Assembly (NCBI GenBank): GCA_043821445.1 | Contig: JBDRCT010000049.1 | Location: forward strand, 3,872-67,871 | Source of the DNA: Candidatus Omnitrophota bacterium | Lineage (GTDB): Bacteria; Omnitrophota; Omnitrophia; Omnitrophales; Aquincolibacteriaceae | Direction of reading: 5' to 3' | DNA length: 64,000 nucleotides | Program-made: the position numbers and the translations under genes | The notes under the pieces: model-generated | The model's input: the letters and a program-made list of their open reading frames with translations, nothing else | The model's database searches: none | What the model was told of the DNA's origin: nothing | Shown here: positions 1 through 64,000 of the stretch, piece by piece | Layout: the number at the start of each line of letters is the position of its first letter | Numbering within the stretch: position 1 is the stretch's first letter

Positions 1-236
1 CTCGGGGCCATGGCCTGCTTGCACAAACCCTTGGACCTTGACCGCGTCAAATCGTTGATCCATACAGTTACGCAACGCAGTCATGCTCACGCGTCATGAG
101 GGTTCTTTTCTTTAAAAATTCAAGACTACGGGCCCCAAGCTTTCCTGATGTTTATTTTCTTTTAATGGGCGGTAGTCAGGACTGCCCCAATTTCAGCTTC
201 GCGGAAATTGATAAAAATTGGGACTGAGGTCTCTTT

Positions 237-1517
237 ATGTCCGACATTCGAGTCCGATTCGCTCCGTCCCCGACGGGAAACCTCCATATCGGCGGCGTCC
301 GCACCGCGCTTTTTAACTATCTCTATGCCCGCCAGCAGGGCGGAAAATTCCTGCTGCGCATCGAAGACACCGACCGTCAGCGCTCGACGCCCGAATTTGA
401 GCAGGAGATCCTGGAATCACTCCGGTGGCTCGGGCTTGATTGGGACGAAGAACTGGTCTATCAAAGCAAGCGGCTTGAACGGTACCGCGAGGTCGCGCAA
501 GAACTGGTCTCCAAAGGTCTTGCCTATGAATTCGAGGGAGCCATCAAGTTCAAGGTCCCCCAGACCGGGGTCAAGGTCTACGATATTGTCCGCGGGGAAG
601 TGACTTACGACTCCAAAGAATTCGATGACCTTGTCATTCTAAAATCCGACGGATATCCGGTGTTCCATCTCGCGGTGATCGTGGACGACCATGACATGGG
701 GATCACGCATGTGGTGCGCGGGGAAGACCATCTTCCGAACACGCCGCGGCATATTTTGCTCCAGCAGGCTTTGGGCTGGAAATCGCCGAAATACGCGCAC
801 CTCCCGCTCATTTTCGGATCGGACGGCACCCCCCTTTCCAAGCGGCACGGCGCGGTGGCAGTGACGGAGTACCGCAACAAAGGCTTCCTCCCGCAAGGAC
901 TTGTCAATTATTTGGCACTTCTCGGCTGGAATCCCGGGACGTCGCAGGAGATCTTTTCGCTTCCGGAGCTTGTGAAGCAATTTTCCCTCAAACGCGTGAT
1001 CAAATCGAACGCTCAATTCAATCCCGAAAAACTTCTTTGGGTGAACGGCCAGCACATCCGCGCAATTCCGGGCGAAGACTATGAAAAACAGATCACGGAA
1101 TTCTGGAAAGGCAAGATCGACCCTATTCCGGAAGAAAAATGGCGGAAACTCATCACGCTTTACCGGCCCCGGATTCAGACTTACGGAGAATTAAAGAACC
1201 AGGCGGCTTATTGTTTCGCTTCGCCCGAGTATAAGGACCCTCAGCTCATGGCGGAGATCAAAAGCAATGCGTCTGTGATGAAGCTTCTCAAGCAGTTAAG
1301 TGAGGTTCTCGAGGAGGTCGGCGATTTCGAGGATGTGCAAATCCTGGATCAAAAAACAAAACAAGTGGCCGAGGCCGCGGGCCTGAAACCCAAGGACATC
1401 ATCCACCCGTTGCGCTTCGTTCTCACAGGCGGGACTGCAAGTCCGGGGATTTTTGAACTCATGAATCTTCTCGGCAAAGACACCTGTCTCGTGCGTCTCC
1501 GGCGCTTTCTCTCCTAA
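237..1517 (+). CDS. gltX: glutamyl-tRNA synthetase
   Basis: N-terminal 'RFAPSPTGNLHIGGVRTALFNY' HIGH-motif region and overall class I GluRS architecture; 426 aa. Confidence 0.9.
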   Translation: MSDIRVRFAPSPTGNLHIGGVRTALFNYLYARQQGGKFLLRIEDTDRQRSTPEFEQEILESLRWLGLDWDEELVYQSKRLERYREVAQELVSKGLAYEFEGAIKFKVPQTGVKVYDIVRGEVTYDSKEFDDLVILKSDGYPVFHLAVIVDDHDMGITHVVRGEDHLPNTPRHILLQQALGWKSPKYAHLPLIFGSDGTPLSKRHGAVAVTEYRNKGFLPQGLVNYLALLGWNPGTSQEIFSLPELVKQFSLKRVIKSNAQFNPEKLLWVNGQHIRAIPGEDYEKQITEFWKGKIDPIPEEKWRKLITLYRPRIQTYGELKNQAAYCFASPEYKDPQLMAEIKSNASVMKLLKQLSEVLEEVGDFEDVQILDQKTKQVAEAAGLKPKDIIHPLRFVLTGGTASPGIFELMNLLGKDTCLVRLRRFLS

Positions 1518-1576
1518 AAAAGCGGATCTTTTGGTATAATTTTTTATAAAGGACGAGTAAAAAACAAACGATTCCC

Positions 1577-1978
1577 ATGCATAACAAAAAAATACTGATC
1601 GTTGAAGACGAAAAAGAGGTTGCCCAGTCGCTTGAGGATTTTCTCAGGGATGAGGGGTTTTCGGCTGTTGAACGCGCCGCGGATGGGATCCACGCGATCC
1701 GGCAGGCCCAAAAATTCATGCCGGATCTGATCCTTCTCGACCTTAAAATGCCTCGCGGGGACGGCATCACGGTCCTTAAAAAGTTAAGGCAGATCGCTTC
1801 GACGGCGAAAATCCCGATTATTGTGATTACGGGTGTTGCGGATGACACGATAAAAAAAAGGCTTTTGTCGTCAGGGGTGTGCGCGCACTTTCAGAAACCC
1901 TACAAACTCGAGCTGCTCGTGGCCGGGATTAAAAACGCTCTTGAGAGGAGAAGCAGCTCTGAAGAGGCCTGGGGCTAG
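1577..1978 (+). CDS. single-domain response regulator receiver (CheY-like)
   Basis: 133 aa; 'KILIVEDE...LILLDLKMP...GDGI' receiver-domain signature; no output domain. Confidence 0.75.
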   Translation: MHNKKILIVEDEKEVAQSLEDFLRDEGFSAVERAADGIHAIRQAQKFMPDLILLDLKMPRGDGITVLKKLRQIASTAKIPIIVITGVADDTIKKRLLSSGVCAHFQKPYKLELLVAGIKNALERRSSSEEAWG

Positions 1979-1987
1979 CGAGATCCT

Positions 1988-3676
1988 ATGGATCAGAACA
2001 TAAAACCCTCTAATTTTATACGCGACATCATTAACCAAGATATTGTCAAAGGTAGGAATGGCGGACGCGTGCACACGCGCTTTCCGCCCGAGCCGAATGG
2101 TTATCTTCATATCGGACATGCCAAGGCGATCTGCATCAGTTTCGGGATCGCCCGTGACTATCAGGGACTCTACAACCTCCGTTTTGACGACACGAACCCG
2201 GAGAAAGAAGAGGTCGAGTACGTCGATTCCATCCGCGAGGACGTCCACTGGCTTGGTTTCGATTGGGGGGACCGGGAGTATTACGCCTCGGACTATTTCG
2301 ATCAGCTTTATGAGCACGCGCTCACGCTCATCAAAAAAGGAAAGGCCTATGTCTGCGACCTGAGCCCGGAGGAACAGAGAAAATACCGGGGCACGCTGAC
2401 TGCGCCGGGCACCCACAGCCCTTTCCGCGACCGATCGCCGAAAGAGAATCTGGATCTGTTTGAGCGGATGAAGGCCGGGGAATTCGCGGACGGCTCGCGC
2501 GTTCTCAGGGCAAAGATCGATATGGCGTCGCCCAATATCACGATGCGTGATCCCACGATCTACCGGATCAAGAAAGCCTCGCATCACAGGACCAGGGATA
2601 AGTGGTGCATTTATCCCATGTACGACTTCACGCATTGCATCTCGGATTCCATCGAAGGGATCACGCATTCGCTTTGCACGCTTGAATTCGAGAACAACCG
2701 CCCGCTTTATGATTGGTTCCTGATCGAACTCGGCATCCACCGTCCGCAGCAGATCGAATTCGCGCGGCTCAATCTCACACACACGGTCCTGAGCAAACGC
2801 ATTCTTCTCAAACTTGTCCAGCAGAAAATGGTTTCCGGTTGGGATGACCCCCGGATGCCTACGATCTCCGGTTTCCGGCGTCGTGGTTATACGGCGTCCT
2901 CGATCAGGAATTTCTGCGATCAGATCGGTGTCGCCAAGTTCAACAGCATGATCGACAGGGTCGTTCTCGAAAATTCCATCAGGGAAGAACTTAACAAGAC
3001 CGCGCCTCGCGTCATGGCTGTGCTCGATCCCCTCAAGGTCGTGATCACCAATTATCCGGAAGGGAAGACCGAAGAGATGGAGGCCGTGAACAATCCCGAG
3101 GACCCGGCGGCCGGGTCAAGGAGGCTTCCGTTCTCCCGCGAGCTTTATATCGAAAGGGATGATTTTCGCGAAGACGCGCCCAAAAAGTTTTTCCGGCTCG
3201 TGCCGGGCGGGGAAGTGCGCTTACGTTACGGGTATTTCGTTAAATGCGAAAAGGTCATCAAAGACGCCTCCGGCAAGGTCACAGAACTTCACTGCACGTA
3301 CGACCCCGAGACGCGCGGAGGCAACAATCCTCCGGACGGGCGTAAAGTGAAAGGCACGATCCACTGGGTTTCCGCCAGGCATGTTTTTAAAAGCGAAGTC
3401 CGGCTTTATGATCATTTGTTCACCGCGAAAGATCCGGGCGACGTGCCGGAAGGCGGAGATATCCTGATGAATCTCAATCCCAGATCTCTCGAGACGGTTT
3501 CCGGGGCCCTTCTTGAGCCAAGCTTGAAGGACGCAAAACCCGGAGAGCGTTTCCAGTTCGAACGGCTCGGATATTTTTTCGTAGATCCCGTCGATTCCAA
3601 ACCCGGACAGCCGGTTTTCAACCGCACCGTCACCCTGCGGGACACCTGGGAGAAGATCAAGAAGGCGCAAAAATAG
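1988..3676 (+). CDS. glnS: glutaminyl-tRNA synthetase
   Basis: '[23 protein letters not shown]...NLRFDDTNP' class I GlnRS signature; 562 aa. Confidence 0.9.
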
Positions 3677-3677
3677 C

Positions 3678-3752
3678 ACGCGCAACGGGCAACGCTCAAC
3701 GCACAACGGAAAGACCAGAACGTTGCGCTTTGCGCGTGGTACATTGCGCAGA
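3678..3752. repeat. REP-like palindromic element, copy A (GCGCAACGGGCAACGCTCAACGCACAACG ... CGTTGCGCTTTGCGCG)
   Basis: imperfect inverted repeat immediately after glnS stop; same family as copies at 57892, 59032, 59952 and an in-ORF copy at ~36880. Confidence 0.5.
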
Positions 3753-3756
3753 GATG

Positions 3757-3830
3757 TGGCTGGGGGACTAGGATTTGAACCTAGACTAGGTGATCCAGAG
3801 TCACCGGTGCTACCGTTACACCATCCCCCA
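3757..3830 (-). tRNA. tRNA-Gln (anticodon CTG)
   Basis: reverse complement reads TGGGGGATGGTGTAACGGTAGCACCGGTGACTCTGGATCACC...GGTTCAAATCC...CCCCCAGCCA; cloverleaf with anticodon loop CT-CTG-GA; encoded CCA. Confidence 0.8.
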
Positions 3831-4083
3831 ACGAAGAATATGCGATCAAAAGGCGGGAAAAAGCAGGGGAATTATAGCGGGTCTTCGCCATACCGACAAG
3901 AATTCTTCTTTTCATCAAGAATACTAAGGATGCAATTGCAACATATCCTCTTTATGAACGAAGCGATCTGGGAGGCGCGGAAGGGCCTGCGTGAAGGTAG
4001 CGCTGGCTCTCATAAAGATTTAGATGAAGGATTTATTGCCGCCAGGCCGAAGCTGTGGAACGGAGATATTGGAGAATGATCTG

Positions 4084-4446
4084 ATGTTGATCCGCCAGCT
4101 CAAGGATTGTCCTGAATCCATTGCGGGAGATGCTTGTCGTCTCCGGGAACTCCTCAATGCTAAAACGGACCATCGCGCTTATCGCTACAGTCTCGCGCAT
4201 GCCGTCGTGAAACCCGGTACAAAGACCAAGCCCCATTCACTTAAAATCTCAGAGGTTTATTATATCCTGGAAGGGCAGGGGCGCATGCATGTGGACCGCG
4301 AGACTGCGGAAGTGGGTCCCGGGGCTGTGATCGATATTCCCCCAAGGGCCGTTCAATGGATCGAAAATACCGGCCAAGAAGATCTTGCTTTTCTCTGCAT
4401 CGTAGATCCCGCTTGGTGCGCGGCAGATGAAGAAATATTGAAATAA
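4084..4446 (+). CDS. cupin-domain protein
   Basis: 'YYILEGQGRMHVD...GPGAVIDIPP...WIENTGQEDLAFLCI' cupin_2-like beta-barrel motifs; start chosen at internal Met. Confidence 0.5.
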   Translation: MLIRQLKDCPESIAGDACRLRELLNAKTDHRAYRYSLAHAVVKPGTKTKPHSLKISEVYYILEGQGRMHVDRETAEVGPGAVIDIPPRAVQWIENTGQEDLAFLCIVDPAWCAADEEILK

Positions 4447-4540
4447 GGAAGGTCTTCCAAAAAACAGTTTTTCAATCCCTGACCCTTCGGATATACTCAC
4501 TTTCAATAAAACACGCCGTCATCAAATCAAAGGTGTCGAT

Positions 4541-6785
<2,245 letters not shown>

Positions 6786-6915
6786 TCCAGCCTCAATTCT
6801 TATCCATCAAAGCAGAGCGGCACTCTTTTTAATCGTTATTTTTGTTACAATTAGTTTGCCAACGAAGCTGTTTGGTGCTAGAATTCGAATCGTTCACATT
6901 TTCACGAATAGTTGA

Positions 6916-7534
6916 CATGAAAAAGATTCCTCGAAGGACGATCACGCGAGTCTTGCTTTATATCCGGACCCTGGAAACTCTGACCAAGGAAAAACGCTTT
7001 TTGATTTCCTCTGGACAGCTAGCGGACATTACGGGGCTTTCGGCGGTTCAGATCCGAAAAGACATTTCGAATTTTAAGAGCGTCGGAAAGCCAAGGGTCG
7101 GCTACCGGACGGTCGAATTGAAGAAAACGCTCGAGAATTATTTGTTGCAGGACACCACGGTCCATGTGGTGTTGTTCGGGGTGGGGAACCTCGGCTCCGC
7201 GATCTTGAAATATCCGGGGTTTCATCAAGACCAGATCCGTCTGGTGGCCGCTTTTGATGTTTCGCGTCACAAGATCGGGAAAAAGATCGAGGGTGTGAAG
7301 GTATATCCGTTGGACCGGGCGCCTGAGATCATCAAGCGGGTGCATGGCGATATCGGGATCATCGCAGTCCCGGAAAAAGGCGCCCAGGAAGTGGCGGATC
7401 ACATGGTGATCTCGGGGCTGCAAAAGATCATTAATTTCGCGCCGTGTTCGGTCAGCGTACCGGCAAGGGTGCAGATCCGTAATATTGATTTTACGATCGA
7501 GTTCTTGTCGCTTTACTGTAACACTCAAAAATGA
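6916..7534 (+). CDS. rex: redox-sensing transcriptional repressor Rex
   Basis: 'TITRVLLYIRTLE...ISSGQLADITGLSAVQIRKDISNF' wHTH N-domain + 'VVLFGVGNLGSAI' Rossmann NADH-binding domain. Confidence 0.85.
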
Positions 7535-7536
7535 CC

Positions 7537-7548
7537 GTCAATTTTGAC
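7537..7548. promoter_or_regulatory. perfect 12-bp palindrome GTCAATTTTGAC between rex and HupE-like gene (candidate operator)
   Basis: seen directly; function unassigned. Confidence 0.2.
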
Positions 7549-7571
7549 AGGGCAAGTAGGGGGAATAGAAA

Positions 7572-8225
7572 GTGACTCACGAAAGCATGATTCTCGTAAC
7601 CGCTGCATTTTCCATGGGGATCCTACACGTTATTTTAGGTCCCGATCACTATGTGCCTTTTATTGTGATGGCCAAAGCACGGCGATGGTCCTGTTTTAAA
7701 ACGGCTGTGATTACGGCGCTATGCGGCGTCGGCCACGTCGGAAGTTCCGTGGTTTTAGGGATCCTGGGGATCCATCTAGGGATCTCCTTAAAAAAACTCG
7801 TGATGTTTGAATCCGTGCGCGGTGAATGGGCGGCATGGGGACTGATCGCTTTTGGGCTGGTTTACTTTATATACGGCTTGCGGCGGGTCCTGAAGGGCCG
7901 GTTTGAGGCGCATCATCCGGACCAACAAAAACTCACGCAGTGGGTCCCCTGGACACTTTTTGTGGTCTTTGTCTTGGGTCCGTGCGAACCGTTAATTCCG
8001 GTCTTTATGTTTCCTGCCATGCAGCATGATTTGATGACCACTGCTCTTGTGACGGGAGTTTTCAGCGGCATGACGCTCCTGACGATGCTGGGGATCGTTC
8101 TGGTGTCCGTCTTCGGAATGAATTTTTTGCCATCGGTATCCGGGCAGCTTGAGCGGTATGGCCACGCGTTCGCGGGGCTTGTCATCCTCCTCTGTGGTTT
8201 CGGGGTACGGTTTTTAGGATTGTAA
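7572..8225 (+). CDS. HupE/UreJ-family membrane protein (putative Ni2+/Co2+ transporter)
   Basis: 217 aa polytopic; N-terminal 'HVILGPDH' matches H-x4-D-H HupE/UreJ signature; located upstream of [NiFe] hydrogenase. Confidence 0.55.
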   Translation: MTHESMILVTAAFSMGILHVILGPDHYVPFIVMAKARRWSCFKTAVITALCGVGHVGSSVVLGILGIHLGISLKKLVMFESVRGEWAAWGLIAFGLVYFIYGLRRVLKGRFEAHHPDQQKLTQWVPWTLFVVFVLGPCEPLIPVFMFPAMQHDLMTTALVTGVFSGMTLLTMLGIVLVSVFGMNFLPSVSGQLERYGHAFAGLVILLCGFGVRFLGL

Positions 8226-8242
8226 AAAAGAAACAGAAGTAT

Positions 8243-9280
8243 GTGATGGAAAAAGCCATTTTTCTAAAAAAATCCAAGCTGGATGATTTCCTCGGGAAGC
8301 TTTCCGAAGGTTATCGGGTCTATGTTCCCGTCAAGAAGGATGAGCAGCGCTTCTTCAGGAAATATGCCGGTCCTGCCGCGGACATCGTCATCGGCGAAAT
8401 AAGGCCTTTTGAACCGCTCAAGGCCTTTTTCACACGTTGCCGCGAAAAGGTCGCGGACGGTTTCAAGCCGGATATTCCGCATGAGAATGACAAACCCTTC
8501 GCCATCATCGGCGTCAAGGCCTGTGATCTCAAGGGGTTCAAGATCCAGGACCATGTCTTCCGGGGCCCCGATTTTCCGGATGCGTTTTACATCAAGAACC
8601 GAGAGGAGAACTTTATCGTCAGCGCGGACTGCACCTGCGCGATCGAGACTTGTTTTTGCACCGCCATGGGGATCGGCCCCCATCCGACCGAAGATTTCGA
8701 CATCAACCTCTCCGTGATCGAGGCCGGTTTTTGGGCGGATCCCGGTTCCGAAAAAGGCAGGGAATTTATCCGGAAAAATCCGTCCCTGTTCGAGCCGGCG
8801 ACGGATACACAACTTCGTGAGAAAGAAGCGCAACGGGAAAAAATCTTTCACGAGGTGGAGGGTAATGTCAGCCGGAACGAAATTCCAAAACAGGATCATT
8901 TCCAAGGCATTATCGAGCGGAATTTCAACGCCGATCTTTGGGCGGACGAAGCGAAGACCTGTGTCGAATGCGGGGCCTGTACGGTCATTTGTCCGACATG
9001 TCACTGTTTTTTGCTTTATGATCAGAAGGACGGTGAAAAAATGGCGCGTCTGCGCACCTGGGATTCCTGCATGCTCAAGGGATATGCCCGGGTCGCGGGC
9101 GGCGGGAATCCACGCGATAAATTGTTCATGCGCCTCCGGAACCGTTTTGAAAAAAAATTTGATTTTTTCCCAAAGGCCATAAATATTTATGCCTGTACCG
9201 GATGCGGCCGTTGCGTGAGCGCGTGTCCGGCGACGATCGATATTCGCAAAGTCCTAAGAAGGCTCGTGGACCATGCATAA
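8243..9280 (+). CDS. AsrA/HydB-like iron-sulfur subunit of NAD(P)H input module
   Basis: 345 aa; cysteine motifs 'CTCAIETCFC', 'CVECGACTVICPTC', 'CTGCGRCVSACP'. Confidence 0.55.
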   Translation: MMEKAIFLKKSKLDDFLGKLSEGYRVYVPVKKDEQRFFRKYAGPAADIVIGEIRPFEPLKAFFTRCREKVADGFKPDIPHENDKPFAIIGVKACDLKGFKIQDHVFRGPDFPDAFYIKNREENFIVSADCTCAIETCFCTAMGIGPHPTEDFDINLSVIEAGFWADPGSEKGREFIRKNPSLFEPATDTQLREKEAQREKIFHEVEGNVSRNEIPKQDHFQGIIERNFNADLWADEAKTCVECGACTVICPTCHCFLLYDQKDGEKMARLRTWDSCMLKGYARVAGGGNPRDKLFMRLRNRFEKKFDFFPKAINIYACTGCGRCVSACPATIDIRKVLRRLVDHA

Positions 9281-10094
9281 CGAAAATATTTACCGCCCCA
9301 TTCGGGCCGACGTGCTCGATGTGATCACGGAAACGCCTACCATCAAAACGATCCGTTTTAAACCGGCGGAGCCTATCTCATTCAGGACGGGGCAATTTGT
9401 GGAGATCACGGTTCCGGGCGTCGGTGAGGCACCGTTTACACCGTCCTCCAAGCCTTCAATCAAGGATACGATGGAAGTGAGTGTGATGAGGGTCGGGAAG
9501 GTAACACAGAAGATCCACGAGCTCAAAAAAGGCGATGTGATCGGCGTGCGCGGTCCATTCGGGGCGGGTTATCCCGTGGATCAATTCAAAGGAAAAGACC
9601 TGTTGATTGTGGGGGGAGGATGCGGTTTTGCGCCGCTCCGCAGTCTCATGTATACCCTTTTTGAGATGAGCGGGGAATTCAAGAGGTTCTATTTTCGCGG
9701 CGGTTGCAAACTTCCGACTGAATTTCTTTACCGCAAGGAGATCGAAACCTGGCAAGAGCGGAAGGACTTGAACCTCCGGCTCACGGTCGATAGGGGTGAT
9801 GAATCCTGGAAAGGAAATGTCGGTGTTGTGACGACCATTCTGAACGATCTGGATATGGATTTCAAAACCGGTATTGCCGTAGTTTGCGGCCCGCCGATCA
9901 TGATGAAATTCGGGACCAAGAAACTTCTCGAACTAGGGTTCCGGGAAGAGAACATCTACCTTTCGATGGAAAAAAACATGTCCTGCGGCCTTGGGAAGTG
10001 CGGCCACTGCCGTCTCGGGACTTATTACGCTTGCAAGGACGGGCCGGTTTTTCCCTACGCCAAGATCAAAACATTTCACGAGATCTGGGACTGA
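9273..10094 (+). CDS. AsrB/HydG(gamma)-like FAD/NAD(P)-binding oxidoreductase with C-terminal 2Fe-2S
   Basis: 273 aa; 'RTGQFVEI' FAD motif, 'LLIVGGGCGFAPLRS' NAD motif, C-terminal 'CGLGKCGHCRLG...C'. Confidence 0.65.
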   Translation: MHNENIYRPIRADVLDVITETPTIKTIRFKPAEPISFRTGQFVEITVPGVGEAPFTPSSKPSIKDTMEVSVMRVGKVTQKIHELKKGDVIGVRGPFGAGYPVDQFKGKDLLIVGGGCGFAPLRSLMYTLFEMSGEFKRFYFRGGCKLPTEFLYRKEIETWQERKDLNLRLTVDRGDESWKGNVGVVTTILNDLDMDFKTGIAVVCGPPIMMKFGTKKLLELGFREENIYLSMEKNMSCGLGKCGHCRLGTYYACKDGPVFPYAKIKTFHEIWD

Positions 10095-10095
10095 T

Positions 10096-10662
10096 ATGGA
10101 TAAGAGCGCGGAACAATTGCACCAGGGGAAAATAAATATGAGCCCGCAGAAGGGTCCGGACCAGCGGCTTTTCATCGATCTGGACGTTTGTTCGGCGGGG
10201 CAGTGCAAGGACTGCGTGATCCAGTGCAGTTATTATTATCACCGGTCAGGAGTGGGGAATAACGGGATCATCGGCTGTGCGGAGCTTGCGACTTATGTGC
10301 TTGTCTGCCGCCGGTGCGAAATGCCGCATTGTGTGAATGCATGTCCTTATGAAGCGTTGGAGCAGCAAAAGGAAAAAGGGAAACTGCTGATCCGGCACAG
10401 CATACGCTGCGTTGCCTGCAAATCCTGTTCGCACGCGTGCCCCTACGGAGCAATCTATCCGGAGAACCTCCCGCCATTGATCCACAACTGTGATTTTTGT
10501 CTGGACCGGAGGGACGACGCGAACGAACCGTTGTGCGTTAAGACCTGTTCTCACGGTGCTTTAAGTCTCAAAAGTGGGAACATACCGCTGGATGAGAAAA
10601 CTTTTTTGGTAGGGGACAATCTGATCGTCCATTCGACGCATTGGAAGTGGGAAAAAGCATGA
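10096..10662 (+). CDS. 2x[4Fe-4S] ferredoxin-like electron-transfer subunit (HycB-like)
   Basis: 'CRRCEMPHCVNACP', 'CVACKSCSHACP', 'CDFCLDRR' motifs. Confidence 0.6.
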   Translation: MDKSAEQLHQGKINMSPQKGPDQRLFIDLDVCSAGQCKDCVIQCSYYYHRSGVGNNGIIGCAELATYVLVCRRCEMPHCVNACPYEALEQQKEKGKLLIRHSIRCVACKSCSHACPYGAIYPENLPPLIHNCDFCLDRRDDANEPLCVKTCSHGALSLKSGNIPLDEKTFLVGDNLIVHSTHWKWEKA

Positions 10663-11582
10663 TGTATCTATTCTATTTCATCATGTTCGGATTTCTGGCA
10701 ACAGCCACGCTGGGTTTAGCAGCCAGCTGGATCGACCGTAAGGTTACCGCCCGGGTGCAATACCGCGTGGGACCGCCGCTTTTTCAGCCCCTGATTGACA
10801 TCGTGAAACTTTTAGGGAAAGAAACGCTTGTTCCGGCAGGGGCATCGCGAGTCGCTTTTTTTGCAGCGCCGGTTGTGGGACTCGCGAGCGTAATGCTTGC
10901 CTCGACTTTGCTTTGGATGAATGACATAAACTGGACCCGGACGTTCATCGGAGATCTGATCGTGGTGCTCTATTTATTGATGATCCCTTCGATCAGCATC
11001 ATGATGGGAGGGTTTGCGTCAAGGAATCCTCTGGCGAGCCTGGGTGCCTCCCGCGAAATGAAATTGATTTTAAGTTACGAACTTCCTTTTCTGCTTGCCG
11101 TGCTCGTCCCGGTCATTAAGTCCGGTTTTTCGATCCGGCTCGGAGATATGATGATCGCGCAGGCACAGGACGGGATCTTCGCGGCAAGCTGGTCGGGTGC
11201 CCTGGCGTTTGTGGTGTGCGTCCTTTGTGCGCAAGCGAAGCTCGGTCTTGTTCCTTTTGACATCGCGGAGGCTGAAACGGAGATCATGAGCGGGCCCTTG
11301 ATCGAATATTCCGGTTCAGGGCTTGCCATTTACCGCTTGATGAAAAACATGCTTTTATTCGTCCTCCCGTTCTTTCTGATGATCCTTTTCATGGGAGGGG
11401 CGCGGTGGGACGGGATCCATTTATTGTATGGGATCTTGAAATATGTCGGTTTGGTCGCGCTGATCACGGTGATCCGGAACACGAATCCCCGCGTCAGAAT
11501 CGATCAGGCCATCCGGTTTTTTTGGAGGCCGGTGACGGTCATGGCCATTATGGCCGTTGTGTTGGCAGTGGGGGGGTTGTAA
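10641..11582 (+). CDS. group 4 hydrogenase membrane subunit (NuoH/HycD/MbhM-like)
   Basis: 313 aa polytopic protein with NuoH-like architecture directly upstream of NuoB/C/D-like subunits. Confidence 0.65.
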   Translation: MEVGKSMMYLFYFIMFGFLATATLGLAASWIDRKVTARVQYRVGPPLFQPLIDIVKLLGKETLVPAGASRVAFFAAPVVGLASVMLASTLLWMNDINWTRTFIGDLIVVLYLLMIPSISIMMGGFASRNPLASLGASREMKLILSYELPFLLAVLVPVIKSGFSIRLGDMMIAQAQDGIFAASWSGALAFVVCVLCAQAKLGLVPFDIAEAETEIMSGPLIEYSGSGLAIYRLMKNMLLFVLPFFLMILFMGGARWDGIHLLYGILKYVGLVALITVIRNTNPRVRIDQAIRFFWRPVTVMAIMAVVLAVGGL

Positions 11583-11583
11583 G

Positions 11584-12027
11584 ATGAGCATAAAATTAAA
11601 GGCGTTACTCAGCGCGCCTTGGGTCTTCCACATGTCGACTGGCAGCTGCAACAACTGTGATATCGAGATCCTGGACTGCCTGACGCCTCGATTCGACGTA
11701 GAACGGTTCGGCATGCTGCTTGCGGGTAGTATCAAGCATGCCGATGTCCTGCTTGTAACGGGATCAATGAATCGGAAATGCATTTCAAGGGTCAAGCGGG
11801 TCTATGAGCAAATGCCGAAGCCCTGTCTTGTGGTCGCGATCGGCGAATGCTCGCTTTCACGGGGCATGTTCATCCACAGCTACAACTGTCCTGTGCCGGT
11901 CGATAAGATCATTCCGGTGGATGTTTACATTCCCGGATGCCCGCCGAAACCGGAAGCGATCATTGCGGGTGTGGTCAAACTGATCGGAAAAGTAAAAAGC
12001 GGAATAGGAAAGAAGAAAAAGAAATGA
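11584..12027 (+). CDS. [NiFe] hydrogenase small subunit (NuoB/MbhJ-like)
   Basis: 'CNNCDIE...GSMNRKC...GECS...IPGCPPKPEAI' four-Cys proximal-cluster pattern typical of group 4 small subunits. Confidence 0.8.
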   Translation: MSIKLKALLSAPWVFHMSTGSCNNCDIEILDCLTPRFDVERFGMLLAGSIKHADVLLVTGSMNRKCISRVKRVYEQMPKPCLVVAIGECSLSRGMFIHSYNCPVPVDKIIPVDVYIPGCPPKPEAIIAGVVKLIGKVKSGIGKKKKK

Positions 12028-12497
12028 CGCGCGAAGAAATTTTGAAGGACCTGAAAGAGGAGTTTAAAGGGGATATCGTCGACATTTTCGAGAAATCACC
12101 CAAGCGGGTCTATGTCGAGATCCGGCCCGGGGCGCTCGTGAAGATCGCGACCCATATCTTCAAAGGTCTGAAAGCAAGATTCAATATCGCAACAGGGACC
12201 GACCTGCGCCACTCCATGGAAATTCTTTATCACTTTACCCTTGATGACATCAACTTGGTGGTCTCCCTCAGGGTGAAATTGACGAAGCCGGATTTGGAGG
12301 TCGATTCCCTGACGCCGGTCTTCAAAGGGGCTGATTGGATCGAACGGGAGATCCATGAACTTTTGGGGATCCGTTTCAAAAATCACCCCAATTTAAAAAG
12401 ACTCCTATTGTCCGAAGAATGGCCCGAGGGTGTTTATCCTTTAAGGCAGGATTATAAAGAGTGGGATAAAAAAGCCATTCGGGACCGGGGAGTTTAG
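12024..12497 (+). CDS. hydrogenase NuoC-like (30 kDa) subunit (MbhK-like)
   Basis: size/position and NuoC-like sequence; ATG inside upstream stop region. Confidence 0.65.
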   Translation: MTREEILKDLKEEFKGDIVDIFEKSPKRVYVEIRPGALVKIATHIFKGLKARFNIATGTDLRHSMEILYHFTLDDINLVVSLRVKLTKPDLEVDSLTPVFKGADWIEREIHELLGIRFKNHPNLKRLLLSEEWPEGVYPLRQDYKEWDKKAIRDRGV

Positions 12498-12499
12498 AC

Positions 12500-13681
12500 A
12501 TGGCAAAAACGATCGTTCCCATAGGGCCCTATCATCCACTACAAGAAGAACCCGAATTTTTCACCCTGACAGTGGAAGGCGAACGGGTGGTGGAGATAGA
12601 TGTTCAGATCGGATACAACCACCGCGGAATCGAGAAGATCTCCGAGACGAAAACATTCGATCAGTCTACCTTCGCCGTCGAGAGAATATGCGGCATCTGT
12701 TCCACGAGCCATCCCGCGGCGTATACGCTGGCAGTGGAAGATATTATTCCGGTAGAGGTCCCTGAACGCGCGAAATACATTCGGACCATTGTCGCGGAAG
12801 GCGAGCGGATCCATTCACACCTTTTATGGCTCGGACTCGCGGGCCATTTCCTCGGCTACAACACGGTCTACATGTGGGCGTGGAAATTGCGCGAAGAGGT
12901 CCTGGACGTGATGGAGATCCTGTCCGGGAACAGGAATAACTACGCGATGTTCAAACCGGGCGGTGTCAGGCGCGATATCAAAGCCGAGGATATCCCCGGC
13001 GTTTTGAAGAAGATCGATTCCATCGTGCCTACCCTTCAAATGCTCCAGAAGGCCGTGATGGACGATCCCGTGCTTCATGCGCGTACCAAGGGCATTGGAG
13101 TCCTGACCAAAGAAGATGCCATCAGTTATTCTGCCCTTGGACCGACGGCGCGGGCGTCCGGTATCGCGCGCGACGTGCGCAAGGACTCCCCCTACGCTTC
13201 CTACGATAAGGTCGCATGGGACATGATTGTCCGGCATAACGGTGATGTCTTTGATAAATTAGTGATCCGTGTTCTCGAAACTTTCGAATCGATCAAGATC
13301 ATAAAATATTGCCTTACGAATTTGCCAAAAGGCGAGATCGACCTCAAGATCAAAAGTTTTCCGATCGGGGAAGGGATCGGTCACGTCGAGGCGCCGCGTG
13401 GCGAATGCTTTCATTATGTCAAAAGCGACGGAACGAACCGGCCGCTGCGCCATAAAATAAGGGCGCCGACTTACATGAATCTTCCGACTTATAAATCGAC
13501 CATTATGGGTCAAACGATTTCGGATGCGACGATCATCCTCGCGGCGATCGATCCTTGTTATTGCTGCACTGAGAGGATGGCCGTACGCGACGGAAAAGGG
13601 AAAAAACTTTTTACTGGCGAAGACCTCATCCGGCTTTCGCAGGAAAAAACCGAGAAACTCAGGGAAAAGTATGGACGCTAG
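12500..13681 (+). CDS. group 4 [NiFe] hydrogenase large subunit (NuoD/MbhL/EchE-like)
   Basis: N-terminal 'RICGICSTSHPAAY' (RxCGxCxxxH) and C-terminal 'DPCYCCTERM' (DPCxxC) Ni-Fe ligand motifs; 393 aa. Confidence 0.85.
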   Translation: MAKTIVPIGPYHPLQEEPEFFTLTVEGERVVEIDVQIGYNHRGIEKISETKTFDQSTFAVERICGICSTSHPAAYTLAVEDIIPVEVPERAKYIRTIVAEGERIHSHLLWLGLAGHFLGYNTVYMWAWKLREEVLDVMEILSGNRNNYAMFKPGGVRRDIKAEDIPGVLKKIDSIVPTLQMLQKAVMDDPVLHARTKGIGVLTKEDAISYSALGPTARASGIARDVRKDSPYASYDKVAWDMIVRHNGDVFDKLVIRVLETFESIKIIKYCLTNLPKGEIDLKIKSFPIGEGIGHVEAPRGECFHYVKSDGTNRPLRHKIRAPTYMNLPTYKSTIMGQTISDATIILAAIDPCYCCTERMAVRDGKGKKLFTGEDLIRLSQEKTEKLREKYGR

Positions 13682-15326
13682 CGGAACGTTTTTTAGATCA
13701 GATCCTCTTTCGGCTTTTGTGGCATTCTTTATTGTCTTCTTTTCCCTCCTGACAATATTTTATTCCTTAGGTTTCATGCGAGGAAAGAAGGGACTGCTTT
13801 GGTATTATCTTTATCTTATTCTCACGCTTGCCGCTTCGCTCGGTGCCGTGTTCGCCAATAATCTTGTGTTATTCATGGTATTTTGGGGAGTTCTGGGGTT
13901 CCTCCTTTATCTTTTGATCGGATTTGGAGAAAAAGAACGCACCCCTGCGACCGCCAAGAAGACATTTATCATCATCGGTGGCACGGATGCCTTGATGCTT
14001 CTCGGTCTTGCGCTTGTCTGGCAGCTGACAGGTTCGTTCCAGATGGACAAAATGAGCATCGCCTTGAATTCCAAGCTTGCCGTTTGGGCTTACCTGTGCT
14101 TTGCGGCCGGCGCATTCGCCAAAGCAGGTGCCATGCCGTTCCATACCTGGATCCCGGACACCGCCGAAGACGCACCGACGCCGGTCACGGCTTTCTTGCC
14201 GGCATCGCTTGATAAACTTTTAGGGATCTATTTTCTTGCCCGGCTTTCGTTGAGCATGTTCCAGATGAACGGGCCGATGAACACCTTTTTAATGGCGGTC
14301 GGAGCTTTTACGATCGTGGCGGCCGTTATGATGGCGCTCGTCCAACATGATCTGAAGCGGTTGCTCGGGTATCATGCCGTGAGCCAGGTCGGCTACATGG
14401 TGCTGGGGATCGGCACGGGAAATCCTATCGGGATCGCCGGCGGATTGTTTCATATGCTGAATAATGCAGTCTATAAAACCTGTCTGTTCCTGACGGGGGG
14501 GGCCGTCGAAAAGAAAACAGGGACGACCGACCTGGACAAACTCGGCGGTTTGGCAAAGATCATGCCGGTGACTTTCATTACATTTTTGATCGCGGCATTC
14601 GCTATTTCCGGTGTTCCGCCATTTAACGGTTTTGCTTCCAAATGGCTCATTTATCAGGGAATTATCGAGACAGCGAACAAAACCCGATATTTATGGATCG
14701 TGTGGCTGGTCGCGGCTATGTTCGGAAGCGCGCTGACGCTGGCAAGCTTCATGAAGCTGGTCCATGCTATTTTTTTAGGTCAGACATCCAAGGAAATGAA
14801 CCTAGCGGAAAACCAGAAAAAAGAAACCGGATTTACCATGTGGGTCCCGGCCGTTATCCTCGCGTTTCTTTGCGTCCTTTTCGGGGTCTTTTTTTATCCG
14901 ATCCCTCTAAAAATGTTCATTATCCCAAGCCTTGGGATGAATATTGAAAACTTCGGGATGTGGGATGCGGGCCTGGCGACGATTTTGATCTTCGTTGGCA
15001 TTTTGGTCGGGTTTGTGATCTACCTTTTAGGCGCGGCCGTAAAACCCAGGGAAGCCGAGGTCTTTGTCGGCGGGGAGGACTTGAAAGATCATCCGGATAT
15101 GAGAATTTCCGGGACGGAGTTCTACCGGACCGTTGAGGACATGAAGATCTTGAAACCGGTTTATCAGCTGGCAAAGGAAAAGGCCTTTGATCCCTACGAG
15201 GTGGGGGCGAAGCTCACGTTCGGTTTCAGTAAATTTTTATCCTATCTCCACAACGGCATCCTGCCGACTTATTTGGTCTGGTGCCTTTTGGGGATGGGCA
15301 TCTTATTTTACATTTTTCTGAGGTAG
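13671..15326 (+). CDS. Mrp/NuoL-like antiporter subunit (MbhH-like)
   Basis: ~550 aa polytopic, NuoL/M/N-MnhA family sequence ('HAWLPDA'-type region 'PFHTWIPDTAED'). Confidence 0.7.
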   Translation: MDASGTFFRSDPLSAFVAFFIVFFSLLTIFYSLGFMRGKKGLLWYYLYLILTLAASLGAVFANNLVLFMVFWGVLGFLLYLLIGFGEKERTPATAKKTFIIIGGTDALMLLGLALVWQLTGSFQMDKMSIALNSKLAVWAYLCFAAGAFAKAGAMPFHTWIPDTAEDAPTPVTAFLPASLDKLLGIYFLARLSLSMFQMNGPMNTFLMAVGAFTIVAAVMMALVQHDLKRLLGYHAVSQVGYMVLGIGTGNPIGIAGGLFHMLNNAVYKTCLFLTGGAVEKKTGTTDLDKLGGLAKIMPVTFITFLIAAFAISGVPPFNGFASKWLIYQGIIETANKTRYLWIVWLVAAMFGSALTLASFMKLVHAIFLGQTSKEMNLAENQKKETGFTMWVPAVILAFLCVLFGVFFYPIPLKMFIIPSLGMNIENFGMWDAGLATILIFVGILVGFVIYLLGAAVKPREAEVFVGGEDLKDHPDMRISGTEFYRTVEDMKILKPVYQLAKEKAFDPYEVGAKLTFGFSKFLSYLHNGILPTYLVWCLLGMGILFYIFLR

Positions 15327-15330
15327 AGCC

Positions 15331-15882
15331 ATGCTTTCGTTATATCTGCTTTTGGCCTTGATGATTATCGGAGCGATCGTTGCCATTGAGCTCAAAGATA
15401 TGCTTTCTTCGGCGGTGGCCGTGGGTGCGGTCGGACTCATTCTTTCCATCACGTTCCTTATGTTAAAGGCCCCGGATGTGGCCATTACCCAGCTTGTCGT
15501 GGAAATTTTATGTTTGATCATTCTGATCCGGGCGACCTTGAAAAAGGATCTTCCGTTCTCGATCACCGGCAGATGGTATTTGAACACTTTGGTCACAGGC
15601 TGTTTTATCGTTTTGTTCCTGTCGATCGCGATGAAGGCCTGCGCCGATCTTCCGCCTTTTGGTTATCCCATTATGAAGGTGGCGGAAACTTATTTGCGGG
15701 AAGGACTGCCGAAGACGGGCGCCGCCAATATCGTCGCCGCCGTCATCCTGGATTACAGGGCTTATGACACCCTGGGAGAAGCGACCGTGCTGTTTACGGC
15801 GGTGATCGGTGTTTTGGCGATCGTGCGTCGTATCGGCAGAAAACGGGAAGATACCGTTATCACGGATGAAGATGAGTCATAA
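15331..15882 (+). CDS. Mrp antiporter MnhB-like subunit
   Basis: 'NIVAAVILDYRAYDTLGEATVLFTAVIGV' MnhB signature. Confidence 0.65.
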   Translation: MLSLYLLLALMIIGAIVAIELKDMLSSAVAVGAVGLILSITFLMLKAPDVAITQLVVEILCLIILIRATLKKDLPFSITGRWYLNTLVTGCFIVLFLSIAMKACADLPPFGYPIMKVAETYLREGLPKTGAANIVAAVILDYRAYDTLGEATVLFTAVIGVLAIVRRIGRKREDTVITDEDES

Positions 15883-15894
15883 AAGGAGGGCCCC

Positions 15895-16347
15895 ATGAGC
15901 CGCGAGCAACAAGAGGGCATGTCCGTCATCGTCAAGACGATCACACGTCTTACCGTAGGGCTCATCCTGCTTTATGGGATCTACATTCTCAGCCACGGGC
16001 ATGTGTCGCCCGGCGGCGGGGGGGCGGGCGGCGTCATCATCGCGCTTTCTTTTGTCCATTTGATGCTTGCCTACGGTAAGGAGACAGCTTTTAAAAAGAT
16101 CCCCAAGGCGGCTGTTTCGTTCTTTGAGGGCATGGGCGCCATCATCTTTTTGGCGATCGCTTTGTTCGGGTTTACCAGCGGATACTTTTTCTTGAATTTC
16201 ATCTCCAAAGGGGAACCCTTCCGTTTGTTCAGCGCCGGGATCATCCCTTTGTGCAATATCGCGATCAGCTTGAAAGTGGGCGCCGGTCTTTTCGCGATCT
16301 TTGTCGCCTTAGTATTGCTAAAATTCGAATCGGAGCACAAACAATGA
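15895..16347 (+). CDS. small polytopic membrane subunit of the Mbh/Mrp module
   Basis: 150 aa, 3-4 TM helices, operon position. Confidence 0.4.
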   Translation: MSREQQEGMSVIVKTITRLTVGLILLYGIYILSHGHVSPGGGGAGGVIIALSFVHLMLAYGKETAFKKIPKAAVSFFEGMGAIIFLAIALFGFTSGYFFLNFISKGEPFRLFSAGIIPLCNIAISLKVGAGLFAIFVALVLLKFESEHKQ

Positions 16348-16682
16348 CGGCCTACATCCTTTGTCTCATGTTGTTCTGCGTGGGCATTTACGGTGTGATA
16401 AGAAAACGTAATATCATCAAGATTATTATCGGGACGATCATCGCGGAATATGCCGTGAACTTGTTTTTTATTTTGGTGTGCTACCGCATGAAGGGACGCG
16501 CCCCCATTTTTTCGCCGGACCAGTCGATCACGAACATGGTCGACGCGCTCCCGCAGGCGCTTGTTCTAACCGCCATCGTCATCGGGCTTGCGACGACCGC
16601 CATGCTGGTGGCGATCGCCATGCGGATCTATGAAAAATACGGCACCTTCGACATTACCAAGATCAGGGAGTTAAGAGGATGA
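16344..16682 (+). CDS. MnhC/NuoK-like subunit
   Basis: 112 aa, 3 TM; ATGA start/stop overlap with upstream gene. Confidence 0.55.
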   Translation: MTAYILCLMLFCVGIYGVIRKRNIIKIIIGTIIAEYAVNLFFILVCYRMKGRAPIFSPDQSITNMVDALPQALVLTAIVIGLATTAMLVAIAMRIYEKYGTFDITKIRELRG

Positions 16683-18178
16683 GCGGTCTCGTGAACCTCC
16701 TACCGTTATTTGTGGTCGTGCCGCTGGGCGGGGCTTTTTTGACCACGATCATCGGCCGCCGGGTGAAGCGGCTGCCGGACCTTGTAGGCGTGATCGCGAC
16801 CTTTTGCCTGTTCTGTTTTTCCGTCTGGGCGGTCGCTATCGTCAAACAACACGGCGTCCTTGTTTATAGCGTCGGCGCGTGGAGACCGCCGGTGGGCATC
16901 ACCCTTGTTTTGGACGCTTTGACCTCGTTCATGCTGGTGACGGTGAACACGGTCGTCTTTCTGATCGCGGTCTATTCGGTCCGGTATATGGAGCACTTTA
17001 CTTCAAAATGGAAGTTCTTCACGCTTTTTCTGTTGTTGGTAGGGGGGATGAACGGCGTGATCATTACGGGCGATCTGTTCAATCTGTTCGTGTTTTTGGA
17101 GATCGCGGCGGTCGCCAGCTATGCTCTGGTGGCCTTTGGGACTGAAAAGTACGAACTTGAAGCGGCGTTCAAATACGGCGTGATGAGTTCCGTCAGCTCG
17201 CTTTTTATCCTTTTGGGGATCGCATTCCTCTACGCCTATACCTCCACCCTGAACATGGCGGACATGGCGGCGGTTCTGTCAAAGAAGGGCCCAAACGAGA
17301 TCATCCCGATGGTATCGATCTTATTTATCATGGGGTTCGGCCTGAAGGCGGCCCTCGTTCCTTTTCACGCGTGGCTTCCGGACGCGCATCCTTCGGCCCC
17401 GGCGCCTATCTCTGCGACGCTTTCCGGCGTTCTGATCAAATCCCTTGGAGCGTATACGATTTGCAGGATCTTTTTTAATGTGATCGGATTCAGCGAAGGG
17501 GTTTCTTATGTTTTATTGGTCCTGGGAACGCTTTCCATGGTCGGGGGGGTGTTTTTAGCCGTTGGGCAATGGGACTTCAAAAGGCTTCTTGCCTATCACT
17601 CCATCAGTCAGATGGGTTATGTCATCCTGGGCATCGGCTTGGGGACGCCGCTCGGGATCCTGGGGGGCCTTTTCCATCTTTTCAACCATTCCATATTTAA
17701 ATCACTGCTTTTCTTGAACTCAGGGGCCGTGGAGTATGCCACCGGCACCCGGGACCTTCAGCGCATGGGCGGTCTTTTTAAGAAAATGCCTGTGACCGGC
17801 ACCACCAATCTTATTGCATCGATGTCGATCGCCGGCATACCGCCTTTCAACGGTTTTTGGAGCAAGCTTCTGATCATCGTGGCGTGCGTGCAGGCCGGCC
17901 GGTACGGTTTTGCTTTTTGGGCCGTATTTGCCAGCATTTTGACCCTCGCTTCTTTTATGAAAGTGATGAAATATGTTTATTACGGGAAGCTGCCCAAGGC
18001 ATTGGCCGATACGAAAGAAGTTCCCGGCTTGATGAAATTCGCCATGGTGGTCTTAGCATTTATTTGCGTGATCGGCGGACTTTTGTTCCTTCCCGGCGTT
18101 GCCGGGACGTTCCTTCAACCGGCAACGGCCGTTCTTTTGAAAGGGGTCGGGTATGCCCATTTACCCTTCATTCCATGA
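16679..18178 (+). CDS. MnhD/NuoM-like antiporter subunit
   Basis: 499 aa; 'PFHAWLPDAHPSAP' conserved NuoM/MnhD motif. Confidence 0.7.
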   Translation: MSGLVNLLPLFVVVPLGGAFLTTIIGRRVKRLPDLVGVIATFCLFCFSVWAVAIVKQHGVLVYSVGAWRPPVGITLVLDALTSFMLVTVNTVVFLIAVYSVRYMEHFTSKWKFFTLFLLLVGGMNGVIITGDLFNLFVFLEIAAVASYALVAFGTEKYELEAAFKYGVMSSVSSLFILLGIAFLYAYTSTLNMADMAAVLSKKGPNEIIPMVSILFIMGFGLKAALVPFHAWLPDAHPSAPAPISATLSGVLIKSLGAYTICRIFFNVIGFSEGVSYVLLVLGTLSMVGGVFLAVGQWDFKRLLAYHSISQMGYVILGIGLGTPLGILGGLFHLFNHSIFKSLLFLNSGAVEYATGTRDLQRMGGLFKKMPVTGTTNLIASMSIAGIPPFNGFWSKLLIIVACVQAGRYGFAFWAVFASILTLASFMKVMKYVYYGKLPKALADTKEVPGLMKFAMVVLAFICVIGGLLFLPGVAGTFLQPATAVLLKGVGYAHLPFIP

Positions 18179-18687
18179 GACCAGATAAAATAAACAGCAG
18201 GATCATTCTTTTTATCGTTGCTTTTTTAACGTGGTGTGTTTTGAACTGGCCGCCGGACTGGCAGCACCTTTTGGTAGGTTTTTTTGTGGCGGCATTTGTC
18301 ACCTATATGATCGGCGATCTTTATGTTTCTGTGCCGAGTATTTTTAAACAACCCCAGCGGTATTGGTATTTTGCGGCCCATTATCTCCCGCTTTTCATCT
18401 TGGAGTGCATCAAGGCGAACATTGATGTTGCCTACCGTGTTTTGCATCCTCAATTACCGATCAAGCCGGGGATCGTACGGATCAAGACAAAACTCAAGAC
18501 CGACACGGGGCTGACATTTTTGGCCAATACGATCACCCTGACGCCCGGGACCATGTGTGTGGATATCGATCGGGATCGCGGCATTTTATATATCCATTGG
18601 ATTCATGTGGACGCGCAGGAAGCAGAGAAGGCGACACAACTGATCGCGGGAAAATTCGAAACGATACTGGCGAAAATATTTGGATAA
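18175..18687 (+). CDS. MnhE-like subunit
   Basis: 170 aa, N-terminal 2 TM, ATGA overlap with upstream gene. Confidence 0.5.
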   Translation: MRPDKINSRIILFIVAFLTWCVLNWPPDWQHLLVGFFVAAFVTYMIGDLYVSVPSIFKQPQRYWYFAAHYLPLFILECIKANIDVAYRVLHPQLPIKPGIVRIKTKLKTDTGLTFLANTITLTPGTMCVDIDRDRGILYIHWIHVDAQEAEKATQLIAGKFETILAKIFG

Positions 18688-18705
18688 GCAGGAAGGGAAA
18701 GGAAG

Positions 18706-19074
18706 ATGAAAATGCTCAGGTGGTTCATAGGCACGGTGGCTCTTGCCGGCACCGTGGCACTCATTATCATTTATCCGCTCCCGTTTTTGTTCTATCCCGA
18801 TCTTCCCCATGTTGGATTTGTCGGCAGGGCCCTCTATATCGTTATTTTAAGCTGCTTCCTTTGTTTTTACAGGATCGCACGGGGGCCTTCGGGCGCCGAC
18901 CGGATCGTCGCGGTCGATATTCTGGGGATCATGCTCGTGGGTTTATGCGCAGTGCTCACCATTGCAACACGTCGTTCCTGGTATATTGACATCGGCATTG
19001 CCTGGGCCCTGCAAAGCTTCATCAGCACACTCGCGCTTTCCAAGTATCTGGAAGGAAAGGATTTCGATGAATGA
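18706..19074 (+). CDS. MnhF-like subunit
   Basis: 122 aa, 3 TM, operon position. Confidence 0.45.
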   Translation: MKMLRWFIGTVALAGTVALIIIYPLPFLFYPDLPHVGFVGRALYIVILSCFLCFYRIARGPSGADRIVAVDILGIMLVGLCAVLTIATRRSWYIDIGIAWALQSFISTLALSKYLEGKDFDE

Positions 19075-19402
19075 GACCCTTGGCTTAGTATTGATCGGCA
19101 TCGGGTTGGCCTTTGACCTTTTTGGGTGTCTAGGGCTTATCCGTCTTCCCGACGTTTATAACCGTCTGCAGGCGGCGACGAAATGCGTCACCGTAGGAAC
19201 TTGCAGCATTCTTTTTGGGACTTTTCTGATCATGGGATTTACCGCCGCAGGGCTGAAATCGATCTTGTGCATATGGTTTCTGGTCTTGGCTTCCCCCGTG
19301 GCAGCCCATGCCTTGGCGAGAGGCGCCCATCGTGCCGGTATTAAACTTTGGGAAAAAAGCGTGGTGGACCAGTATGCCGAGGACGGGGAAGGAAAAAAAT
19401 AA
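19067..19402 (+). CDS. MnhG-like subunit
   Basis: 'LGLVLIGIGLAFDLFGCLGLIRLPDVYNRLQAATK' MnhG signature. Confidence 0.6.
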   Translation: MNETLGLVLIGIGLAFDLFGCLGLIRLPDVYNRLQAATKCVTVGTCSILFGTFLIMGFTAAGLKSILCIWFLVLASPVAAHALARGAHRAGIKLWEKSVVDQYAEDGEGKK

Positions 19403-19405
19403 ATC

Positions 19406-20023
19406 ATGAGATTTCCATTACCGAAACTCCGGGAAGTGGTCGAGGCGGTGAAGGCGCTTATCGTAGGGCCTTACACCTCGAAGTTTCCTAAGGAACCACA
19501 TGTGCCGCATCCTAATTTCCGCGGCCAGCCCAAGTATAACGAGCAAAAATGCGTGGGCTGTCTAGCGTGTGTCGAGGTTTGTCCCGTCCAGGCACTCGAT
19601 TATAAAGATGACACCAGCGATCCTAAAGCGGCTAAAAGAACCATGATCCATTACACGGACACCTGCATTTTCTGCAGTCAGTGTGAGGCGGCTTGCATTG
19701 CGGACCATCAGGGGATCAAGGCCTCCACAGATTGGGAACTCTCCTTTTTCGACCGGAAAGCGGCATTCGAAACGATCGAGAAAGAATTGCAGCTTTGCGA
19801 GATTTGCGGAGTGACGGTCGCTTGCAAGGATCATTTGAAATGGATTGCCGAAAAACTCGGAGAATTATCCTATTCCAGCCCCACACTTTATCAATCACGT
19901 CTTCAGGACCTCGGGGTCATCGATGAGAATCTCAAGTCCGCATTGAAAGACAACGGCCGTTCCGATCGTGTCAAGATCCTCTGCGCGCCGTGCCGCCGGA
20001 AGACAACGCTCACGACCGAATAA
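19406..20023 (+). CDS. 2x[4Fe-4S] ferredoxin subunit (NuoI/MbhN-like)
   Basis: 'CVGCLACVEVCP' and 'CIFCSQCEAAC' motifs. Confidence 0.6.
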   Translation: MRFPLPKLREVVEAVKALIVGPYTSKFPKEPHVPHPNFRGQPKYNEQKCVGCLACVEVCPVQALDYKDDTSDPKAAKRTMIHYTDTCIFCSQCEAACIADHQGIKASTDWELSFFDRKAAFETIEKELQLCEICGVTVACKDHLKWIAEKLGELSYSSPTLYQSRLQDLGVIDENLKSALKDNGRSDRVKILCAPCRRKTTLTTE

Positions 20024-20057
20024 ACCAATATTGCTTTTTCTTGGGATCCCGGCCAAT

Positions 20058-20519
20058 ATGGAAGATCTTTTAATCCCCATTCTCAAAGGAAAGACCGTGA
20101 TCGTCGGCATCGGGAACCCGCTTCGCGGGGACGATGGTGTTGGGCCGTACCTTGTGGAAATTCTCCAGGGTAGGGTCAATGCTGTTTGTATCGATGCCGG
20201 GACGGCGCCCGAAAGTTACATCGGAAAGATTTTGAAGGAGTTCCCGGATACGGTACTGATCGTGGATGCCGTACACCTAGGGCTTGAGGCGGGCGCGTGT
20301 CAGGTCCTGGAGGGGGACGAGATCTTGAAAAGCGGTCTTACCACCCATGACCTTTCGCCGCGGATGTTCATGGACCATCTGAGGCAGGGAAGCAGGGCCC
20401 GGATCTACATGCTGGGGGTTCAGCCCCAAAGGGTCCTCTTCGGGGACGCTATGTCCGGATCGGTAAAAAAAACAACGGAACAACTGGCCGCAGCAATTAC
20501 GGAGGTGCTGGGTGCATGA
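20058..20519 (+). CDS. hycI: hydrogenase maturation endopeptidase (HycI/HyaD family)
   Basis: 'VIVGIGNPLRGDDGVGPYLVEIL' signature. Confidence 0.75.
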   Translation: MEDLLIPILKGKTVIVGIGNPLRGDDGVGPYLVEILQGRVNAVCIDAGTAPESYIGKILKEFPDTVLIVDAVHLGLEAGACQVLEGDEILKSGLTTHDLSPRMFMDHLRQGSRARIYMLGVQPQRVLFGDAMSGSVKKTTEQLAAAITEVLGA

Positions 20520-20754
20520 AACACATTTAATCGAACCGATCATCAAGGGGATCTCGGAGCACGCGAAAAAAGAGGGCGCTCGTTCCGTGTCCAAGGTCCA
20601 TATCAAGGTCGGCCTGTTGACCGGCGTCAAGGAAGAATCTTTCAGAGAAACCTTCGCGGTGCTTGCTAAGGGAACGATGCTTGAGAACGCCGAGATAGAA
20701 CTGACATTCTTTCCGGGCACCATCATCCAGATTCTTTCCTTCGCTATCGAGTAG
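20512..20754 (+). CDS. HypA-like N-terminal (Ni-binding MHE) domain, lacking the C-terminal Zn-finger
   Basis: 'MHETHLIEPIIKGISEHAKKEGARSVSKVHIKVGLLTGV' resembles HypA N-terminus; no CxxC...CxxC; 80 aa. Confidence 0.45.
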   Translation: MHETHLIEPIIKGISEHAKKEGARSVSKVHIKVGLLTGVKEESFRETFAVLAKGTMLENAEIELTFFPGTIIQILSFAIE

Positions 20755-20759
20755 ACGCC

Positions 20760-22067
20760 ATGTGCTATGCCATCCCCGGGAAGGTGAAGGAACTCAAGGG
20801 AAACGTTGCGGTCCTGGATTATTTCGGAGAGCTCCGGAGAGCACATTATGAGATGACGGATCTTCGGGTGGATGAATACGTTTATGCGCAGGGTGGTTAC
20901 GTCATCAATAAAGTCCCGCTCCGCGAGGCCGAAGAGATCCTATCAGCCTGGAAGACCATGTTCTTTGAACTCCAGGAAGTCGATCTGCGCCTGTCGCGCG
21001 CCGGGATCGAGAAGATAAGCGCGGACGCGGCGATCAAGCGGATCCTGGACAAGGCCATGGAAGGAAAGCCGCCGGCCAGGGACGAGCTGCTCTATCTGCT
21101 CAAGTGCCGCGATCGATCCACGCTTGACCTGGTCTTCAAATCCGCCAATTTCCTCCGTCAGAAATATCTTAAGAACGCCTGCTGCGTTCACGGCATTCTC
21201 GAGATCTCAAACCATTGTAGGGAAAATTGCCGTTATTGCGGGATTTCGACACACCACAAGGCCCTCACACGTTACCGCATGACCCCGGACGAGATCATGG
21301 CCGTCGCCTGTGAGGCGGTTGAAAAATATGGGTTTAAGGCGCTCGTCCTTCAAAGTGGCGAAGATCCCGGATATTCGATCGATGAATTCGCAAGGATCAT
21401 CAGGATGATCAAAGAAAAAACGCCGTGTCTTATTTTCATAAGTTTCGGCGAGATCGGTATTCCGGGTCTCCGGAAACTTCACGATGCCGGCGCGCGCGGG
21501 CTCTTGATGCGCTTCGAAACCTCGAATCCCAAACTTTACGCGGAATCCCATCCGGGCCGTTCCCTGGAAACAAGGCTCGAGCACCTCCGTAAGGCCTACG
21601 AAATGGGCTATTTGATCGTGACGGGAGGGCTGATCGGCCTGCCTGACCAGACCCTTGCGGATATCGTGGATGATATTTTTCTTGCAAAAGAACTTCACGC
21701 CGAGATGTACAGTTTTGGCCCGTTCCTTCCGCACCCCCAAACGCCTTTGGGGAAGGTCCTGCCTGTGCATGAAATTGAAATGTTGAAAGTGATTGCTGTC
21801 GCGAGACTTTTGGATCCGAAAGAAGCGAGGATCCTTGTCACCACGGCTTTCGAGACCTTGAGTCCGGACGCCCGGCGCAAAGGCCTTCTTGCCGGTGCTA
21901 ATTCTGTGATGCTTAATATCACCCCCGTAGAATATCGCGAGCGTTATGCGATCTACCCGAACCGGGTTTATGCCCACGAAACGGTCCGTAAACAGATCGA
22001 TGAGACGCTTGTCTTGTTGAAAGAACTCGGGCGCGCGCCGACGGACCTTGGCGCAAAGGTCCATTAA
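20760..22067 (+). CDS. fusion protein: N-terminal HypC/HupF-like domain + HydE/BioB-like radical SAM domain
   Basis: starts 'MCYAIPGKVKEL...VDEYVYAQGGYVI' (canonical HypC MC-x-AIP N-terminus) then 'ISNHCRENCRYCGIS' CxxxCxxC radical-SAM motif and BioB/HydE-like TIM barrel; single uninterrupted frame, 435 aa. Confidence 0.7.
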   Translation: MCYAIPGKVKELKGNVAVLDYFGELRRAHYEMTDLRVDEYVYAQGGYVINKVPLREAEEILSAWKTMFFELQEVDLRLSRAGIEKISADAAIKRILDKAMEGKPPARDELLYLLKCRDRSTLDLVFKSANFLRQKYLKNACCVHGILEISNHCRENCRYCGISTHHKALTRYRMTPDEIMAVACEAVEKYGFKALVLQSGEDPGYSIDEFARIIRMIKEKTPCLIFISFGEIGIPGLRKLHDAGARGLLMRFETSNPKLYAESHPGRSLETRLEHLRKAYEMGYLIVTGGLIGLPDQTLADIVDDIFLAKELHAEMYSFGPFLPHPQTPLGKVLPVHEIEMLKVIAVARLLDPKEARILVTTAFETLSPDARRKGLLAGANSVMLNITPVEYRERYAIYPNRVYAHETVRKQIDETLVLLKELGRAPTDLGAKVH

Positions 22068-23567
22068 ATGAAAACGGCGATCGCAAAAAATACAGATACC
22101 TGGCTCTTAGGCCGCATCAAAAAAGATGAGATCACAAAATATCTTGATCAGGGCCGTGATTTCATTGATGACGATGCGATCTGGAAAAAGATCGAAGCGG
22201 CCCGGGAGCCTGATGCATCCACCGTGCGCGCCATTCTCGCGCGTTCACTCGCCATCCAGACGCTTACACCGGAAGAGCTCGCGACTCTGATTCATGTGAA
22301 GGATCCCGGCATGCTTCGCGAAATGCAAGAAGCCGCCCTTGCGATCAAGAAAAAAGTCTATGACAACCGGATCGTTACTTTCGCGCCGCTTTATATGGGA
22401 AATTATTGCGTCAATAACTGCGCCTATTGCGGATTCAAGCATGAAAATCTCAGCACGAAGCGCCGCGTCCTTTCACAGGACGAGATCCGTAGGGAAACTG
22501 AAAGCCTGACGGGAAAGATCGGCCACAAGCGCATTATCGCGGTCTACGGAGAGCATCCGCTGACCGGGATCGATTATATCCTTGAAAGCATGAAGACGAT
22601 CTACGACGTGAGGGTACCGACCAAGCACGGTTTCGGCAATATCCGTCGTATCAATGTGAATGCCGCGCCGATGTCGATCGAAGAGCTCGTTCGTCTCAGG
22701 GACGGCGGCCTTGGGACTTATCAGGTGTTTCAGGAAACCTACCATCATGAGACCTACGCAAAACTTCATCCGAAAGGGACACTCAAATCCGATTATCGCT
22801 GGCGGCTCTATGCCATGCATCGCGCGATGGAAGCGGGGATCAATGACGTGGGGATCGGGGTCCTGTTCGGGCTTTATGATTGGCGTTTTGAAGTGATGGC
22901 GCTTCTTTATCACGCGATCCACCTTGAGGCCAAGATGGGGATCGGTCCCCATACGGTATCATTCCCGCGTATGGAGCCGGCGCTCAACTCTGAATACGCC
23001 GAACATTCCCCCTATAAAGTATCCGACGAGGATTTCAAGAAGATCATCCTGCTCATCCGTCTCGCCATTCCTTACACGGGCATGATCATTACGGCGCGGG
23101 AGACTGCCCAGATGCGGCGTGATGCGATCGGTCTCGGGATCACACAGACCGATGCTTCCACTAAGATCGGGATCGGAAGTTACAGCGAAGAGGGAAAGGG
23201 CCAGGAATCCGAACGTCAGCAGTTCCTGTTGGGCGACACCAGAAGTTTGGATGAATTAGTCCGGGATTTCGCGGCAATGGGGCACATTACTTCCTTTTGC
23301 ACCGCAGGATATCGTTGCGGCAGGACGGGCAAATGTATTATGGACCTCTTGCGCGGCGGCCAGGAAGGGAAGTTCTGCAAACTGAACGCTGTGCTGACCT
23401 TTCAGGAATGGCTGGATGATTTCGCCACTCCCGCGACGCGTGAAGTAGGGCTCCGGGTGCTGGAAAAAGAACTTGAAGAGATCAAGGTAAGAAATCCCCA
23501 GGGGTTCCCGGTCTTTTATCAATTTCTTGAACGTATTCGCAAAGGGGAGAGAGATCTGTTCCTTTAG
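22068..23567 (+). CDS. HydG/ThiH-family radical SAM enzyme
   Basis: 'GNYCVNNCAYCGF' CxxxCxxC; C-terminal extra cysteines 'FCTAGYRCGRTGKC...FC' as in HydG-type; 499 aa. Confidence 0.65.
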   Translation: MKTAIAKNTDTWLLGRIKKDEITKYLDQGRDFIDDDAIWKKIEAAREPDASTVRAILARSLAIQTLTPEELATLIHVKDPGMLREMQEAALAIKKKVYDNRIVTFAPLYMGNYCVNNCAYCGFKHENLSTKRRVLSQDEIRRETESLTGKIGHKRIIAVYGEHPLTGIDYILESMKTIYDVRVPTKHGFGNIRRINVNAAPMSIEELVRLRDGGLGTYQVFQETYHHETYAKLHPKGTLKSDYRWRLYAMHRAMEAGINDVGIGVLFGLYDWRFEVMALLYHAIHLEAKMGIGPHTVSFPRMEPALNSEYAEHSPYKVSDEDFKKIILLIRLAIPYTGMIITARETAQMRRDAIGLGITQTDASTKIGIGSYSEEGKGQESERQQFLLGDTRSLDELVRDFAAMGHITSFCTAGYRCGRTGKCIMDLLRGGQEGKFCKLNAVLTFQEWLDDFATPATREVGLRVLEKELEEIKVRNPQGFPVFYQFLERIRKGERDLFL

Positions 23568-23572
23568 GGGAT

Positions 23573-23645
23573 CGGGACTCGCTCCTCGCGCCTCGGGACT
23601 CGTAAAAACGAAGAGCCCAAACGAGTCCCTAGTCCCGTTTTTTTA
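23573..23645 (+). terminator. rho-independent terminator (compound hairpin CGGGACTCG...CGAGTCCCTAGTCCCG + T7)
   Basis: direct+inverted copies of CGGGACTCG followed by TTTTTTT. Confidence 0.5.
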
Positions 23646-24011
23646 AAGTGCTCAACTGGGTCAATCAAACTATGAAAACGGGCGCCTGTGCAAGGATTGT
23701 CTTGAGCGCCGGATCCGGGTGGCGGGTGCCGAAAGTGGCTATGGTGAATGGGGTGATCCGAGGCATTTTTTTAAAAACAGAAAGTTCTCTAAAAGCGGTA
23801 CCTAGTATTTGGTGCGCCCAGCCCCCGGAAAATTGCCAACGCTACGTGGTTTTTAATCAAATATTATGGACTGCGTTCTCGGTGCAGTATTTCTGTATTC
23901 TGAGCTTGATATCTTTAAAAAATATGATAGAACATAGTGCCGTTAAGTCGTCGAAAGCCTGTTTTGAGAACCCGCCCAGTCCCGGGACAGTGCAATCCAA
24001 TGAGGTGGATC

Positions 24012-24395
24012 ATGGATAAAAAAGAGTTCTATGCAAAGTCGGAAAAGATCATTAACGAGACCTTCGAGACTATCAAAAAGTACGCCAAGGTTATGGCGGA
24101 AAAGACGGGAGAGGCGGCGCATGTCACGCGTCTTCTGATCCAGAAAGCGACCCTGGAGCATCAGATGGCCAAGGCGTTCTCCCAACTGGGTAGCCAGGTC
24201 TATCAAACAACAGTGAGGCAAGGGGGAAAGCTCGAGCTTGACACTCCCGAGATGTTAAAAGTTCTTGGGGAGATCAAGAAACTCGACACCGAACTCGGCC
24301 AGGTCGAAGCGGTGCTTGAAAAAGAGCGCAAGGTCAAGGCCGTCAAGGAAGCCAAGCTGAAAGCCGTCCGGAAGCGCACGGGCAAGTCCTCATAA
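24012..24395 (+). CDS. hypothetical coiled-coil protein
   Basis: 127 aa, K/E-rich heptad-like sequence; no recognisable family. Confidence 0.4.
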   Translation: MDKKEFYAKSEKIINETFETIKKYAKVMAEKTGEAAHVTRLLIQKATLEHQMAKAFSQLGSQVYQTTVRQGGKLELDTPEMLKVLGEIKKLDTELGQVEAVLEKERKVKAVKEAKLKAVRKRTGKSS

Positions 24396-24474
24396 AGATT
24401 GACGCACCTAGCTTTAATTAGAATTGAACGGCAGCTAGGGCAACTCTTGGAATAAAAAGTAGATTTTGATTTGA

Positions 24475-24556
24475 GCGCGGGTGGTGAAACTGGCAGACAC
24501 GCCAGCTTGAGGGGCTGGTTCCGCAAGGAGTGCAGGTTCAAGTCCTGTCCCGCGCA
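24475..24556 (+). tRNA. tRNA-Leu (anticodon GAG)
   Basis: GCGCGGGTGGTGAAACTGGCAGACACGCCAGCTTGAGGGGCTGG...long variable arm...GGTTCAAGTCC...CCCGCGCA; anticodon loop TT-GAG-GG. Confidence 0.8.
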
Positions 24557-24591
24557 TTTTTTTTGATGGTTCCATAACTTCGGAGCAGTGA

Positions 24592-25965
24592 ATGACGATT
24601 CCATCCCATATTTTCAGAGAATACGATATCCGCGGTACTGCGGGAAAAGAACTCACCGAAGAGGTCGCGCTTGCGATCGGGAGGTCTTTTGGAACTCTGC
24701 TTGTCCGCGAGGGAAAACACACCCTCGCGATCGGTCACGACCATCGCTGGAGCGCGGAATTCCTCTACCGGGGTCTTTCGAAAGGACTCCAGAGTTGCGG
24801 CCTTACGGTGATCGAGATCGGTCTTGTCCCGACGCCGCTTGTTTATTTCTATGTCATACACAACAAACTCGATGCCGGCATTTCTCTTTCCGGTTCCCAC
24901 AATCCTCCGGATGAGAACGGTTTCAAGTTCCATCATTCCGGACGTTCCTTTTACGGAAAAGATATTCAGGGTCTCCGCGAGTTGATCGAGAAGAATGATT
25001 TTGTGACCAGCCAAGGCAAGGTTGAGCGCCCGGACCATGACGCGCTTGTGAAGGCCTACCAGGATTTTATTTTCAGCGGATTCAAATTCACAAAAAAACT
25101 CAAGGTGATCATGGATACAGGGCACGGGATGGCGGCCGTGACGGCCCCCGCCCTTATTCGCCGCTTTGGGCACGACGTTACCGTGCTTTACGAGAACCTC
25201 GATCCTAAAATGCCGGACCATCAGGCTGACCCTTCAGTGCTCGCCAATATGAAAGCGCTCCAGCAAAAGGTCGTGGACGCCAGGGCGGATATCGGGATCG
25301 CATTCGACGGGGACGCGGACCGCATCGGCGTGGTGGATGAGAAAGGGCAGATCATTTTCGGGGATAAACTTCTTCTTCTCTACGCTCGCGAGATCCTCGC
25401 CCGCAAACCCGGATCGATCATCATCGGGGACGTGAAAAGCTCAAAACAGATCTATGACGATATCGCCAAACGCGGCGGGAAACCCCTAATGTGGAAAACC
25501 GGGCATTCCCTTATCAAGGCCAAGATGAAGGAAACCCACGCCGAGATGGCCGGGGAAATGAGCGGGCACATGTTCTTCAATGACAGGTGGCTCGGTTTCG
25601 ACGACGCGGTCTACGCGGCATGCCGTATTCTTGAGATCCTCGACAAGGCGAATGCGCCGCTTTCCTCGCTTTTAGCGGACATACCACAACTTGTTTCGAC
25701 GCCGGAGATCCGTTTTAACTGCCCCGAAGAGATCAAGTTCAAAGTCGTGGCCCAGGCGGTCGCGGACCTGAAAAAGAAATATGAAGTGGTTGACATCGAC
25801 GGTGCAAGAGTCCAGTTCCCGGACGGATGGGGGCTTGTGCGCGCTTCCAATACCCAGCCGGTGCTTGTGATGCGCTTTGAGGCCGCGACGCAGAAGCGCC
25901 TTGAGGAGATCCGCGCGATCGTTGAAAACGAGATCACCGCACTCATGCGTGAGATGAGCCGATGA
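24592..25965 (+). CDS. manB: phosphomannomutase/phosphoglucomutase
   Basis: 'FREYDIRGTAGKELTEE' N-terminus, 'SGSHNPPDENGFKF' phosphoserine loop, 'DGDADR' Mg site. Confidence 0.85.
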   Translation: MTIPSHIFREYDIRGTAGKELTEEVALAIGRSFGTLLVREGKHTLAIGHDHRWSAEFLYRGLSKGLQSCGLTVIEIGLVPTPLVYFYVIHNKLDAGISLSGSHNPPDENGFKFHHSGRSFYGKDIQGLRELIEKNDFVTSQGKVERPDHDALVKAYQDFIFSGFKFTKKLKVIMDTGHGMAAVTAPALIRRFGHDVTVLYENLDPKMPDHQADPSVLANMKALQQKVVDARADIGIAFDGDADRIGVVDEKGQIIFGDKLLLLYAREILARKPGSIIIGDVKSSKQIYDDIAKRGGKPLMWKTGHSLIKAKMKETHAEMAGEMSGHMFFNDRWLGFDDAVYAACRILEILDKANAPLSSLLADIPQLVSTPEIRFNCPEEIKFKVVAQAVADLKKKYEVVDIDGARVQFPDGWGLVRASNTQPVLVMRFEAATQKRLEEIRAIVENEITALMREMSR

Positions 25966-27026
25966 ACTGGGCGGTCATCATGGCCGGCGGGAGCGGCACG
26001 CGCTTCTGGCCGGAAAGCCGTAAACATCGCGCCAAACAGTTCCTCAACCTCTTCGGCCCTAAGACGCTGCTTGAACAAACCTTCGACCGCGTCAAAAAAG
26101 TGATATCTCCGTCCCGCATTCTTGTCTTCACCGCTTTGGACAAAGCCGCCTCAACGGCGAGATTGCTCCCTATTCCGCGCGGGCACGTGATCGGGGAGCC
26201 GGCCGGACGCAACACGGCGCCGTGCGCGGCGTGGGCCGCATCGCTCGTCTTGCGAAAAGACCCCTCGGCGGTCCTGGGTATTTTCCCCGCGGACCATTTC
26301 ATCAAGGATGAGACCACTTTCGCGAAAGTTCTCCGGATCGCCTACGGCCAAGCGGATGAATCAGGGATGCCTGTAACGCTTGGGATCAAACCCGATCAGC
26401 CTCACACGGGATACGGTTATCTCGAAATGGCCGGAAAGAAGACCGCGGTTCGCGGCGTGCCTGTCTTTTTTCTCAAATACTTTCACGAGAAGCCGGGGTT
26501 CGCACAGGCACGGGCGTATTTCCGCTCGAAAAAATTTCTTTGGAATGCCGGGATCTTTATTTGGCGCGCGGATTGCTTGCTCGAAACCACACGCCGTGAG
26601 CTTCCTTCTGTTTTTAAAACGGTTGTAAAACTTGCAGCCGGAGGACTTTCCGCGGCAACCGTTAAAAAGCTCTTCGACAAAGTCCCGAGTGTCTCGATCG
26701 ATCATGGGCTGATGGAAAAGCTTTCCGGCAGCATTCTGACGATTCCGGTCGCGATGGGATGGAATGATGTCGGAAGCTGGGCGACGCTCAGGGGTCTCTT
26801 GCCGGTCGACTGCAGCGGGAATCTCTCCATGGGTAACAATATCCTAGTGGAGAGTTCCGGTAACGTTGTGAAAGGAGCGGGACGCCTCATCGCCACCGTG
26901 GGCCTCAAAGATCATGTGGTGGTCGACACCGGGGATGCGGTCCTCGTCTGTCCGTTGAGCGAAACGGAATCCATCCGTAAGATCGTTCTTGAACTTCAAA
27001 AAAGGAATATGCACCGTTTTCTCTAA
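25962..27026 (+). CDS. manC: mannose-1-phosphate guanylyltransferase
   Basis: 'AVIMAGGSGTRFWPESR' NTP-transferase G-loop; 354 aa; translationally coupled to manB. Confidence 0.8.
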   Translation: MNWAVIMAGGSGTRFWPESRKHRAKQFLNLFGPKTLLEQTFDRVKKVISPSRILVFTALDKAASTARLLPIPRGHVIGEPAGRNTAPCAAWAASLVLRKDPSAVLGIFPADHFIKDETTFAKVLRIAYGQADESGMPVTLGIKPDQPHTGYGYLEMAGKKTAVRGVPVFFLKYFHEKPGFAQARAYFRSKKFLWNAGIFIWRADCLLETTRRELPSVFKTVVKLAAGGLSAATVKKLFDKVPSVSIDHGLMEKLSGSILTIPVAMGWNDVGSWATLRGLLPVDCSGNLSMGNNILVESSGNVVKGAGRLIATVGLKDHVVVDTGDAVLVCPLSETESIRKIVLELQKRNMHRFL

Positions 27027-27119
27027 TACCGCGTTGCTATTGATTTTAAGGGGTCGCGGTATTGTACCGTTAACCCGTAAAAATAAATGAAAAACGGTAT
27101 TAACCATAGGAGATTTACC

Positions 27120-27350
27120 ATGAAAATGTCTCACAAGTTCTTAGCGTTGTTTCTTTTAGCGTTGGCGCTTTCAGGTTGTTCGTCATGTCCGTTCAAGAAA
27201 AAAGCGGTGGAAACGCCGGCGCCTGAAACCGTTCAAGCCGTAGCGGCGCCGGTCGTGCCCGCAGTGGTGCAGGAATCCGCCCCCACCATGCCCGCGGAGC
27301 CTGCCGAAGAGTCTGTTCCAGCCGCGACGAGAAGATACGTAAATAAATAA
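27120..27350 (+). CDS. small lipoprotein with Pro/Ala-rich tail
   Basis: 'MKMSHKFLALFLLALALSGCSSC' lipobox. Confidence 0.4.
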   Translation: MKMSHKFLALFLLALALSGCSSCPFKKKAVETPAPETVQAVAAPVVPAVVQESAPTMPAEPAEESVPAATRRYVNK

Positions 27351-27356
27351 ATATTC

Positions 27357-27398
27357 GGGGAGCGGGTGCCTGTAAAGAGCCTGCTCCCCGGACTTTTT
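27357..27398 (+). terminator. rho-independent terminator (GGGGAGC...GCTCCCC + T-run)
   Basis: hairpin followed by GGACTTTTTG. Confidence 0.45.
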
Positions 27399-27543
27399 GC
27401 GCCTGATTTTCTATTAAGAAAAAGATCGGGAAATCAGTGCTGTCCAAATCGCCATTCAGAAAAGAAAACGGAAGATTTGGGCGCGGCGCTTCCGACTTGC
27501 CGCGCAGGTCTTTCGTTAATAGGTTTCTCCCGGAGGTTTTACT

Positions 27544-28374
27544 GTGACCTTGTGGCAAGCGGTGGTGTTAGGGATCGTCCAGGGACTTACGGAGTTCCTT
27601 CCGGTCTCCAGTTCCGGCCATTTGGTGCTTTTTCAGAATCTCTTCGGGATGAAAGAGCCGATGCTGGCGTTCGATATCGCCCTGCACGGCGGAACGCTTC
27701 TTGCGATCGCGACCTTCTTTTACAAGGACATCCTCGATATCCTGAAGGATTTCACTGGGAGCGTTCAAAGAGCTATTTCCAAAAAGCCCGCTTCCGCTGC
27801 AAGTGTCCAACCACCCCATCGGGGACTCTGGGTCTGCATTCTGATCACGCTCGTTCCGACCGGGATCTTGGCCGTTTGCTTCAAGCATCTTTTTGAGACT
27901 GCTTTTGCGAATCTCGCCTTTGTGGCCGCGGCGTGGTTCGTGATGGGCCTTCTTCTGATCCTGAGCGAACGGTTCCAAAAGGGGCAAAGGGATCTTTCTT
28001 TGATCCACTACGGCGACGCGTTTTGGATCGGCTTGGCCCAGGGGATCGCTCTTTTGCCGGGGGTCTCACGCTCGGGAAGCACGATCCTTGCGGGCATGTT
28101 TCTGGGGATCAAAAAAGAGGATGCCGCAAAATTCTCGTTCCTGATCTTTATCCCTGCGATGGTGGGAGCGATCGTGATGGACCTCAAAGAAGGGATCCCA
28201 TACTTTTCATCGAACGCAGCGGTCGTTCTGGCCGGATTTCTCGCGGCCTCGGTCGCGGGATATCTTGTCATCCGCTGGCTTATGGGTCTCATCCGGAAGG
28301 GCCGCTTTTTCATCTTTGGCTACTACTGCATTGCCGTGAGTCTCTTTGCGTGGGTCGTTGCGATCCTTTCCTGA
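27544..28374 (+). CDS. uppP: undecaprenyl-diphosphate phosphatase
   Basis: 'GIVQGLTEFLPVSSSGHL' and 'GVSRSGSTI' BacA motifs; GTG start. Confidence 0.85.
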   Translation: MTLWQAVVLGIVQGLTEFLPVSSSGHLVLFQNLFGMKEPMLAFDIALHGGTLLAIATFFYKDILDILKDFTGSVQRAISKKPASAASVQPPHRGLWVCILITLVPTGILAVCFKHLFETAFANLAFVAAAWFVMGLLLILSERFQKGQRDLSLIHYGDAFWIGLAQGIALLPGVSRSGSTILAGMFLGIKKEDAAKFSFLIFIPAMVGAIVMDLKEGIPYFSSNAAVVLAGFLAASVAGYLVIRWLMGLIRKGRFFIFGYYCIAVSLFAWVVAILS

Positions 28375-28378
28375 AGAC

Positions 28379-29644
28379 ATGAAAACCGTTCGTTGCGTCC
28401 TCCAACGGGGTAAGGAACGACCCGTCAAGAACCGTCATCCCTGGATATTCTCCGGCGCGATCGACCGGATCGACGAGGGGTTCGAGCCCGGCGATCTTGT
28501 CCGCGTTCTCTCCGACAAAGACGAATTCCTCGGGGTGGGTTATCTCAATCCTGAGTCCCAGATCGTGGTGCGCATGCTGGCGTTCGAGGATATCACGATC
28601 GATGAGTCGTTCTTTGATGAAAAGATCGGATACGCACTTGAGATGCGCAAGCGGTTCCTGCCTTTGTCCTCCCATTTTGCTTCAAAAGGGTCGACAAAGG
28701 CAGGCACTGATTTCCTTGAAAAAAAAATTAATGAAAATCATGTGCTGCCGGCTGAGACGAATGCCTACAGGCTTGTCCATTCCGAAGGGGACTTTCTTCC
28801 GGGGCTCGTTGTGGACGTCTACGGGGACTTTCTGGTCGCGGAGTTCAATACGGCCGGGATCGACGCATGGAAGCCGGCGATCGTGAAATGTCTTCAAAAA
28901 TATTTCCCCGCGCATTCCATCTTCGAACGGAGCGATTCAGATCTCCGAAAATGGGAGGGCCTCAAGCGTTCCGTGGGCGTGCTCACAGGGAAGGAGCTTC
29001 CGGAAGCGATCGAGGTCCTGGAGAACGGACTTCTCTTCGGTGTCGATATCAAAGGCGGGCAGAAGACGGGATTTTTTCTCGACCAGCGGGAAAGCCGCCA
29101 GTACGTCCGGGGAATAAGCGCTGGCAAGCGAGTGCTCAATTGTTTTGCCTATACGGGTGGATTCTCTGTTTACGCGGCCAAAGGCGGCGCGAGGGAAGTC
29201 GTGTCCGTGGAATCGTCCGAATCCGCGGTTGCCATGGGGCGAAAGAATTTCGAGAGGAATCAGCTCGGCGCGGACGCGGGCGTTTGGGCCCAGCAGGATG
29301 TTTTTGATTACTTGCGCACGACAAAAAAAGAATTCGATATGATCATCCTCGATCCGCCGGCCTTTTGTAAAAGTAAAAGCCAGGTCCAGCATGCCGCGCG
29401 GGGTTATAAGGATATCAACCTGCAGGCCCTGAGGCAGCTCCCGAGAGGCGGTCTGCTTTTCACATTCTCGTGTTCGTCTTACATCACGCCGGACCTTTTT
29501 CAAAAGATCGTCTTCGGTGCCGCTTCTGACGCGAAACGCGACGTCAGGATCCTCAAGAAAACCTCCCACGCGTTCGACCATCCGATCAATATCTATCACC
29601 CCGAAGGCGAATACCTTAAGGGACTTCTCTGCGAAGTCGTTTGA
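28379..29644 (+). CDS. class I SAM-dependent rRNA methyltransferase, RlmI/RlmK-like (PUA + MTase)
   Basis: N-terminal PUA-like region, 'VLNCFAYTGGFSVYAA' SAM motif I, 'ILDPPAF' motif IV. Confidence 0.7.
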   Translation: MKTVRCVLQRGKERPVKNRHPWIFSGAIDRIDEGFEPGDLVRVLSDKDEFLGVGYLNPESQIVVRMLAFEDITIDESFFDEKIGYALEMRKRFLPLSSHFASKGSTKAGTDFLEKKINENHVLPAETNAYRLVHSEGDFLPGLVVDVYGDFLVAEFNTAGIDAWKPAIVKCLQKYFPAHSIFERSDSDLRKWEGLKRSVGVLTGKELPEAIEVLENGLLFGVDIKGGQKTGFFLDQRESRQYVRGISAGKRVLNCFAYTGGFSVYAAKGGAREVVSVESSESAVAMGRKNFERNQLGADAGVWAQQDVFDYLRTTKKEFDMIILDPPAFCKSKSQVQHAARGYKDINLQALRQLPRGGLLFTFSCSSYITPDLFQKIVFGAASDAKRDVRILKKTSHAFDHPINIYHPEGEYLKGLLCEVV

Positions 29645-29645
29645 G

Positions 29646-30155
29646 ATGAAAAAGGGGACACGAGTCAGCTTTGCTCCGATGGTTTATCCCGGCGCCAAGA
29701 TTCTGATCCTCGGATCCATGCCGGGGGAGAGGTCGCTTCAACTGAAGCAGTATTACGGCCACTCGATGAACCAGTTCTGGCGCGTTCTCCAAGAGATTTT
29801 TGGCGCCGGCGAACTCCGAAATTATCAGAGTAAAAAGACCCTGCTTCGGGATCATGGGATCGCCCTGTGGGATGTCGTGAGGCATTGTCATCGCCGCGGA
29901 TCCTCGGATCTGTCGATCCGGAAGGCCAAGGCCAATGACATCTCTGGATTTATAAAAAAACATCCCGGCATTCGTCATATCCTGTTGAATGGAAGAACAG
30001 CTGAGAAATATTTTGCCCGTTTCTTCGGCCGGGCGATGTGCTTGCCATACGATTATGTGCCTTCGACCAGCCCCGCTCATGCGGGGCTGGGTTTTAAGAC
30101 CAAGGTCCGGTTATGGAAACGGGCGTTTACAAAAGCGGGTATCCGGCACGTATAA
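29646..30155 (+). CDS. uracil-DNA glycosylase superfamily protein (DNA-deoxyinosine glycosylase-like)
   Basis: 'ILILGSMPGERSLQLKQYYGHSMNQFW' UDG-fold motif region; 169 aa. Confidence 0.45.
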   Translation: MKKGTRVSFAPMVYPGAKILILGSMPGERSLQLKQYYGHSMNQFWRVLQEIFGAGELRNYQSKKTLLRDHGIALWDVVRHCHRRGSSDLSIRKAKANDISGFIKKHPGIRHILLNGRTAEKYFARFFGRAMCLPYDYVPSTSPAHAGLGFKTKVRLWKRAFTKAGIRHV

Positions 30156-30182
30156 ACAATGCCGGTATTTGGATGTATTGCC

Positions 30183-31160
30183 CTAAGGAAGTAAAACCAC
30201 TTTCAGGGTTTGTTTTGCGTCGGTGACGAGGCGGAAACCTTCCTGGATTTTCGCGAGCGGGAGCTTGTGGGTGATCAAGTCTTTTGCAGGGATCTTGCCT
30301 TCGCTGATCAAGCGGAGCGCGTTCTCCAGATCGTCCGGCGCCGCGCCGTAAGAAGAGGTCACCGTCATTTCATTTCTCCAAAGATCCACGGTCGGAAACT
30401 GGATGTCAGTTTCCGGGATGGCGAAAAGCAGCAAAGTGCCTTTCCGGTCAAGGGACTGAAAGGCCTGTTTTACCGCCGGGAGAGCTCCGGTGCAAAGGAT
30501 GACTTTTTCCGCTTTGATGGTGGGAAGGTTTTTCGGATCAAAAACTTCATCGGCGCCGCATGCCTTGGCTTTCTCCCTCCGGCATTCTTCCGTATCCGTT
30601 GAGATCACCTTGGCCCCGTGCAATTTGGCGACCCAAATATTGAGAAGGCCCGAGATCCCGCATCCCAGGATCAATACGGTTTGACCCTTTTTGACGCCGA
30701 TGGCCTCCTGGCCCCTGAGCACGCACGCCAGAGGTTCGATCATCGTCCCTTCTTCGTAGGAAACATTCTCCGGCAGGACATAGACCCCGTGGTCGACATT
30801 GATCTTGGGGACTCTGACAAATTCGCTGTAACCGCCAGGATCGTAATTGCCGGTGTGCAGGGTTTCGCAGGCCGTGGGGTGGCCTTCTTTGCAGTATTTA
30901 CACGTGTAGCAGGGGACGTGATGGCTGACAAAGACCCGCTGGCCTGTTTGATATTCCGGAGAGTTTGACTCGACCACATCGCCCGATATTTCATGGCCCA
31001 GGATCCTCGGGGCTTTCTTGATCCGGTACCATTCCATGACATCGGTGCCGCAGATCCCGCTTGCCCGAACCTTGACGAGGATCTCGCCCTCGCCGATCTT
31101 AGGGACGGGGCGCTCTTCCAGGCGTATGTCGCAGTTATTGTAATAGACCGCTACTTTCAT
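30183..31160 (-). CDS. zinc-dependent alcohol dehydrogenase (MDR family)
   Basis: 'GICGTDV...GHEISG' catalytic Zn, 'CYTCKYCKEG' structural Zn, 'LILGCGISGL' Rossmann. Confidence 0.8.
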   Translation of the reverse strand: MKVAVYYNNCDIRLEERPVPKIGEGEILVKVRASGICGTDVMEWYRIKKAPRILGHEISGDVVESNSPEYQTGQRVFVSHHVPCYTCKYCKEGHPTACETLHTGNYDPGGYSEFVRVPKINVDHGVYVLPENVSYEEGTMIEPLACVLRGQEAIGVKKGQTVLILGCGISGLLNIWVAKLHGAKVISTDTEECRREKAKACGADEVFDPKNLPTIKAEKVILCTGALPAVKQAFQSLDRKGTLLLFAIPETDIQFPTVDLWRNEMTVTSSYGAAPDDLENALRLISEGKIPAKDLITHKLPLAKIQEGFRLVTDAKQTLKVVLLP

Positions 31161-31189
31161 AATTTTAGGAATAAGAACACTTTCTGGAT

Positions 31190-31275
31190 GCTCACAGTGA
31201 ATGGGCTAGAAGCAAGATTCAGAGAAGCAGAGAGGCATAGATCTTTTCTTTGTTTCTTGTCTCTATGTTTCTTAT
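31190..31275. repeat. hairpin element AGAAGCAAGA...GAGGCATAGATC...CTTGTCTCTATGTTTCT (related copy at 32905-32990)
   Basis: shared ~50-nt similarity between two intergenic terminator-like hairpins. Confidence 0.35.
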
Positions 31276-32159
31276 TTTTCCGGGGTATTGCGCCGCACTT
31301 GCTCGCAGTAGACTTCGTGCGCTTCTTTGGCCGTCGCGTTGTGGTGAATGATGGCATTTAAAGCCGCAGCCATCGGAAGAGGGTGCGGGTTTTGCCAGAC
31401 ATTGCGGCCAAGATTGATCCCGACCGCGCCTTTCTGCATGCCGTCCGCGACGAATTCCAGGACCTCAAGCTCGGTCTCGCATTTCGGGCCGCCGGCCATC
31501 ACCACCGGGACCGGGCATCCCCGGACGACCTTGTCAAAATCCTTTTCACACCAATAGGTCTTGACCACACGCGCGCCGAGTTCGGCGGCGATACGGCACG
31601 CGAGAGCCAAATACCGAGCGTCGCGTTTTTCCATCTCTCTTCCCACGGCAGTGACGGCCATCACCGGGATCCCATAGCTCTCACACTCGTTGACGAGTTT
31701 CGAAAGATTGGAAAGCGTCTGCTTTTCATAATCGCTTCCGACGAAGATGGAAACGCCCACGGCCGCAACGTTCAGCCGTATGATCTCTTCGATAGACGTG
31801 GTGACGACTTCGTTGGCAAGGTCTTTGCCGACCATGCTGGTGCCGCCCGAGACCCTCAAAATAACGGGCTTTCCGAAGGTCGGGGGGATGACCGCGCGTA
31901 ACGTGCCCCGCGTGCAAAAAAGCGCGTCAAAATGGGCCACGAGGGGTCTGATCGTTTCCCACGGTTGCTCGAGCCCGGTGGTCGGCCCCTGGAAATAACC
32001 GTGATCGATCGGCATGAAAAAACAATGGCCGTTCGGCATGAGTTGATTCAATCTGTTCTTCATTCCCCAGTCCATCATAGGACCTCCTTGAGCATTGTTC
32101 GTGAGTTGGTCCCTAAGGCACAGGTACTCCATGACCCTCTGCCCCTTAGGCATGTTCAA
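31272..32159 (-). CDS. class I aldolase, DhnA/FbaB family (fructose-bisphosphate aldolase or ADH-synthase-like)
   Basis: 'FFMPIDHGYFQGP' and TIM-barrel Lys-region consistent with DhnA family; alternative start sites possible. Confidence 0.5.
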   Translation of the reverse strand: MNMPKGQRVMEYLCLRDQLTNNAQGGPMMDWGMKNRLNQLMPNGHCFFMPIDHGYFQGPTTGLEQPWETIRPLVAHFDALFCTRGTLRAVIPPTFGKPVILRVSGGTSMVGKDLANEVVTTSIEEIIRLNVAAVGVSIFVGSDYEKQTLSNLSKLVNECESYGIPVMAVTAVGREMEKRDARYLALACRIAAELGARVVKTYWCEKDFDKVVRGCPVPVVMAGGPKCETELEVLEFVADGMQKGAVGINLGRNVWQNPHPLPMAAALNAIIHHNATAKEAHEVYCEQVRRNTPEK

Positions 32160-32345
32160 ATAAGTGCCGGGCTATCCAATTACTACGGCAAATTATACTC
32201 ACAAAGACCAATAAGGGCATACTTCTTTTTTGGGCCAGAGGACAGCGGCCAAAGTACAACGAGGGATTTTTTTTGTTGCCTCCTGTCCTGGGATCGTTGA
32301 ACTTTGAGCTTTGCGCCTCGCCCTATTTTAAGATATACTTCGGCT

Positions 32346-32903
32346 ATGGAGAATATTTCGATCACTACTGAGTTTACGCCGAATCCGAACTCGCTTAAGT
32401 TCAATGTGAGCATGCCGATCTGCGCGCATGGAACGGTCCATTTTGCGTCCAAAGCCGAGGCGGGGAAATCCCCCCTGGCCGCCAAGCTTTTTGAGATCGA
32501 ACACGTCAAAGAAGTGATGATCGGATCCGATCTCGTAACGGTGACGCGCGATGAAAAAGCGCAGTCCTGGAGCATTTTAATTCCGCGTGTGACCGAGACG
32601 ATACGTGAATTTCTCGTCTGCGGCAAGACGAACCCCGAGGCTTGCGAGCAATGCGCGGATACCACGAATCCTGGTTCTGCGATCGAAAAAAAGATCGTCG
32701 AGATCATCAATGAACAGATCCGGCCGGCCCTTGCCCGGGATGGCGGAGACGCGGTTTTCTGCGGCTTTGCGAACGGTGTCGTAAAACTCCAATTGAAAGG
32801 CGCCTGTTCCGGGTGCCCGAGTGCGACCATGACCCTCAAGATGGGCATCGAAGCTTACCTCAAAGAACGCATCCCCGAAGTCAAAGAAGTCGTTAGGGTG
32901 TAA
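32346..32903 (+). CDS. NifU/Nfu-type Fe-S cluster scaffold (Nfu_N + NifU C-terminal domain)
   Basis: 'FTPNPNSLKF' Nfu_N and 'GGDAVFCGFANGVVKLQLKGACSGCPSATMTLK' CxxC NifU motif. Confidence 0.7.
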   Translation: MENISITTEFTPNPNSLKFNVSMPICAHGTVHFASKAEAGKSPLAAKLFEIEHVKEVMIGSDLVTVTRDEKAQSWSILIPRVTETIREFLVCGKTNPEACEQCADTTNPGSAIEKKIVEIINEQIRPALARDGGDAVFCGFANGVVKLQLKGACSGCPSATMTLKMGIEAYLKERIPEVKEVVRV

Positions 32904-32904
32904 C

Positions 32905-32990
32905 TTTCAGAAGCAAGAGGCATAGAAGCTAAGAGGCAAAGAAAATCTATGCTTCTTGTTTCTCTGCTTCTTCCGTCGGTTATGTGAATT
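32905..32990 (+). terminator. hairpin terminator-like element (paralog of 31190-31275)
   Basis: AGAAGCAAGAGGCATAGAAG...CTATGCTTCTTGTTTCTCTGCTTCTT imperfect palindrome after NifU-like stop. Confidence 0.35.
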
Positions 32991-33292
32991 CAACCTTCCT
33001 TGATTTGGCCGATACTTTAAAGACAAAAAATCCACTTTAGGGGGGAATATGGCTAAAAAAGTTTTCAGGAAACTTTCTACGAGCAAGGTCACGACGTTCA
33101 AAATCCGTAACCGGCGCGGCTATGCTGCGATCTTCATGAATAATCTTACCGAGGGGAAAACGGTGGGAATTGCCCTGGCGCGTATGGCCAAAGCTGCGAA
33201 GCGGATGGGGTATCTTCTTGCGTAAGGAGCACGGAGTACGGTGTCTTGCGAGTTCTTCGCCGTATGCCGTACCCCGTACTTGTTTCTAGCTT

Positions 33293-33462
33293 CTAGCGGC
33301 CGCTGGCATCCTTGCGCTTTGCGAAGCAATCCTTGCAATAGACCGGACGGTCTTCTCTCGGCTTGAAAGGAACTTCGCATTCCTTTTTGCATTCACCGCA
33401 GATCGCCTTGTGCATCTCACGCGGCGCGCCTCCGAAACCACGGCCTTCTCCTTGAAACCCCA
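33293..33462 (-). CDS. small zinc-ribbon protein (CxxC...CxxC)
   Basis: 56 aa 'CGECKKECEVPF...YCKDCFAKRK'; strong RBS GGAGGAG 7 nt upstream of ATG. Confidence 0.45.
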
Positions 33463-33568
33463 TGTTATCTCCTCCTGTTGGCACTGATGTCAGTGCAGTT
33501 GTGGGAAAAAATTCCCGAAAAACCATAACTTTGTTGAAAATCGCAGGAGAGCCTCAAAGGCCTCCGCG

Positions 33569-34048
33569 TTACGACCGGGGACCTTTCCGGTGGCGAAAAA
33601 AAGGCTTGTCGCCGTGACCGAATCCGCGGGGTCCTGCGCCCGGCTTCCGGTCAAAAGGCCTCTCCTGGCCAAAGCTTCTTTCTCTTGGGCGGTCCTGTGA
33701 GAATCCACCTTCGCGTGCCCGGTCCTTTGAAAAACCGCCTTCCCTGGGACGGCCATGCGAAAATCCGCCTTCCCTGGGGCGATCATGAGAAAAACCCTCT
33801 TTCCGTGGACCGCGGTTAAAGTTCCCCTTGCCGTGATGGGCCCCGCCCCCAAAGGAAGGGCGGAAGGGTTTTGAAAACCGCTTCTCCCTGTCCCCGAACG
33901 GTCTTTCCGGTGACTGTCCGATCAAGATATCTATTTTCTTCTCAAGAAAGTTCAGCTGCTGTTGCATCTTTTTGATCAGAGACACAACATCGGCGTCGGT
34001 CTGCAGGGGAACGGAGAGTGCCTCATTTTCTTCTGAATGTTCACTCAT
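33569..34048 (-). CDS. coiled-coil + RG/RGG-repeat low-complexity protein
   Basis: N-terminal heptad region then ~11-aa tandem repeats 'REGGFS[HKQ][DG]R[PA]' (nt ~33690-33830). Confidence 0.45.
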   Translation of the reverse strand: MSEHSEENEALSVPLQTDADVVSLIKKMQQQLNFLEKKIDILIGQSPERPFGDREKRFSKPFRPSFGGGAHHGKGNFNRGPRKEGFSHDRPREGGFSHGRPREGGFSKDRAREGGFSQDRPRERSFGQERPFDRKPGAGPRGFGHGDKPFFRHRKGPRS

Positions 34049-34117
34049 GTTGCTTGGGCTCCTTTGGGTCCGGGTTTGTACTTTATGAGAGGGACAGGCG
34101 TGTGATCTCTGCAGTTC

Positions 34118-34717
34118 TTAATCTTCTCCGGCAAGCGACAAAGCCGAAAGGACCGAAGGGTTGATCCTCGACGTAGGTCCCAGGTTCTTGAGGACCTTGT
34201 CCGCCGCTTTTTTCAAAGTCGTTTTGAATACGCAAGAAAGTTCTCCCACGAGACCTTTCGCCGAACGTTCGAGCGCCTGACGTTTCCTCTGGTCTTTGGC
34301 TTCGAACTTGTCATAAGCAAAGGTTTGAAGGGCCCGCGCCAAACCCCAAGCCTGATCCTGCAGGTGCGGGGAGGAATCGGTTCCCGGATGGCCTTTGCCG
34401 TTCCCGGCCTTCAAATAGTGGAGGATCTTATTTGCTTCCCTGGGCGAAACAAGGCCGTGAAAACCGGAGATTTCAAGGTCGGTCGCCGAAATGACAAAAC
34501 GGGCTTTCATTTTGGTGGCTACTTTCGGCACCAGTGAGTAAGACAGGTCCCCTCGACTAGGCGGGCTTGGCCGGGTCACCCTTTCTACACGGCAAAGGCC
34601 GTGGATCGGGTGGTAAAGCAGATGGCCGTTCTCGATCTTTTCTTTTTTCATAAGCCTCTTTGTGAAGGTTCTGGGTAGATCATTTTTTCGAGAGGTTTCA
34701 CGCATGACTTCATCCAA
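34118..34717 (-). CDS. hypothetical protein, possible CarD/CdnL-like N-terminal (RNAP-interacting) domain
   Basis: 'LLYHPIHGLCRVERV' resembles CarD_TRCF 'VYPHHGVGVIE' motif; weak. Confidence 0.3.
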   Translation of the reverse strand: MDEVMRETSRKNDLPRTFTKRLMKKEKIENGHLLYHPIHGLCRVERVTRPSPPSRGDLSYSLVPKVATKMKARFVISATDLEISGFHGLVSPREANKILHYLKAGNGKGHPGTDSSPHLQDQAWGLARALQTFAYDKFEAKDQRKRQALERSAKGLVGELSCVFKTTLKKAADKVLKNLGPTSRINPSVLSALSLAGED

Positions 34718-35222
34718 GACGGGCTTGTTTCAGTGCTGGCGTCACCTAGGGGATTACCAGGCTCCATTGTGACTGAAGACATTATACACCAGTTTTCCTC
34801 AAAAGGGTTATTTATTCCACGCTCTCTATTTTCTGAAGCAGATGAAAGCGCGTCCCACCCGGCGGGGAGTGCGGAACTGGAAACGGTGAACGAAAAAATG
34901 ATTTTAATGGGTCTGTACTCTCCATTCCCCGTCTTTAAGCGATCAATTCCGTGATCTGTATCGGTGCTCTGATAGCTTTCCTCTATTTGCAAAGCATACC
35001 GTGCTTAAAATTGCTATATCCTGCAACGAATAGGAGGAATATTTCGCGGCATTTTACGGCATTTAATTTTCCACAAAAAAACGAAGAAAAATCATGCCTA
35101 ACCCTTGTAATATCAACATCTGTCAGTTATATTTTTTGTAACTTTTTAAAGACGCGGTATAGAACGATAAAATCTTTTTGGAAATAAGGGGATAGAAGTC
35201 CCTTGATCGAAAGGACCACGGA

Positions 35223-38200
35223 GTGAACCACTCTCGGTTATTTAAAACGCTCATTGCGCTTTTCACCGTTGTCACGTTTTCAACGACAAGCGTGATCTGG
35301 GCTCCGGACAGTTTTGCCGTGGCACAAGCGATCCGTGTTCCGGCTCCTGTTGCTCCCGAAGTTCCCATCCCTTATCAGGCCAAGCTTGATCCCGGCATTC
35401 AATTTTCAATCCCTCAGGAACTTGGGACGCTTCAATATTTCAAGGCCGGCAAAGGCCCGATGGTCGTTCATCTCCAGACCGCGCACGGTCATTATCAAGC
35501 ACAGCAACGGATCAGGGCGCTTCTGCATCATTTGGACAAACAGTATGGTATCAAAACACTCCTCGTAGAAGGCAGCGCGTTCAAGCTCGATCCCTCGATC
35601 CTGAATTTCTTTCCGAAAGATCCCAAGCTCACGCAAAAGGTCAATGACGCGCTCACGAAGCAAGCGCTTGTGAAAGGGCCGGAGCTTTATTTATTGGATG
35701 AGTTAAACGGTAAAACGAGTCCTGCGCCGCAAGCATTCGGCATCGAAAACCTTGAAGCGTACCGCGAAAACGGCCTGTCGTTCATCGATGTCCTGAAAGA
35801 AAAAAAGAAAACGGAGAAATTCCTCGCCTCCATGAACGAAGGGATCGAGCGTCTTTCCGCGGCGTACCTCAATGACGCGCTGAGGAATTATCTGAAGCAG
35901 CTTGAAGGTTTTGAAAAGAACCAGCTCCCGCTTGATGCGTGGCTATCCCTTCTGAAAAAAGAAGCGCTGAAGCGGCTGAAGCTCGATCTGACACAGCCGG
36001 GTTCCCAGCTCGACTGGCCGATGCTCGTTCGCGTTTTTAAGGTGCAGGAGCTTTCTTCAAAATTCGATAAAGATGCGTTCATGAAGGAGCGGACGGAATT
36101 TCTTAAAGTTCTGAAGCGCTTTCTTCCATCATCCTATGCTCAGATCGAGCAACTGCTCGAATCGGAACAGGCCAGCCGGCAATTACCTGCTCCCGAAACA
36201 GGCCTGCTTTTCGAGAACATGGTCAAGGCCCTGCCGCGCGATTTCAATTACGAGGCCTACCCGGACGTTTGTTATTTCGTTGGGCGTCTGCTTCTTCAAA
36301 GCGAATTGAAAGCACCGGAATTGATGCAAGAGGCCGAGAAGCTTTCCTCGAAAGTCGCGGACAAACTTGCCAAGACGCAGGCCGAAAAAAATCTCGTGGC
36401 ACTTCTGAAAGATTACCGGCTGTTGCAGAAGTTGTTCGCGCTAGAGCTCACTCCCGCTGATTATGATCAAATTCTTGGAGCGCGGAAGGCGGATGGTGGA
36501 GGACGATTGAAGCCTTCCAATCTTGTTAAGCAATTGAACGGCGCCATCCTCCATCCTTCATCCGGTATCCAAAGAGTTAAAGACGTTAAATTTACCCACA
36601 TCGCCGAACTTAATCAGTTATTCGACGCGGCCATGAAATTTTACGCCGGAGTGAAAGAGCGCGACGGTTTGATGGAGCAGATGATCGAAAAACGCCTCCG
36701 AGAGACCGGCGCCGGCAAAGTAGCGGTCATTACCGGCGGTTTCCACTCCGAACCATTCAAAAATTATTTTTCGTCGAAGGATTATTCGTACGCTCTTATC
36801 TCGCCGCGGATCACGGAAAGCGATGAAATAGGACATCAGGCGTATGTGGAGAATATGCTGAACTTTGCGCAACATTTACAGCGCAACGCGTCCGCCACAA
36901 TGCGTCGGTCGGATCCGTCCTCCGGCGGACAACGCGCAACGCGCAACGTAAGCAATTCTGCGTTGAGCGCGAGCGAGGCGACAAGAGAACTCGAATTCCT
37001 TTCTGACCCGCAAGTCTTGGTAGGTGATTACGGCATCAACGCCGCCGCCGTGCGCATCGAAGTCCGCAAGATCGTCTCCACCGTCGCCGGAAGGACGGCG
37101 CTGTTACAGACTATAGACCGCAGCCTACAGCCTACAGCAAAAGCTTTGGGTCCTCAGTCCCCGGATTCTGTTCTTCCGTCTGAAAAATCCCGCTCCGAGG
37201 CGAGAGCTGAGAAAAAGCCCGTAACGATTTCACGGAGGTTAATTGTTCTGTGGGGGACCGCAGCGGCAGTGGGCGGTCTATTGGCTATGGCATGCAGGTC
37301 GATTGCTGCACCGAGCGAAGTCAAGCTGGCTGTCAGCATTTCGTCTGCTCCAAACCTCACCCCGGCCGATCTTACCGGGTTTCCCGAAGCACCCAATCTT
37401 TTTACAACGATCTTTAACCCGGGCAGAGCCACGGTGCAGATCCTGGGGGATGATCAGGGACGAGGCATGCACTTTGCTTTTAATACGGGAACCGATGGTT
37501 ATGTGGGTGCAGGACTCGAGTTTTTTTTACCGGGAGTTAAAGATTCGGCAAATTTAAGTTCCTTGAATGAATTGCGTTTTGAGCTTCACGGGAATGTTCC
37601 GGGTGGCAAGGTCAAAATGGATGTCATCGATGCCGATGGCAAGAAGGTTACTGTTTACTTAACCGGTATTTCCACAACGGAAGGAAGAATCTGGCAAATT
37701 CCGGTATCGATCCTTCAGGGCGTTAATATGGTCCGGATCCGCGACATTAATTTTGTGGCGGAAGGACCTCAGAACTTTAGCGGAGAACTCCACGTTAAGT
37801 ACAATAAACCCTCCGCAAGCCGTTCGGAAATGCGCGGGGAGGAACGATTCACGAAAGAACAAATCCAGTCAGCGCTGAAGGATTTTCAACCAACGTGGCT
37901 CGATTATGCGTTTGTCGAGACCGGCGCAAAGCGCAGGATTGACGCCGCCAACTTTCTCGGGGAAACCAAAGACCCTCGCGTTGCTGACGCGTTGATCAAT
38001 GTTTTGAAAAGTGATAAGCATCCCGGTGTTCGAGTCGCGGTCGCCAAAGCTCTCGGCAAAATTACAGATCCCCGTGTTTTTCCGGCACTGAGAGATGTTT
38101 TTGGGAAAGAAAAAAATGACGATGTGTGGTTCACGATCGCGGGAGTCCTTTGGGAGGCAGAAGACCCGTGGATCCACACACGGATGGCCGCTGCTCTCGC

Positions 38201-41200
38201 GGATCATTCCCCCTTTGTCCGGAAAATGGCCGTCCAGTTTTTTGGGGCGAATCATGTAGCCAGTGCCATTTCCATGTTGCGGAATGCTTTAAATGATGAT
38301 TCCGAAGATGTAAGAACAGCTGCCGCGGCGGCTCTCGAATGGATCACGACCACATCGCTAGCAGAGATTTCCCGCTCGGAAATGCGAGAGGTGACAAAAC
38401 CATTGGCCGAGGCGGTTGCCGGGAGGATCCGTTATGCCGCAGCTTTGGGGAAGCCCGGTTCCGGGAAGGGAACCTTACTACAGCGATTTGTTGCGGAACT
38501 GAACCGTCATCTTGACAAAAACCATCCGTACGTGATCTTAAGCACCGGAGATGTTTTTCGGGCGATCGCGGAAAAAGTTGCCGCGAAGAAAGAAGGAAGA
38601 GTCCCGGACCTCCAAAAGGTAGGGATCTTTGAGAGCTTTACCGTCCCGGATTCCGTCATCAGCGCGATGCAGGAAGGGAAAATCATCTCAGATGAGATCA
38701 CGATCGATCTCGTCAATGAAGTTTTACGGCTGGATTTCTTCAAAAAAGCCCGCGGTATTTTCTTTGACGGTTTTCCGCGGTCCGCCGGGCAATTGGCGGC
38801 ATTAGAGCAAGGCAAGATAGGGATCGGGGATAAGCCGCTGGTCATGGATTTTAATTTTATTTTGGACATCGAAGATCAAACCGTGTACAAGCGCGCCGCC
38901 AGCCGTGTTGCCGAAGAAAAACTTGCCGCTGTTCGCGAAAAAAGAGAACCCAAGATCCGCAAGGATGACCTTCCTGAAAGGGTGAAGACGCGGATCGAGG
39001 ATTATGAGTCGGTCACGAGCCCGGCGGTCGAAACGAAGCGCGGTCAACCCGATACCCTCACAATCAATGCCAACGTGAAGCCGATCGACGGCGTTTATGA
39101 AGATTTCCTCCAAGGACTTGACGCGTGGATCGCAATGCACCCCCCTCGCTCGGAAGCGCGGTTCACAGCTGGGGAAGAGGGGATCGTCCGTCGGGCAATG
39201 AAAGATTTGGAGATGGGTTGGTTTGATTCTTTTTTTGAACGCGAGATCGCGACGCCGCGGCGCGTGGCCGCCGTTCAAAGCCTTGATGCGATCAGAGCAT
39301 CTCTGAGGGTTTCCATATTAAGGGATCTTTTGGCGAAAGAGAAAAATGGCGATGTATGGTACGCGATGGCATCCGCTCTTTGGCAAGCAGGGGACCCGTG
39401 GATCCGCCAGCGGACGGTCGCCGCTCTCGGGGAGGACTCCTCCTCTATACGCCAAATGGCCGCCCAACTTCTTGGGGAGAATCATGAAACAAGCGCTTTT
39501 TCCGCGTTGACGGCGGCCTTGAATGATCCTGATGAAAGTGTGCGGGAAGCCGCCTCGGAGGCTCTCGAATGGATCATGACCACATCGCCGGTACTGGCGG
39601 CCCGCTCAGAAGTGAGGGCGAAACTTCAGTCGCCTTTTTTTACATTATCCGGCGAACGAAAGATTGGTGAATCGATCCGCATGGAGAGGATGTGGCCTGA
39701 GATTCATGAAATGAAGATCTTGATCTCACTCCATCGGGGGAAAAACGGGAAATTGCTATTAGATCTATGGACACATACTCCGGTAATTGCCGGGAAGATC
39801 CACACGGATGCGGTCAATTGGGAACTGGACGGTCCCGAGGAGGAGATCCTCGCGGTTTTTCAACGTCTCCGGGAACCCGCGGTACAGCAGCCGTTGCGTG
39901 AAGCCATTGAGCGAGATCTAGAACCAGGTGATTTTTATTCAGAAAATGAAAGGTTTGAAACGAAGCTTACTCCGTGGGTCGAGAAGCTTTTAAATGGGGA
40001 GATCGTTTCCGTCGTTACGGGGCAATCAGATCTCAGTCAGCAGCCTCCAGCAGAAGCTGCCGCGAGAGTTTTAGCCGAAAGCCGCTCCGAGATGAGGCTG
40101 ATGCCGCTGCTGGCGCTTGCGGACGGGAGTGGGCTTGCCGGCGTGATCAGCCAACTGCGTCAAGCCTGGCACGAAAACGCTCTTGTGATCGTTGCGGTCG
40201 GCCTGGGTCTTTGTGAAATAGGTTATTGGGCCTATAGAACGTGGCAGTTAAGGAAAAAGCTTAGCCACTTTCCCAATGCCGTGAAAAGAGTGAAGGATGC
40301 GGTTAGGAGGTTTGCTGAAAAGACAGAAGAGGACGAACGGCGTTCGTCTGCGAATGATCTCGAATCCATTTATGTCGACGGATTTTTGACGCGTATTCTA
40401 TGGCGCAATATTCCGGATTCAAAACTTTTACAGATCGAACAAGAAATCAAAGAAGGTCGGGATCCGGTCCTTCAATTAGTGCCTGACGGGAATGAAGTTC
40501 TAATGGAATGGACGAGACAAGTTCTTGAACTCCGCTCTTCGGCCTATTTTCCGAGTGGCGGCGAGGATCAATACGTCTCATCAGAACCCCAGGGATGGTA
40601 CGGGTCGATTGAAGTCACCGCCGGCGAGCAGTCCCGCTCGGAAGCAAGAGGAACGCCGAAAGGAGGCGATTGGGAAGCCGCGGCGCGGGCCAGGGTATCA
40701 GAAATACAACGAAAAGAGCAAGAGGAGGAGGCCCGGGCGTTGGCTAAGATGGAAGGAGAGCGAGAGGCGATTCGGAGCATGACAACGCCACAGCTTCTTG
40801 CGCTGAAGGAAAGAGAAGTCATGGCGTTCAGCGCGGCACAGATCCAGGCGTTGACGCCTGCGCAGCTTCGTGTGCTGGAAGGGACAGATCAGGAGAAGTG
40901 GCTGAATGCCCGAGCTAATGAATTGCTGGCACAGCAAGCAAAGATTATGAAAAAGTCCCGCTCGGAAGTGAGGGTTTTTGGAAATGATAGGTTCATACCG
41001 CTCATGCGGGCAACGGTACTGTCACTCGCGATAGCAGGCCTCTCGGGATGCGCTCCAGTAATTGCAGGAATTAAAACTATGCCTTTACCTCAAGGCGAGG
41101 AATTGGGTATTCCGTCGCCCCTAACCATTGAAGAATTTCAGGAAGCAATAAACAATATGTTTGATCCCGATTCACCCACTCCACCGGATCTCAGTCTGGC

Positions 41201-44200
41201 GACGTTCCGGGAATGGCAGCGGGATGCTAAATACATGGAGGCTTTTACCCGAAAATACTTGCGCGCATTGGGGTATCAGATTCGTAGTGAAGACTGGCTT
41301 CGTGGCTTTGCCATTTGGTATGCCGCGCCAGATCACGGCGATCGTCCCTATTGGGAATATCAGGAAGAGATTTACGAGAGATTAGGGGAGTGGGAAGCAA
41401 ATGGCTATATTATAAGATTCTCCGTCCCGATTTTTCCGTTTGGCCGCTCTGAAGTGAGAAATACGTCAGTCCAGGCTGAGCAGCCCAAACATCCCATGTT
41501 TATCACCTTAGAAGTAAATAAAGACCTGCAAGGTTTGGATTTCGGCGATGTTGAAAAAGCAATCGCGAGCGGGAAAATGGCTATTGCTGAAGTTTCGGTT
41601 GATTGGGCAAGGAAAATCAAAGAAACGTATCCCAATGATGTCTACACTATTTTTATAACTCCTTTAAGCGAAAATCAAATCAGAGAAAGAATGCAAGAAA
41701 CGGGACAAACGCGGGATGCCGTTATTTTCGAGGAGATGAGCAGGCGACAAAAAGAACGTGCGCTAGAAAAACCTACCCCTGAAGAGAAACAACTCTCACG
41801 CGCCAAAGGAGCTGTTATCGAAATGGCGAGGCAGAATGAATATAATGCCGTTATTGTCAGTAATGAACTAAAAGATTTAGAAAGAGACGATGTCCGATGG
41901 GCCGGCGATGAAGGAGCTGCAGTGGTTGAGCAGTTTATGGCTGCTGTTGATGCTGCCCGAAAGGCGGGAAAAAAATTAATTCTATATTCGGGTCCTTCCG
42001 CTACCGGAAAATCCCCCTTGTGGAACCAAATACAAAAAAAACACGGCGATCAATTTTCACGCATTGTTCTTTATACAACGCGTGGCCTTCGCCCAGGTGA
42101 AAAAGATGGAGTCGATTTTCATTTCCGTTCCGTTAATGATCTTCAAAATCTGATGAATGAAAAAAATGGTCGATCCGAGGCGCGAGCGTCAGAAGAAACT
42201 CCTGCTGACAGGTTGATCAGTGGTCGCAAATTTACCGTTATCGATGTTGCGGAAAATCCCTATGCTATTAAAGTGATCAGTGATCCCGACTACAAGAGCC
42301 TGATCCTGTATGGGTTCTCGAATGCGGCTCGTGCTCTGGGAGACCTGGTCGTGCCTTTTTTTATCACGAATAAGTTGTCTGTTACCATTGACGGTATTTC
42401 GCAAGATAGTACCGTGATATTACAAAAAAAAGTGATGCCAGCTAGTGATCAATTCCAAACTTATCTGGAAAACAATGACCTGCCAAAAGCGATCGAACTT
42501 CTAAAAAAAATGGTTGAGATCGATCAAGAGATCATGCGCAGGGGATACATCCTCACCGATTTTAAAGTGGAAAACTTTGGCATTACAGCGGATGGTAATG
42601 TGCTTTTGCTCGACCCTACGGGGGTGGTTGATGGGCTTGGTCGCACGCAACCGCCGGAAGATTTCTACCATTATTACAATCAAAACAATTTCTTGTTTGT
42701 AAAAAGTGGAAGTTATCATCGCTTCTATGATGATTACAAGAACAACAAACATGCGAAAGAACTGTTCCAAGCTTTTCGCGATCTCACAGGTGTTGACTTT
42801 ACAGGAATATTACAAACAACAAAAATGAATGTGATGATTGCCTTGGCTCTCTCGGAATCTTTTGACCCCGATAATCCATTTAGCAAGCATGTTCAGCACG
42901 CGAGGCACTACCTGGAAGGGTTGACGCCCTTTGCCGCATTGTCCCAGCAACTTAAAGAGCCGGTTGCTATGCCTGCCATCCAAGTTGAAGCGGAAAGTTC
43001 TTTGCGGGGGTTTTTAGGCCATGAACAAAGGCGGGAATTTAATTTACAAGACTTGTCCATTTGGAACGAAGAAAAAGCGATCAATATTCATGTCCCTTTA
43101 CAGGAAACTAAACTTGTAACTATCGAATCCCGCTCTGAAGTGAGGGACACTCAGACCACTCCGAGCCGTTCTGCCGCGAGACAGACAGCTCAGATCGGCA
43201 GGACGTGGAAGGATTTATTCAAAGAAAATTTCAATTGGGGTATTGAAGAGGGCCTGATCACGGCGGGGTTCAGCATCGGACTCTACGCCGGACTTTTTGG
43301 CCTACCGTTTTTAATGCCATTAGGACTCAATCCCGCCCATACGGCGCTCATCGGTACCTTGCTTGGGGGCGCTCTTTATCCTGCTGTTGTCGCTGTCCGT
43401 GCAAAGTGGTTGCAAGCTGCAAAGACGGAAGATGCGGGGGGATTTGATGTAAAGACATTCGTTGATACGCTTTTAGAAGCCTCCCGGGAAGCGCGAAGCC
43501 TTTTTGATTCGGAGCAATTGGATCTTGCAAATAATATTGAGAGCATTGTATTCCCGAGAATAAGGGCGAGGAAGCTTACGTACGCCCAGCGTGCTGCTGC
43601 GAAAGCGGAGTTGAATGGCAGGTTGCAACGGGTGAAAGAAGAGATCGCTCAGATGGAGACGAGCGGAAATTTATCGGGTAATTCCCAATCTGTATTAAAT
43701 GCCCGTTTGAGGGAGATCGAGAATTCATCGAGTGATTTCGAGGCCGCATTAACTTTCCGCTCGGAAATAAGGCAGATCCTTGAGGCATTGAGAAAAGAAA
43801 AACACGTTGCGGGTGTTATAAGCACGTTTATTTTTGGGTTGGCCGGGTTTCTTTTTGGAATTTATCAGGGGATATCATTTTTTTCAAGATCAAATATCAG
43901 GCCGTATAGTACGGATGACGTATTTTGGATGGCTATTTTTGTGCTATTGGGGGGAGAATTATTAGGCGTCGCCGGTGGGATTATTGGCCTCGCCGTTTAT
44001 GGCGTTGTTTATGCCGGATTTTCTATCGTTCGTCTCGTTGTGCACGCTTTTTGGAGCGTGGCGGGTTCGGTGAGACGTAGTGGATATAGAGCGGGAAGGG
44101 GACTTGCGGGGGAAGAACGTACGACAGGTCATGCTCCGAAACGCTCGGAAGTGAAGGTTACGGAGAGGGAATTCCAGAGGGCATTGAAGGACCTGGAGAC

Positions 44201-47200
44201 CGATTGGTTTGACACGTTCTTCATTAAGAACGCAACGCAACGGCGCGTGGGCGCTATCAAAGTCCTCGGTGAGAGCAAAGATCCGCGCGCGGTTCCAGCA
44301 TTGACCGGGTTATTAAAGGATGCCGCGGTCCGTTCGTCCGCCGCTGAAACGCTCACTTCTATTAGATCCAGCGTTCCCGCGTTGCAGGCCGAAGCCGGGT
44401 TTACAACGGAGGAAGCGGGGATATTCCGCCGGGCAATAGAGGACCTGAAATTCCAATGGACGGATCTTTTCCTGTTTGAGAGAGAAACACGCCGGCGTGT
44501 GGGTGCCGTCAAAAGTCTTGGTGCGATCCAAAATCCGGCGCTCATTCTCGAGTTATACAGTCTTCTGGTGAAAGAGGAAAAAGAAAAATGGGTCAAGACC
44601 GATGAGTGGTTCGCGATCGCGGGAGTCCTTTTGCGAAAAGGGGAAACCCGGATCCTCGAAACAGTTTTTGATTCTCTTACGGATGATATCCCCGTTGTCC
44701 GCAAACGGGCCGCCGATTTTCTCGGGGAAAATCATGTGGTGAGCGCCGTTCCGGCGCTGACCCTTGCTTTGAAAGACAGTTTTGTGAAATTCGCTGCCGC
44801 AGCAGCGATCGAAAAGATCACGGGCACACCGCCGTTCAAGAAAAAGGGAGCCTTCGAATTTTTTGGCGTGAATCCTGTCGTGTTGCCGAGGACGACCTTT
44901 TTTGCTTCAGGGGGCTTGGGTTTTCTTTTCGAATTAAAGCTCATTTCGCCGTTCGTGAAGCCAGGGGACCCCCTTGGGAAAATCGCGGGCCTTCTTCTGT
45001 TGTCCTTGGGAAGCATCATCGGAAGCTATATCCTGATATCGATCGTTCAAAACAGGATCGTCGGCCTTGACCGTCTCGGACGGCCGCTTGTGAAAAAAGA
45101 AAAAGCGTCTGCCCGCTCGGAGGCGCGGAACTTGGCATTGAGCGTGCCGGCAGGGCTTCTCGAAAAGGCTTCCGATTGGTTGCATAGTCCGTGGGGGATC
45201 GTGGACTGGATCGTGGGGGGCGTTCTTTTTGGCATGGCAGCGGCTTTCGCGTTTGCCACCCTTTTGGTGGCCCTTTATACGATCGCTTCTATTTGGACCT
45301 CTTTCCAGAAAAGTGCCATCAGGAGTTTGGAAGAGAAGGAGGGCTTTGCCGCGATAGAGTTTCTGAGGGGCCTGTTGCAGAAAACCAGGGGATTTTCTTA
45401 TCTGATCTTTTCGGATGTTTATAACGAAACCGAACTTGCGGCTATTGCCGCCCTGACACACCTCAATGATTCCTTCTTGACCGGTTTTTTAACTTCGGGC
45501 GAAGGGTTTAACCGGTATCTCCGCGCCAGTGACGAGGTCAAAGCGGCCGTCGACCGCTGGAGTCCTGAAGCGTTCAGCGCCCAGATCCTCCGGAACTTAT
45601 CGTCGAATGATCTTTCACCGGCGCAATTGATTGAGAAAAGGGAGGATCTTGCCGGGCTCGGGATCTTGAGGCCTTTTTTGGTGGCGGCCTTCTCTCATTC
45701 CGATCCCAAGATCCAACGGATGGGGCTGGAAATTTTGGCAGGCTACGAGTTCTTCACGTTTGGCAGGGTGCCCACGGACCATGAAATATTCGATCCGGTG
45801 ATCCGGGAAGCCCTCGAGCCGTTTTTGCAAAAGGCGATCTCCCAGACTTCCGACGACGACCTTTTCGATAAGACAGCGATGATCATGATCCGGCAGGGTC
45901 GTTCCGGTGAGATCGTGCCCGGGGCGCTCCAGAGAATGTCCGCCGGGAACCCGGACCACTTTCCGCTGCTTGTCAAAGAACTTGCGACCGCGGAATATCT
46001 TGACGCGACTTTATTCCATCCCGACTTGAAGATCCGGGCACTGGGGCTAAAAGCCATCGAAGATACCGGTACGGTCGCTGCTCAAGACCAGTATGCTGAG
46101 AAATATCAGGAACAGCTCATTCCATTACTTCAGGATCCGGACAATGATGTTTGCAGCGGGGCAGCTATTTTACTGACCGTCGTGGGTCACGGAAAATCCG
46201 TGCTTCAAGCCGCGGCGTCCAGGAATTGGAACGAATTGCCGGAGCTTGTTAATTATTTTGATCTGCATTGGAAAGAAGCGGTCGAACTCGCCGGGCCCGA
46301 ATCGTTGCCTCTTTTGAAGTTATTGATCGACCGGAGGAAAGCCTGGGCATACGCGGACGACCCGATTGACGGTGTGGATGCCGCTATTCTTGGGAAGAGC
46401 CAGGCAGGATTGAAATTCGACCGGAGCCACATTATCGCTAAAAAAACAGAAGAACTCCGGGAATTGAAAGCAGCGGTGGACCGTTTGTCCGCCCGTTCTG
46501 AGGTCCGCCATTTGCGCCGGTTGGGCGCTCCGGACAGGGACATCGGCGACATCGTGGAAACCGTACGGGAGTCCCTGGACGGGGCAGTGACGGACGATGA
46601 ATCGCTTTGGGCCGCGCAGCAGCGGATGGGGGATTTGCCGGACCTGCTGAAAGGGCCCAGGACCGAACGGGAACTTGGGATCGAGATCGGTGAGTCCTGG
46701 AAAATACCGAATGTTCATTATCAATCCCGCCGTTCCGAAGCCCGTTCCGAAATCAGGGAACGTCTCGCACCGGTTTTCAGGGCTTTTGGGATTGATGAAT
46801 CGAGCGGAAAAACGGAAATTGAAAAAACGAAAAACCAGGCGGACCGATGGTATGTCGAAGGAATGACGCGGCAGCATGTGCATCCCAGAGGTACCGGAAC
46901 TGACGGCGCGGACGATAAGGACGGCCCCTATGCGCCGCTCCACATAAGAAATGAGAAAGGCTCGCTTAGCGAAGTTTCTCACACTGGAAATGCCGTGGTC
47001 ACGGCGATGATGGAGGACCAGGAGTTGCAATCGGTCGGGGTCTATCAACGTGCTTTTCTTGATCATCATCCCCGGGAGCGGGAGTATCTTGAGGCCGCTG
47101 CCAAGACAAATCTCATCTGGAATACGCTCGACGGCGGTATCGGCGAGAGTTTGATGCGTGAGGCGTGGCTTTTGAACAAGGGGCTTCGATCGCGTTTGAA

Positions 47201-50200
47201 GGATATTTTATCTGCGGGTGATAAGGCGGATCCGATCTATCAGGAGGCGTTGGCCGCTCTCAAGGACGCCGAAGAAAGCGGCAAGACGAGGGATATCCTT
47301 GCGGCACTCAGGAAGATCGAGAAGTTGGGCGGTTTTGACCCGCTCCAGATCAAGATGGGAGCGAAAGGAACAGACCTGGGACGCATAGAACAGATCCGTG
47401 ATCATGAGCTCTTCGTCGGAGATGCGGAGGCCCGGTTGCTTTTCATGATAGATCTCGGGCGGAGCGGACAATTCGATAGGGTCGCGTTCCAGCCTCTTGT
47501 GAATGATCCATCGAAGGCCTCTTATATCACATTACTGAAGAAGCCCTGCCTCTGGGACCTTGTTGAGGGACGCCCCCAGCCCAGATCCTATTGGACGGCG
47601 CTCTTGGACGCCGGGGTCAAGGTCATGACAATGGTCGAACAGAAAGAGCTTCCGAAATTTGAGATCGCATTGGGCGAGATCGTTGGATTTCCAACGGCCG
47701 ATGCGAAGGATGCTCGTAAGAGGCAGCCGGGCGGTCATGGGCAGTTAGGGGTCTATTTTGTGGTGGATTTTACGGAAAATGCCCCGGCGAAAGACGGGCG
47801 GCACCATATCCGCTTTTTCGGGAACGGGGACAACCGAAAGGGAAATCCGGAGGCGATCGTGGCCGGGTTCGCGATCGTTGAAAGATTGCCGATCATAAAG
47901 ATCACGACCGCCGCCACCGCGATCGATAAAAAAGGCGGCAAGGAAGTGGTCCGCATCATTCAAAAGCTGGTCCGGGGAGTCAAAAAAATCTTTAATGTTC
48001 TTGATCAATGGGAAGAAATCGATGCCATCAATGCGGGCCAGGAAAAGATCTTTTACGCTGCGGGACAGCGGCACGGTTTTGGCCAGGAAGGCAGGCAGCT
48101 TTTCAATACGAATCTGTTCTATTTTAATATCGATATGCTCCACTCGATCCTGGTCGAGATGCGCCGGATCACGGGAGATGGTGAATTTTTGGACGGGATC
48201 ATGCCCTTCTTATTCGACAAGAGCGCCAAGGCGCAGGAAATTGACGGCAAAAAATACGTTTCGATGGATTCGGCGATCGGGTATGTGGTTCATAAGCTGA
48301 ACACCTTTTACACGACGGATCCCCGCTTTGAATCTCTGAGACAAGAGTACGGTCCCCAGCTTCTCTACTATATAAACTATGGCCGTGATATTTTTGCGCC
48401 CAAGAAAAAAGCAGAGGACCAGTATCTACAAGAAGGAACGGACTATTACGGCCCATTCGATGAAACCATCAAGAATTTCCGCGACGCGGTACCGGGGCTT
48501 ACACCTCCCGGATTCAGTCTTACGGATCCTTTTGAAAAGGACGGAAGTGCCGTGGACAAGAATGGAAATCCTATTGATTCCAAGTTCTGGACCGAAGCCC
48601 AGCATTGGCTGGATTCCTTGGGACTTTCGCGCGTTCGACGAATGACCTCACTGAAGGTGGAGGGCCGCGTGACGCTTCGAAATGCGGAATATATCGGCGA
48701 CGTGGAGATCATCAACCGGTATGGTCGCAAAGACAAATCGAATCGGGCCCAGAGAGTTGTTTTAAGCAGCGGCCAGTACCTTGAGCAGCTCAAAGCGCGC
48801 GGTTTTTGGGCCGATGATCACTTGGTGCTCGAGGATCTCCGCATCACGATCGACGAAGATGGCCGGTTGCTTACGATGGCGATTTCAATGGCCCATACTC
48901 CGGAAGGCGCTTTGAGGATCCGTGATACAGAAGAGGCCATAAAGCTATTTGATGAGTTAGGGGCCCGGGGAGCCAATGTTCGTGTCGGACGCGGTTTCAC
49001 GGTCGAAAGAGGCGGAGAACTCATCATTGATCCCAGGGATTTCGGTCCAGGTGTGGATTTCTTCGTCGAGTCCAACGTGGTGATCGCCAGTGGCGTTACG
49101 ATCAACCTGCAGCTTGACGGGAAAAATCACGTGATAATCGATAGCGGAACTGTTTTTTCCGGTCCGTCCGGGCTCAGACTTGATCTGGTGCTTCAAGAAG
49201 GCGAGTGGCTCCACATTGGTAAGGGTGCTTTACAGGATGTGATCGCCGGGCTAGCGTCGGAAGAAACCCCGAGAGGGAAAACGATGACGCTCTTTCTTCA
49301 TTACCGAGAGCTTGTTAAAGCGGATGAGCTCGAAAGGGCGTTTTCTATCCGTAAGATCATAAACTCATTGGTATCCTACCCTGTGGGGGATGCCGGGATA
49401 TTCCGGAACGCTCAATGGGTAAAGAATCTGATCGACGAATTTGAGAGGACGCCTGGCCACCACTCCCGTTCTGAAGTACGGGGAGCGCTGGGGTGGTTCG
49501 AGAACGGGAGAGTACTGACCTATGAAAGAATGATCGCGGAAAGAAAAAAGGAGATCGATAAGCTCCGGCGGAGCATTACGGATGCCAAAACGCCTGAAGC
49601 GAGACGGCTGGTCCCCGGCTACGAAGCCAGGGTTCGTGACGCCCAGGGAGCTATTACCGGTTATCAGAGGCAATTATTTGCCGCCGCGATTCCCGAACCA
49701 GAAATTCTGGCGCGACTTTTGGCCGTCGTCCCGCCGCAAACACTCTACGATATCTATCAGGCTGCCAGGGCGGTTCTGCCGTTCGATGGGGCCATTCAGC
49801 CGCGGGATATGCTTCGCTTTTTCTATGGGGTGCCGTCTCAGGGTCAGGGCCCGACGATGCAGAACTATGTTTCAGCGATCGGAAATTTTCTCATGGAAAG
49901 ACAGGAAGCGCTGGTGCCTGCTTCGGCCGACGCAAGATCTTTGGAGATGCCGCAAATCCCGCGTGAACCCTTTATTCGTTTCTATCCATTACAACTCGTG
50001 GCTCTGATACAAATGGCTCGTGGGTTCTCACGCGAAACGCTCCTTGAGATGCTCCGCGTTCAAACCGTTCCTGCGGCGGAGCAAGAAAGTTCTCAGGTAG
50101 GGACCGTGAACGGCGCAAAAACAGAGCTCTTTGCTCGTCCGGCGAATGACCAAGTACTGTTTCTCGCTGTTTTTCTCAAGAACTTATTGGCTGCGGTTGA

Positions 50201-52631
50201 CCAGAAGGCGGCAGCTCCCAATACTCAGAAATTGATCGCGGAGGCGGAAACACTCAAGGATGTTTTTGCCTCTTTGCTTGCCAGGGAACCACGGCTTTTG
50301 AAAGCTCAACCTCAACCGGTGGGAGTCTTGAGGAGCGAAGTAAGGTTCCAGGTGACGCCTGTCCGGGAAGTGCCAGGACAAGAAAAGACGTTCGGAGTGG
50401 CTATTTCCAATGGGAGCGGTAGCCATGCCGGTCATTTTACGGCTGCGATTCCACAAAAGGCGGCTGAAAGGACCTATGAGATCCTTTTTCCGGACGAGGG
50501 GAAGGGTTCGAGCCAGGCACAATTCACGGTGATGGTCGATGACCAGGGGATTTTTAGGAATGTCAGCGACATCCGGGTCGTAACACCGGTGGCTAAAAGC
50601 CTTGCGGTGGCATCTCGTGTAAACCTCGGAGGCAAAAAAACCACCGCGGAGCGTTTCGAAAAAATCAAAGGTTCCATAGAAGACTTCTTAAGATCAAAGA
50701 TCGGACAGCCCTGGGGTCCGGAAATTTTTCGTACGTCTGCGGTGCCGGCTGTTCAAGAACAGGGCGCCTCCGGCGCGGTCACCGCGGCTAACGTGTCTAC
50801 GGTACGGAGTGAAATTCGGGGCGATGAACGCCGGGTCGCGGAGCTCCGGGGTGAAATGGTGGATGAACCTCTTGACGGTAAACCCGAGATCGTGTGGTCT
50901 GAAGAAGTACTCGCCAGATACGGTGGTGTTTCGTCGGCAGTTGCTCAGGGGCTGAAGTACTGGACGCGCGTTCTGTATACTCGCTGGCCGGCGGACGTGG
51001 AACGGGCCAAAACTCTGGGTGATACGCACCGAAGGAACCAAATGACTTATGAGTTGGCGGTCGCCGCGAATCTTCTGAAGAAAATGGCCACCGACTTAAC
51101 AAATGAGCAGATCAGCAAACTCACGGCCCTGGATTTTACGCAAGTGGTCTCAATTCTTGAAACCGCTATTGCAGACGGAGAGGCGCTTCAAAAAGCCGGT
51201 AGAGAATCCCGCCCTGAGGGGAGTTATGAACAGTTAAAAACCCTCAAGGAATCTCCTGACTTGCTCAGGATCGTTTTAAATAAATTGAAAAGCACTTACG
51301 AGATGGAAGCTCAGAAAGGTCGGGATGTGCGTCAGGCCCAAGGACTCATGACATCCGGCGCGGCTCCGGAGACCAGCGGTTCTATGGCAAATCTTGTTCC
51401 GGTCGCGGAAGAGCTTTTGGGGCAGGCAGGCTTGAAATTTAGCGCTGCGGAGGTCGGAAAACTTAGACCGACCCAAATCAGGGAGTTGATCGGATTTCTC
51501 AGGGCCGTTGCGCACAGCCGGGCGATCGGTTCTTCCGAAGGGGCGGCGCAGTTTGGGCCGCTCGAAAATGTTCCCGCGCCGGTTGCAGAGATCCTGGCGG
51601 AACTGCAAAGGATCCAGCAGGCCGGGGTTTCGGAAACACAGACGCCGCCGTCCGTGACTCCGGAGCCGGGCCGTTCTGAACTGAGGCTTTCGAATTTCAA
51701 TGGTGTCATCACACCCGAAGAGATCACGTTGATCGAACATTTTTATTTCAACCTTCTTCCGATGCAACTTCGCGAGTTGATCGAGGCAGCCGGAGGCCGG
51801 AAGGCCGTTCTCGAAGCACTACGGAAAATTTCAGGCATCACCGTGAGCGAGGCGGTCGTGGATATTCCGGACACTGACGTTCTCGATAAATTGTTTGCTC
51901 CCGAGGCGTCTCTTGCGATCCCGGAAGCAGCCGGCAGGGGATTGGCAGTTACAAAGACCGTGACGTCGACGGTCAAAGATCTCGGAGGCAAGGTTTTCCT
52001 CGGGCAGGACATTCTGGCAAAGCTCACCGCAGAGAATCCCCGGGCCCTTTTCTATCTTTTGAAAACCTATGCGGCTTTTACGGAACAAAATGAGCCACCG
52101 GTTCTTTTGACCGTCGGGTCACGGCAAGTCCTCCTCAAGCAGATCGAGAATGCTTTAGTCAACAAGAGTTCCGGCCTTGTGGGACTCGAGATCGTGGAAC
52201 GTAGCGCGTTGCTTCAGGCTCTTAAGCAGGAAAAGATCCTTGATGTGATCGAGCCTGCGCAGGGAACGAGCGAAGCGCAGATCATCAACGAACTTGCGGT
52301 CACGGCCCAGGGCGGGATCGCGTCGCTTCATCTGAGTGCGGACATGCTGCCGGGCTCATTACAGGGTGTTCACTTTGCATTCGGCGCAAAGAACATCGGG
52401 GCCCGCGATCTCATGGTGGCTTCCGTGCTCGCGATCGTTCTCAAATCCGTGGCAGACCTCATTCATAATGTTCCGGACGCAAAGATCAGGGCCGGGCTTC
52501 TCGGTAAATTCGTGGCAGAGAACTTGCCGGGCGTCAACGCTCAGGCACAAGGGAATTCTTTTGTGATCACCCAGATCACGAAGCTTGCCCAAGAATTTGC
52601 AGCCCGGGCCTACATCGCAACACGAGCTTAA
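35223..52631 (+). CDS. giant multidomain secreted/membrane protein (5802 aa), mosaic of nucleotide-kinase-like, sugar-nucleotidyltransferase-like, HEAT-repeat and TM modules separated by RSE[AVMIL]R motifs
   Basis: 17.4 kb frame without stop; GTG start 7 nt after AAGGA RBS; N-terminal signal peptide 'MNHSRLFKTLIALFTVVTFSTTSVIWA'; synonymous variation in repeated motifs argues for protein-level selection. Confidence 0.8.
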   Translation: MNHSRLFKTLIALFTVVTFSTTSVIWAPDSFAVAQAIRVPAPVAPEVPIPYQAKLDPGIQFSIPQELGTLQYFKAGKGPMVVHLQTAHGHYQAQQRIRALLHHLDKQYGIKTLLVEGSAFKLDPSILNFFPKDPKLTQKVNDALTKQALVKGPELYLLDELNGKTSPAPQAFGIENLEAYRENGLSFIDVLKEKKKTEKFLASMNEGIERLSAAYLNDALRNYLKQLEGFEKNQLPLDAWLSLLKKEALKRLKLDLTQPGSQLDWPMLVRVFKVQELSSKFDKDAFMKERTEFLKVLKRFLPSSYAQIEQLLESEQASRQLPAPETGLLFENMVKALPRDFNYEAYPDVCYFVGRLLLQSELKAPELMQEAEKLSSKVADKLAKTQAEKNLVALLKDYRLLQKLFALELTPADYDQILGARKADGGGRLKPSNLVKQLNGAILHPSSGIQRVKDVKFTHIAELNQLFDAAMKFYAGVKERDGLMEQMIEKRLRETGAGKVAVITGGFHSEPFKNYFSSKDYSYALISPRITESDEIGHQAYVENMLNFAQHLQRNASATMRRSDPSSGGQRATRNVSNSALSASEATRELEFLSDPQVLVGDYGINAAAVRIEVRKIVSTVAGRTALLQTIDRSLQPTAKALGPQSPDSVLPSEKSRSEARAEKKPVTISRRLIVLWGTAAAVGGLLAMACRSIAAPSEVKLAVSISSAPNLTPADLTGFPEAPNLFTTIFNPGRATVQILGDDQGRGMHFAFNTGTDGYVGAGLEFFLPGVKDSANLSSLNELRFELHGNVPGGKVKMDVIDADGKKVTVYLTGISTTEGRIWQIPVSILQGVNMVRIRDINFVAEGPQNFSGELHVKYNKPSASRSEMRGEERFTKEQIQSALKDFQPTWLDYAFVETGAKRRIDAANFLGETKDPRVADALINVLKSDKHPGVRVAVAKALGKITDPRVFPALRDVFGKEKNDDVWFTIAGVLWEAEDPWIHTRMAAALADHSPFVRKMAVQFFGANHVASAISMLRNALNDDSEDVRTAAAAALEWITTTSLAEISRSEMREVTKPLAEAVAGRIRYAAALGKPGSGKGTLLQRFVAELNRHLDKNHPYVILSTGDVFRAIAEKVAAKKEGRVPDLQKVGIFESFTVPDSVISAMQEGKIISDEITIDLVNEVLRLDFFKKARGIFFDGFPRSAGQLAALEQGKIGIGDKPLVMDFNFILDIEDQTVYKRAASRVAEEKLAAVREKREPKIRKDDLPERVKTRIEDYESVTSPAVETKRGQPDTLTINANVKPIDGVYEDFLQGLDAWIAMHPPRSEARFTAGEEGIVRRAMKDLEMGWFDSFFEREIATPRRVAAVQSLDAIRASLRVSILRDLLAKEKNGDVWYAMASALWQAGDPWIRQRTVAALGEDSSSIRQMAAQLLGENHETSAFSALTAALNDPDESVREAASEALEWIMTTSPVLAARSEVRAKLQSPFFTLSGERKIGESIRMERMWPEIHEMKILISLHRGKNGKLLLDLWTHTPVIAGKIHTDAVNWELDGPEEEILAVFQRLREPAVQQPLREAIERDLEPGDFYSENERFETKLTPWVEKLLNGEIVSVVTGQSDLSQQPPAEAAARVLAESRSEMRLMPLLALADGSGLAGVISQLRQAWHENALVIVAVGLGLCEIGYWAYRTWQLRKKLSHFPNAVKRVKDAVRRFAEKTEEDERRSSANDLESIYVDGFLTRILWRNIPDSKLLQIEQEIKEGRDPVLQLVPDGNEVLMEWTRQVLELRSSAYFPSGGEDQYVSSEPQGWYGSIEVTAGEQSRSEARGTPKGGDWEAAARARVSEIQRKEQEEEARALAKMEGEREAIRSMTTPQLLALKEREVMAFSAAQIQALTPAQLRVLEGTDQEKWLNARANELLAQQAKIMKKSRSEVRVFGNDRFIPLMRATVLSLAIAGLSGCAPVIAGIKTMPLPQGEELGIPSPLTIEEFQEAINNMFDPDSPTPPDLSLATFREWQRDAKYMEAFTRKYLRALGYQIRSEDWLRGFAIWYAAPDHGDRPYWEYQEEIYERLGEWEANGYIIRFSVPIFPFGRSEVRNTSVQAEQPKHPMFITLEVNKDLQGLDFGDVEKAIASGKMAIAEVSVDWARKIKETYPNDVYTIFITPLSENQIRERMQETGQTRDAVIFEEMSRRQKERALEKPTPEEKQLSRAKGAVIEMARQNEYNAVIVSNELKDLERDDVRWAGDEGAAVVEQFMAAVDAARKAGKKLILYSGPSATGKSPLWNQIQKKHGDQFSRIVLYTTRGLRPGEKDGVDFHFRSVNDLQNLMNEKNGRSEARASEETPADRLISGRKFTVIDVAENPYAIKVISDPDYKSLILYGFSNAARALGDLVVPFFITNKLSVTIDGISQDSTVILQKKVMPASDQFQTYLENNDLPKAIELLKKMVEIDQEIMRRGYILTDFKVENFGITADGNVLLLDPTGVVDGLGRTQPPEDFYHYYNQNNFLFVKSGSYHRFYDDYKNNKHAKELFQAFRDLTGVDFTGILQTTKMNVMIALALSESFDPDNPFSKHVQHARHYLEGLTPFAALSQQLKEPVAMPAIQVEAESSLRGFLGHEQRREFNLQDLSIWNEEKAINIHVPLQETKLVTIESRSEVRDTQTTPSRSAARQTAQIGRTWKDLFKENFNWGIEEGLITAGFSIGLYAGLFGLPFLMPLGLNPAHTALIGTLLGGALYPAVVAVRAKWLQAAKTEDAGGFDVKTFVDTLLEASREARSLFDSEQLDLANNIESIVFPRIRARKLTYAQRAAAKAELNGRLQRVKEEIAQMETSGNLSGNSQSVLNARLREIENSSSDFEAALTFRSEIRQILEALRKEKHVAGVISTFIFGLAGFLFGIYQGISFFSRSNIRPYSTDDVFWMAIFVLLGGELLGVAGGIIGLAVYGVVYAGFSIVRLVVHAFWSVAGSVRRSGYRAGRGLAGEERTTGHAPKRSEVKVTEREFQRALKDLETDWFDTFFIKNATQRRVGAIKVLGESKDPRAVPALTGLLKDAAVRSSAAETLTSIRSSVPALQAEAGFTTEEAGIFRRAIEDLKFQWTDLFLFERETRRRVGAVKSLGAIQNPALILELYSLLVKEEKEKWVKTDEWFAIAGVLLRKGETRILETVFDSLTDDIPVVRKRAADFLGENHVVSAVPALTLALKDSFVKFAAAAAIEKITGTPPFKKKGAFEFFGVNPVVLPRTTFFASGGLGFLFELKLISPFVKPGDPLGKIAGLLLLSLGSIIGSYILISIVQNRIVGLDRLGRPLVKKEKASARSEARNLALSVPAGLLEKASDWLHSPWGIVDWIVGGVLFGMAAAFAFATLLVALYTIASIWTSFQKSAIRSLEEKEGFAAIEFLRGLLQKTRGFSYLIFSDVYNETELAAIAALTHLNDSFLTGFLTSGEGFNRYLRASDEVKAAVDRWSPEAFSAQILRNLSSNDLSPAQLIEKREDLAGLGILRPFLVAAFSHSDPKIQRMGLEILAGYEFFTFGRVPTDHEIFDPVIREALEPFLQKAISQTSDDDLFDKTAMIMIRQGRSGEIVPGALQRMSAGNPDHFPLLVKELATAEYLDATLFHPDLKIRALGLKAIEDTGTVAAQDQYAEKYQEQLIPLLQDPDNDVCSGAAILLTVVGHGKSVLQAAASRNWNELPELVNYFDLHWKEAVELAGPESLPLLKLLIDRRKAWAYADDPIDGVDAAILGKSQAGLKFDRSHIIAKKTEELRELKAAVDRLSARSEVRHLRRLGAPDRDIGDIVETVRESLDGAVTDDESLWAAQQRMGDLPDLLKGPRTERELGIEIGESWKIPNVHYQSRRSEARSEIRERLAPVFRAFGIDESSGKTEIEKTKNQADRWYVEGMTRQHVHPRGTGTDGADDKDGPYAPLHIRNEKGSLSEVSHTGNAVVTAMMEDQELQSVGVYQRAFLDHHPREREYLEAAAKTNLIWNTLDGGIGESLMREAWLLNKGLRSRLKDILSAGDKADPIYQEALAALKDAEESGKTRDILAALRKIEKLGGFDPLQIKMGAKGTDLGRIEQIRDHELFVGDAEARLLFMIDLGRSGQFDRVAFQPLVNDPSKASYITLLKKPCLWDLVEGRPQPRSYWTALLDAGVKVMTMVEQKELPKFEIALGEIVGFPTADAKDARKRQPGGHGQLGVYFVVDFTENAPAKDGRHHIRFFGNGDNRKGNPEAIVAGFAIVERLPIIKITTAATAIDKKGGKEVVRIIQKLVRGVKKIFNVLDQWEEIDAINAGQEKIFYAAGQRHGFGQEGRQLFNTNLFYFNIDMLHSILVEMRRITGDGEFLDGIMPFLFDKSAKAQEIDGKKYVSMDSAIGYVVHKLNTFYTTDPRFESLRQEYGPQLLYYINYGRDIFAPKKKAEDQYLQEGTDYYGPFDETIKNFRDAVPGLTPPGFSLTDPFEKDGSAVDKNGNPIDSKFWTEAQHWLDSLGLSRVRRMTSLKVEGRVTLRNAEYIGDVEIINRYGRKDKSNRAQRVVLSSGQYLEQLKARGFWADDHLVLEDLRITIDEDGRLLTMAISMAHTPEGALRIRDTEEAIKLFDELGARGANVRVGRGFTVERGGELIIDPRDFGPGVDFFVESNVVIASGVTINLQLDGKNHVIIDSGTVFSGPSGLRLDLVLQEGEWLHIGKGALQDVIAGLASEETPRGKTMTLFLHYRELVKADELERAFSIRKIINSLVSYPVGDAGIFRNAQWVKNLIDEFERTPGHHSRSEVRGALGWFENGRVLTYERMIAERKKEIDKLRRSITDAKTPEARRLVPGYEARVRDAQGAITGYQRQLFAAAIPEPEILARLLAVVPPQTLYDIYQAARAVLPFDGAIQPRDMLRFFYGVPSQGQGPTMQNYVSAIGNFLMERQEALVPASADARSLEMPQIPREPFIRFYPLQLVALIQMARGFSRETLLEMLRVQTVPAAEQESSQVGTVNGAKTELFARPANDQVLFLAVFLKNLLAAVDQKAAAPNTQKLIAEAETLKDVFASLLAREPRLLKAQPQPVGVLRSEVRFQVTPVREVPGQEKTFGVAISNGSGSHAGHFTAAIPQKAAERTYEILFPDEGKGSSQAQFTVMVDDQGIFRNVSDIRVVTPVAKSLAVASRVNLGGKKTTAERFEKIKGSIEDFLRSKIGQPWGPEIFRTSAVPAVQEQGASGAVTAANVSTVRSEIRGDERRVAELRGEMVDEPLDGKPEIVWSEEVLARYGGVSSAVAQGLKYWTRVLYTRWPADVERAKTLGDTHRRNQMTYELAVAANLLKKMATDLTNEQISKLTALDFTQVVSILETAIADGEALQKAGRESRPEGSYEQLKTLKESPDLLRIVLNKLKSTYEMEAQKGRDVRQAQGLMTSGAAPETSGSMANLVPVAEELLGQAGLKFSAAEVGKLRPTQIRELIGFLRAVAHSRAIGSSEGAAQFGPLENVPAPVAEILAELQRIQQAGVSETQTPPSVTPEPGRSELRLSNFNGVITPEEITLIEHFYFNLLPMQLRELIEAAGGRKAVLEALRKISGITVSEAVVDIPDTDVLDKLFAPEASLAIPEAAGRGLAVTKTVTSTVKDLGGKVFLGQDILAKLTAENPRALFYLLKTYAAFTEQNEPPVLLTVGSRQVLLKQIENALVNKSSGLVGLEIVERSALLQALKQEKILDVIEPAQGTSEAQIINELAVTAQGGIASLHLSADMLPGSLQGVHFAFGAKNIGARDLMVASVLAIVLKSVADLIHNVPDAKIRAGLLGKFVAENLPGVNAQAQGNSFVITQITKLAQEFAARAYIATRA
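35440..36850 (+). other. giant ORF module: TraB/GumN/PrgY(TIKI)-like domain (tentative)
   Basis: 'MVVHLQTAHGHYQ...LLVEGS' N-motif and 'VAVITGGFHSEP' C-motif resemble TraB-family GxxH signatures. Confidence 0.3.
36880..36980. repeat. in-frame copy of the REP-like element (CAGCGCAACG...CAACGCGCAACGCGCAACGT..CGTTGAGCG) inside giant ORF
   Basis: matches intergenic copies at 3678/57892/59032/59952; translates as low-complexity 'QRNASATMRRSDPSSGGQRATRNVSNSALSA'. Confidence 0.5.
37206..37820 (+). other. giant ORF module: Tat/Sec-like internal signal ('SRRLIVLWGTAAAVGGLLAMA') + beta-sandwich domain
   Basis: hydrophobic h-region with AxA site directly after RSEAR motif 1. Confidence 0.4.
37850..38372 (+). 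other. giant ORF module: HEAT/PBS-lyase-like repeat block 1
   Basis: 'DPRVADALINVLKSDKHPGVRVAVAKALGKITDPRVFPAL' repeats ending '...ALEWITTTS..SRSEMR'. Confidence 0.6.
38440..39130 (+). other. giant ORF module: adenylate kinase-like domain
   Basis: 'GKPGSGKGT' P-loop, 'ILSTGDVFRA', 'FFDGFPRSAGQ' (DGFPRT motif) and LID region. Confidence 0.65.
39170..39602 (+). other. giant ORF module: HEAT repeat block 2 (paralog of block 1)
   Basis: 'KNGDVWYAMASALWQAGDPWIRQRTVAALGEDSSSIRQMAAQLLGENHETSAFSALTAALNDPDESVREAASEALEWIMTTS' closely parallels block 1. Confidence 0.6.
41004..41051 (+). other. giant ORF: internal Met + lipoprotein signal peptide with lipobox (MRATVLSLAIAGLSGC)
   Basis: n-h-LSGC pattern 10 codons after RSEVR motif 8. 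Confidence 0.5.
41520..42170 (+). other. giant ORF module: circularly permuted guanylate kinase-like domain
   Basis: C-terminal GK half first ('VYTIFITPLSENQIRERMQETGQTRD...EYNAVIVSNELKD') then N-terminal half ('LILYSGPSATGKSPL...VLYTTRGLRPGEKDGVDFHF'). Confidence 0.6.
42250..42800 (+). other. giant ORF module: eukaryotic-like kinase (ELK) fold
   Basis: 'YILTDFKVENFGI' (D-x4-N catalytic loop) and 'LLLDPTG' (DFG-like). Confidence 0.45.
44160..44830 (+). other. giant ORF module: HEAT repeat block 3
   Basis: 'FQRALKDLETDWFDTFF...RRVGAIKVLGESKDPRAVPAL' parallels blocks 1-2. Confidence 0.55.
47000..49300 (+). other. giant ORF module: UDP-glucose pyrophosphorylase (UDPGP family)-like domain with C-terminal left-handed beta-helix
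   Basis: 'NTLDGGIGESL' (LNGGLGTSMG-like) and 'QPGGHGQL' (PGHGD-like) motifs; hexapeptide-like repeats downstream. Confidence 0.45.
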
Positions 52632-52717
52632 GGCCGTTCCGTTTACCCGTGTACACCTCCGAGGTGTTCCTGGGGAACGATCCGGGGCATCATTCCTGCG
52701 CACGACGATGTGTTTGA

Positions 52718-52747
52718 TTGACACCTCTGAACGATTTGCTGTAAAAT
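52718..52747 (+). promoter_or_regulatory. sigma70-like promoter for trpS (TTGACA-N18-TAAAAT)
   Basis: consensus -35 and near-consensus -10, ~40 nt upstream of trpS start. Confidence 0.35.
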
Positions 52748-52784
52748 CCCTCAAATTCAAAGGTTACGGAGATTTGTCCCCACT

Positions 52785-53768
52785 ATGTCAACACGAGTTC
52801 TAAGCGGTACACGGCCCACGGGAAAACTGCATCTCGGGCACCTCCTGGGAACTCTCGAGAACTACAAGAAATTGCAAGGCCAGGATGCTTTCTTCATGAT
52901 CGCGGACCTGCATGCCCTGACCACGGAATATGAAGACAAGACCCGGATCGCGGAGGACGTGACAGAAGTTTTGATCGATTATTTGGCAAGCGGTCTCGAT
53001 CCGGCGCAGTGCACGATGTTCGTTCAAAGCGAAGTGCTGGAGCACGCCAATCTTGCGCTGCTTTTTTCGATGATCACACCGCTGGGCTGGCTGGAACGGA
53101 ACCCGACCTACAAGGACCAGCTTGCGGAACTGAAGGGCAAGGAGCTTCACACGCACGGTTTTTTGGGATATCCGGTGCTTCAGGCCGCGGACATCGCGCT
53201 TTATAAGGCCGAAAAGGTCCCGGTGGGTGAGGATCAGCTGCCGCATCTGGAACTCACCCGCGAGATCATCCGCCGGTTCTTTCATCTTTACAAGAAACAG
53301 GTCTTTCCGGAACCGGAGGCTGTGCTCACGCATGCGCCGAAAGTACCGGGGCTCGACGGCCGGAAGATGAGCAAAAGTTACGGCAACTGTATTTATCTCG
53401 CGGATTCCAAAGAAGAGGTCATCAAAAAAGTGAAGACGATGGTGACCGATCCGGCGCGGAAATTGCGGACCGATAAAGGACATCCGGAAGTTTGCCCGGT
53501 CTTTTTCTATCACAAGCTTTTTAATCAAGATCATGTGGAAACAGTCGCGCGGGAATGCCGGGACGCGGCGCGCGGCTGCGTGGATTGCAAAATGGAAATG
53601 GCCGGAAAACTGAACGGATTTATGGACCCGATACGGGAAAGACGTGAATCATGGATGAAGAAAAAAACGGAAATACGACAGATCCTCGACCGGGGAGCCA
53701 AGAGGGCGCGGGAAGTGGCGAGCCAAACCCTCAAGGAAACCCTGCAGGCGATGGGCCTGGTGTCGTAG
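52785..53768 (+). CDS. trpS: tryptophanyl-tRNA synthetase
   Basis: 'TGKLHLGHLLG' HIGH and 'KMSKS' motifs. Confidence 0.9.
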   Translation: MSTRVLSGTRPTGKLHLGHLLGTLENYKKLQGQDAFFMIADLHALTTEYEDKTRIAEDVTEVLIDYLASGLDPAQCTMFVQSEVLEHANLALLFSMITPLGWLERNPTYKDQLAELKGKELHTHGFLGYPVLQAADIALYKAEKVPVGEDQLPHLELTREIIRRFFHLYKKQVFPEPEAVLTHAPKVPGLDGRKMSKSYGNCIYLADSKEEVIKKVKTMVTDPARKLRTDKGHPEVCPVFFYHKLFNQDHVETVARECRDAARGCVDCKMEMAGKLNGFMDPIRERRESWMKKKTEIRQILDRGAKRAREVASQTLKETLQAMGLVS

Positions 53769-53809
53769 CTTCTCCCGCGACGCCTCTGGCAGAACTCTCC
53801 GGACTCCCG

Positions 53810-54556
53810 ATGATTCCGAAAGAGTCTGATCCTCTCCACGTCAAGATCGCTGTCTATGACGGGCCGCTGGACCTTCTCTTAGACCTTATCCGGAAAAACG
53901 AGATGAACATCTATGACATTCCGGTCGCGGAGATCACGCAGCAGTATCTGGATTATTTGAAGGTGATGAAGCAGTTGGATCTCGAGGTCGCAGGCGAATT
54001 CATCGTGATGGCCGCAACCCTCATCTATATCAAGTCCAAGATGCTGCTCCCCACGGACAAGGATGAGGAGGAAGGCGAAGGCGAAGATCCCCGCGCGGAG
54101 CTCGTGCGCAAACTTCTCGAGTATCAGGCCTTCAAAGAAGCGGCCAAGGAGCTCGGGCTTCTTCAGACCGAACGCGGCAAGGCGTTCACGCGCCAGATCA
54201 CGGATTATTATTTGGGAGAGTTGGATCCCGAAGACGCGGGGGTCGATACTTTTAGTGCCAATTTTTTTGACCTGATCGTCGCGTTCCAGAATGTCCTCTC
54301 GAAAAAAGAACCCAAAAAAGAGCACGAGGTTTTCGAAGAAGTTGTCTCGATCGAGGAAAAGATGATCCAGATCCAGTCCTACCTTGACGAGAAAAAAAAG
54401 GTCTCTTTCAACGATCTTTTTTCGGAGCGCTGGACGCGCAACGAGCTCATTGCCACGTTCCTTGCGGTCCTCGAGCTCGTCAGGACCCGTTTTGCCTGGG
54501 TGCGGCAGGACAAGCAATTCGGCGAGATCGTCATTGAAAAACGGGAAGAGAATTAG
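53810..54556 (+). CDS. scpA: segregation and condensation protein A
   Basis: 'YDGPLDLLLDLIRKNEMNIYDIPVAEITQQYLDYL' ScpA N-terminus. Confidence 0.8.
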   Translation: MIPKESDPLHVKIAVYDGPLDLLLDLIRKNEMNIYDIPVAEITQQYLDYLKVMKQLDLEVAGEFIVMAATLIYIKSKMLLPTDKDEEEGEGEDPRAELVRKLLEYQAFKEAAKELGLLQTERGKAFTRQITDYYLGELDPEDAGVDTFSANFFDLIVAFQNVLSKKEPKKEHEVFEEVVSIEEKMIQIQSYLDEKKKVSFNDLFSERWTRNELIATFLAVLELVRTRFAWVRQDKQFGEIVIEKREEN

Positions 54557-54567
54557 TATAACAACTG

Positions 54568-54640
54568 CCCAAGTGTCAAAGTATCAACGTATCAAAGCGT
54601 CAAAATGCTTTGATGCCTTGACACTCTGGAACTTTGACAC
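54568..54640. promoter_or_regulatory. shared intergenic motif block (AGTGTCAAAGTATCAA, palindrome ATCAAAGC-N8-GCTTTGAT, CCTTGACACTCTGGA, TTGACA x2)
   Basis: same 15-16-mers recur (one inverted) at 56641-56700. Confidence 0.35.
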
Positions 54641-54690
54641 AGATGAATGGATCACACATTTTGTTTTCTTAACGGGAGCTATTATAAATC

Positions 54691-55554
54691 ATGAAACCCA
54701 CTGCGGCACAAGAACGGGAAAAGCAAGCCAGACTCAAGACTTTGCGCAAGGAACTGGATCAGGAGATCCAGGAACAGCTCGAGGAGAAGAATGCCCTCGA
54801 GGATTTGACCGGGGCCCAAAGATTCCAGATCGAATCGTTACGCGAAGAGGACCTCCATGATCCGAAAAAGGCCAGGCAGGTGGTGGAAGCGCTGATCTTC
54901 GCGTCTTCAAAGCCCCTGACACCCGCCGAGATCCGCAAGGTCACGAAAGTCTTGACCGTGGGTCAGATCGAGACGATCGTGGCGGAGCTGAAAGAAGATT
55001 ATCAAAGGAGTGAACGTTGTTTTGAGCTTTTGGAGATCGCGGGCGGGTATGAACTTTCGACCCGGAGGGAATTCGCGCCGTGGATCCTGAAGATCGAGTT
55101 GCAGCGCAAAGCGCGCCAGGCGACACAGTCGGCGCTTGAGACGCTGGCGATCCTGGCTTACAAGCAGCCGCTTACGCGTGCCGAGATCGAAGCCTTGCGG
55201 GGGGTGGACACGAGCGGTGTGTTGAATACGCTTATGGAAAAGAATTTCATCAGGATCACGGGCAAAAAAGAAGTTCCCGGAAGGCCGTTCATGTATGGGA
55301 CCACCGAAAAGTTCCTGGAGCATTTCGGTCTCAAGGAGTTGAGGGACCTTCCGAGCATTGATGAGATCCGCCAGATGGTGGATAGCTCGGTCAAAAAAGA
55401 AGAATTGATCGGAACGAAGAAGATCGTAGACGTGCCGCAAAGCGACACGCCACAGGACGGAACAACACCAGCTTCCGGAATTCCGGAGGACCTGTCCGAG
55501 GACAGGCAAGCAACGGGAGAGGCGACACCCCATGAGAGCGAGGGAAAAATTTAA
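54691..55554 (+). CDS. scpB: segregation and condensation protein B
   Basis: tandem winged-helix ScpB sequence 'EALIFASSKPLTPAEI...LEIAGGYELSTRREFAPWI'. Confidence 0.8.
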   Translation: MKPTAAQEREKQARLKTLRKELDQEIQEQLEEKNALEDLTGAQRFQIESLREEDLHDPKKARQVVEALIFASSKPLTPAEIRKVTKVLTVGQIETIVAELKEDYQRSERCFELLEIAGGYELSTRREFAPWILKIELQRKARQATQSALETLAILAYKQPLTRAEIEALRGVDTSGVLNTLMEKNFIRITGKKEVPGRPFMYGTTEKFLEHFGLKELRDLPSIDEIRQMVDSSVKKEELIGTKKIVDVPQSDTPQDGTTPASGIPEDLSEDRQATGEATPHESEGKI

Positions 55555-55555
55555 C

Positions 55556-56635
55556 ATGGACCTGAGCCAGCTACGCAAGAAGATCGACGAATTGGACAAG
55601 AAGATCATCGGGCTTTTGAACGAGCGGACCGAATTTGCGCGCGAAGTCGGCAAAAAAAAGACCGAGGCCGGCAAGGAGATCTACGCCCCGGAACGGGAAA
55701 GCGAGATCTACCGGAAGATCGACGGCCTGGCGGGGAAAGGGGTCCTGCCGAAGGACGCCCTGAAATCCATTTACCGGGAGATCATGTCGGCGGCGCTCGC
55801 GCTGGAAAAACCGCTCGTGATCGCCTACCTCGGGCCCGAGGCGACCTTTACGCATCTCGCGTCACTTTCCAAATTCGGTTCAAGCGTGGAATACCGTTCC
55901 TGCGTGAGTATCGGCGAGGTCTTCCGGGAGGTCGAACAGGGCCGCGCCGATTACGGCGTGATCCCGATCGAAAATTCCATCGAAGGGGCCGTGAGCCACA
56001 CGCTGGATATGTTCATTGATTCGGACCTGAAGATCTGCTCCGAGATCTATTTTGAGATCGCGCACAACCTGATGTCGAATATTCAAAATATGAAGCAGAT
56101 CAAACGCGTGTATTCCAAGGCCGAGGTATTTGGCCAGTGCCGCATGTGGCTGGAGTCACATCTGCACCACGCCGAGCTCATGGAAGCTTCGAGCACGGCT
56201 GCGGCGGCCAAGCGCGCGGCGGACGAGGATGGCGCGGCGGCGATCGGTTCAAAGCTTGCGGCGACGCTCTACAATCTGCCGATCCTGGCGGCCGAGATCC
56301 AGGATTTTTCGAACAATGTGACGCGCTTTCTCGTGATCTCTAAGCAGATCCCGGGCCGGACCAAGAGCGACAAGACCTCCATCCTTGTCTCGATCCGTGA
56401 CAAGGTGGGGGCGCTTTATGAGATGCTTTTGCCGATCAAGAAATACCGGGTGAACATGACCAAGATCGAATCGCGCCCGTCCAAGAAGAAGGCATGGGAT
56501 TATTATTTCTACATCGATCTCGAGGGACATGTGGAAGATCCCAAGGTCCGGAAGATGCTTGCGGAGATGGAAAAAAAGGTCAAGTTCCTCAAAGTGCTTG
56601 GCTCCTATCCCGCTGCGGGAAACACGAAAGACTAA
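55556..56635 (+). CDS. pheA: bifunctional chorismate mutase / prephenate dehydratase
   Basis: N-terminal AroQ CM helix 'LRKKIDELDKKIIGLLNERTEFAREVGKKK', PDT domain 'AYLGPEATFTH', C-terminal ACT. Confidence 0.85.
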   Translation: MDLSQLRKKIDELDKKIIGLLNERTEFAREVGKKKTEAGKEIYAPERESEIYRKIDGLAGKGVLPKDALKSIYREIMSAALALEKPLVIAYLGPEATFTHLASLSKFGSSVEYRSCVSIGEVFREVEQGRADYGVIPIENSIEGAVSHTLDMFIDSDLKICSEIYFEIAHNLMSNIQNMKQIKRVYSKAEVFGQCRMWLESHLHHAELMEASSTAAAAKRAADEDGAAAIGSKLAATLYNLPILAAEIQDFSNNVTRFLVISKQIPGRTKSDKTSILVSIRDKVGALYEMLLPIKKYRVNMTKIESRPSKKKAWDYYFYIDLEGHVEDPKVRKMLAEMEKKVKFLKVLGSYPAAGNTKD

Positions 56636-56640
56636 AAAAC

Positions 56641-56700
56641 AGTGTCAAGGTTTCAGAGTGTCAAGGTATCAAAGTAGGCAGTTCCGATACTCTGACACAA
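56641..56700. promoter_or_regulatory. shared intergenic motif block (AGTGTCAAGGT x2, GTATCAAAGT, TTCAGAGTGTCAAGG = revcomp of CCTTGACACTCTGAA)
   Basis: paralogous to 54568-54640. Confidence 0.35.
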
Positions 56701-56705
56701 ACAAA

Positions 56706-57891
56706 TATGATCCCATTTAAAAAACACATCCAGGATATCAGGCCCTACGAACCCGGGAAGCCGATCAAGGAGCTTCAGCGGGAGTACGGGATCCGGAGCG
56801 TCATCAAGCTCGCCTCGAACGAAAACCCTCTCGGGCCATCCGGGAAGGCGATCAGCGCGATGCGCAGGGCGATCCGGGAAGTACACCTCTATCCGGAAGG
56901 GAGCTGTTATTATCTCCTGGCCCGTTTGTCCCAAGAGCTGGATCTCGACCCGGCGAACCTCATTTTCGGGAATGGCTCTAACGAAATCATCGAGCTTTTG
57001 GCACGCGGTTTTTTGTCCGAAGGCGACGAGATCATTTCTTCGGAAATGACCTTTCTGGTCTATCCGATCCTTTCTCAGGTCTGCGGTGCGAAGTTCAAGG
57101 CCGTTCCCATGAAGAACTACCGGTATGATCTCGAAGGGATCCTCCGGGCGATCACACCGAAGACCAAGCTTATTTTTATCGCGAATCCCAACAATCCGAC
57201 CGGTACTTACGTGACCGCGGGAGAGGTCGAGGATTTTCTTTCCAAGGTTCCCCCGAGCGTGGTCGTGTGTTTCGACGAGGCATACGTGGATTTCGTGGAG
57301 GCGGAAGATTTTCCGAAGATGCTCGCGTACATTAAGGGCGGCCGCCCTGAGAATACGGGCGAGCCTCGCCCTGCTTTTCCGCCGAAGGACGGATCTGTCC
57401 ACAGTATTTTGGCGGAGCAGGCGGGGCGGCCGAATGTGGTGGTCCTGAGGACGTTTTCCAAGGCGTATGGTCTGGCCGGTCTCCGCATCGGCTATGGCGC
57501 GGCCTCCAAGGAAATGGTGGATTATCTCCACAAGGTCCGCCAGCCGTTCAATGTGAATTCGGTCGCGCAGGCCGCGGTCGTGGCGGCGCTCGACGATTCG
57601 TTCTTTCTCTGGCGCACAAAATGGCTCGTGGTCCGGGGACGGAAATATTTCTACCGTAAGCTTAAGAAATTAGGGCTAGAATACCTGCCCAGCCAGGCGA
57701 ACTTCATCCTTGTCCATATGAAGACCGACGGCCAGGAAGTTTATCAGTACTTGCTGCGTCAGGGGATGATCGTCCGGCCGATGACCGCCTACAAACTGCC
57801 GGACTGGATACGTATCACAATCGGTCGGCGCAGCCAAAATGCACAGTTGATCCGGTTGTTGAAAGCGTATTTGAACAAGAAAACCGCTTGA
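56706..57891 (+). CDS. hisC: histidinol-phosphate / aromatic aminotransferase (class II PLP)
   Basis: 'IKLASNENPLGPS' and 'RTFSKAYGLAGLRIGY' motifs; ~40-aa insertion before the PLP-lysine region. Confidence 0.8.
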
Positions 57892-57958
57892 ACAGCACAA
57901 CGCTCAACGCACAACGCGCAACGTGATAACCATTCGTTGACCGTTGCGCGTTGCGCCC
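57892..57958. repeat. REP-like palindromic element copy B
   Basis: ACAGCACAACGCTCAACGCACAACGCGCAACGTGATAACCATTCGTTGACCGTTGCGCGTTGCGC. Confidence 0.55.
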
Positions 57959-58012
57959 TCAGCATAGCCTAATGAAGGCATAAGAGATAGCGATCGGAAG
58001 GGGATAAAAAGC

Positions 58013-59029
58013 ATGATTATAGTTCTCAAGAAGACCGCAACGCCGCAAGAACTGGAGCATATTTGTCAGAAAGTCCGCGAACTGGGGCTGACGCCGCAGG
58101 TTTCCCGGGGCGTTGAACGCACCGTGATCGGCGTGATCGGGGACGAAGAAAAGCTCCAGGTCCAGCCGCTCGAAGTCTTCCCGGGCGTTGAGTCCGTGAT
58201 GGCGATCCTTAAGCCTTACAAGCTTGCGAGTCGCGATTACAGGGTCGAGAACACCGAATTCGAGATGAGCAACGGCGTGAAAGTCGGCGGCAAGAAGATC
58301 GTCGTTATGGCCGGGCCGTGCGCCGTGGAGAACTATGACATGCTCCTGGACATTGCGAAGACCGTCAAGAGATCCGGTGCGACGTTCCTGCGCGGCGGGG
58401 CCTTTAAGCCGCGCACGTCGCCTTATTCTTTCCAAGGGCTCGGTGAGGAAGGCCTGAAATACCTGCGACAAGCGGCGGACGAGACGGACCTTCTGGTCGT
58501 GACCGAGGTGATGGATACGCGTCAGGTGGAGCTTGTGTCGCAATATGCGGACATGCTCCAGATCGGCGCGCGGAACATGCAAAATTTCGATCTCCTCAAG
58601 GAATGCGGCGCGACAAAAAAACCGGTGCTTTTAAAACGCGGCATGAGCGCGACCGTCAAGGACCTTTTGATGTCCGCCGAATACTTGCTTTCCAAGGGGA
58701 ATTTCAAGGTGATGCTCGGCGAGCGCGGTATTCGTACGTTCGAAACGTCGACGCGTAACACGCTTGATCTGAACGCCATCCCGGTGCTTAAAAAAGAGAC
58801 CCATTTACCGGTACTCGTGGACCCTTCGCACGGGACCGGATACCGTGATTTCGTGCCGCCCATGGCCATGGCAGGGGTCGCGGCCGGGTGTGACGGTTTG
58901 ATGGTCGAAGTCCATCAGAACCCCGAAGAGGCGAAAAGCGACGGAGAGCAGTCGGTATTGCCGGAGCAATTTGACGAAATGATGAAAAAAGTCCGTCTTA
59001 TCGCGCATGCGGTGGGAAGGGATATTTAA
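58013..59029 (+). CDS. aroF: 3-deoxy-7-phosphoheptulonate (DAHP) synthase, type I-beta with N-terminal regulatory domain
   Basis: 'VMAGPCAVENYDMLLDIAK...LRGGAFKPRTSPYSFQGLG' KDO8PS-like core preceded by ~80-aa ACT/FL-like domain. Confidence 0.8.
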   Translation: MIIVLKKTATPQELEHICQKVRELGLTPQVSRGVERTVIGVIGDEEKLQVQPLEVFPGVESVMAILKPYKLASRDYRVENTEFEMSNGVKVGGKKIVVMAGPCAVENYDMLLDIAKTVKRSGATFLRGGAFKPRTSPYSFQGLGEEGLKYLRQAADETDLLVVTEVMDTRQVELVSQYADMLQIGARNMQNFDLLKECGATKKPVLLKRGMSATVKDLLMSAEYLLSKGNFKVMLGERGIRTFETSTRNTLDLNAIPVLKKETHLPVLVDPSHGTGYRDFVPPMAMAGVAAGCDGLMVEVHQNPEEAKSDGEQSVLPEQFDEMMKKVRLIAHAVGRDI

Positions 59030-59031
59030 AA

Positions 59032-59092
59032 ACAGCGCAACGGGCAACGCACAACGCGCAACGTTAGAACTTCTCGTTGAGCATTGCACGTA
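59032..59092. repeat. REP-like palindromic element copy C
   Basis: CAGCGCAACGGGCAACGCACAACGCGCAACGTTAGAACTTCTCGTTGAGCATTGCACG. Confidence 0.55.
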
Positions 59093-59119
59093 GAACCTGT
59101 AGTAAAGGTGATAAACTTT

Positions 59120-59953
59120 ATGTTTAAGAGGATCGTTATAGTAGGCCTGGGATTGATGGGCGGCTCATTGGCGGCGGCGTGCCGGAAAAAATTCCCCATG
59201 GCCCGGATCATCGGGGTCAGTCGCAGTCGCGAAGCCCTTGCACTCGCCAAAAAAAAGAAGTGGGTTCACGAAACCACGCGGGATGTGTCGCTCGGCGCGC
59301 AGGGCGCGGACCTCGTGGTGCTTTGCACGCCCGTCGACACTTTCCTTCCTTACCTCAAAGTGATCGACAAGGTTTGCGCGAAAGGTGCCTTGGTGATGGA
59401 CGTCGGCAGTGTCAAAGTGTCCGTTCTGAAAGAAGCAGGCTCGCGCCGTTGGAAGAACCTCTCGTTTGTCGGGTGTCATCCCATGGTCGGTTCTCACAAG
59501 CGGGGGATCCAGGCGGTCAATCCCGCGCTCTACCAAGGAGGTTTGGTGCTTTTGACGCCTGACCAGAGAACCTGCCCCAGCGCCTACCGAAGGGCCAAAA
59601 AGTTCTGGCAGGGCTTTACTCCCAAGATCGTGGAGTTGACCCCCGAGATGCATGACCGGCTCGTGGGGGAGGTTAGCCATCTGCCGCACGCGATGGCGGC
59701 TTGTCTTGTGCGCACCGTGTCGGTGCCCGCGCTCAAAATGGCTTCGACCGGTTTTTATGACACCACGCGCATTGCCGCCGCCGCTTCATCGATCTGGCAG
59801 CCGATCTTTTCCGCGAACCGGAAAGTCATGCTCGGTGTTTTGAGCCGTTTCGAGAGAGAGTTCCGGACATTCAAAAAGCTCCTTCGTTCGCAGGACCCGA
59901 AAGCGCTTGAGCGCTATCTTGATAAGGCTCAGAAGATTCGTGAGCGCATTTAG
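59120..59953 (+). CDS. tyrA: prephenate dehydrogenase
   Basis: 'IVIVGLGLMGGSLAAA' Rossmann and 'HPMVGS' catalytic His motif. Confidence 0.8.
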   Translation: MFKRIVIVGLGLMGGSLAAACRKKFPMARIIGVSRSREALALAKKKKWVHETTRDVSLGAQGADLVVLCTPVDTFLPYLKVIDKVCAKGALVMDVGSVKVSVLKEAGSRRWKNLSFVGCHPMVGSHKRGIQAVNPALYQGGLVLLTPDQRTCPSAYRRAKKFWQGFTPKIVELTPEMHDRLVGEVSHLPHAMAACLVRTVSVPALKMASTGFYDTTRIAAAASSIWQPIFSANRKVMLGVLSRFEREFRTFKKLLRSQDPKALERYLDKAQKIRERI

Positions 59954-60025
59954 CGCAACGCACAACGCGCAAAGCGCAACGTAAAAGCTTTTTCACTGTG
60001 CGTTGACCGTTGCGCATTGAGCGTA
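59952..60025. repeat. REP-like palindromic element copy D
   Basis: AGCGCAACGCACAACGCGCAAAGCGCAACGTAAAAGC...CTGTGCGTTGACCGTTGCGCATTGAGCG. Confidence 0.55.
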
Positions 60026-60186
60026 AAAAAGACCCTTCCCAAATCCGGAAGATATGCTATACTCCACGCGTTCGCATTGATTTCGGTTCCGGCCCTGCGC
60101 CAGGGATCGAGAGGGAAAAACGGTGCGGACCCCCATTTTCATGCGATCCCAATGAGAAGGGGACTCTCAAGGAGGTTTTCCCTATT

Positions 60187-61749
60187 ATGAATTCCACGTT
60201 TTTAGAGTTGTACGAGAAGTCTTTTCAGGACATCAAGATCGGTGAGGTCGTCAAAGGCACCGTGATCGCGGTCCACGAACGCGATATTGTCGTCGATATT
60301 GCCTACAAAGCCGAAGGCGTCCTGCCCAAGGATGAGTTTTCCAATCCGGAACTTCTGACCGTCGGCTCAGAGGTTGAAGTGCTGTTCGAAGGTTTTAATG
60401 ATGTTGAAGGCATGGCGATCCTTTCCAAGCGTAAGGCTGACCGCCAAAAGACCTGGAACGATATTCTCTCCAATGCCACCGAAGGCGCCATTGTGGACGG
60501 ACGTATTTCGCGCAAGGTGCGCGGAGGCTTCATGGTCGATATCGGCATGGAGGCGTTCTTGCCGGCGTCGCTCGTGGACATCAAGCCGGTCCGCAATCAG
60601 GATATGTTCATCGGTTTGCAGAGCAAATTTCTCGTCGTGAAGATCAACCATAAGCGTAAAAACGTCGTAGTTTCGCGCAAGGACCTTCTCGAGAAAAGCC
60701 GCAATGAGGCCCGCACGGAAAAACTGAGCACCCTCAAGGTGGGTCAGGTCGTGAAGGGTAAAGTGAAGAACATCACGGATTTCGGCGTCTTCATCGATGT
60801 CGGAAACCTTGATGGTCTTCTCCATATCACGGACATGAGCTGGGGGCGTATTTCGCACCCCTCTGACCTTGTGAAGATCGGCGACGACATCGAAGTCGTC
60901 GTCATCTCGATCGACCAGGTCAAACAGAAGATCTCCCTCGGTCTCAAGCAGAAGGGGACCAATCCCTGGGTCGCGGTCGATCAGCGTTATGCCATCGGGA
61001 ATCAGGTCCGCGGCAAGGTCGTCAATATTCTGCCGTACGGCGCGTTCGTGGAACTTGAGCCCGGCATCGAAGGGCTGGTCCACATCAGCGAATTGTCCTG
61101 GACCAAGCGCGTCAATCATCCGAGTGAGATCCTTTCGATCGGCATGGAGCTGGATGTTGTGATCCTGAGCCTTGATACGGCCGCGAAAAAGATCTCGCTG
61201 GGCGCGAAACAGGCGCAGGAGAATCCCTGGACCACCGCGTCCGACAGGTTCCAGGTCGGCAGTCACGCGACCGGGACCATCCGGAATCTTACCGACTACG
61301 GCGCATTCATCGAACTCGAGCCTGGCATCGAGGGGCTGCTTCACGTCTCCGATATTTCATGGATCCACAAGGTCGCCAAACCCTCGGATGTCCTCAAAAA
61401 AGGGGGTGCGGCGGAAGTGATGATCCTTGCGGTGGATACGGATGCGAAGAAGATCTCGCTGGGGATGAAGCAGCTCTCCGACGATCCATGGAACGAACTC
61501 ACCAAAAATTTTCTCACGGGTCTTGAACTTCAGGGCAAGGTCACGAGGGTCGTGAATTTCGGGGTTTTTGTGGAGCTGGACAACGGCCTCGAGGGGCTGA
61601 TCCATGTCTCCGAGATCCCGGATTGTTCCGCGCAGGACCTTGCGAAACGTTTCAACGTGAGCGACACGCTCCGTTGCAGCATCCTGAACGTGGACCACGA
61701 AGGACGCAAGATCGCGTTGAGTTGCAAGAACGAGCCGATCACGGCCTAA
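60187..61749 (+). CDS. rpsA: 30S ribosomal protein S1 (six S1 domains)
   Basis: repeated 'G.V.G.V..I..FGAFV.L..G..GL.HISE' S1 motifs. Confidence 0.9.
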   Translation: MNSTFLELYEKSFQDIKIGEVVKGTVIAVHERDIVVDIAYKAEGVLPKDEFSNPELLTVGSEVEVLFEGFNDVEGMAILSKRKADRQKTWNDILSNATEGAIVDGRISRKVRGGFMVDIGMEAFLPASLVDIKPVRNQDMFIGLQSKFLVVKINHKRKNVVVSRKDLLEKSRNEARTEKLSTLKVGQVVKGKVKNITDFGVFIDVGNLDGLLHITDMSWGRISHPSDLVKIGDDIEVVVISIDQVKQKISLGLKQKGTNPWVAVDQRYAIGNQVRGKVVNILPYGAFVELEPGIEGLVHISELSWTKRVNHPSEILSIGMELDVVILSLDTAAKKISLGAKQAQENPWTTASDRFQVGSHATGTIRNLTDYGAFIELEPGIEGLLHVSDISWIHKVAKPSDVLKKGGAAEVMILAVDTDAKKISLGMKQLSDDPWNELTKNFLTGLELQGKVTRVVNFGVFVELDNGLEGLIHVSEIPDCSAQDLAKRFNVSDTLRCSILNVDHEGRKIALSCKNEPITA

Positions 61750-61763
61750 ATTAAAATCGATCA

Positions 61764-63014
61764 ATGACGAGCCCCAGGAACCGAAGAGTCGTTATCACGG
61801 GCCTGGGGGTCGTTTCGTCGGTCGGCTTCGGGAAAGAAGCCTTTTGGGATTCTATCTCCAACGGCCGTAGCGGCATTTCCAATATCACCGCTTTTGATGC
61901 CACCCAGTTCACCACCCGCTTTGCCGGCGAGATCAAGGATTTCGATCCGTCCGCCTATATCCTCCCCAAAAAACTCAAACGTATGGACCGCACGACGCAA
62001 TTGGCGGTCGTGGCTTCCAAGATGGCCGTTGAGGACGCGAAGCTTGATCTCGAAGAGCCCGGGGTCCGCGAGCGGACCGGGGTGATCATCGGCGCGGCTT
62101 TGGCGGGCGTAGGTTTTATTCTGGAGCAACATGAGGTGATGTTGAAAAAAGGCCCGATGAGGCTCAATCCCTTTACGGCGCTCGCCTCTTTTCCGGACGC
62201 TTGCGCCGGCAACGTCTCGATCGAGTTGGGTGTGAAGGGCCCGAGTTTTTCTATCGCGACCGCCTGCTCTTCGGCTTCCGACGCGTGCGGGTATGCCCTG
62301 GATGCGATCCAGAGCGGGGACCTTGATTTCTTGATCATGGGGGGCGCGGAAGCAACGATCTTTCCCGGCATTGTGGCCTCTTTTTGCGTGGCCCGCGCGC
62401 TTTCGACCCGGAACGACCAGCCCGAAAAAGCCTCACGCCCGTTCAGTATGGACCGTGACGGATTCGTCCTGGGAGAAGGGGCCGGGATGCTGGTTTTGGA
62501 GGAATATGAGCACGCCAAAAAACGGGGGGCGCATATTTATGCGGAGATCCTCGGCCACGGCATGACCTGCGATGCGTATCACATGACGGCGCCGGACCCG
62601 GAAGGGACCGAGGCGGTCCGTGCCATGCAGCTCGCGATGGAAAGCGCCGGGGTGGAACCGGGCGAGATCGACTACATCAATGCCCACGGAACCTCGACGT
62701 CTCTCAATGATAAAACGGAGACCCTGGTCATCAAGAAAGTTTTCGGTCCGCGGGCTTATGAAATCCCCATCAGTTCCGTAAAATCCATGATCGGCCATCT
62801 GATCGGCGCGGCCGGCAGCGTGGAGCTTATTGCAACGCTCCTCGCCATGGAACATCAGCTGATCCCTCCGACCATCAATTGCAACTCCAAAGACCCCGAA
62901 TGTGATCTGGACTATGTCCCCAATACGGCACGTAAAGCCAATATCCGGATCGCGATGAAGAACTCATTCGGTTTCGGCGGCAAGAATTCCATCCTGATAC
63001 TCAAGAAAGTGTAA
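61764..63014 (+). CDS. fabF: 3-oxoacyl-[acyl-carrier-protein] synthase II
   Basis: 'RRVVITGLGVVS', active-site 'ATACSSA', 'HGTSTSLNDK', 'GHLIGAAG' motifs. Confidence 0.9.
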   Translation: MTSPRNRRVVITGLGVVSSVGFGKEAFWDSISNGRSGISNITAFDATQFTTRFAGEIKDFDPSAYILPKKLKRMDRTTQLAVVASKMAVEDAKLDLEEPGVRERTGVIIGAALAGVGFILEQHEVMLKKGPMRLNPFTALASFPDACAGNVSIELGVKGPSFSIATACSSASDACGYALDAIQSGDLDFLIMGGAEATIFPGIVASFCVARALSTRNDQPEKASRPFSMDRDGFVLGEGAGMLVLEEYEHAKKRGAHIYAEILGHGMTCDAYHMTAPDPEGTEAVRAMQLAMESAGVEPGEIDYINAHGTSTSLNDKTETLVIKKVFGPRAYEIPISSVKSMIGHLIGAAGSVELIATLLAMEHQLIPPTINCNSKDPECDLDYVPNTARKANIRIAMKNSFGFGGKNSILILKKV

Positions 63015-63019
63015 CTAGA

Positions 63020-63171
63020 CTGAAGACCTCAGACTAGAGACTACAGACCAGAGCCGAAAGTCCGCGGGTGTTTCCTTGCTCAGAAAGGATACCTCTATTT
63101 ATGGATGGGCGGGATGGATTTAAAAAGTCTGCGGTCTATGGTCTGAAGTCTGTGGTCTAAAGCGGCGGGTA
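63020..63171. terminator. convergent intergenic region with imperfect inverted AGAC-rich repeats (likely bidirectional terminator)
   Basis: GAAGACCTCAGACTAGAGACTACAGACCAGAG vs GTCTGCGGTCTATGGTCTGAAGTCTGTGGTCT. Confidence 0.3.
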
Positions 63172-64000
63172 CTATTCTAGATCTTCGTTAGTTGCATCGC
63201 CGACTGTTGCGAGATTCTTGCGGTGTCCGATCGTATCGGCCGCCGCGCCGGAGCCGTCCAGGATCCCGCGTTTGGAGGCTTCGATGAACTCGACCATGTG
63301 GGCCACTTCGGGGCTCTTGAGGGAATTTTTGATCTGGTCGATCGCCTGGCTGACATTCATGCCGGAGCGGTAAAGAAGTTTGTAGGCTTCCTTGATCTCG
63401 GCGCGCACCTGCGGTCCGATCCCCGCGCGCCTCATGCCCACCACATTGATCCCTTGCGCCACGCCCGGTCGGCCGCCGCAAACCACGTACGGAGGAATGT
63501 CCTTATTGATCGCGGTCAGGGCGCTGACCATGGCCAACGTGCCGATGCGCGTAAATTGGTGAAAGCCGGTCATGCCCGAAAGGAACGCCTTGTCCTCGAC
63601 CACGCAGTGGCCGGTCAGAGAAGCTTGGTTTACCATGATGATATTATTGCCGAGGTGGCAATTGTGCGCGATATGGCAATAGGCCATAAGAAAATTTTCG
63701 TCGCCGATCACAGTAGCCGTGCCTTCTTTTGTGCCGCGGTGAATGGTGACGAATTCGCGGATGACGTTCTTAGAGCCGATCTTGGTGAAAGTCTCCTGTC
63801 CTTGATAGGCAAGGTCCTGGGGTTCGTGGCCGATCACGGCATTCATGTGGAGGATGTTGTAATTCCCGATCTCGGTCCCGCGAGCGAGGTAAGCTCCGGC
63901 CAGGATCTTATTATGGGAGCCGATCTTGACCCCGTCCTCCAGGATGACGTGCGGGCCAATGATGTTATGAACCCCGATCTCGACCTGTTTTCCGATAATG
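63172..64000 (-). CDS. lpxA: UDP-N-acetylglucosamine O-acyltransferase (partial; N-terminus beyond window end)
   Basis: hexapeptide left-handed beta-helix continuing without stop to position 64000; C-terminal 'GINVVGMRRAG...EIKEAYKLLY' LpxA helical domain. Confidence 0.85.
   Translation of the reverse strand, partial: IIGKQVEIGVHNIIGPHVILEDGVKIGSHNKILAGAYLARGTEIGNYNILHMNAVIGHEPQDLAYQGQETFTKIGSKNVIREFVTIHRGTKEGTATVIGDENFLMAYCHIAHNCHLGNNIIMVNQASLTGHCVVEDKAFLSGMTGFHQFTRIGTLAMVSALTAINKDIPPYVVCGGRPGVAQGINVVGMRRAGIGPQVRAEIKEAYKLLYRSGMNVSQAIDQIKNSLKSPEVAHMVEFIEASKRGILDGSGAAADTIGHRKNLATVGDATNEDLE

Follow-up and report, generated by a model that had tools for sequence, protein, structure and literature searches.

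How can an export signal serve a protein when it lies deep inside a continuous reading frame? The question is raised by a 5,802-aa ORF with a GTG start (35223-52631, forward strand, as are all features below) in the window analyzed here, a 64,000-nt stretch of a contig from a Candidatus Omnitrophota bacterium. Giant ORFs are a hallmark of the Omnitrophota, and whether their products remain single chains or are cut is an acknowledged open question in the literature on these proteins; a 2026 survey discards internal signal-peptide calls in them as artefacts. In the present ORF, a candidate polyprotein of about 21 modules, a five-residue junction motif would make the cleavage question directly testable.

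Internal lipoprotein-type signals

A sequence-only reading of this DNA had flagged a lipoprotein-type segment, MRATVLSLAIAGLSGC, at 41004-41051, and our analysis confirmed it: the segment lies ten codons past the eighth copy of the motif and satisfies a PROSITE-type lipoprotein rule ({DERK}(6)-[LIVMFWSTAG](2)-[LIVMFYSTAGCQ]-[AGS]-C). Signal calls were rule-based throughout, standing in for SignalP/LipoP. Positions 40959-41051 translate to RSEVR-VFGNDRFIPL-MRATVLSLAIAGLSGC, with motif 8 (RSEVR, 40959-40973) directly upstream of a signal (40974-41051) made up of VFGNDRFIPLMR, then ATVLSLAIAG, then the lipobox LSGC (41040-41051). MRATVLSLAIAGLSGC runs from the ATG at 41004 through the Cys codon (41049-41051) and forms residues 1928-1943 of the ORF. 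Its Cys is 16 residues from the Met and 26 from the motif end, and by either count an Arg falls within the first seven residues.

The second signal that had been reported, SRRLIVLWGTAAAVGGLLAMA after motif 1 (RSEAR, 37191-37205), is also present. The coordinates given for it, 37215-37280, were about 12-15 nt off (SRRL...AMA spans 37230-37292), and the label "Tat-like" is fair for the SRRLIV core but incomplete, since the signal is of the lipobox type as well, with a Cys (37293-37295) that had been missed. Positions 37191-37295 translate to RSEAR-AEKKPVTISRRLIVLWGTAAAVGGLLAMAC; the signal itself (37206-37295) consists of AEKKPVTI-SRRLIV (twin-arginine core, 37230-37247), a mildly hydrophobic, Gly/Ala-rich core (WGTAAAVGGLLAMA), and LAMA-C, to be read as a lipobox or as an AXA site (c-region A-M-A, then C). 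Compared with S/T-R-R-x-F-L-K, its S-R-R-L-I-V-L has the RR and two hydrophobic residues, without the Lys; fuller twin-arginine matches follow motifs in relatives (TRRDVLK in locus L034, PRRDALK in L006). No Tat components were found among the annotated window ORFs, which are housekeeping genes. One of these neighbors, the TrpRS gene, had no identical record when looked up by its exact sequence.

These two segments are the only lipobox matches in the 5,802 aa (LSLAIAGLSGC in module 8, AAVGGLLAMAC in module 1), and their Cys lie at +26 and +30 after a motif, with R or K within 7. The ORF contains only 6 Cys (0.10%) vs. 1.58% in the 31 other window genes, a purge of ~16-fold, and two of the six are the lipobox Cys. 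Both signals are internal (residues 1918-1943 and 662-691 of the continuous ORF), with no usable internal start, and the usual position of the Cys, 15-35 residues from the N-terminus, holds only if the chain starts right after the motif (or, in module 8, at the Met). Since the signals are internal to the primary translation product, membership among lipoproteins depends on upstream proteolysis.

Module 8 (162 aa, 40974-41459) is an orphan unit whose relatives occur only among modules of other family members (L001, P0014, and P0015). A word-indexed homology search with module 8 alone as query gave no match, and exhaustive phmmer returned two real relatives, both family members, along with three low-complexity false matches. 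An AlphaFold model from the single sequence was unusable (pLDDT 43). In P0014 and P0015 the module 8 domain sits inside a module, which in P0014 begins with a signal. Module 8 and L001 module 5 are 74% identical, end to end (dN/dS 0.26). This ortholog, from an independent MAG, reads RSEVR-ILENDRFMPIVRTTILLLAIAGLPGC and keeps the Cys, the Gly at -1, and the hydrophobic core; at a dS of ~0.56, the core substitutions swap uncharged, mostly hydrophobic residues.

The junction motif and its cassettes

RSE.R occurs 19 times in the ORF, together with one RSEVK, vs. 0.12 expected from composition, and is absent from the other window genes (11,469 aa). The consensus is [S/A/G]-R-[S/A/G/P]-E-[V/A/L/M/I]-R; as R-[SAGP]-E-x-R it marks 20 window junctions, and the 42 family ORFs that were analyzed contain 335 such sites. 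Ahead of the first junction lies module 0 (35223-37205), the conserved head of every family member and a candidate Ere/ChaN/TraB-like fold, with a family-conserved N-terminal Sec-type signal, MNHSRLFK-TLIALFTVVTFSTTSVIWA-PDSFAVAQA (35223-35330; ...NAFA at the cleavage position), and the conserved stretches HxQTAHG (35469-35489), LLVEGS (35559-35576), and ITGGFHS (36729-36749). Module 0 had no Pfam/NCBIfam match at E <= 0.01 (TraB_PrgY_gumN, Cofac_haem_bdg, and Erythro_esteras included), its profile had no match to PDB sequences at E <= 10, and Foldseek against PDB gave nothing significant. Its C-terminal tail (residues 625-661) is disordered, with a pLDDT below 50 for the motif at its end, and contains RIEVR (37053-37067), a likely variant site that is RAEVR in L001 and RSEVR in P0003.

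Downstream of motif 1 come RSEMR motif 2 (37821-37835), which is part of an overlapping double site, RSEMRGEER (37821-37847), and RSEMR motif 3 (38373-38387). The latter and RSEAR motif 4 (39147-39161) lie on the two sides of a complete adenylate kinase, module 3 (38388-39161; profile positions 5-210 of 212). RSEVR motif 5 (39603-39617) and RSEMR motif 6 (40083-40097) follow; module 6 bears a membrane anchor, NALVIVAVGLGLCEIGYWAY, then RTWQLRKK (40176-40235), and in L008 this anchor begins 4 residues past the motif. After RSEAR motif 7 (40635-40649) and motif 8, RSEVR motif 9 (41445-41459) and RSEAR motif 10 (42171-42185) delimit module 9 (41460-42185), a circularly permuted guanylate kinase. 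RSEVR motif 11 (43131-43145) and RSEIR motif 12 (43758-43772) come next, and the first hydrophobic segment of module 12 (43803-43883) starts 11 residues past its motif. Motif 13 is the variant RSEVK (44142-44156). Beyond it, a decayed motif, QAEAG (44385-44399), marks the exact start of a HEAT unit homologous to module 4 (RSEAR-FTAGEEGIV vs. QAEAG-FTTEEAGIF); HEAT module 4, used as a homology query at E <= 1e-6, had no match. RSEAR motif 14 (45114-45128) precedes a hydrophobic segment by 26 residues (45207-45296). The remaining sites are RSEVR motif 15 (46494-46508), RSEARSEIR, i.e., motif 16 with an overlapping second site (46731-46757), RSEVR motifs 17 (49467-49481) and 18 (50331-50345), RSEIR motif 19 (50805-50819), and RSELR motif 20 (51672-51686). 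Module 20 (51687-52628; tail ...IATRA) is the family's conserved C-terminal module, being 76% identical to the last module of L010 and also last in L021, L022, and L038.

The family comprises 56 loci, with ORFs of 0.9 to more than 5.8 kaa, and the named loci are all from Omnitrophota MAGs. Their common layout is a signal peptide with module 0, variable cassettes, and, where the end was seen, the conserved last module; the flavor of the motif, either RSE.R or RAE.R, is lineage-specific. Cassettes have been shuffled, duplicated, and lost exactly at R-[SAGP]-E-x-R, and the limits of homology match the motif to the residue. For example, window module 11 matches L001 module 10, and the close relative L008 carries the order m5, m7, m6, m4, m15, m15, m16, m17, m18, each module beginning exactly 15 nt after an RSE.R start. 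Decayed sites occur at exact homologous junctions (QAEAG in the window, NPEER in L001). Motifs also bracket entire enzymes: adenylate kinase, a 6-phosphogluconolactonase-like protein (1-214 of 225), a 2-hydroxyacid dehydrogenase, and an NAD-dependent epimerase. The modules are under purifying selection (dN/dS 0.16-0.36), and dozens of independent loci each maintain one stop-free frame through ~20 junctions. We found no locus with cassettes as separate genes or with ORFs ending at the motif, and no viral relatives of the family in IMG/VR.

Statistics of the motif sites

All Arg and Ser codon families occur in the motif, which argues that it is selected as a peptide. Synonymous codons inside it are biased (CGY 83% vs. 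41%; AGY Ser 2% vs. 31%), so the motif may have a nucleotide-level role as well. Across 322 sites, the residue directly after the motif is depleted in L/F/Y/W (5.9% vs. 18%, p = 1.6e-10) and in Pro (0.9% vs. 4.9%, p = 9e-5), with no such depletion at the second position, and position -1 of the motif is S/A/G in 49%. These site statistics fit a putative scissile bond after the second Arg. Cleavage after Glu, an N-end-rule idea concerning motif position 4, is unsupported because Leu is at background level there; the same statistic points to the second-Arg bond. Phosphorylation or Ser-nucleophile self-cleavage at the motif Ser was rejected as a general mechanism, since Ala, Gly, or Pro takes the place of this Ser in whole lineages.

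Export signals follow the motif across the family

Lipobox, twin-arginine, and Sec-type signals come after the motif at spacings normal for signal peptides. Of the 12 signals of lipobox or Tat type in the 42 ORFs (335 sites), 9 begin or end their match <=45 residues past a motif, vs. 17.8% expected (p = 2.4e-5), and a crude rule for signal peptides gives a hit at 4.9% of motif ends vs. 2.0% elsewhere (p = 0.001). L026 has a lipobox-like Cys at +17 after a motif; P0014 has RSEAR...LVGLAGC, with the Cys at +35, and also RSEVR followed by TPFARITKAIFFAAVMFMLMLPASVRA and Q; and in L006 RSEVR is followed by TVTLRVLTAAIMGFAFSAIA and EQ. Twin-arginine signals after motifs were found in L034 (TRRDVLKAGALGVL), L006 (PRRDALKTAGLLGL), and L051 (SRRRLLAASAFAF). 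A classical signal follows just ~5-8% of motif sites, and hydrophobic 12-mers of any kind are modestly enriched after them in the large set (7.8% vs. 4.8%, p = 0.012). General enrichment of Cys at +15 to +36 was not significant (7/49, p = 0.1), so that the lipobox-specific test alone holds. Since the Tat pathway transports discrete folded proteins, a Tat signal at the start of a cassette would be hard to use without cleavage.

A probable cleaved polyprotein and its alternatives

On balance, we consider it probable that the ORF is a polyprotein cut at the motif, likely after the second Arg, and that the free N-termini serve Sec, Tat, or lipoprotein targeting. That modules are liberated and individually targeted had been suggested before; the coincidence of the motif with cassette limits, the enzymes framed by it, and the signals placed after it lend this comparative support, and from them we infer the cleavage itself. 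The chain would join a secreted Ere/ChaN/TraB-like head, HEAT scaffolds, adenylate kinase, permuted guanylate kinase, membrane proteins, lipoproteins, and many orphans. We propose that a dedicated endopeptidase, probably specific for Arg, cuts the chain on the cytoplasmic side past the second Arg, while translation is under way or shortly thereafter, and that each freed unit then acts as any other protein would. The kinases, the HEAT modules, and other units that lack a signal would remain cytoplasmic. Freed module 8 would have VFGNDRFIPLMR-ATVLSLAIAG-LSG as its N-terminal signal, ahead of the Cys, and, once exported, would be a substrate first for Lgt (lipidation) and then for LspA (trimming); freed module 1 would expose its twin-arginine/lipobox signal, and other units would begin with a Sec signal or a membrane anchor. 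Pfam/NCBIfam searches of the window ORF and Pfam searches of the L006 modules, L014, and L017 gave no peptidase domain, and the loci share no conserved neighboring protease gene, the neighbors being housekeeping genes with synteny that differs between paralogous loci. Module 0 is a weak candidate for the protease, and its own Sec signal, which would put it on the far side of the membrane relative to the internal signals' n-regions, counts against the polyprotein.

The ORF could instead encode one uncleaved giant membrane protein, in which the apparent signals are ordinary TM helices threading the chain and the motif is a linker (membrane-proximal basic, docking, or translational pause). Published topology surveys treat Omnitrophota giants in this manner, as "signal peptide plus TM" with internal signal-peptide calls deliberately suppressed; most motif sites have no hydrophobic segment after them, and the window segments at 673, 1653, and 1933 could alternate. 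A positive-inside test of the first hydrophobic segment after the motif gave mixed orientations (10 N-in, 11 N-out), as an uncut chain would allow; since the test does not discriminate, we keep the argument from topological conflict for the module 0/module 1 pair only. There, after an exported module 0, the module 1 helix of an uncut chain would be N-out, with about five positive charges outside and its lipobox Cys in the cytoplasm. Alternating topology would also leave adenylate and guanylate kinase outside the cytoplasm. Neither the spacing of lipobox Cys and twin-arginine signals after the motif (the 9 of 12 above) nor the fact that two of six Cys in a Cys-purged protein belong to lipoboxes is explained by an uncleaved chain, and a linker gives no reason why Pro and aromatic residues should be scarce at just one position, the first after the motif. 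We therefore regard an uncleaved giant as rather unlikely.

Whether or not the chain is cut, the signals might be non-functional fossils captured with the cassettes of free-standing genes. The cassettes are plainly mobile and heterogeneous, several junction motifs have decayed, so that relics do exist in family ORFs, and no free-standing homologs of modules 8 and 1 were found with which function might be tested. However, the module 8 signal has been conserved relative to L001 despite the synonymous divergence, Cys has otherwise been purged, and canonical signals recur after the motif in many unrelated cassettes and lineages; we judge fossil signals distinctly unlikely. Internal translation initiation, an earlier suggestion in which modules are made from internal starts and the Met of MRATVL... 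is a true start, fares worse and is hardly credible. The ATG at 41004 directly precedes the signal-like segment, but no Shine-Dalgarno-like sequence lies 4-20 nt upstream of it, and in L001 this Met is Val (GTG), with another Met three residues upstream. Module 1 has no ATG, GTG, or TTG ahead of its signal, and the first 40 codons of modules 2 and 11 include no start codon either. Some motif codons (GAAGTGAGG) are faintly Shine-Dalgarno-like; since the motif codons vary, this likeness is not conserved. Nor would internal initiation keep a single frame free of stops through so many junctions and loci.

If the polyprotein is indeed cleaved, it would represent a cellular, chromosomal use of the viral polyprotein strategy, by which one ORF yields more than 20 unrelated proteins, both cytoplasmic enzymes and proteins of the envelope, at fixed stoichiometry. 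A protease of new specificity would await discovery, evolution would proceed by cassette shuffling, and topology and localization should be predicted cassette by cassette.

Comparison with known systems

The MARTX toxins of Vibrio are giant proteins with conserved termini and variable, strain-specific effector cassettes, which are freed by cutting of short unstructured linkers. In these toxins, host InsP6 activates an internal cysteine protease domain, which cleaves on the C-terminal side of Leu; the chains contain glycine-rich RTX-type repeats and leave the producer by type I secretion, with eukaryotic cells as targets. Like MARTX, the window ORF has conserved ends (modules 0 and 20) and middle cassettes that vary between close relatives. 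Unlike MARTX, it has no GG.G.D nonapeptide and no match to HemolysinCabind, Peptidase_C80, or another peptidase domain; its site is R-x-E-x-R, and it has an N-terminal Sec signal and cassettes with their own Sec, Tat, or lipoprotein signals. One might envision a multi-effector array against prey, exported via the conserved head and tail, delivered into a bacterial or archaeal host, and cut there at R-x-E-x-R, with the internal Sec/Tat/lipobox signals using prey export to place effectors in the prey envelope. Depletion of Cys (0.1%) and the conserved ends would fit work outside the producer's cytoplasm, and the Omnitrophota producer would presumably be predatory or parasitic; even so, we consider this scheme very improbable.

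Polyproteins of Flaviviridae and other RNA viruses use internal signal peptides (pestivirus NS2, PMC3113308; phlebovirus glycoprotein precursors, PMC4974537). As in the Omnitrophota ORF, many unrelated mature proteins are encoded per ORF, with a short conserved protease site at the junctions; internal viral signals start translocation of the next unit and are removed by host signal peptidase. The difference is one of setting: viral genomes, eukaryotic cells, and the ER on the one hand, and on the other a chromosomal, housekeeping-flanked gene with bacterial lipobox and twin-arginine signals. In the literature searched, we did not find a virus-like polyprotein strategy described for bacteria.

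Other Omnitrophota giants, including the "Archaeovorins", range from 20,000 to 147,000 aa (bioRxiv 10.1101/2023.11.21.568195; PMC10066038; bioRxiv 10.64898/2026.06.07.730766); their authors suspected post-translational cleavage, credited to C39 or S8 peptidase domains, with no cleavage points known. The present ORF shares with Archaeovorin-type giants its Omnitrophota origin, HEAT repeats, enzyme domains, many hydrophobic segments, and mostly unannotated sequence. It differs in its smaller size (5,802 aa), its module 0 head without a Pfam match, the lack of a C39/S8 domain, and its explicit junction motif.

Repeated short sites also flank each product in yeast alpha-factor, in animal prohormones (cut by Kex2/furin at basic sites), and in cyanobactin PatE-type precursors. 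All of these are processed in the secretory pathway and yield small peptides, most often multiple copies of a single one. Similar to these multi-cassette precursors, family ORFs contain spacer peptides between double sites, e.g., RSEAR-SSLRTESTTGAV-RAEVR in L017; in contrast, the Omnitrophota candidate products are 80-900 aa, unrelated, and folded. Finally, the internal Tat-dependent helix of the Streptomyces Rieske protein Sco2149 shows that twin-arginine signals can lie away from the very start of the translated chain. In Sco2149 the signal is helix three of a single small membrane protein, whereas the module 1 signal heads a cassette 670 residues into a 5,802-aa chain. Around the giant ORF itself, the neighbors are housekeeping genes, among them that for TrpRS.

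Internal signals of the giant ORF

The giant ORF (35223-52631, + strand; 17.4 kb, GTG start) encodes 5,802 aa, as translated from the window, and is split by its junction motif into 21 modules. The motif occurs there as 19 RSE.R and one RSEVK, where composition predicts 0.12, and RSE.R was absent from the 11,469 aa of neighbouring window proteins that were scanned. The sequence-only reading had reported a lipoprotein-type signal following RSEVR at 41004-41051, in module 8, and this was confirmed: the segment (40959-41051, + strand) reads RSEVR-VFGNDRFIPL-MRATVLSLAIAGLSGC, with the ATG at 41004 and the Cys codon at 41049-41051, exactly as described. The second signal-like segment, in module 1, exists as well, but it lies at 37230-37292 and not at 37215-37280; including its motif (37191-37295, + strand) it reads RSEAR-AEKKPVTISRRLIVLWGTAAAVGGLLAMAC and likewise ends in a lipobox-type cysteine. 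A PROSITE-type lipoprotein pattern matched the entire 5,802-aa protein only at these module 8 and module 1 signals, 26 and 30 residues past a motif, respectively. The two lipobox cysteines are among just six in the ORF (0.10%, vs. 1.58% in 31 other window genes), and family ORFs are Cys-poor throughout (0.08% over 108 kaa). In L001, a locus carrying a module 0 relative, the module 8 signal is kept as IVRTTILLLAIAGLPGC, with core substitutions among uncharged, mostly hydrophobic residues. Eight non-head modules have a strongly hydrophobic 15-mer; in five of them its distance from the start of the module is 11-26 residues.

None of the Pfam or NCBIfam domain matches on the giant ORF crosses a motif. 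These searches identified HEAT repeats in modules 2, 4, and 13 and a circularly permuted guanylate kinase in module 9 (41460-42185), while module 3 contains an adenylate kinase in full (profile 5-210 of 212). Module 9 begins with profile positions ~75-150 and ends with the P-loop N-terminal third (positions 2-64), an order kept in the related locus L024 at 67% identity. Module 10 (42186-43145) weakly matched the FAM69/PIP49 secretory-pathway kinase domain (E = 0.004), and the remaining modules had no convincing match in Pfam or NCBIfam.

A family of ORFs led by module 0

Module 0 (661 aa) had no Pfam match. As a query, it retrieved eight loci in GTDB genomes, six recorded as Candidatus Omnitrophota/Omnitrophica and two as "uncultured bacterium", with identities of up to 90% (L005) and 72% (L001). 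Further relatives were found at 48 metagenome loci and in 10 database proteins, and none were found in IMG/VR. At almost every locus of sufficient extent, module 0 begins a very long ORF, usually exceeding its contig, that has a conserved Sec-type signal at its N-terminus and contains many R-[SAGP]-E-x-R sites. The flavour of the motif varies by lineage, being RSE.R in the window, L001, L006, L014, and L017, and of the RAE.R type in L033 (16 sites), L019, L021, and L038. The ortholog in L010 is merely 1,917 aa. Where the end of the ORF is visible, the last module is homologous to module 20 of the window and has a similar tail (window 51687-52628; ends of L010, L021, L030, L038, L040, L047, and database proteins P0003, P0004, and P0014). 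This tail ends in a small residue plus Ala (...IATRA, ...IARSA, ...IQRSA, ...LEISA, ...AIAA) and could serve in secretion or recognition. Module 0 itself is interrupted in frame in P0001, by three copies of ~20-25 aa resembling EYGVRSTA...TPYAFRRT, and in P0004, by GGRSNP...SPRND; these may be repeat-element insertions tolerated in frame.

Signals placed after motifs are a trait of this family. They follow RSEVR in L006 (TVTLRVLTAAIMGFAFSAIA, then EQ), L014 (RSLVWVLSVVAVLAALGVAAFS), and P0014 (TPFARITKAIFFAAVMFMLMLPASVRA, then Q), RSEAR in P0014 (VSALRSTV...SLVGLAGC), and RAEVR in L026 (SSWIKLVFAAILCGAGC), while near-consensus twin-arginine signals occur in L034 (RSETR, then EARGLDVTRRDVLKAGALGVLTAAAQAL), L006 (...RPMPRRDALKTAGLLGLISALG), and L051 (...FSRRRLLAASAFAFAAAWG). 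Across 42 ORFs with 335 motif sites, the 45 residues after a motif, in which 17.8% of signals would be expected, contained four of six lipoboxes and five of six Tat-like signals (together 9/12, p = 2.4e-5); a fifth lipobox comes after the variant site RSEIG. The lipobox Cys lies at +17 to +35 and the RR at +9 to +28, distances compatible with natural signal-peptide lengths. A crude Sec-signal rule was positive at 4.9% of motif ends vs. 2.0% of positions elsewhere (p = 0.001), and enrichment of any hydrophobic 12-mer after the motif was modest in the large set (7.8% vs. 4.8%, p = 0.012).

Proposed polyprotein processing or internal initiation

Internal export signals had been proposed to reflect either internal translation initiation or modules that are liberated and individually targeted. 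Initiation at the junctions was not borne out. No ATG, GTG, or TTG precedes the module 1 signal, the first 40 codons of modules 2 and 11 are free of start codons, the stretch just before 41004 contains nothing SD-like, and the Met of the module 8 signal is replaced by Val (GTG) in L001. Moreover, dozens of independent loci each keep a single stop-free frame over ~20 junctions, showing that ribosomes read through them. For liberated modules, the anatomy is that of a polyprotein, with cleavage inferred from it. That anatomy consists of a compact site, placement in linkers, double sites with spacers, lineage-specific flavours, and units with their own targeting signals. Flanks of the site are unconserved apart from a small residue at -1, and the terminal site of module 0 lies in a disordered tail. 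Directly after the motif, L/F/Y/W are depleted (5.9% vs. 18% background, p = 1.6e-10), as is Pro (0.9%, p = 9e-5), while the second position has a normal composition; this depletion fits a cut after the second Arg that leaves a stable neo-N-terminus. Tat exports discrete folded proteins. Since a cassette within a 640-kDa chain is no such protein, the argument rests mostly on the twin-arginine signals, and on balance we favor the reading of the giant ORF as a polyprotein. Cleavage would then occur after the second Arg and, because the internal signals have the motif on their n-region side, should be cytoplasmic. Module 0, which may have an Ere/ChaN/TraB-like fold, is a weak candidate for the protease, since Foldseek and sequence-profile comparisons with the PDB returned nothing significant and its own Sec signal would direct it to the wrong side of the membrane.

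Double sites in the window overlap (RSEMRGEER, 37821-37847; RSEARSEIR, 46731-46757). In L017 (ORF residues 1796-1817, 1934-1955, and 3782-3803) they enclose a recurrent 12-residue spacer, RSEAR-SSLRTES[TA]TGAV-RAEVR, and P0001 has RVEAR-SRVRTESASTV-RAEVR. Such spacers may be excised peptides.

Modules as probable exchanged cassettes

Homology between ORFs begins and ends at the motif. Module 8 of the window aligns end to end with module 5 of L001, and module 11 is the counterpart of L001 module 10. Module 3 shows 87% identity to the second half of one L001 module, where the junction reads NPEER rather than RSE.R; similarly, a decayed site, QAEAG, immediately precedes the internal HEAT unit of module 13, which is a homolog of module 4. 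L008, which shares a MAG with L005, lacks modules 8-14 and has the order m5, m7, m6, m4, m15, m15, m16, m17, m18; every module there begins exactly 15 nt past the first base of an RSE.R. Complete enzymes framed by motifs occur in relatives (NAD-dependent epimerase, 2-hydroxyacid dehydrogenase, and 6-phosphogluconolactonase-like), and a dN/dS of 0.16-0.36 between the window and L001 shows purifying selection on modules. The orphan module 16 (46746-49481, 912 aa) was compared with L006 19046-21196 and L012 8407-11121. It shares 62% identity with its counterpart in L006, against only 42% for module 0 of the window and L006 ORFs, a difference that suggests, from sequence comparison, exchange of cassettes between lineages.

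In all lineages, synonymous codon choice within the motif is biased, with ~0.45 bit at each third position vs. ~0 outside. The consensus over 313 R-x-E-x-R sites is c-CGC-KCC-GAR-GTG-CGG, with CGY for the first Arg at 83% vs. 41%, NCC at 60%, and AGY for Ser at 2% vs. 31%. This bias could result from selection for accurate decoding or from recombination or gene conversion at junctions, which would also fit the shuffling of cassettes; the motif might also hold a nucleotide-level signal.

Comparison with known systems

The closest analogues are MARTX toxins, with conserved ends, variable cassettes, and linker cleavage, although their defining parts are missing from the giant ORF, and those viral polyproteins that have internal signal peptides. 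In previous work on Omnitrophota giant proteins (bioRxiv 10.1101/2023.11.21.568195; PMC10066038; 2026 survey, bioRxiv 10.64898/2026.06.07.730766), cleavage was suspected, with cleavage points stated by the authors to be unknown, and the 2026 survey removed internal signal-peptide calls as artefacts. The junction motif, a polyprotein, and lipoprotein or twin-arginine signals are unmentioned in the Omnitrophota giant-protein paper and the 2026 survey, and a wider literature search found nothing closer.

Chromosomal neighbourhood

The giant ORF is flanked by housekeeping genes (TrpRS, ScpAB, aromatic amino-acid genes, S1, FabF, LpxA, GlnRS/GluRS, and a hydrogenase-like cluster), indicating a bacterial chromosome. 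A ScpA-ScpB-PheA-HisC-DAHP synthase-TyrA-S1-FabF-LpxA(-) block (53651-63846) lies downstream of it in the window. Since the same block immediately precedes a giant ORF headed by module 0 in L014, L015, L017, L021, L024, L029, and L033, a second, paralogous giant ORF may begin just past 64000; nothing was recognisable in 63847-64000. Elsewhere, a gene for a HupF/HypC domain fused to a radical-SAM and BATS protein (20760-22067) adjoins another radical-SAM/BATS gene (22068-23567); a hydrogenase/Mrp-like membrane cluster (12500-18178) lies upstream of the pair. Two adjacent class I Glu/Gln-type tRNA synthetase genes (237-1517 and 1988-3676) are followed by a tRNA-Gln(CTG) on the minus strand (3757-3830).

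Follow-up and report, generated by a model that had tools for sequence, protein, structure and literature searches.

[quoted passage not shown] 2023, PMC10066038), and their cleavage has been suspected. Their ORFs rank among the largest known genes; the product may act as a single protein or in cut-up form. In the 2023 study of these giants, unknown cleavage points prevented structure prediction piece by piece. Our literature search turned up no publication on how Omnitrophota polyproteins are processed.

The giant ORF presented here lies in a 64-kb window (the whole stretch of DNA that was analysed) and is similar to these proteins in many respects. It belongs to the same phylum, interleaves HEAT repeats with metabolic enzymes of cytoplasmic type, contains many hydrophobic segments, starts with a signal-like N-terminus and is poorly conserved in sequence. 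There are, however, several differences. Firstly, the protein is smaller, 5.8 kaa compared with at least 10-147 kaa, and its 5,802 aa do not reach the size thresholds used in the papers (at least 10,000 or at least 30,000 aa). Secondly, Pfam and NCBIfam give no match to C39-peptidase, subtilisin or SecA-like domains anywhere in it, unlike in the described giants, and it can be assigned to a defined family whose N- and C-terminal modules are conserved. Thirdly, a pentapeptide junction motif, shuffling at motifs, permuted enzymes and adenylate kinase (ADK) cassettes are unmentioned in the papers on Omnitrophota giants.

The reading frame runs for 17.4 kb without interruption (Table 1). Along its product, the pentapeptide R-S-E-[V/A/M/I/L]-R occurs 21 times, compared with 0.23 copies expected, and marks off about 21 cassettes. 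The ADK, which the first-pass annotation described as lying in an exported scaffold, is one mobile cassette in a long series of motif-delimited ones, and its type recurs in many giant proteins. The conserved N-terminal module, placed behind the signal-like sequence, is followed by a variable middle part and by the conserved C-terminal module. Middle cassettes comprise HEAT repeats, ADK, a circularly permuted guanylate kinase (GMK) and membrane or lipoprotein-like units, besides uncharacterised modules, among them a 912-aa cassette (aa 3837-4748) to which neither PDB nor Pfam gives a match. The cassette directly before the HEAT-ADK-HEAT series has a weak likeness to a beta-sandwich carbohydrate-binding domain (CBM_11, E 0.13). 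The permutation of guanylate kinase was also found in another family member, L017. Hydropathy scans detect at least 10 hydrophobic segments, and homologues of the giant ORF likewise start with a hydrophobic N-terminus. We regard the cassette architecture as practically certain. That separate genes were joined by mis-assembly or mis-calling has a negligible probability: nothing specific points to it, the long frame is uninterrupted, upstream genes and cassettes recur in the orthologous locus L001, and long ORFs of the same design are present in 58 related loci.

Table 1. Features of the giant ORF and its cassettes (positions in the window).
Feature	Position	Strand	Basis or remark
Giant ORF	35223..52631	+	5,802 aa, GTG start; locus L001 is the orthologue with the same upstream neighbours
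Signal-peptide-like N-terminus (aa 1-36)	35223..35330	+	hydropathy scans; hydrophobic core aa 9-25, ...AVAQA
N-terminal module	35331..37190	+	HLQTAHGHY 35469-35495, LLVEGS 35559-35576, ITGGFH 36729-36746
RSEAR (aa 657)	37191..37205	+	hydrophobic segment aa 673-689 starts 16 aa later
RSEMR (aa 867)	37821..37835	+	motif scan
HEAT-repeat cassette, upstream neighbour of ADK	37836..38372	+	Pfam HEAT_2 76 bits, HEAT_PBS
RSEMR (aa 1051), abuts ADK cassette upstream	38373..38387	+	NPEER (decayed) in L001
ADK cassette (aa 1056-1308)	38388..39146	+	N-terminal helix and complete NMP-kinase fold; Pfam, PDB, AF2, Foldseek
P-loop GKPGSGKGT, catalytic Lys (aa 1076-1084)	38448..38474	+	alignment to ADK columns
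NMP-binding STGDVFRA (E. coli R36 equivalent)	38541..38564	+	alignment to ADK columns
Region with ~20-aa insertion in NMP-binding domain	38562..38681	+	alignment A2; common to ADKs embedded in giant proteins
DGFPRSAGQ (R88, Q92 equivalents)	38766..38792	+	alignment to ADK columns
LID, short, without zinc-binding cysteines	38889..39005	+	KRAASR, IRKDD, KTRIEDY = R119, R123, R156, D158, D159, R167 equivalents
RSEAR (aa 1309), abuts ADK cassette downstream	39147..39161	+	RSEVR in L001
HEAT-repeat cassette, downstream neighbour of ADK	39162..39602	+	Pfam HEAT_2
RSEVR (aa 1461)	39603..39617	+	motif scan
RSEMR (aa 1621)	40083..40097	+	hydrophobic segment aa 1653-1669 downstream
RSEAR (aa 1805)	40635..40649	+	motif scan
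RSEVR (aa 1913)	40959..40973	+	motif scan
Cassette with lipoprotein-precursor-like start	40974..41444	+	...LSLAIAGLSGC; lipobox 41040-41051; same feature in L001
RSEVR (aa 2075)	41445..41459	+	motif scan
Circularly permuted guanylate kinase cassette	41460..42170	+	GMK residues ~73-149 precede the P-loop part (~5-60), which comes last; profile and PDB matches
RSEAR (aa 2317)	42171..42185	+	motif scan
RSEVR (aa 2637)	43131..43145	+	motif scan
RSEIR (aa 2846)	43758..43772	+	motif scan
Variant RSEVK (aa 2974)	44142..44156	+	motif scan
RSEAR (aa 3298)	45114..45128	+	motif scan
RSEVR (aa 3758)	46494..46508	+	motif scan
Double motif RSEARSEIR (aa 3837-3845)	46731..46757	+	motif scan
RSEVR (aa 4749)	49467..49481	+	motif scan
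RSEVR (aa 5037)	50331..50345	+	motif scan
RSEIR (aa 5195)	50805..50819	+	motif scan
RSELR (aa 5484)	51672..51686	+	motif scan
C-terminal module	51687..52628	+	phmmer: C-terminal ends of L018, L015, L013, L005

The 58 loci are defined by the N-terminal module, and all of them carry the same junction motif. Named records among them are without exception Omnitrophota/Omnitrophica, including Ca. Taenariivivens; the rest are filed as 'uncultured bacterium'. Homology to these loci, of up to 72-87%, assigns the giant ORF to the same phylum. Invariant in the N-terminal module are Q31, H34, E62, R426-D427 and G451-G452-x-H454 (numbering of alignment A3), and its AF2 model has a pLDDT of 71.7. A Pfam and PDB profile search with 11 members gave no match, a broader profile search returned hypothetical proteins only (mostly annotated as Omnitrophota), and Foldseek against PDB found weak matches to EreC (prob 0.41-0.60), BcR135 and ChaN, all of them non-significant with E of at least 0.24. 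A two-lobe alpha/beta fold with conserved His...Glu...(R-N/D)...GxxH characterises the EreA/ChaN/TraB/TIKI-like superfamily, and the H/E/RD/GGxH residues of the module may resemble the motif of TraB/TIKI. The C-terminal module has no match in Pfam. Similar endings were recognised by eye in P0123, P0124, P0131 and P0151, for the latter two without confirmation by phmmer. Upstream genes are shared with the close orthologue L001 only. Other members of the family carry full-length enzymes of cytoplasmic type, for example PGI (758 bits), hexokinase, GDH and iPGM.

The pentapeptide, in its wider form R-[S/A]-E-[V/A/L/M/I]-R, separates neighbouring cassettes, and we refer to it as the junction motif. 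It appears to be new to the literature. Outside the giant ORF, no in-frame copy of R-S-E-x-R exists in ORFs of the window, and family ORFs contain 2.14 motifs per 1000 aa compared with 0.28 in other ORFs. Information content is limited to the five motif positions, flanks are unconserved and the median spacing is 183 aa. In five family members the motif interrupts none of 16 Pfam domains, whereas 9.4 interruptions are expected at random (P<0.0005). Homologous blocks shared by the giant ORF and L001 have both ends at motifs, with ADK and one other cassette at different positions. The motif-delimited cassettes are uninterrupted by the motif and change position between orthologues. Further, hydrophobic segments follow 5-50 aa past the motif in 32 of 109 cases (16.4±4 expected), and lipobox-like sites occur after junction motifs as well. 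Codons for R, S and E are variable among the copies, which places the signal at the peptide level. Some junctions are decayed (NPEER in L001, RSGVR and PSEIA in L017) with flanking cassettes retained, so the motif cannot be essential at every junction.

Several other roles of the motif were considered. A repeat or recombination site at the level of DNA is excluded by the codon variation across the 21 copies. Internal translation starts are likewise excluded, because Ala or Ile frequently occupies position 4, encoded by GCN or by ATA/ATC/ATT, which are not start codons. Phosphorylation of Ser is unlikely, as Ala stands in its place in 18% of 328 copies. By inspection, R-x-E-x-R with unconserved flanks fits neither a furin-like site nor a twin-arginine signal.

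We suggest that a reader acting in trans would recognise the junction pentapeptide, most plausibly as a site for cleavage by a protease, and that the giant ORF would act like a polyprotein. Since motif copies are together only in the cytoplasm, during synthesis, their reader would most likely be cytoplasmic. Cassettes that possess a signal- or lipoprotein-like start of their own would then be exported individually, and those without such sequences, ADK and GMK included, would remain soluble or membrane-proximal cytoplasmic enzymes. The presumed ADK reaction, ATP + AMP <-> 2 ADP, would keep nucleotides in balance for nucleotide-using cassettes and for the cell. Our preferred reading is that ADK represents an active NMP kinase cassette of adenylate kinase type in a cytoplasmically processed, polyprotein-like giant ORF; we assign it a probability of roughly 0.45. 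The identification of the junction motif as a cleavage site is tentative in itself, at somewhat less than even odds.

Comparable arrangements are found in other systems. MARTX toxins possess their own cysteine protease domain that cuts between effector domains, and gingipain/HagA polyproteins are cleaved after Arg or Lys. Like these, and like viral polyproteins, the giant ORF is a long frame of independently folding units with short recurring sites between them, and its Arg-rich junction is compatible with Arg-specific cleavage. It differs from these systems in its cargo, which consists of housekeeping-type metabolic enzymes instead of toxins, and in that its cleavage is putative. CPD, RTX and gingipain domains were not detected in the giant ORF by Pfam and NCBIfam. 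No conserved protease gene adjoining family members was found. As candidates for a reader, the N- and C-terminal modules alone are universally conserved, and they have no significant match to known enzymes.

The same Pfam and NCBIfam searches found no protease domain of any kind in the giant ORF, and this would suit an uncleaved, membrane-tethered multi-enzyme scaffold. Its pentapeptides would be hinges, docking sites for HEAT repeats or sites for chaperones or targeting factors, and an active ADK would regenerate ATP/ADP locally for neighbouring cassettes, as ADK and GK domains do in eukaryotic axonemes. HEAT-repeat cassettes stand on both sides of ADK, decay of the motif is tolerated at some junctions, and the literature views Omnitrophota giants as single membrane-anchored proteins. 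Eukaryotic multi-domain AK7/8/9 are examples of NMP kinases in axonemes. Moreover, PDB matches of the GMK cassette include FAP42 (PDB 7n6g), an axonemal scaffold protein with guanylate-kinase domains; it likewise has NMP-kinase domains within a very large structural protein, for a local supply of nucleotides. FAP42 and AK7/8/9 are, however, eukaryotic and cytoskeletal, lack a junction motif and show no homology to the giant ORF beyond the kinase fold. A pure linker would need neither an invariant R..E.R with unconserved flanks nor the alternative pentapeptides of other lineages. Signal- and lipobox-like sequences right after motifs and conflicting orientation preferences of consecutive hydrophobic segments are also hard to fit to an intact chain. 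We consider such a scaffold less likely than a processed polyprotein.

Identity of the ADK cassette is supported by independent methods. As pointed out in the first-pass annotation, the P-loop, STGDVFRA, DGFPR and a LID-like region follow in order, all of them in frame. The proposed comparison of catalytic Arg and Lys residues with those of ADKs turned out favourably: no catalytic Lys, Arg or Asp has been lost, and a 28-sequence ADK alignment (A2) shows all of its invariant columns retained, as well as its columns R174, R178, R196, D198, D199 and R207, invariant or nearly so. Pfam PF00406 (ADK) scores 69.2 bits, E 5.6e-19, which is far above chance, and the gathering score of 26.8 dispels the concern that the match might lie under the family threshold. 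NCBIfam TIGR01351 aligns over model positions 5-210 of 212 with 88.3 bits (cut-off 168), and every NCBIfam equivalog adk model stays under its cut-off. A full-length match under a curated cut-off indicates a divergent ADK. All 83 listed PDB sequence matches are ADKs, Aquifex 2rgx being the best. The AF2 model (pLDDT 91.7, pTM 0.87) has the three-domain CORE / NMP-bind / LID fold, and each of its best 50 Foldseek matches in PDB is an ADK or a UMP/CMP kinase, with E down to 2.5e-11 and target-normalised TM-score up to 0.82. Given the UMP/CMP kinases among them, the NMP substrate may be AMP or another nucleotide. With free-standing Adk (Aquifex aeolicus 2RGX, E. coli 1AKE) the cassette shares the fold, P-loop, STGDxxR, DGFPR...Q and Arg/Asp residues of the LID. 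It is only 26-34% identical to them and differs by an extra N-terminal helix, the NMP-domain insertion of ~20 aa, the short LID lacking zinc-binding cysteines and its embedding in the giant ORF. A second ADK is not encoded elsewhere in the window. Minus-strand ORFs overlapping ADK (38507-38869 and 38802-39278) have no family match and lie inside a long ORF with homologues, and so they are treated as shadow ORFs.

The ADK fold could in principle be kept solely for binding of nucleotides or a partner, as a pseudo-enzyme or co-opted domain. Key residues are indeed lost in some related embedded ADKs (P0152 DNFPH, P0163 AGAPR, P0140 GKNE), and the missed NCBIfam cut-offs, the additional helix and the insertion point in the same direction. 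The intact catalytic and invariant residues make this very improbable for the present cassette. So does its dN/dS of 0.15 relative to the orthologue in L001, a locus of another Omnitrophota MAG (87% identity), the most constrained among five modules compared; the two values show that it has not decayed into a pseudo-enzyme. Purifying selection on the cassette is strong. Together with the predicted fold and the complete set of invariant columns, this upholds the earlier notion of a complete NMP kinase, and on the strength of sequence and model the cassette is quite probably catalytically active.

Location of ADK is more difficult to decide. The first-pass annotation spoke of an exported scaffold and of possible extracellular or periplasmic nucleotide interconversion. 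ADK is indeed embedded in a giant protein, and the N-terminus of that protein is signal-peptide-like, but for export itself the topology indicators conflict. ADK stands after two hydrophobic segments (aa 9-25 and aa 673-689), and the number of crossings in an intact threaded chain would leave it on the cytoplasmic side. By the positive-inside rule for the second and third segments, aa 690-1652 with ADK would be outside. Flank charges favour N-in for segments 1 and 2 alike; in an intact threaded chain the two cannot both hold. With cytoplasmic cleavage at the junction motifs, ADK would never be exported.

An ADK exported with the giant protein would act at the cell surface, in the periplasm or inside prey cells, where it would interconvert adenine nucleotides of extracellular or host origin. 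Secreted ADK is reported for Pseudomonas aeruginosa, and a predatory or parasitic life is thought likely for Omnitrophota. The signal-like N-terminus, the positive-inside prediction and the weak carbohydrate-binding likeness of the preceding cassette agree with export, and for Omnitrophota giants the literature predicts an extracellular position of glycolytic domains and HEAT repeats. The authors of those predictions, however, doubt the extracellular assignment of such enzymes. The crossing count from the N-terminus gives inside, ADK has no targeting sequence of its own, and there is no obvious substrate supply for an ATP-dependent kinase outside the cell. We hold export for improbable, more so than the intact scaffold, and place ADK on the cytoplasmic side with even or marginally better odds. 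The combination of a signal-like N-terminus with published extracellular HEAT predictions, which fits an exported HEAT-ADK-HEAT series, counts against the cytoplasmic position.

The junction pentapeptide flanks every recognisable domain, and it offers concrete candidate cut points and a rational guide for splitting giants in structure prediction and annotation. Our results suggest that giant genes function as strings of separate enzymes. An intact, constrained ADK recurs in several giant-protein lineages, which suggests that nucleotide balancing is a regular function of giants. Should stand-alone adk genes prove to be missing, polyproteins would supply essential enzymes as cassettes.

A word-indexed search of 5.8 billion proteins with the ADK cassette yielded ordinary ADKs only, at ~30% identity, and an exhaustive search was therefore needed to find the embedded ones. 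In the latter, the nearest relatives of the cassette are all inside other giant proteins. ADKs living inside giant proteins form a distinct clade. Nearly all of them have 60-81 aa between the R36 equivalent and DGFPR, compared with 46-52 aa in six free-standing ADKs. Some of the giant proteins, from other lineages, use other junction peptides, [GV]ARL[AS] with 15 copies in P0163 and D-x-A-M-[LTVI] with 9 copies in P0137. It is conceivable, with less confidence than for the single motif, that such pentapeptides (R-S-E-Φ-R here, G-A-R-L-A and D-x-A-M-Φ elsewhere) are lineage-specific processing sites and that Omnitrophota giant ORFs are true bacterial polyproteins. If so, a single product of translation would give rise, probably by cytoplasmic cleavage, to dozens of ordinary proteins: housekeeping enzymes (ADK, GMK, PGI, hexokinase) and separately exported signal-peptide or lipoprotein cassettes. 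Junctions would then be points of cassette shuffling, even of circular permutation. In both P0163 and P0137, the ADK cassette starts 10-30 aa after a copy of the junction peptide.

The segment flagged as an adenylate kinase (ADK) lies within a single, unbroken ORF (35223-52631, plus strand, 5,802 aa), and all motifs listed by the first-pass annotation are found there, in frame and in the order it gave. The domain scores 69.2 bits against Pfam ADK PF00406 (gathering score 26.8, E 5.6e-19). It also matches the NCBIfam adk models across their whole length, yet scores under their curated cut-offs (88 bits vs 168 for TIGR01351). A low model score had been proposed as a reason to discard the assignment; the Pfam threshold is passed and the stricter equivalog cut-offs of NCBIfam are missed, and judged by its sequence the domain is a divergent ADK. 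Lost catalytic residues, a second proposed reason, were looked for by aligning the cassette with free-standing ADKs (28 sequences in all), and none is lost. Every invariant and nearly invariant column is retained, including the P-loop Lys, STGD…R, DGFPR…Q, two core Arg, R-x-D-D and the Arg after the LID.

A PDB sequence search gave only ADKs among the matches listed, with Aquifex aeolicus 2rgx at the top. The AF2 model of the cassette is confident (pLDDT 91.7, pTM 0.87), and in the PDB its best 50 Foldseek matches comprise only ADKs and UMP/CMP kinases (target-normalised TM-score at most 0.82). Compared with housekeeping ADKs, a helix is added at the N-terminus of the cassette, the NMP-binding domain is longer by an insert of about 20 aa, and the LID is short, with no zinc-binding cysteines. 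Against its orthologue L001 (a gene on MAG contig JAZDFE010000015 whose upstream genes match those of the window), it shows 87% identity and dN/dS of 0.15, the strongest constraint among five modules compared. The claim of a complete kinase was correct, and sequence and model indicate that the enzyme is probably functional. Its export, which the first-pass annotation also assumed, is no more than possible; what had been overlooked is the cassette architecture in which it sits.

The pentapeptide R-S-E-[A/V/M/I/L]-[R/K] occurs 21 times in the translation (0.23 expected from composition) and partitions the giant ORF into cassettes 79-912 aa long. RSEMR (38373) and RSEAR (39147) enclose precisely the 258 aa of the ADK cassette. 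Codons for R, S and E vary between the copies, so the constraint acts on the peptide and not on DNA; across all six frames, the window holds a single further copy, which is outside any ORF frame. Most cassettes other than the ADK, HEAT, GMK and lipoprotein-like ones have no match in Pfam.

Features of the giant ORF and its surroundings
Feature	Position (nt)	Strand	Residues (aa)	Remark
N-module	35331-37190			conserved N-terminal part
Degenerate motif RIEVR	37053-37067		611-615	in predicted helix ending the N-module
P-loop GKPGSGKGT	38448-38474	+		in-frame ADK motif
STGDVFRA	38541-38564	+		in-frame ADK motif
DGFPRSAGQ	38766-38792	+		in-frame ADK motif
LID stretch KRAASR…IRKDD…KTRIEDY	38889-39005	+		in-frame ADK motif
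HEAT-repeat cassettes	both flanks of ADK			Pfam
Lipoprotein-signal-like cassette start	40974-41051		1918-1943	VFGNDRFIPLMRATVLSLAIAGLSGC, lipobox LSGC; directly after junction motif
M09 and M10 (GMK and following cassette)	41445-43130			GC 0.43-0.44
Circularly permuted guanylate kinase (GMK) cassette	41460-42170		2080-2316	GMK residues ~73-149 first, P-loop part ~5-60 last
Protein-kinase-like stretch	42186-43130		2322-2636	weak FAM69/PIP49 match, E 0.004, below cut-off
Double motif RSEARSEIR	46731-46757			back to back, just before 903-aa cassette
903-aa cassette	46758-49466		3846-4748	strong orthologues in loci L005 and L003
Housekeeping block	52785-63014			3' of giant gene: scpB, pheA, aminotransferase, further genes

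The motif copies mark domain junctions, and the cassettes between them can change place. In five proteins, motifs never fall inside any of the 16 Pfam domains (9.4 interrupted domains expected at random, P<0.0005), and they bracket most of these domains tightly. Boundaries of blocks homologous between the window and L001 coincide with motifs. In L001 the ADK cassette is placed between the counterparts of M07 and M08, which are neighbours in the window, and M06 is also relocated; the junction upstream of ADK is decayed there (SNPEEREVT vs SRSEMREVT in the window). Other family members carry full-length hexokinase, glutamate dehydrogenase, phosphoglucose isomerase (758 bits) and cofactor-independent phosphoglycerate mutase (iPGM), as well as domains of the 6-phosphogluconolactonase / GlcN6P-isomerase type, 2-hydroxyacid dehydrogenase, a receiver domain and ADK.

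Two enzymes are permuted, an unusual share of about ten recognisable ones. With its permuted order, the new termini of the GMK cassette coincide exactly with its two junction motifs. Locus L017 (aa 2140-2363) keeps the identical order, its flanking motifs both being decayed (RSGVR, PSEIA). In L001, the iPGM cassette (nt 6468-8474, aa 797-1465 of that locus's own giant ORF) has iPGM residues 215-509 first and residues 3-202 after them, both ends again lying at junction motifs. Tandem duplication with relocated junctions is a possible origin of such cassettes.

The N-terminal 656 aa have homologues mostly labelled Candidatus Omnitrophica or Omnitrophota. A profile of the N-module, the conserved N-terminal part, finds 58 loci in GTDB genomes; all those with a name belong to Omnitrophota, several genomes contributing more than one. 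Most family ORFs are already longer than 3,900 aa where they leave the 10-kb flank. R-[S/A]-E-x-R is enriched several-fold in most of them; overall, the family ORFs have 2.14 copies per 1000 aa vs 0.28 in all other ORFs of the same loci, where copies fall mostly in broken continuations or neighbouring giant genes. Complete members have a C-terminal module in common. The shared ends define a design of signal-like N-terminus, conserved N-module, variable cassettes and conserved C-module. At the site of RIEVR, homologues carry RAEVR, RSEVR or RSEIR.

In the N-module alignment, whose members are 17-65% identical, only Q31, H34, E62, R426-D427, G451-G452-x-H454 and few others are invariant. This pattern is reminiscent of the His/Glu/His sites in hydrolases of the EreA/ChaN/TraB/TIKI superfamily. 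Foldseek gave weak, non-significant matches only (erythromycin esterase EreC, BcR135, ChaN), and sequence-profile searches of Pfam and PDB lent no support to any known family.

We favour the hypothesis that the giant chain would be cut at the junction motifs. The logo of 328 copies carries no information beyond the five positions; the flanks are unconserved, and copies are spaced by a median of 183 aa. Such flanks suggest that recognition would happen in trans, rather than through a self-processing fold around the motif. Because the giant ORF has at least 10 hydrophobic segments, motif copies would come to lie on both sides of the membrane if the chain stayed intact; a single reader could then reach every copy only in the cytoplasm, during or after synthesis. 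Pfam and NCBIfam revealed no protease domain in the giant ORF, and no conserved protease gene was found beside family members.

Three observations bear on whether the cassettes act as pre-proteins of their own. Firstly, hydrophobic segments are enriched 5-50 aa downstream of motifs, in 32 of 109 cases (16.4±4 at random). Secondly, of the four lipobox-like sites, three come after a motif, these being small numbers with two sites orthologous. Thirdly, hydrophobic segments 1 and 2 both favour the N-in orientation, which is impossible for an intact threaded chain. Taken together, this suggests that cassettes behave like separate pre-proteins, which favours processing at the junctions. The ADK cassette has no targeting sequence; after cutting it would stay cytoplasmic and might balance ATP, ADP and AMP. 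In an uncut chain, the crossing count would place ADK inside, and the positive-inside rule would place it outside. Lipoprotein-signal-like starts similar to that of the window occur in L001 (…LLLAIAGLPGC) and, in a different cassette, in locus L016.

A word-indexed protein search with the ADK cassette yielded nothing but ordinary ADKs, about 30% identical to it. In an exhaustive search, its nearest relatives sit within very long proteins, among them P0131 (4,680 aa, ADK 54% identical to that of the window), P0132 (3,279 aa), P0133 (1,972 aa) and P0134 (5,515 aa, two ADK copies). Among 32 matches with E ≤ 1e-10, 20 exceed 1,000 aa; relatives with 4-8 ADK stretches were left out of closer comparison. 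P0131 has a homologous N-module, a family-type C-terminal ending by eye and, depending on motif strictness, 11-15 junction copies, directly after one of which its ADK starts. Locus L056 has, enclosed by two motifs, a second ADK cassette, which is divergent. The NMP-binding region measures 60-81 aa in nearly all embedded ADKs vs 46-52 aa in six free-standing ones. All catalytic residues are present in the embedded ADKs of the window, L001, P0131-P0133 and P0137; key residues are lost in some others (P0152 DNFPH, P0163 AGAPR, P0140 GKNE).

Some relatives use other junction peptides. P0163 (4,226 aa), with a homologous N-module, has 15 copies of [GV]ARL[AS] (GARL expected 0.27), and P0137 (3,239 aa) has nine of D-x-A-M-[LTVI] (DAAM expected 0.03); in both, the ADK cassette begins 10-30 aa past a copy of the protein's own peptide. 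The N-module is present in P0132, P0143 and P0152 as well, but no repeated peptide stands out in these three. A peptide that is short, invariant, independent of its flanks and variable between lineages is what the site of a co-evolving trans-acting reader would look like.

Giant ORFs that combine HEAT repeats and many transmembrane helices with metabolic domains, glycolytic ones included, are already described from Omnitrophota (10.1101/2023.11.21.568195, 10.64898/2026.06.07.730766, PMC10066038), and an ADK inside one is a further case of these known multi-enzyme proteins. Adenylate kinase goes unmentioned in the same three sources, as do polyproteins and any junction motif. As far as checked, the design of this family, with conserved modules at both ends, a junction pentapeptide, shuffled cassettes and permuted enzymes, is a form of such proteins not described before. 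Of greater interest than the ADK itself is the testable cut-point hypothesis that was reached through it.

The 903-aa cassette, which has no Pfam or PDB match, carries by eye candidate motifs of a UDP-glucose pyrophosphorylase-type nucleotidyltransferase (…NTLDGGIGESL…, …QPGGHGQLG…). GC of the whole giant gene is 0.52, and the lower value of M09 and M10 would fit a more recent acquisition from a lower-GC source. GC3 of the gene (0.56) is below that of its housekeeping neighbours (0.65-0.76). The scpB-pheA-aminotransferase block lies directly upstream of another family member in L010, L011, L012, L015 and L017 (nt 1-10000); with the block on the other side in these five related genomes, either the family gene was inserted at different sides of it or the genome of the window has a further paralogue past the 3' end of the window. 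In L023 (nt 2-9670, 4 copies) and L046 (nt 3-9500, 8 copies), a motif-rich long ORF on the plus strand stops shortly before the family gene, so giant genes of this type can follow one another in tandem.
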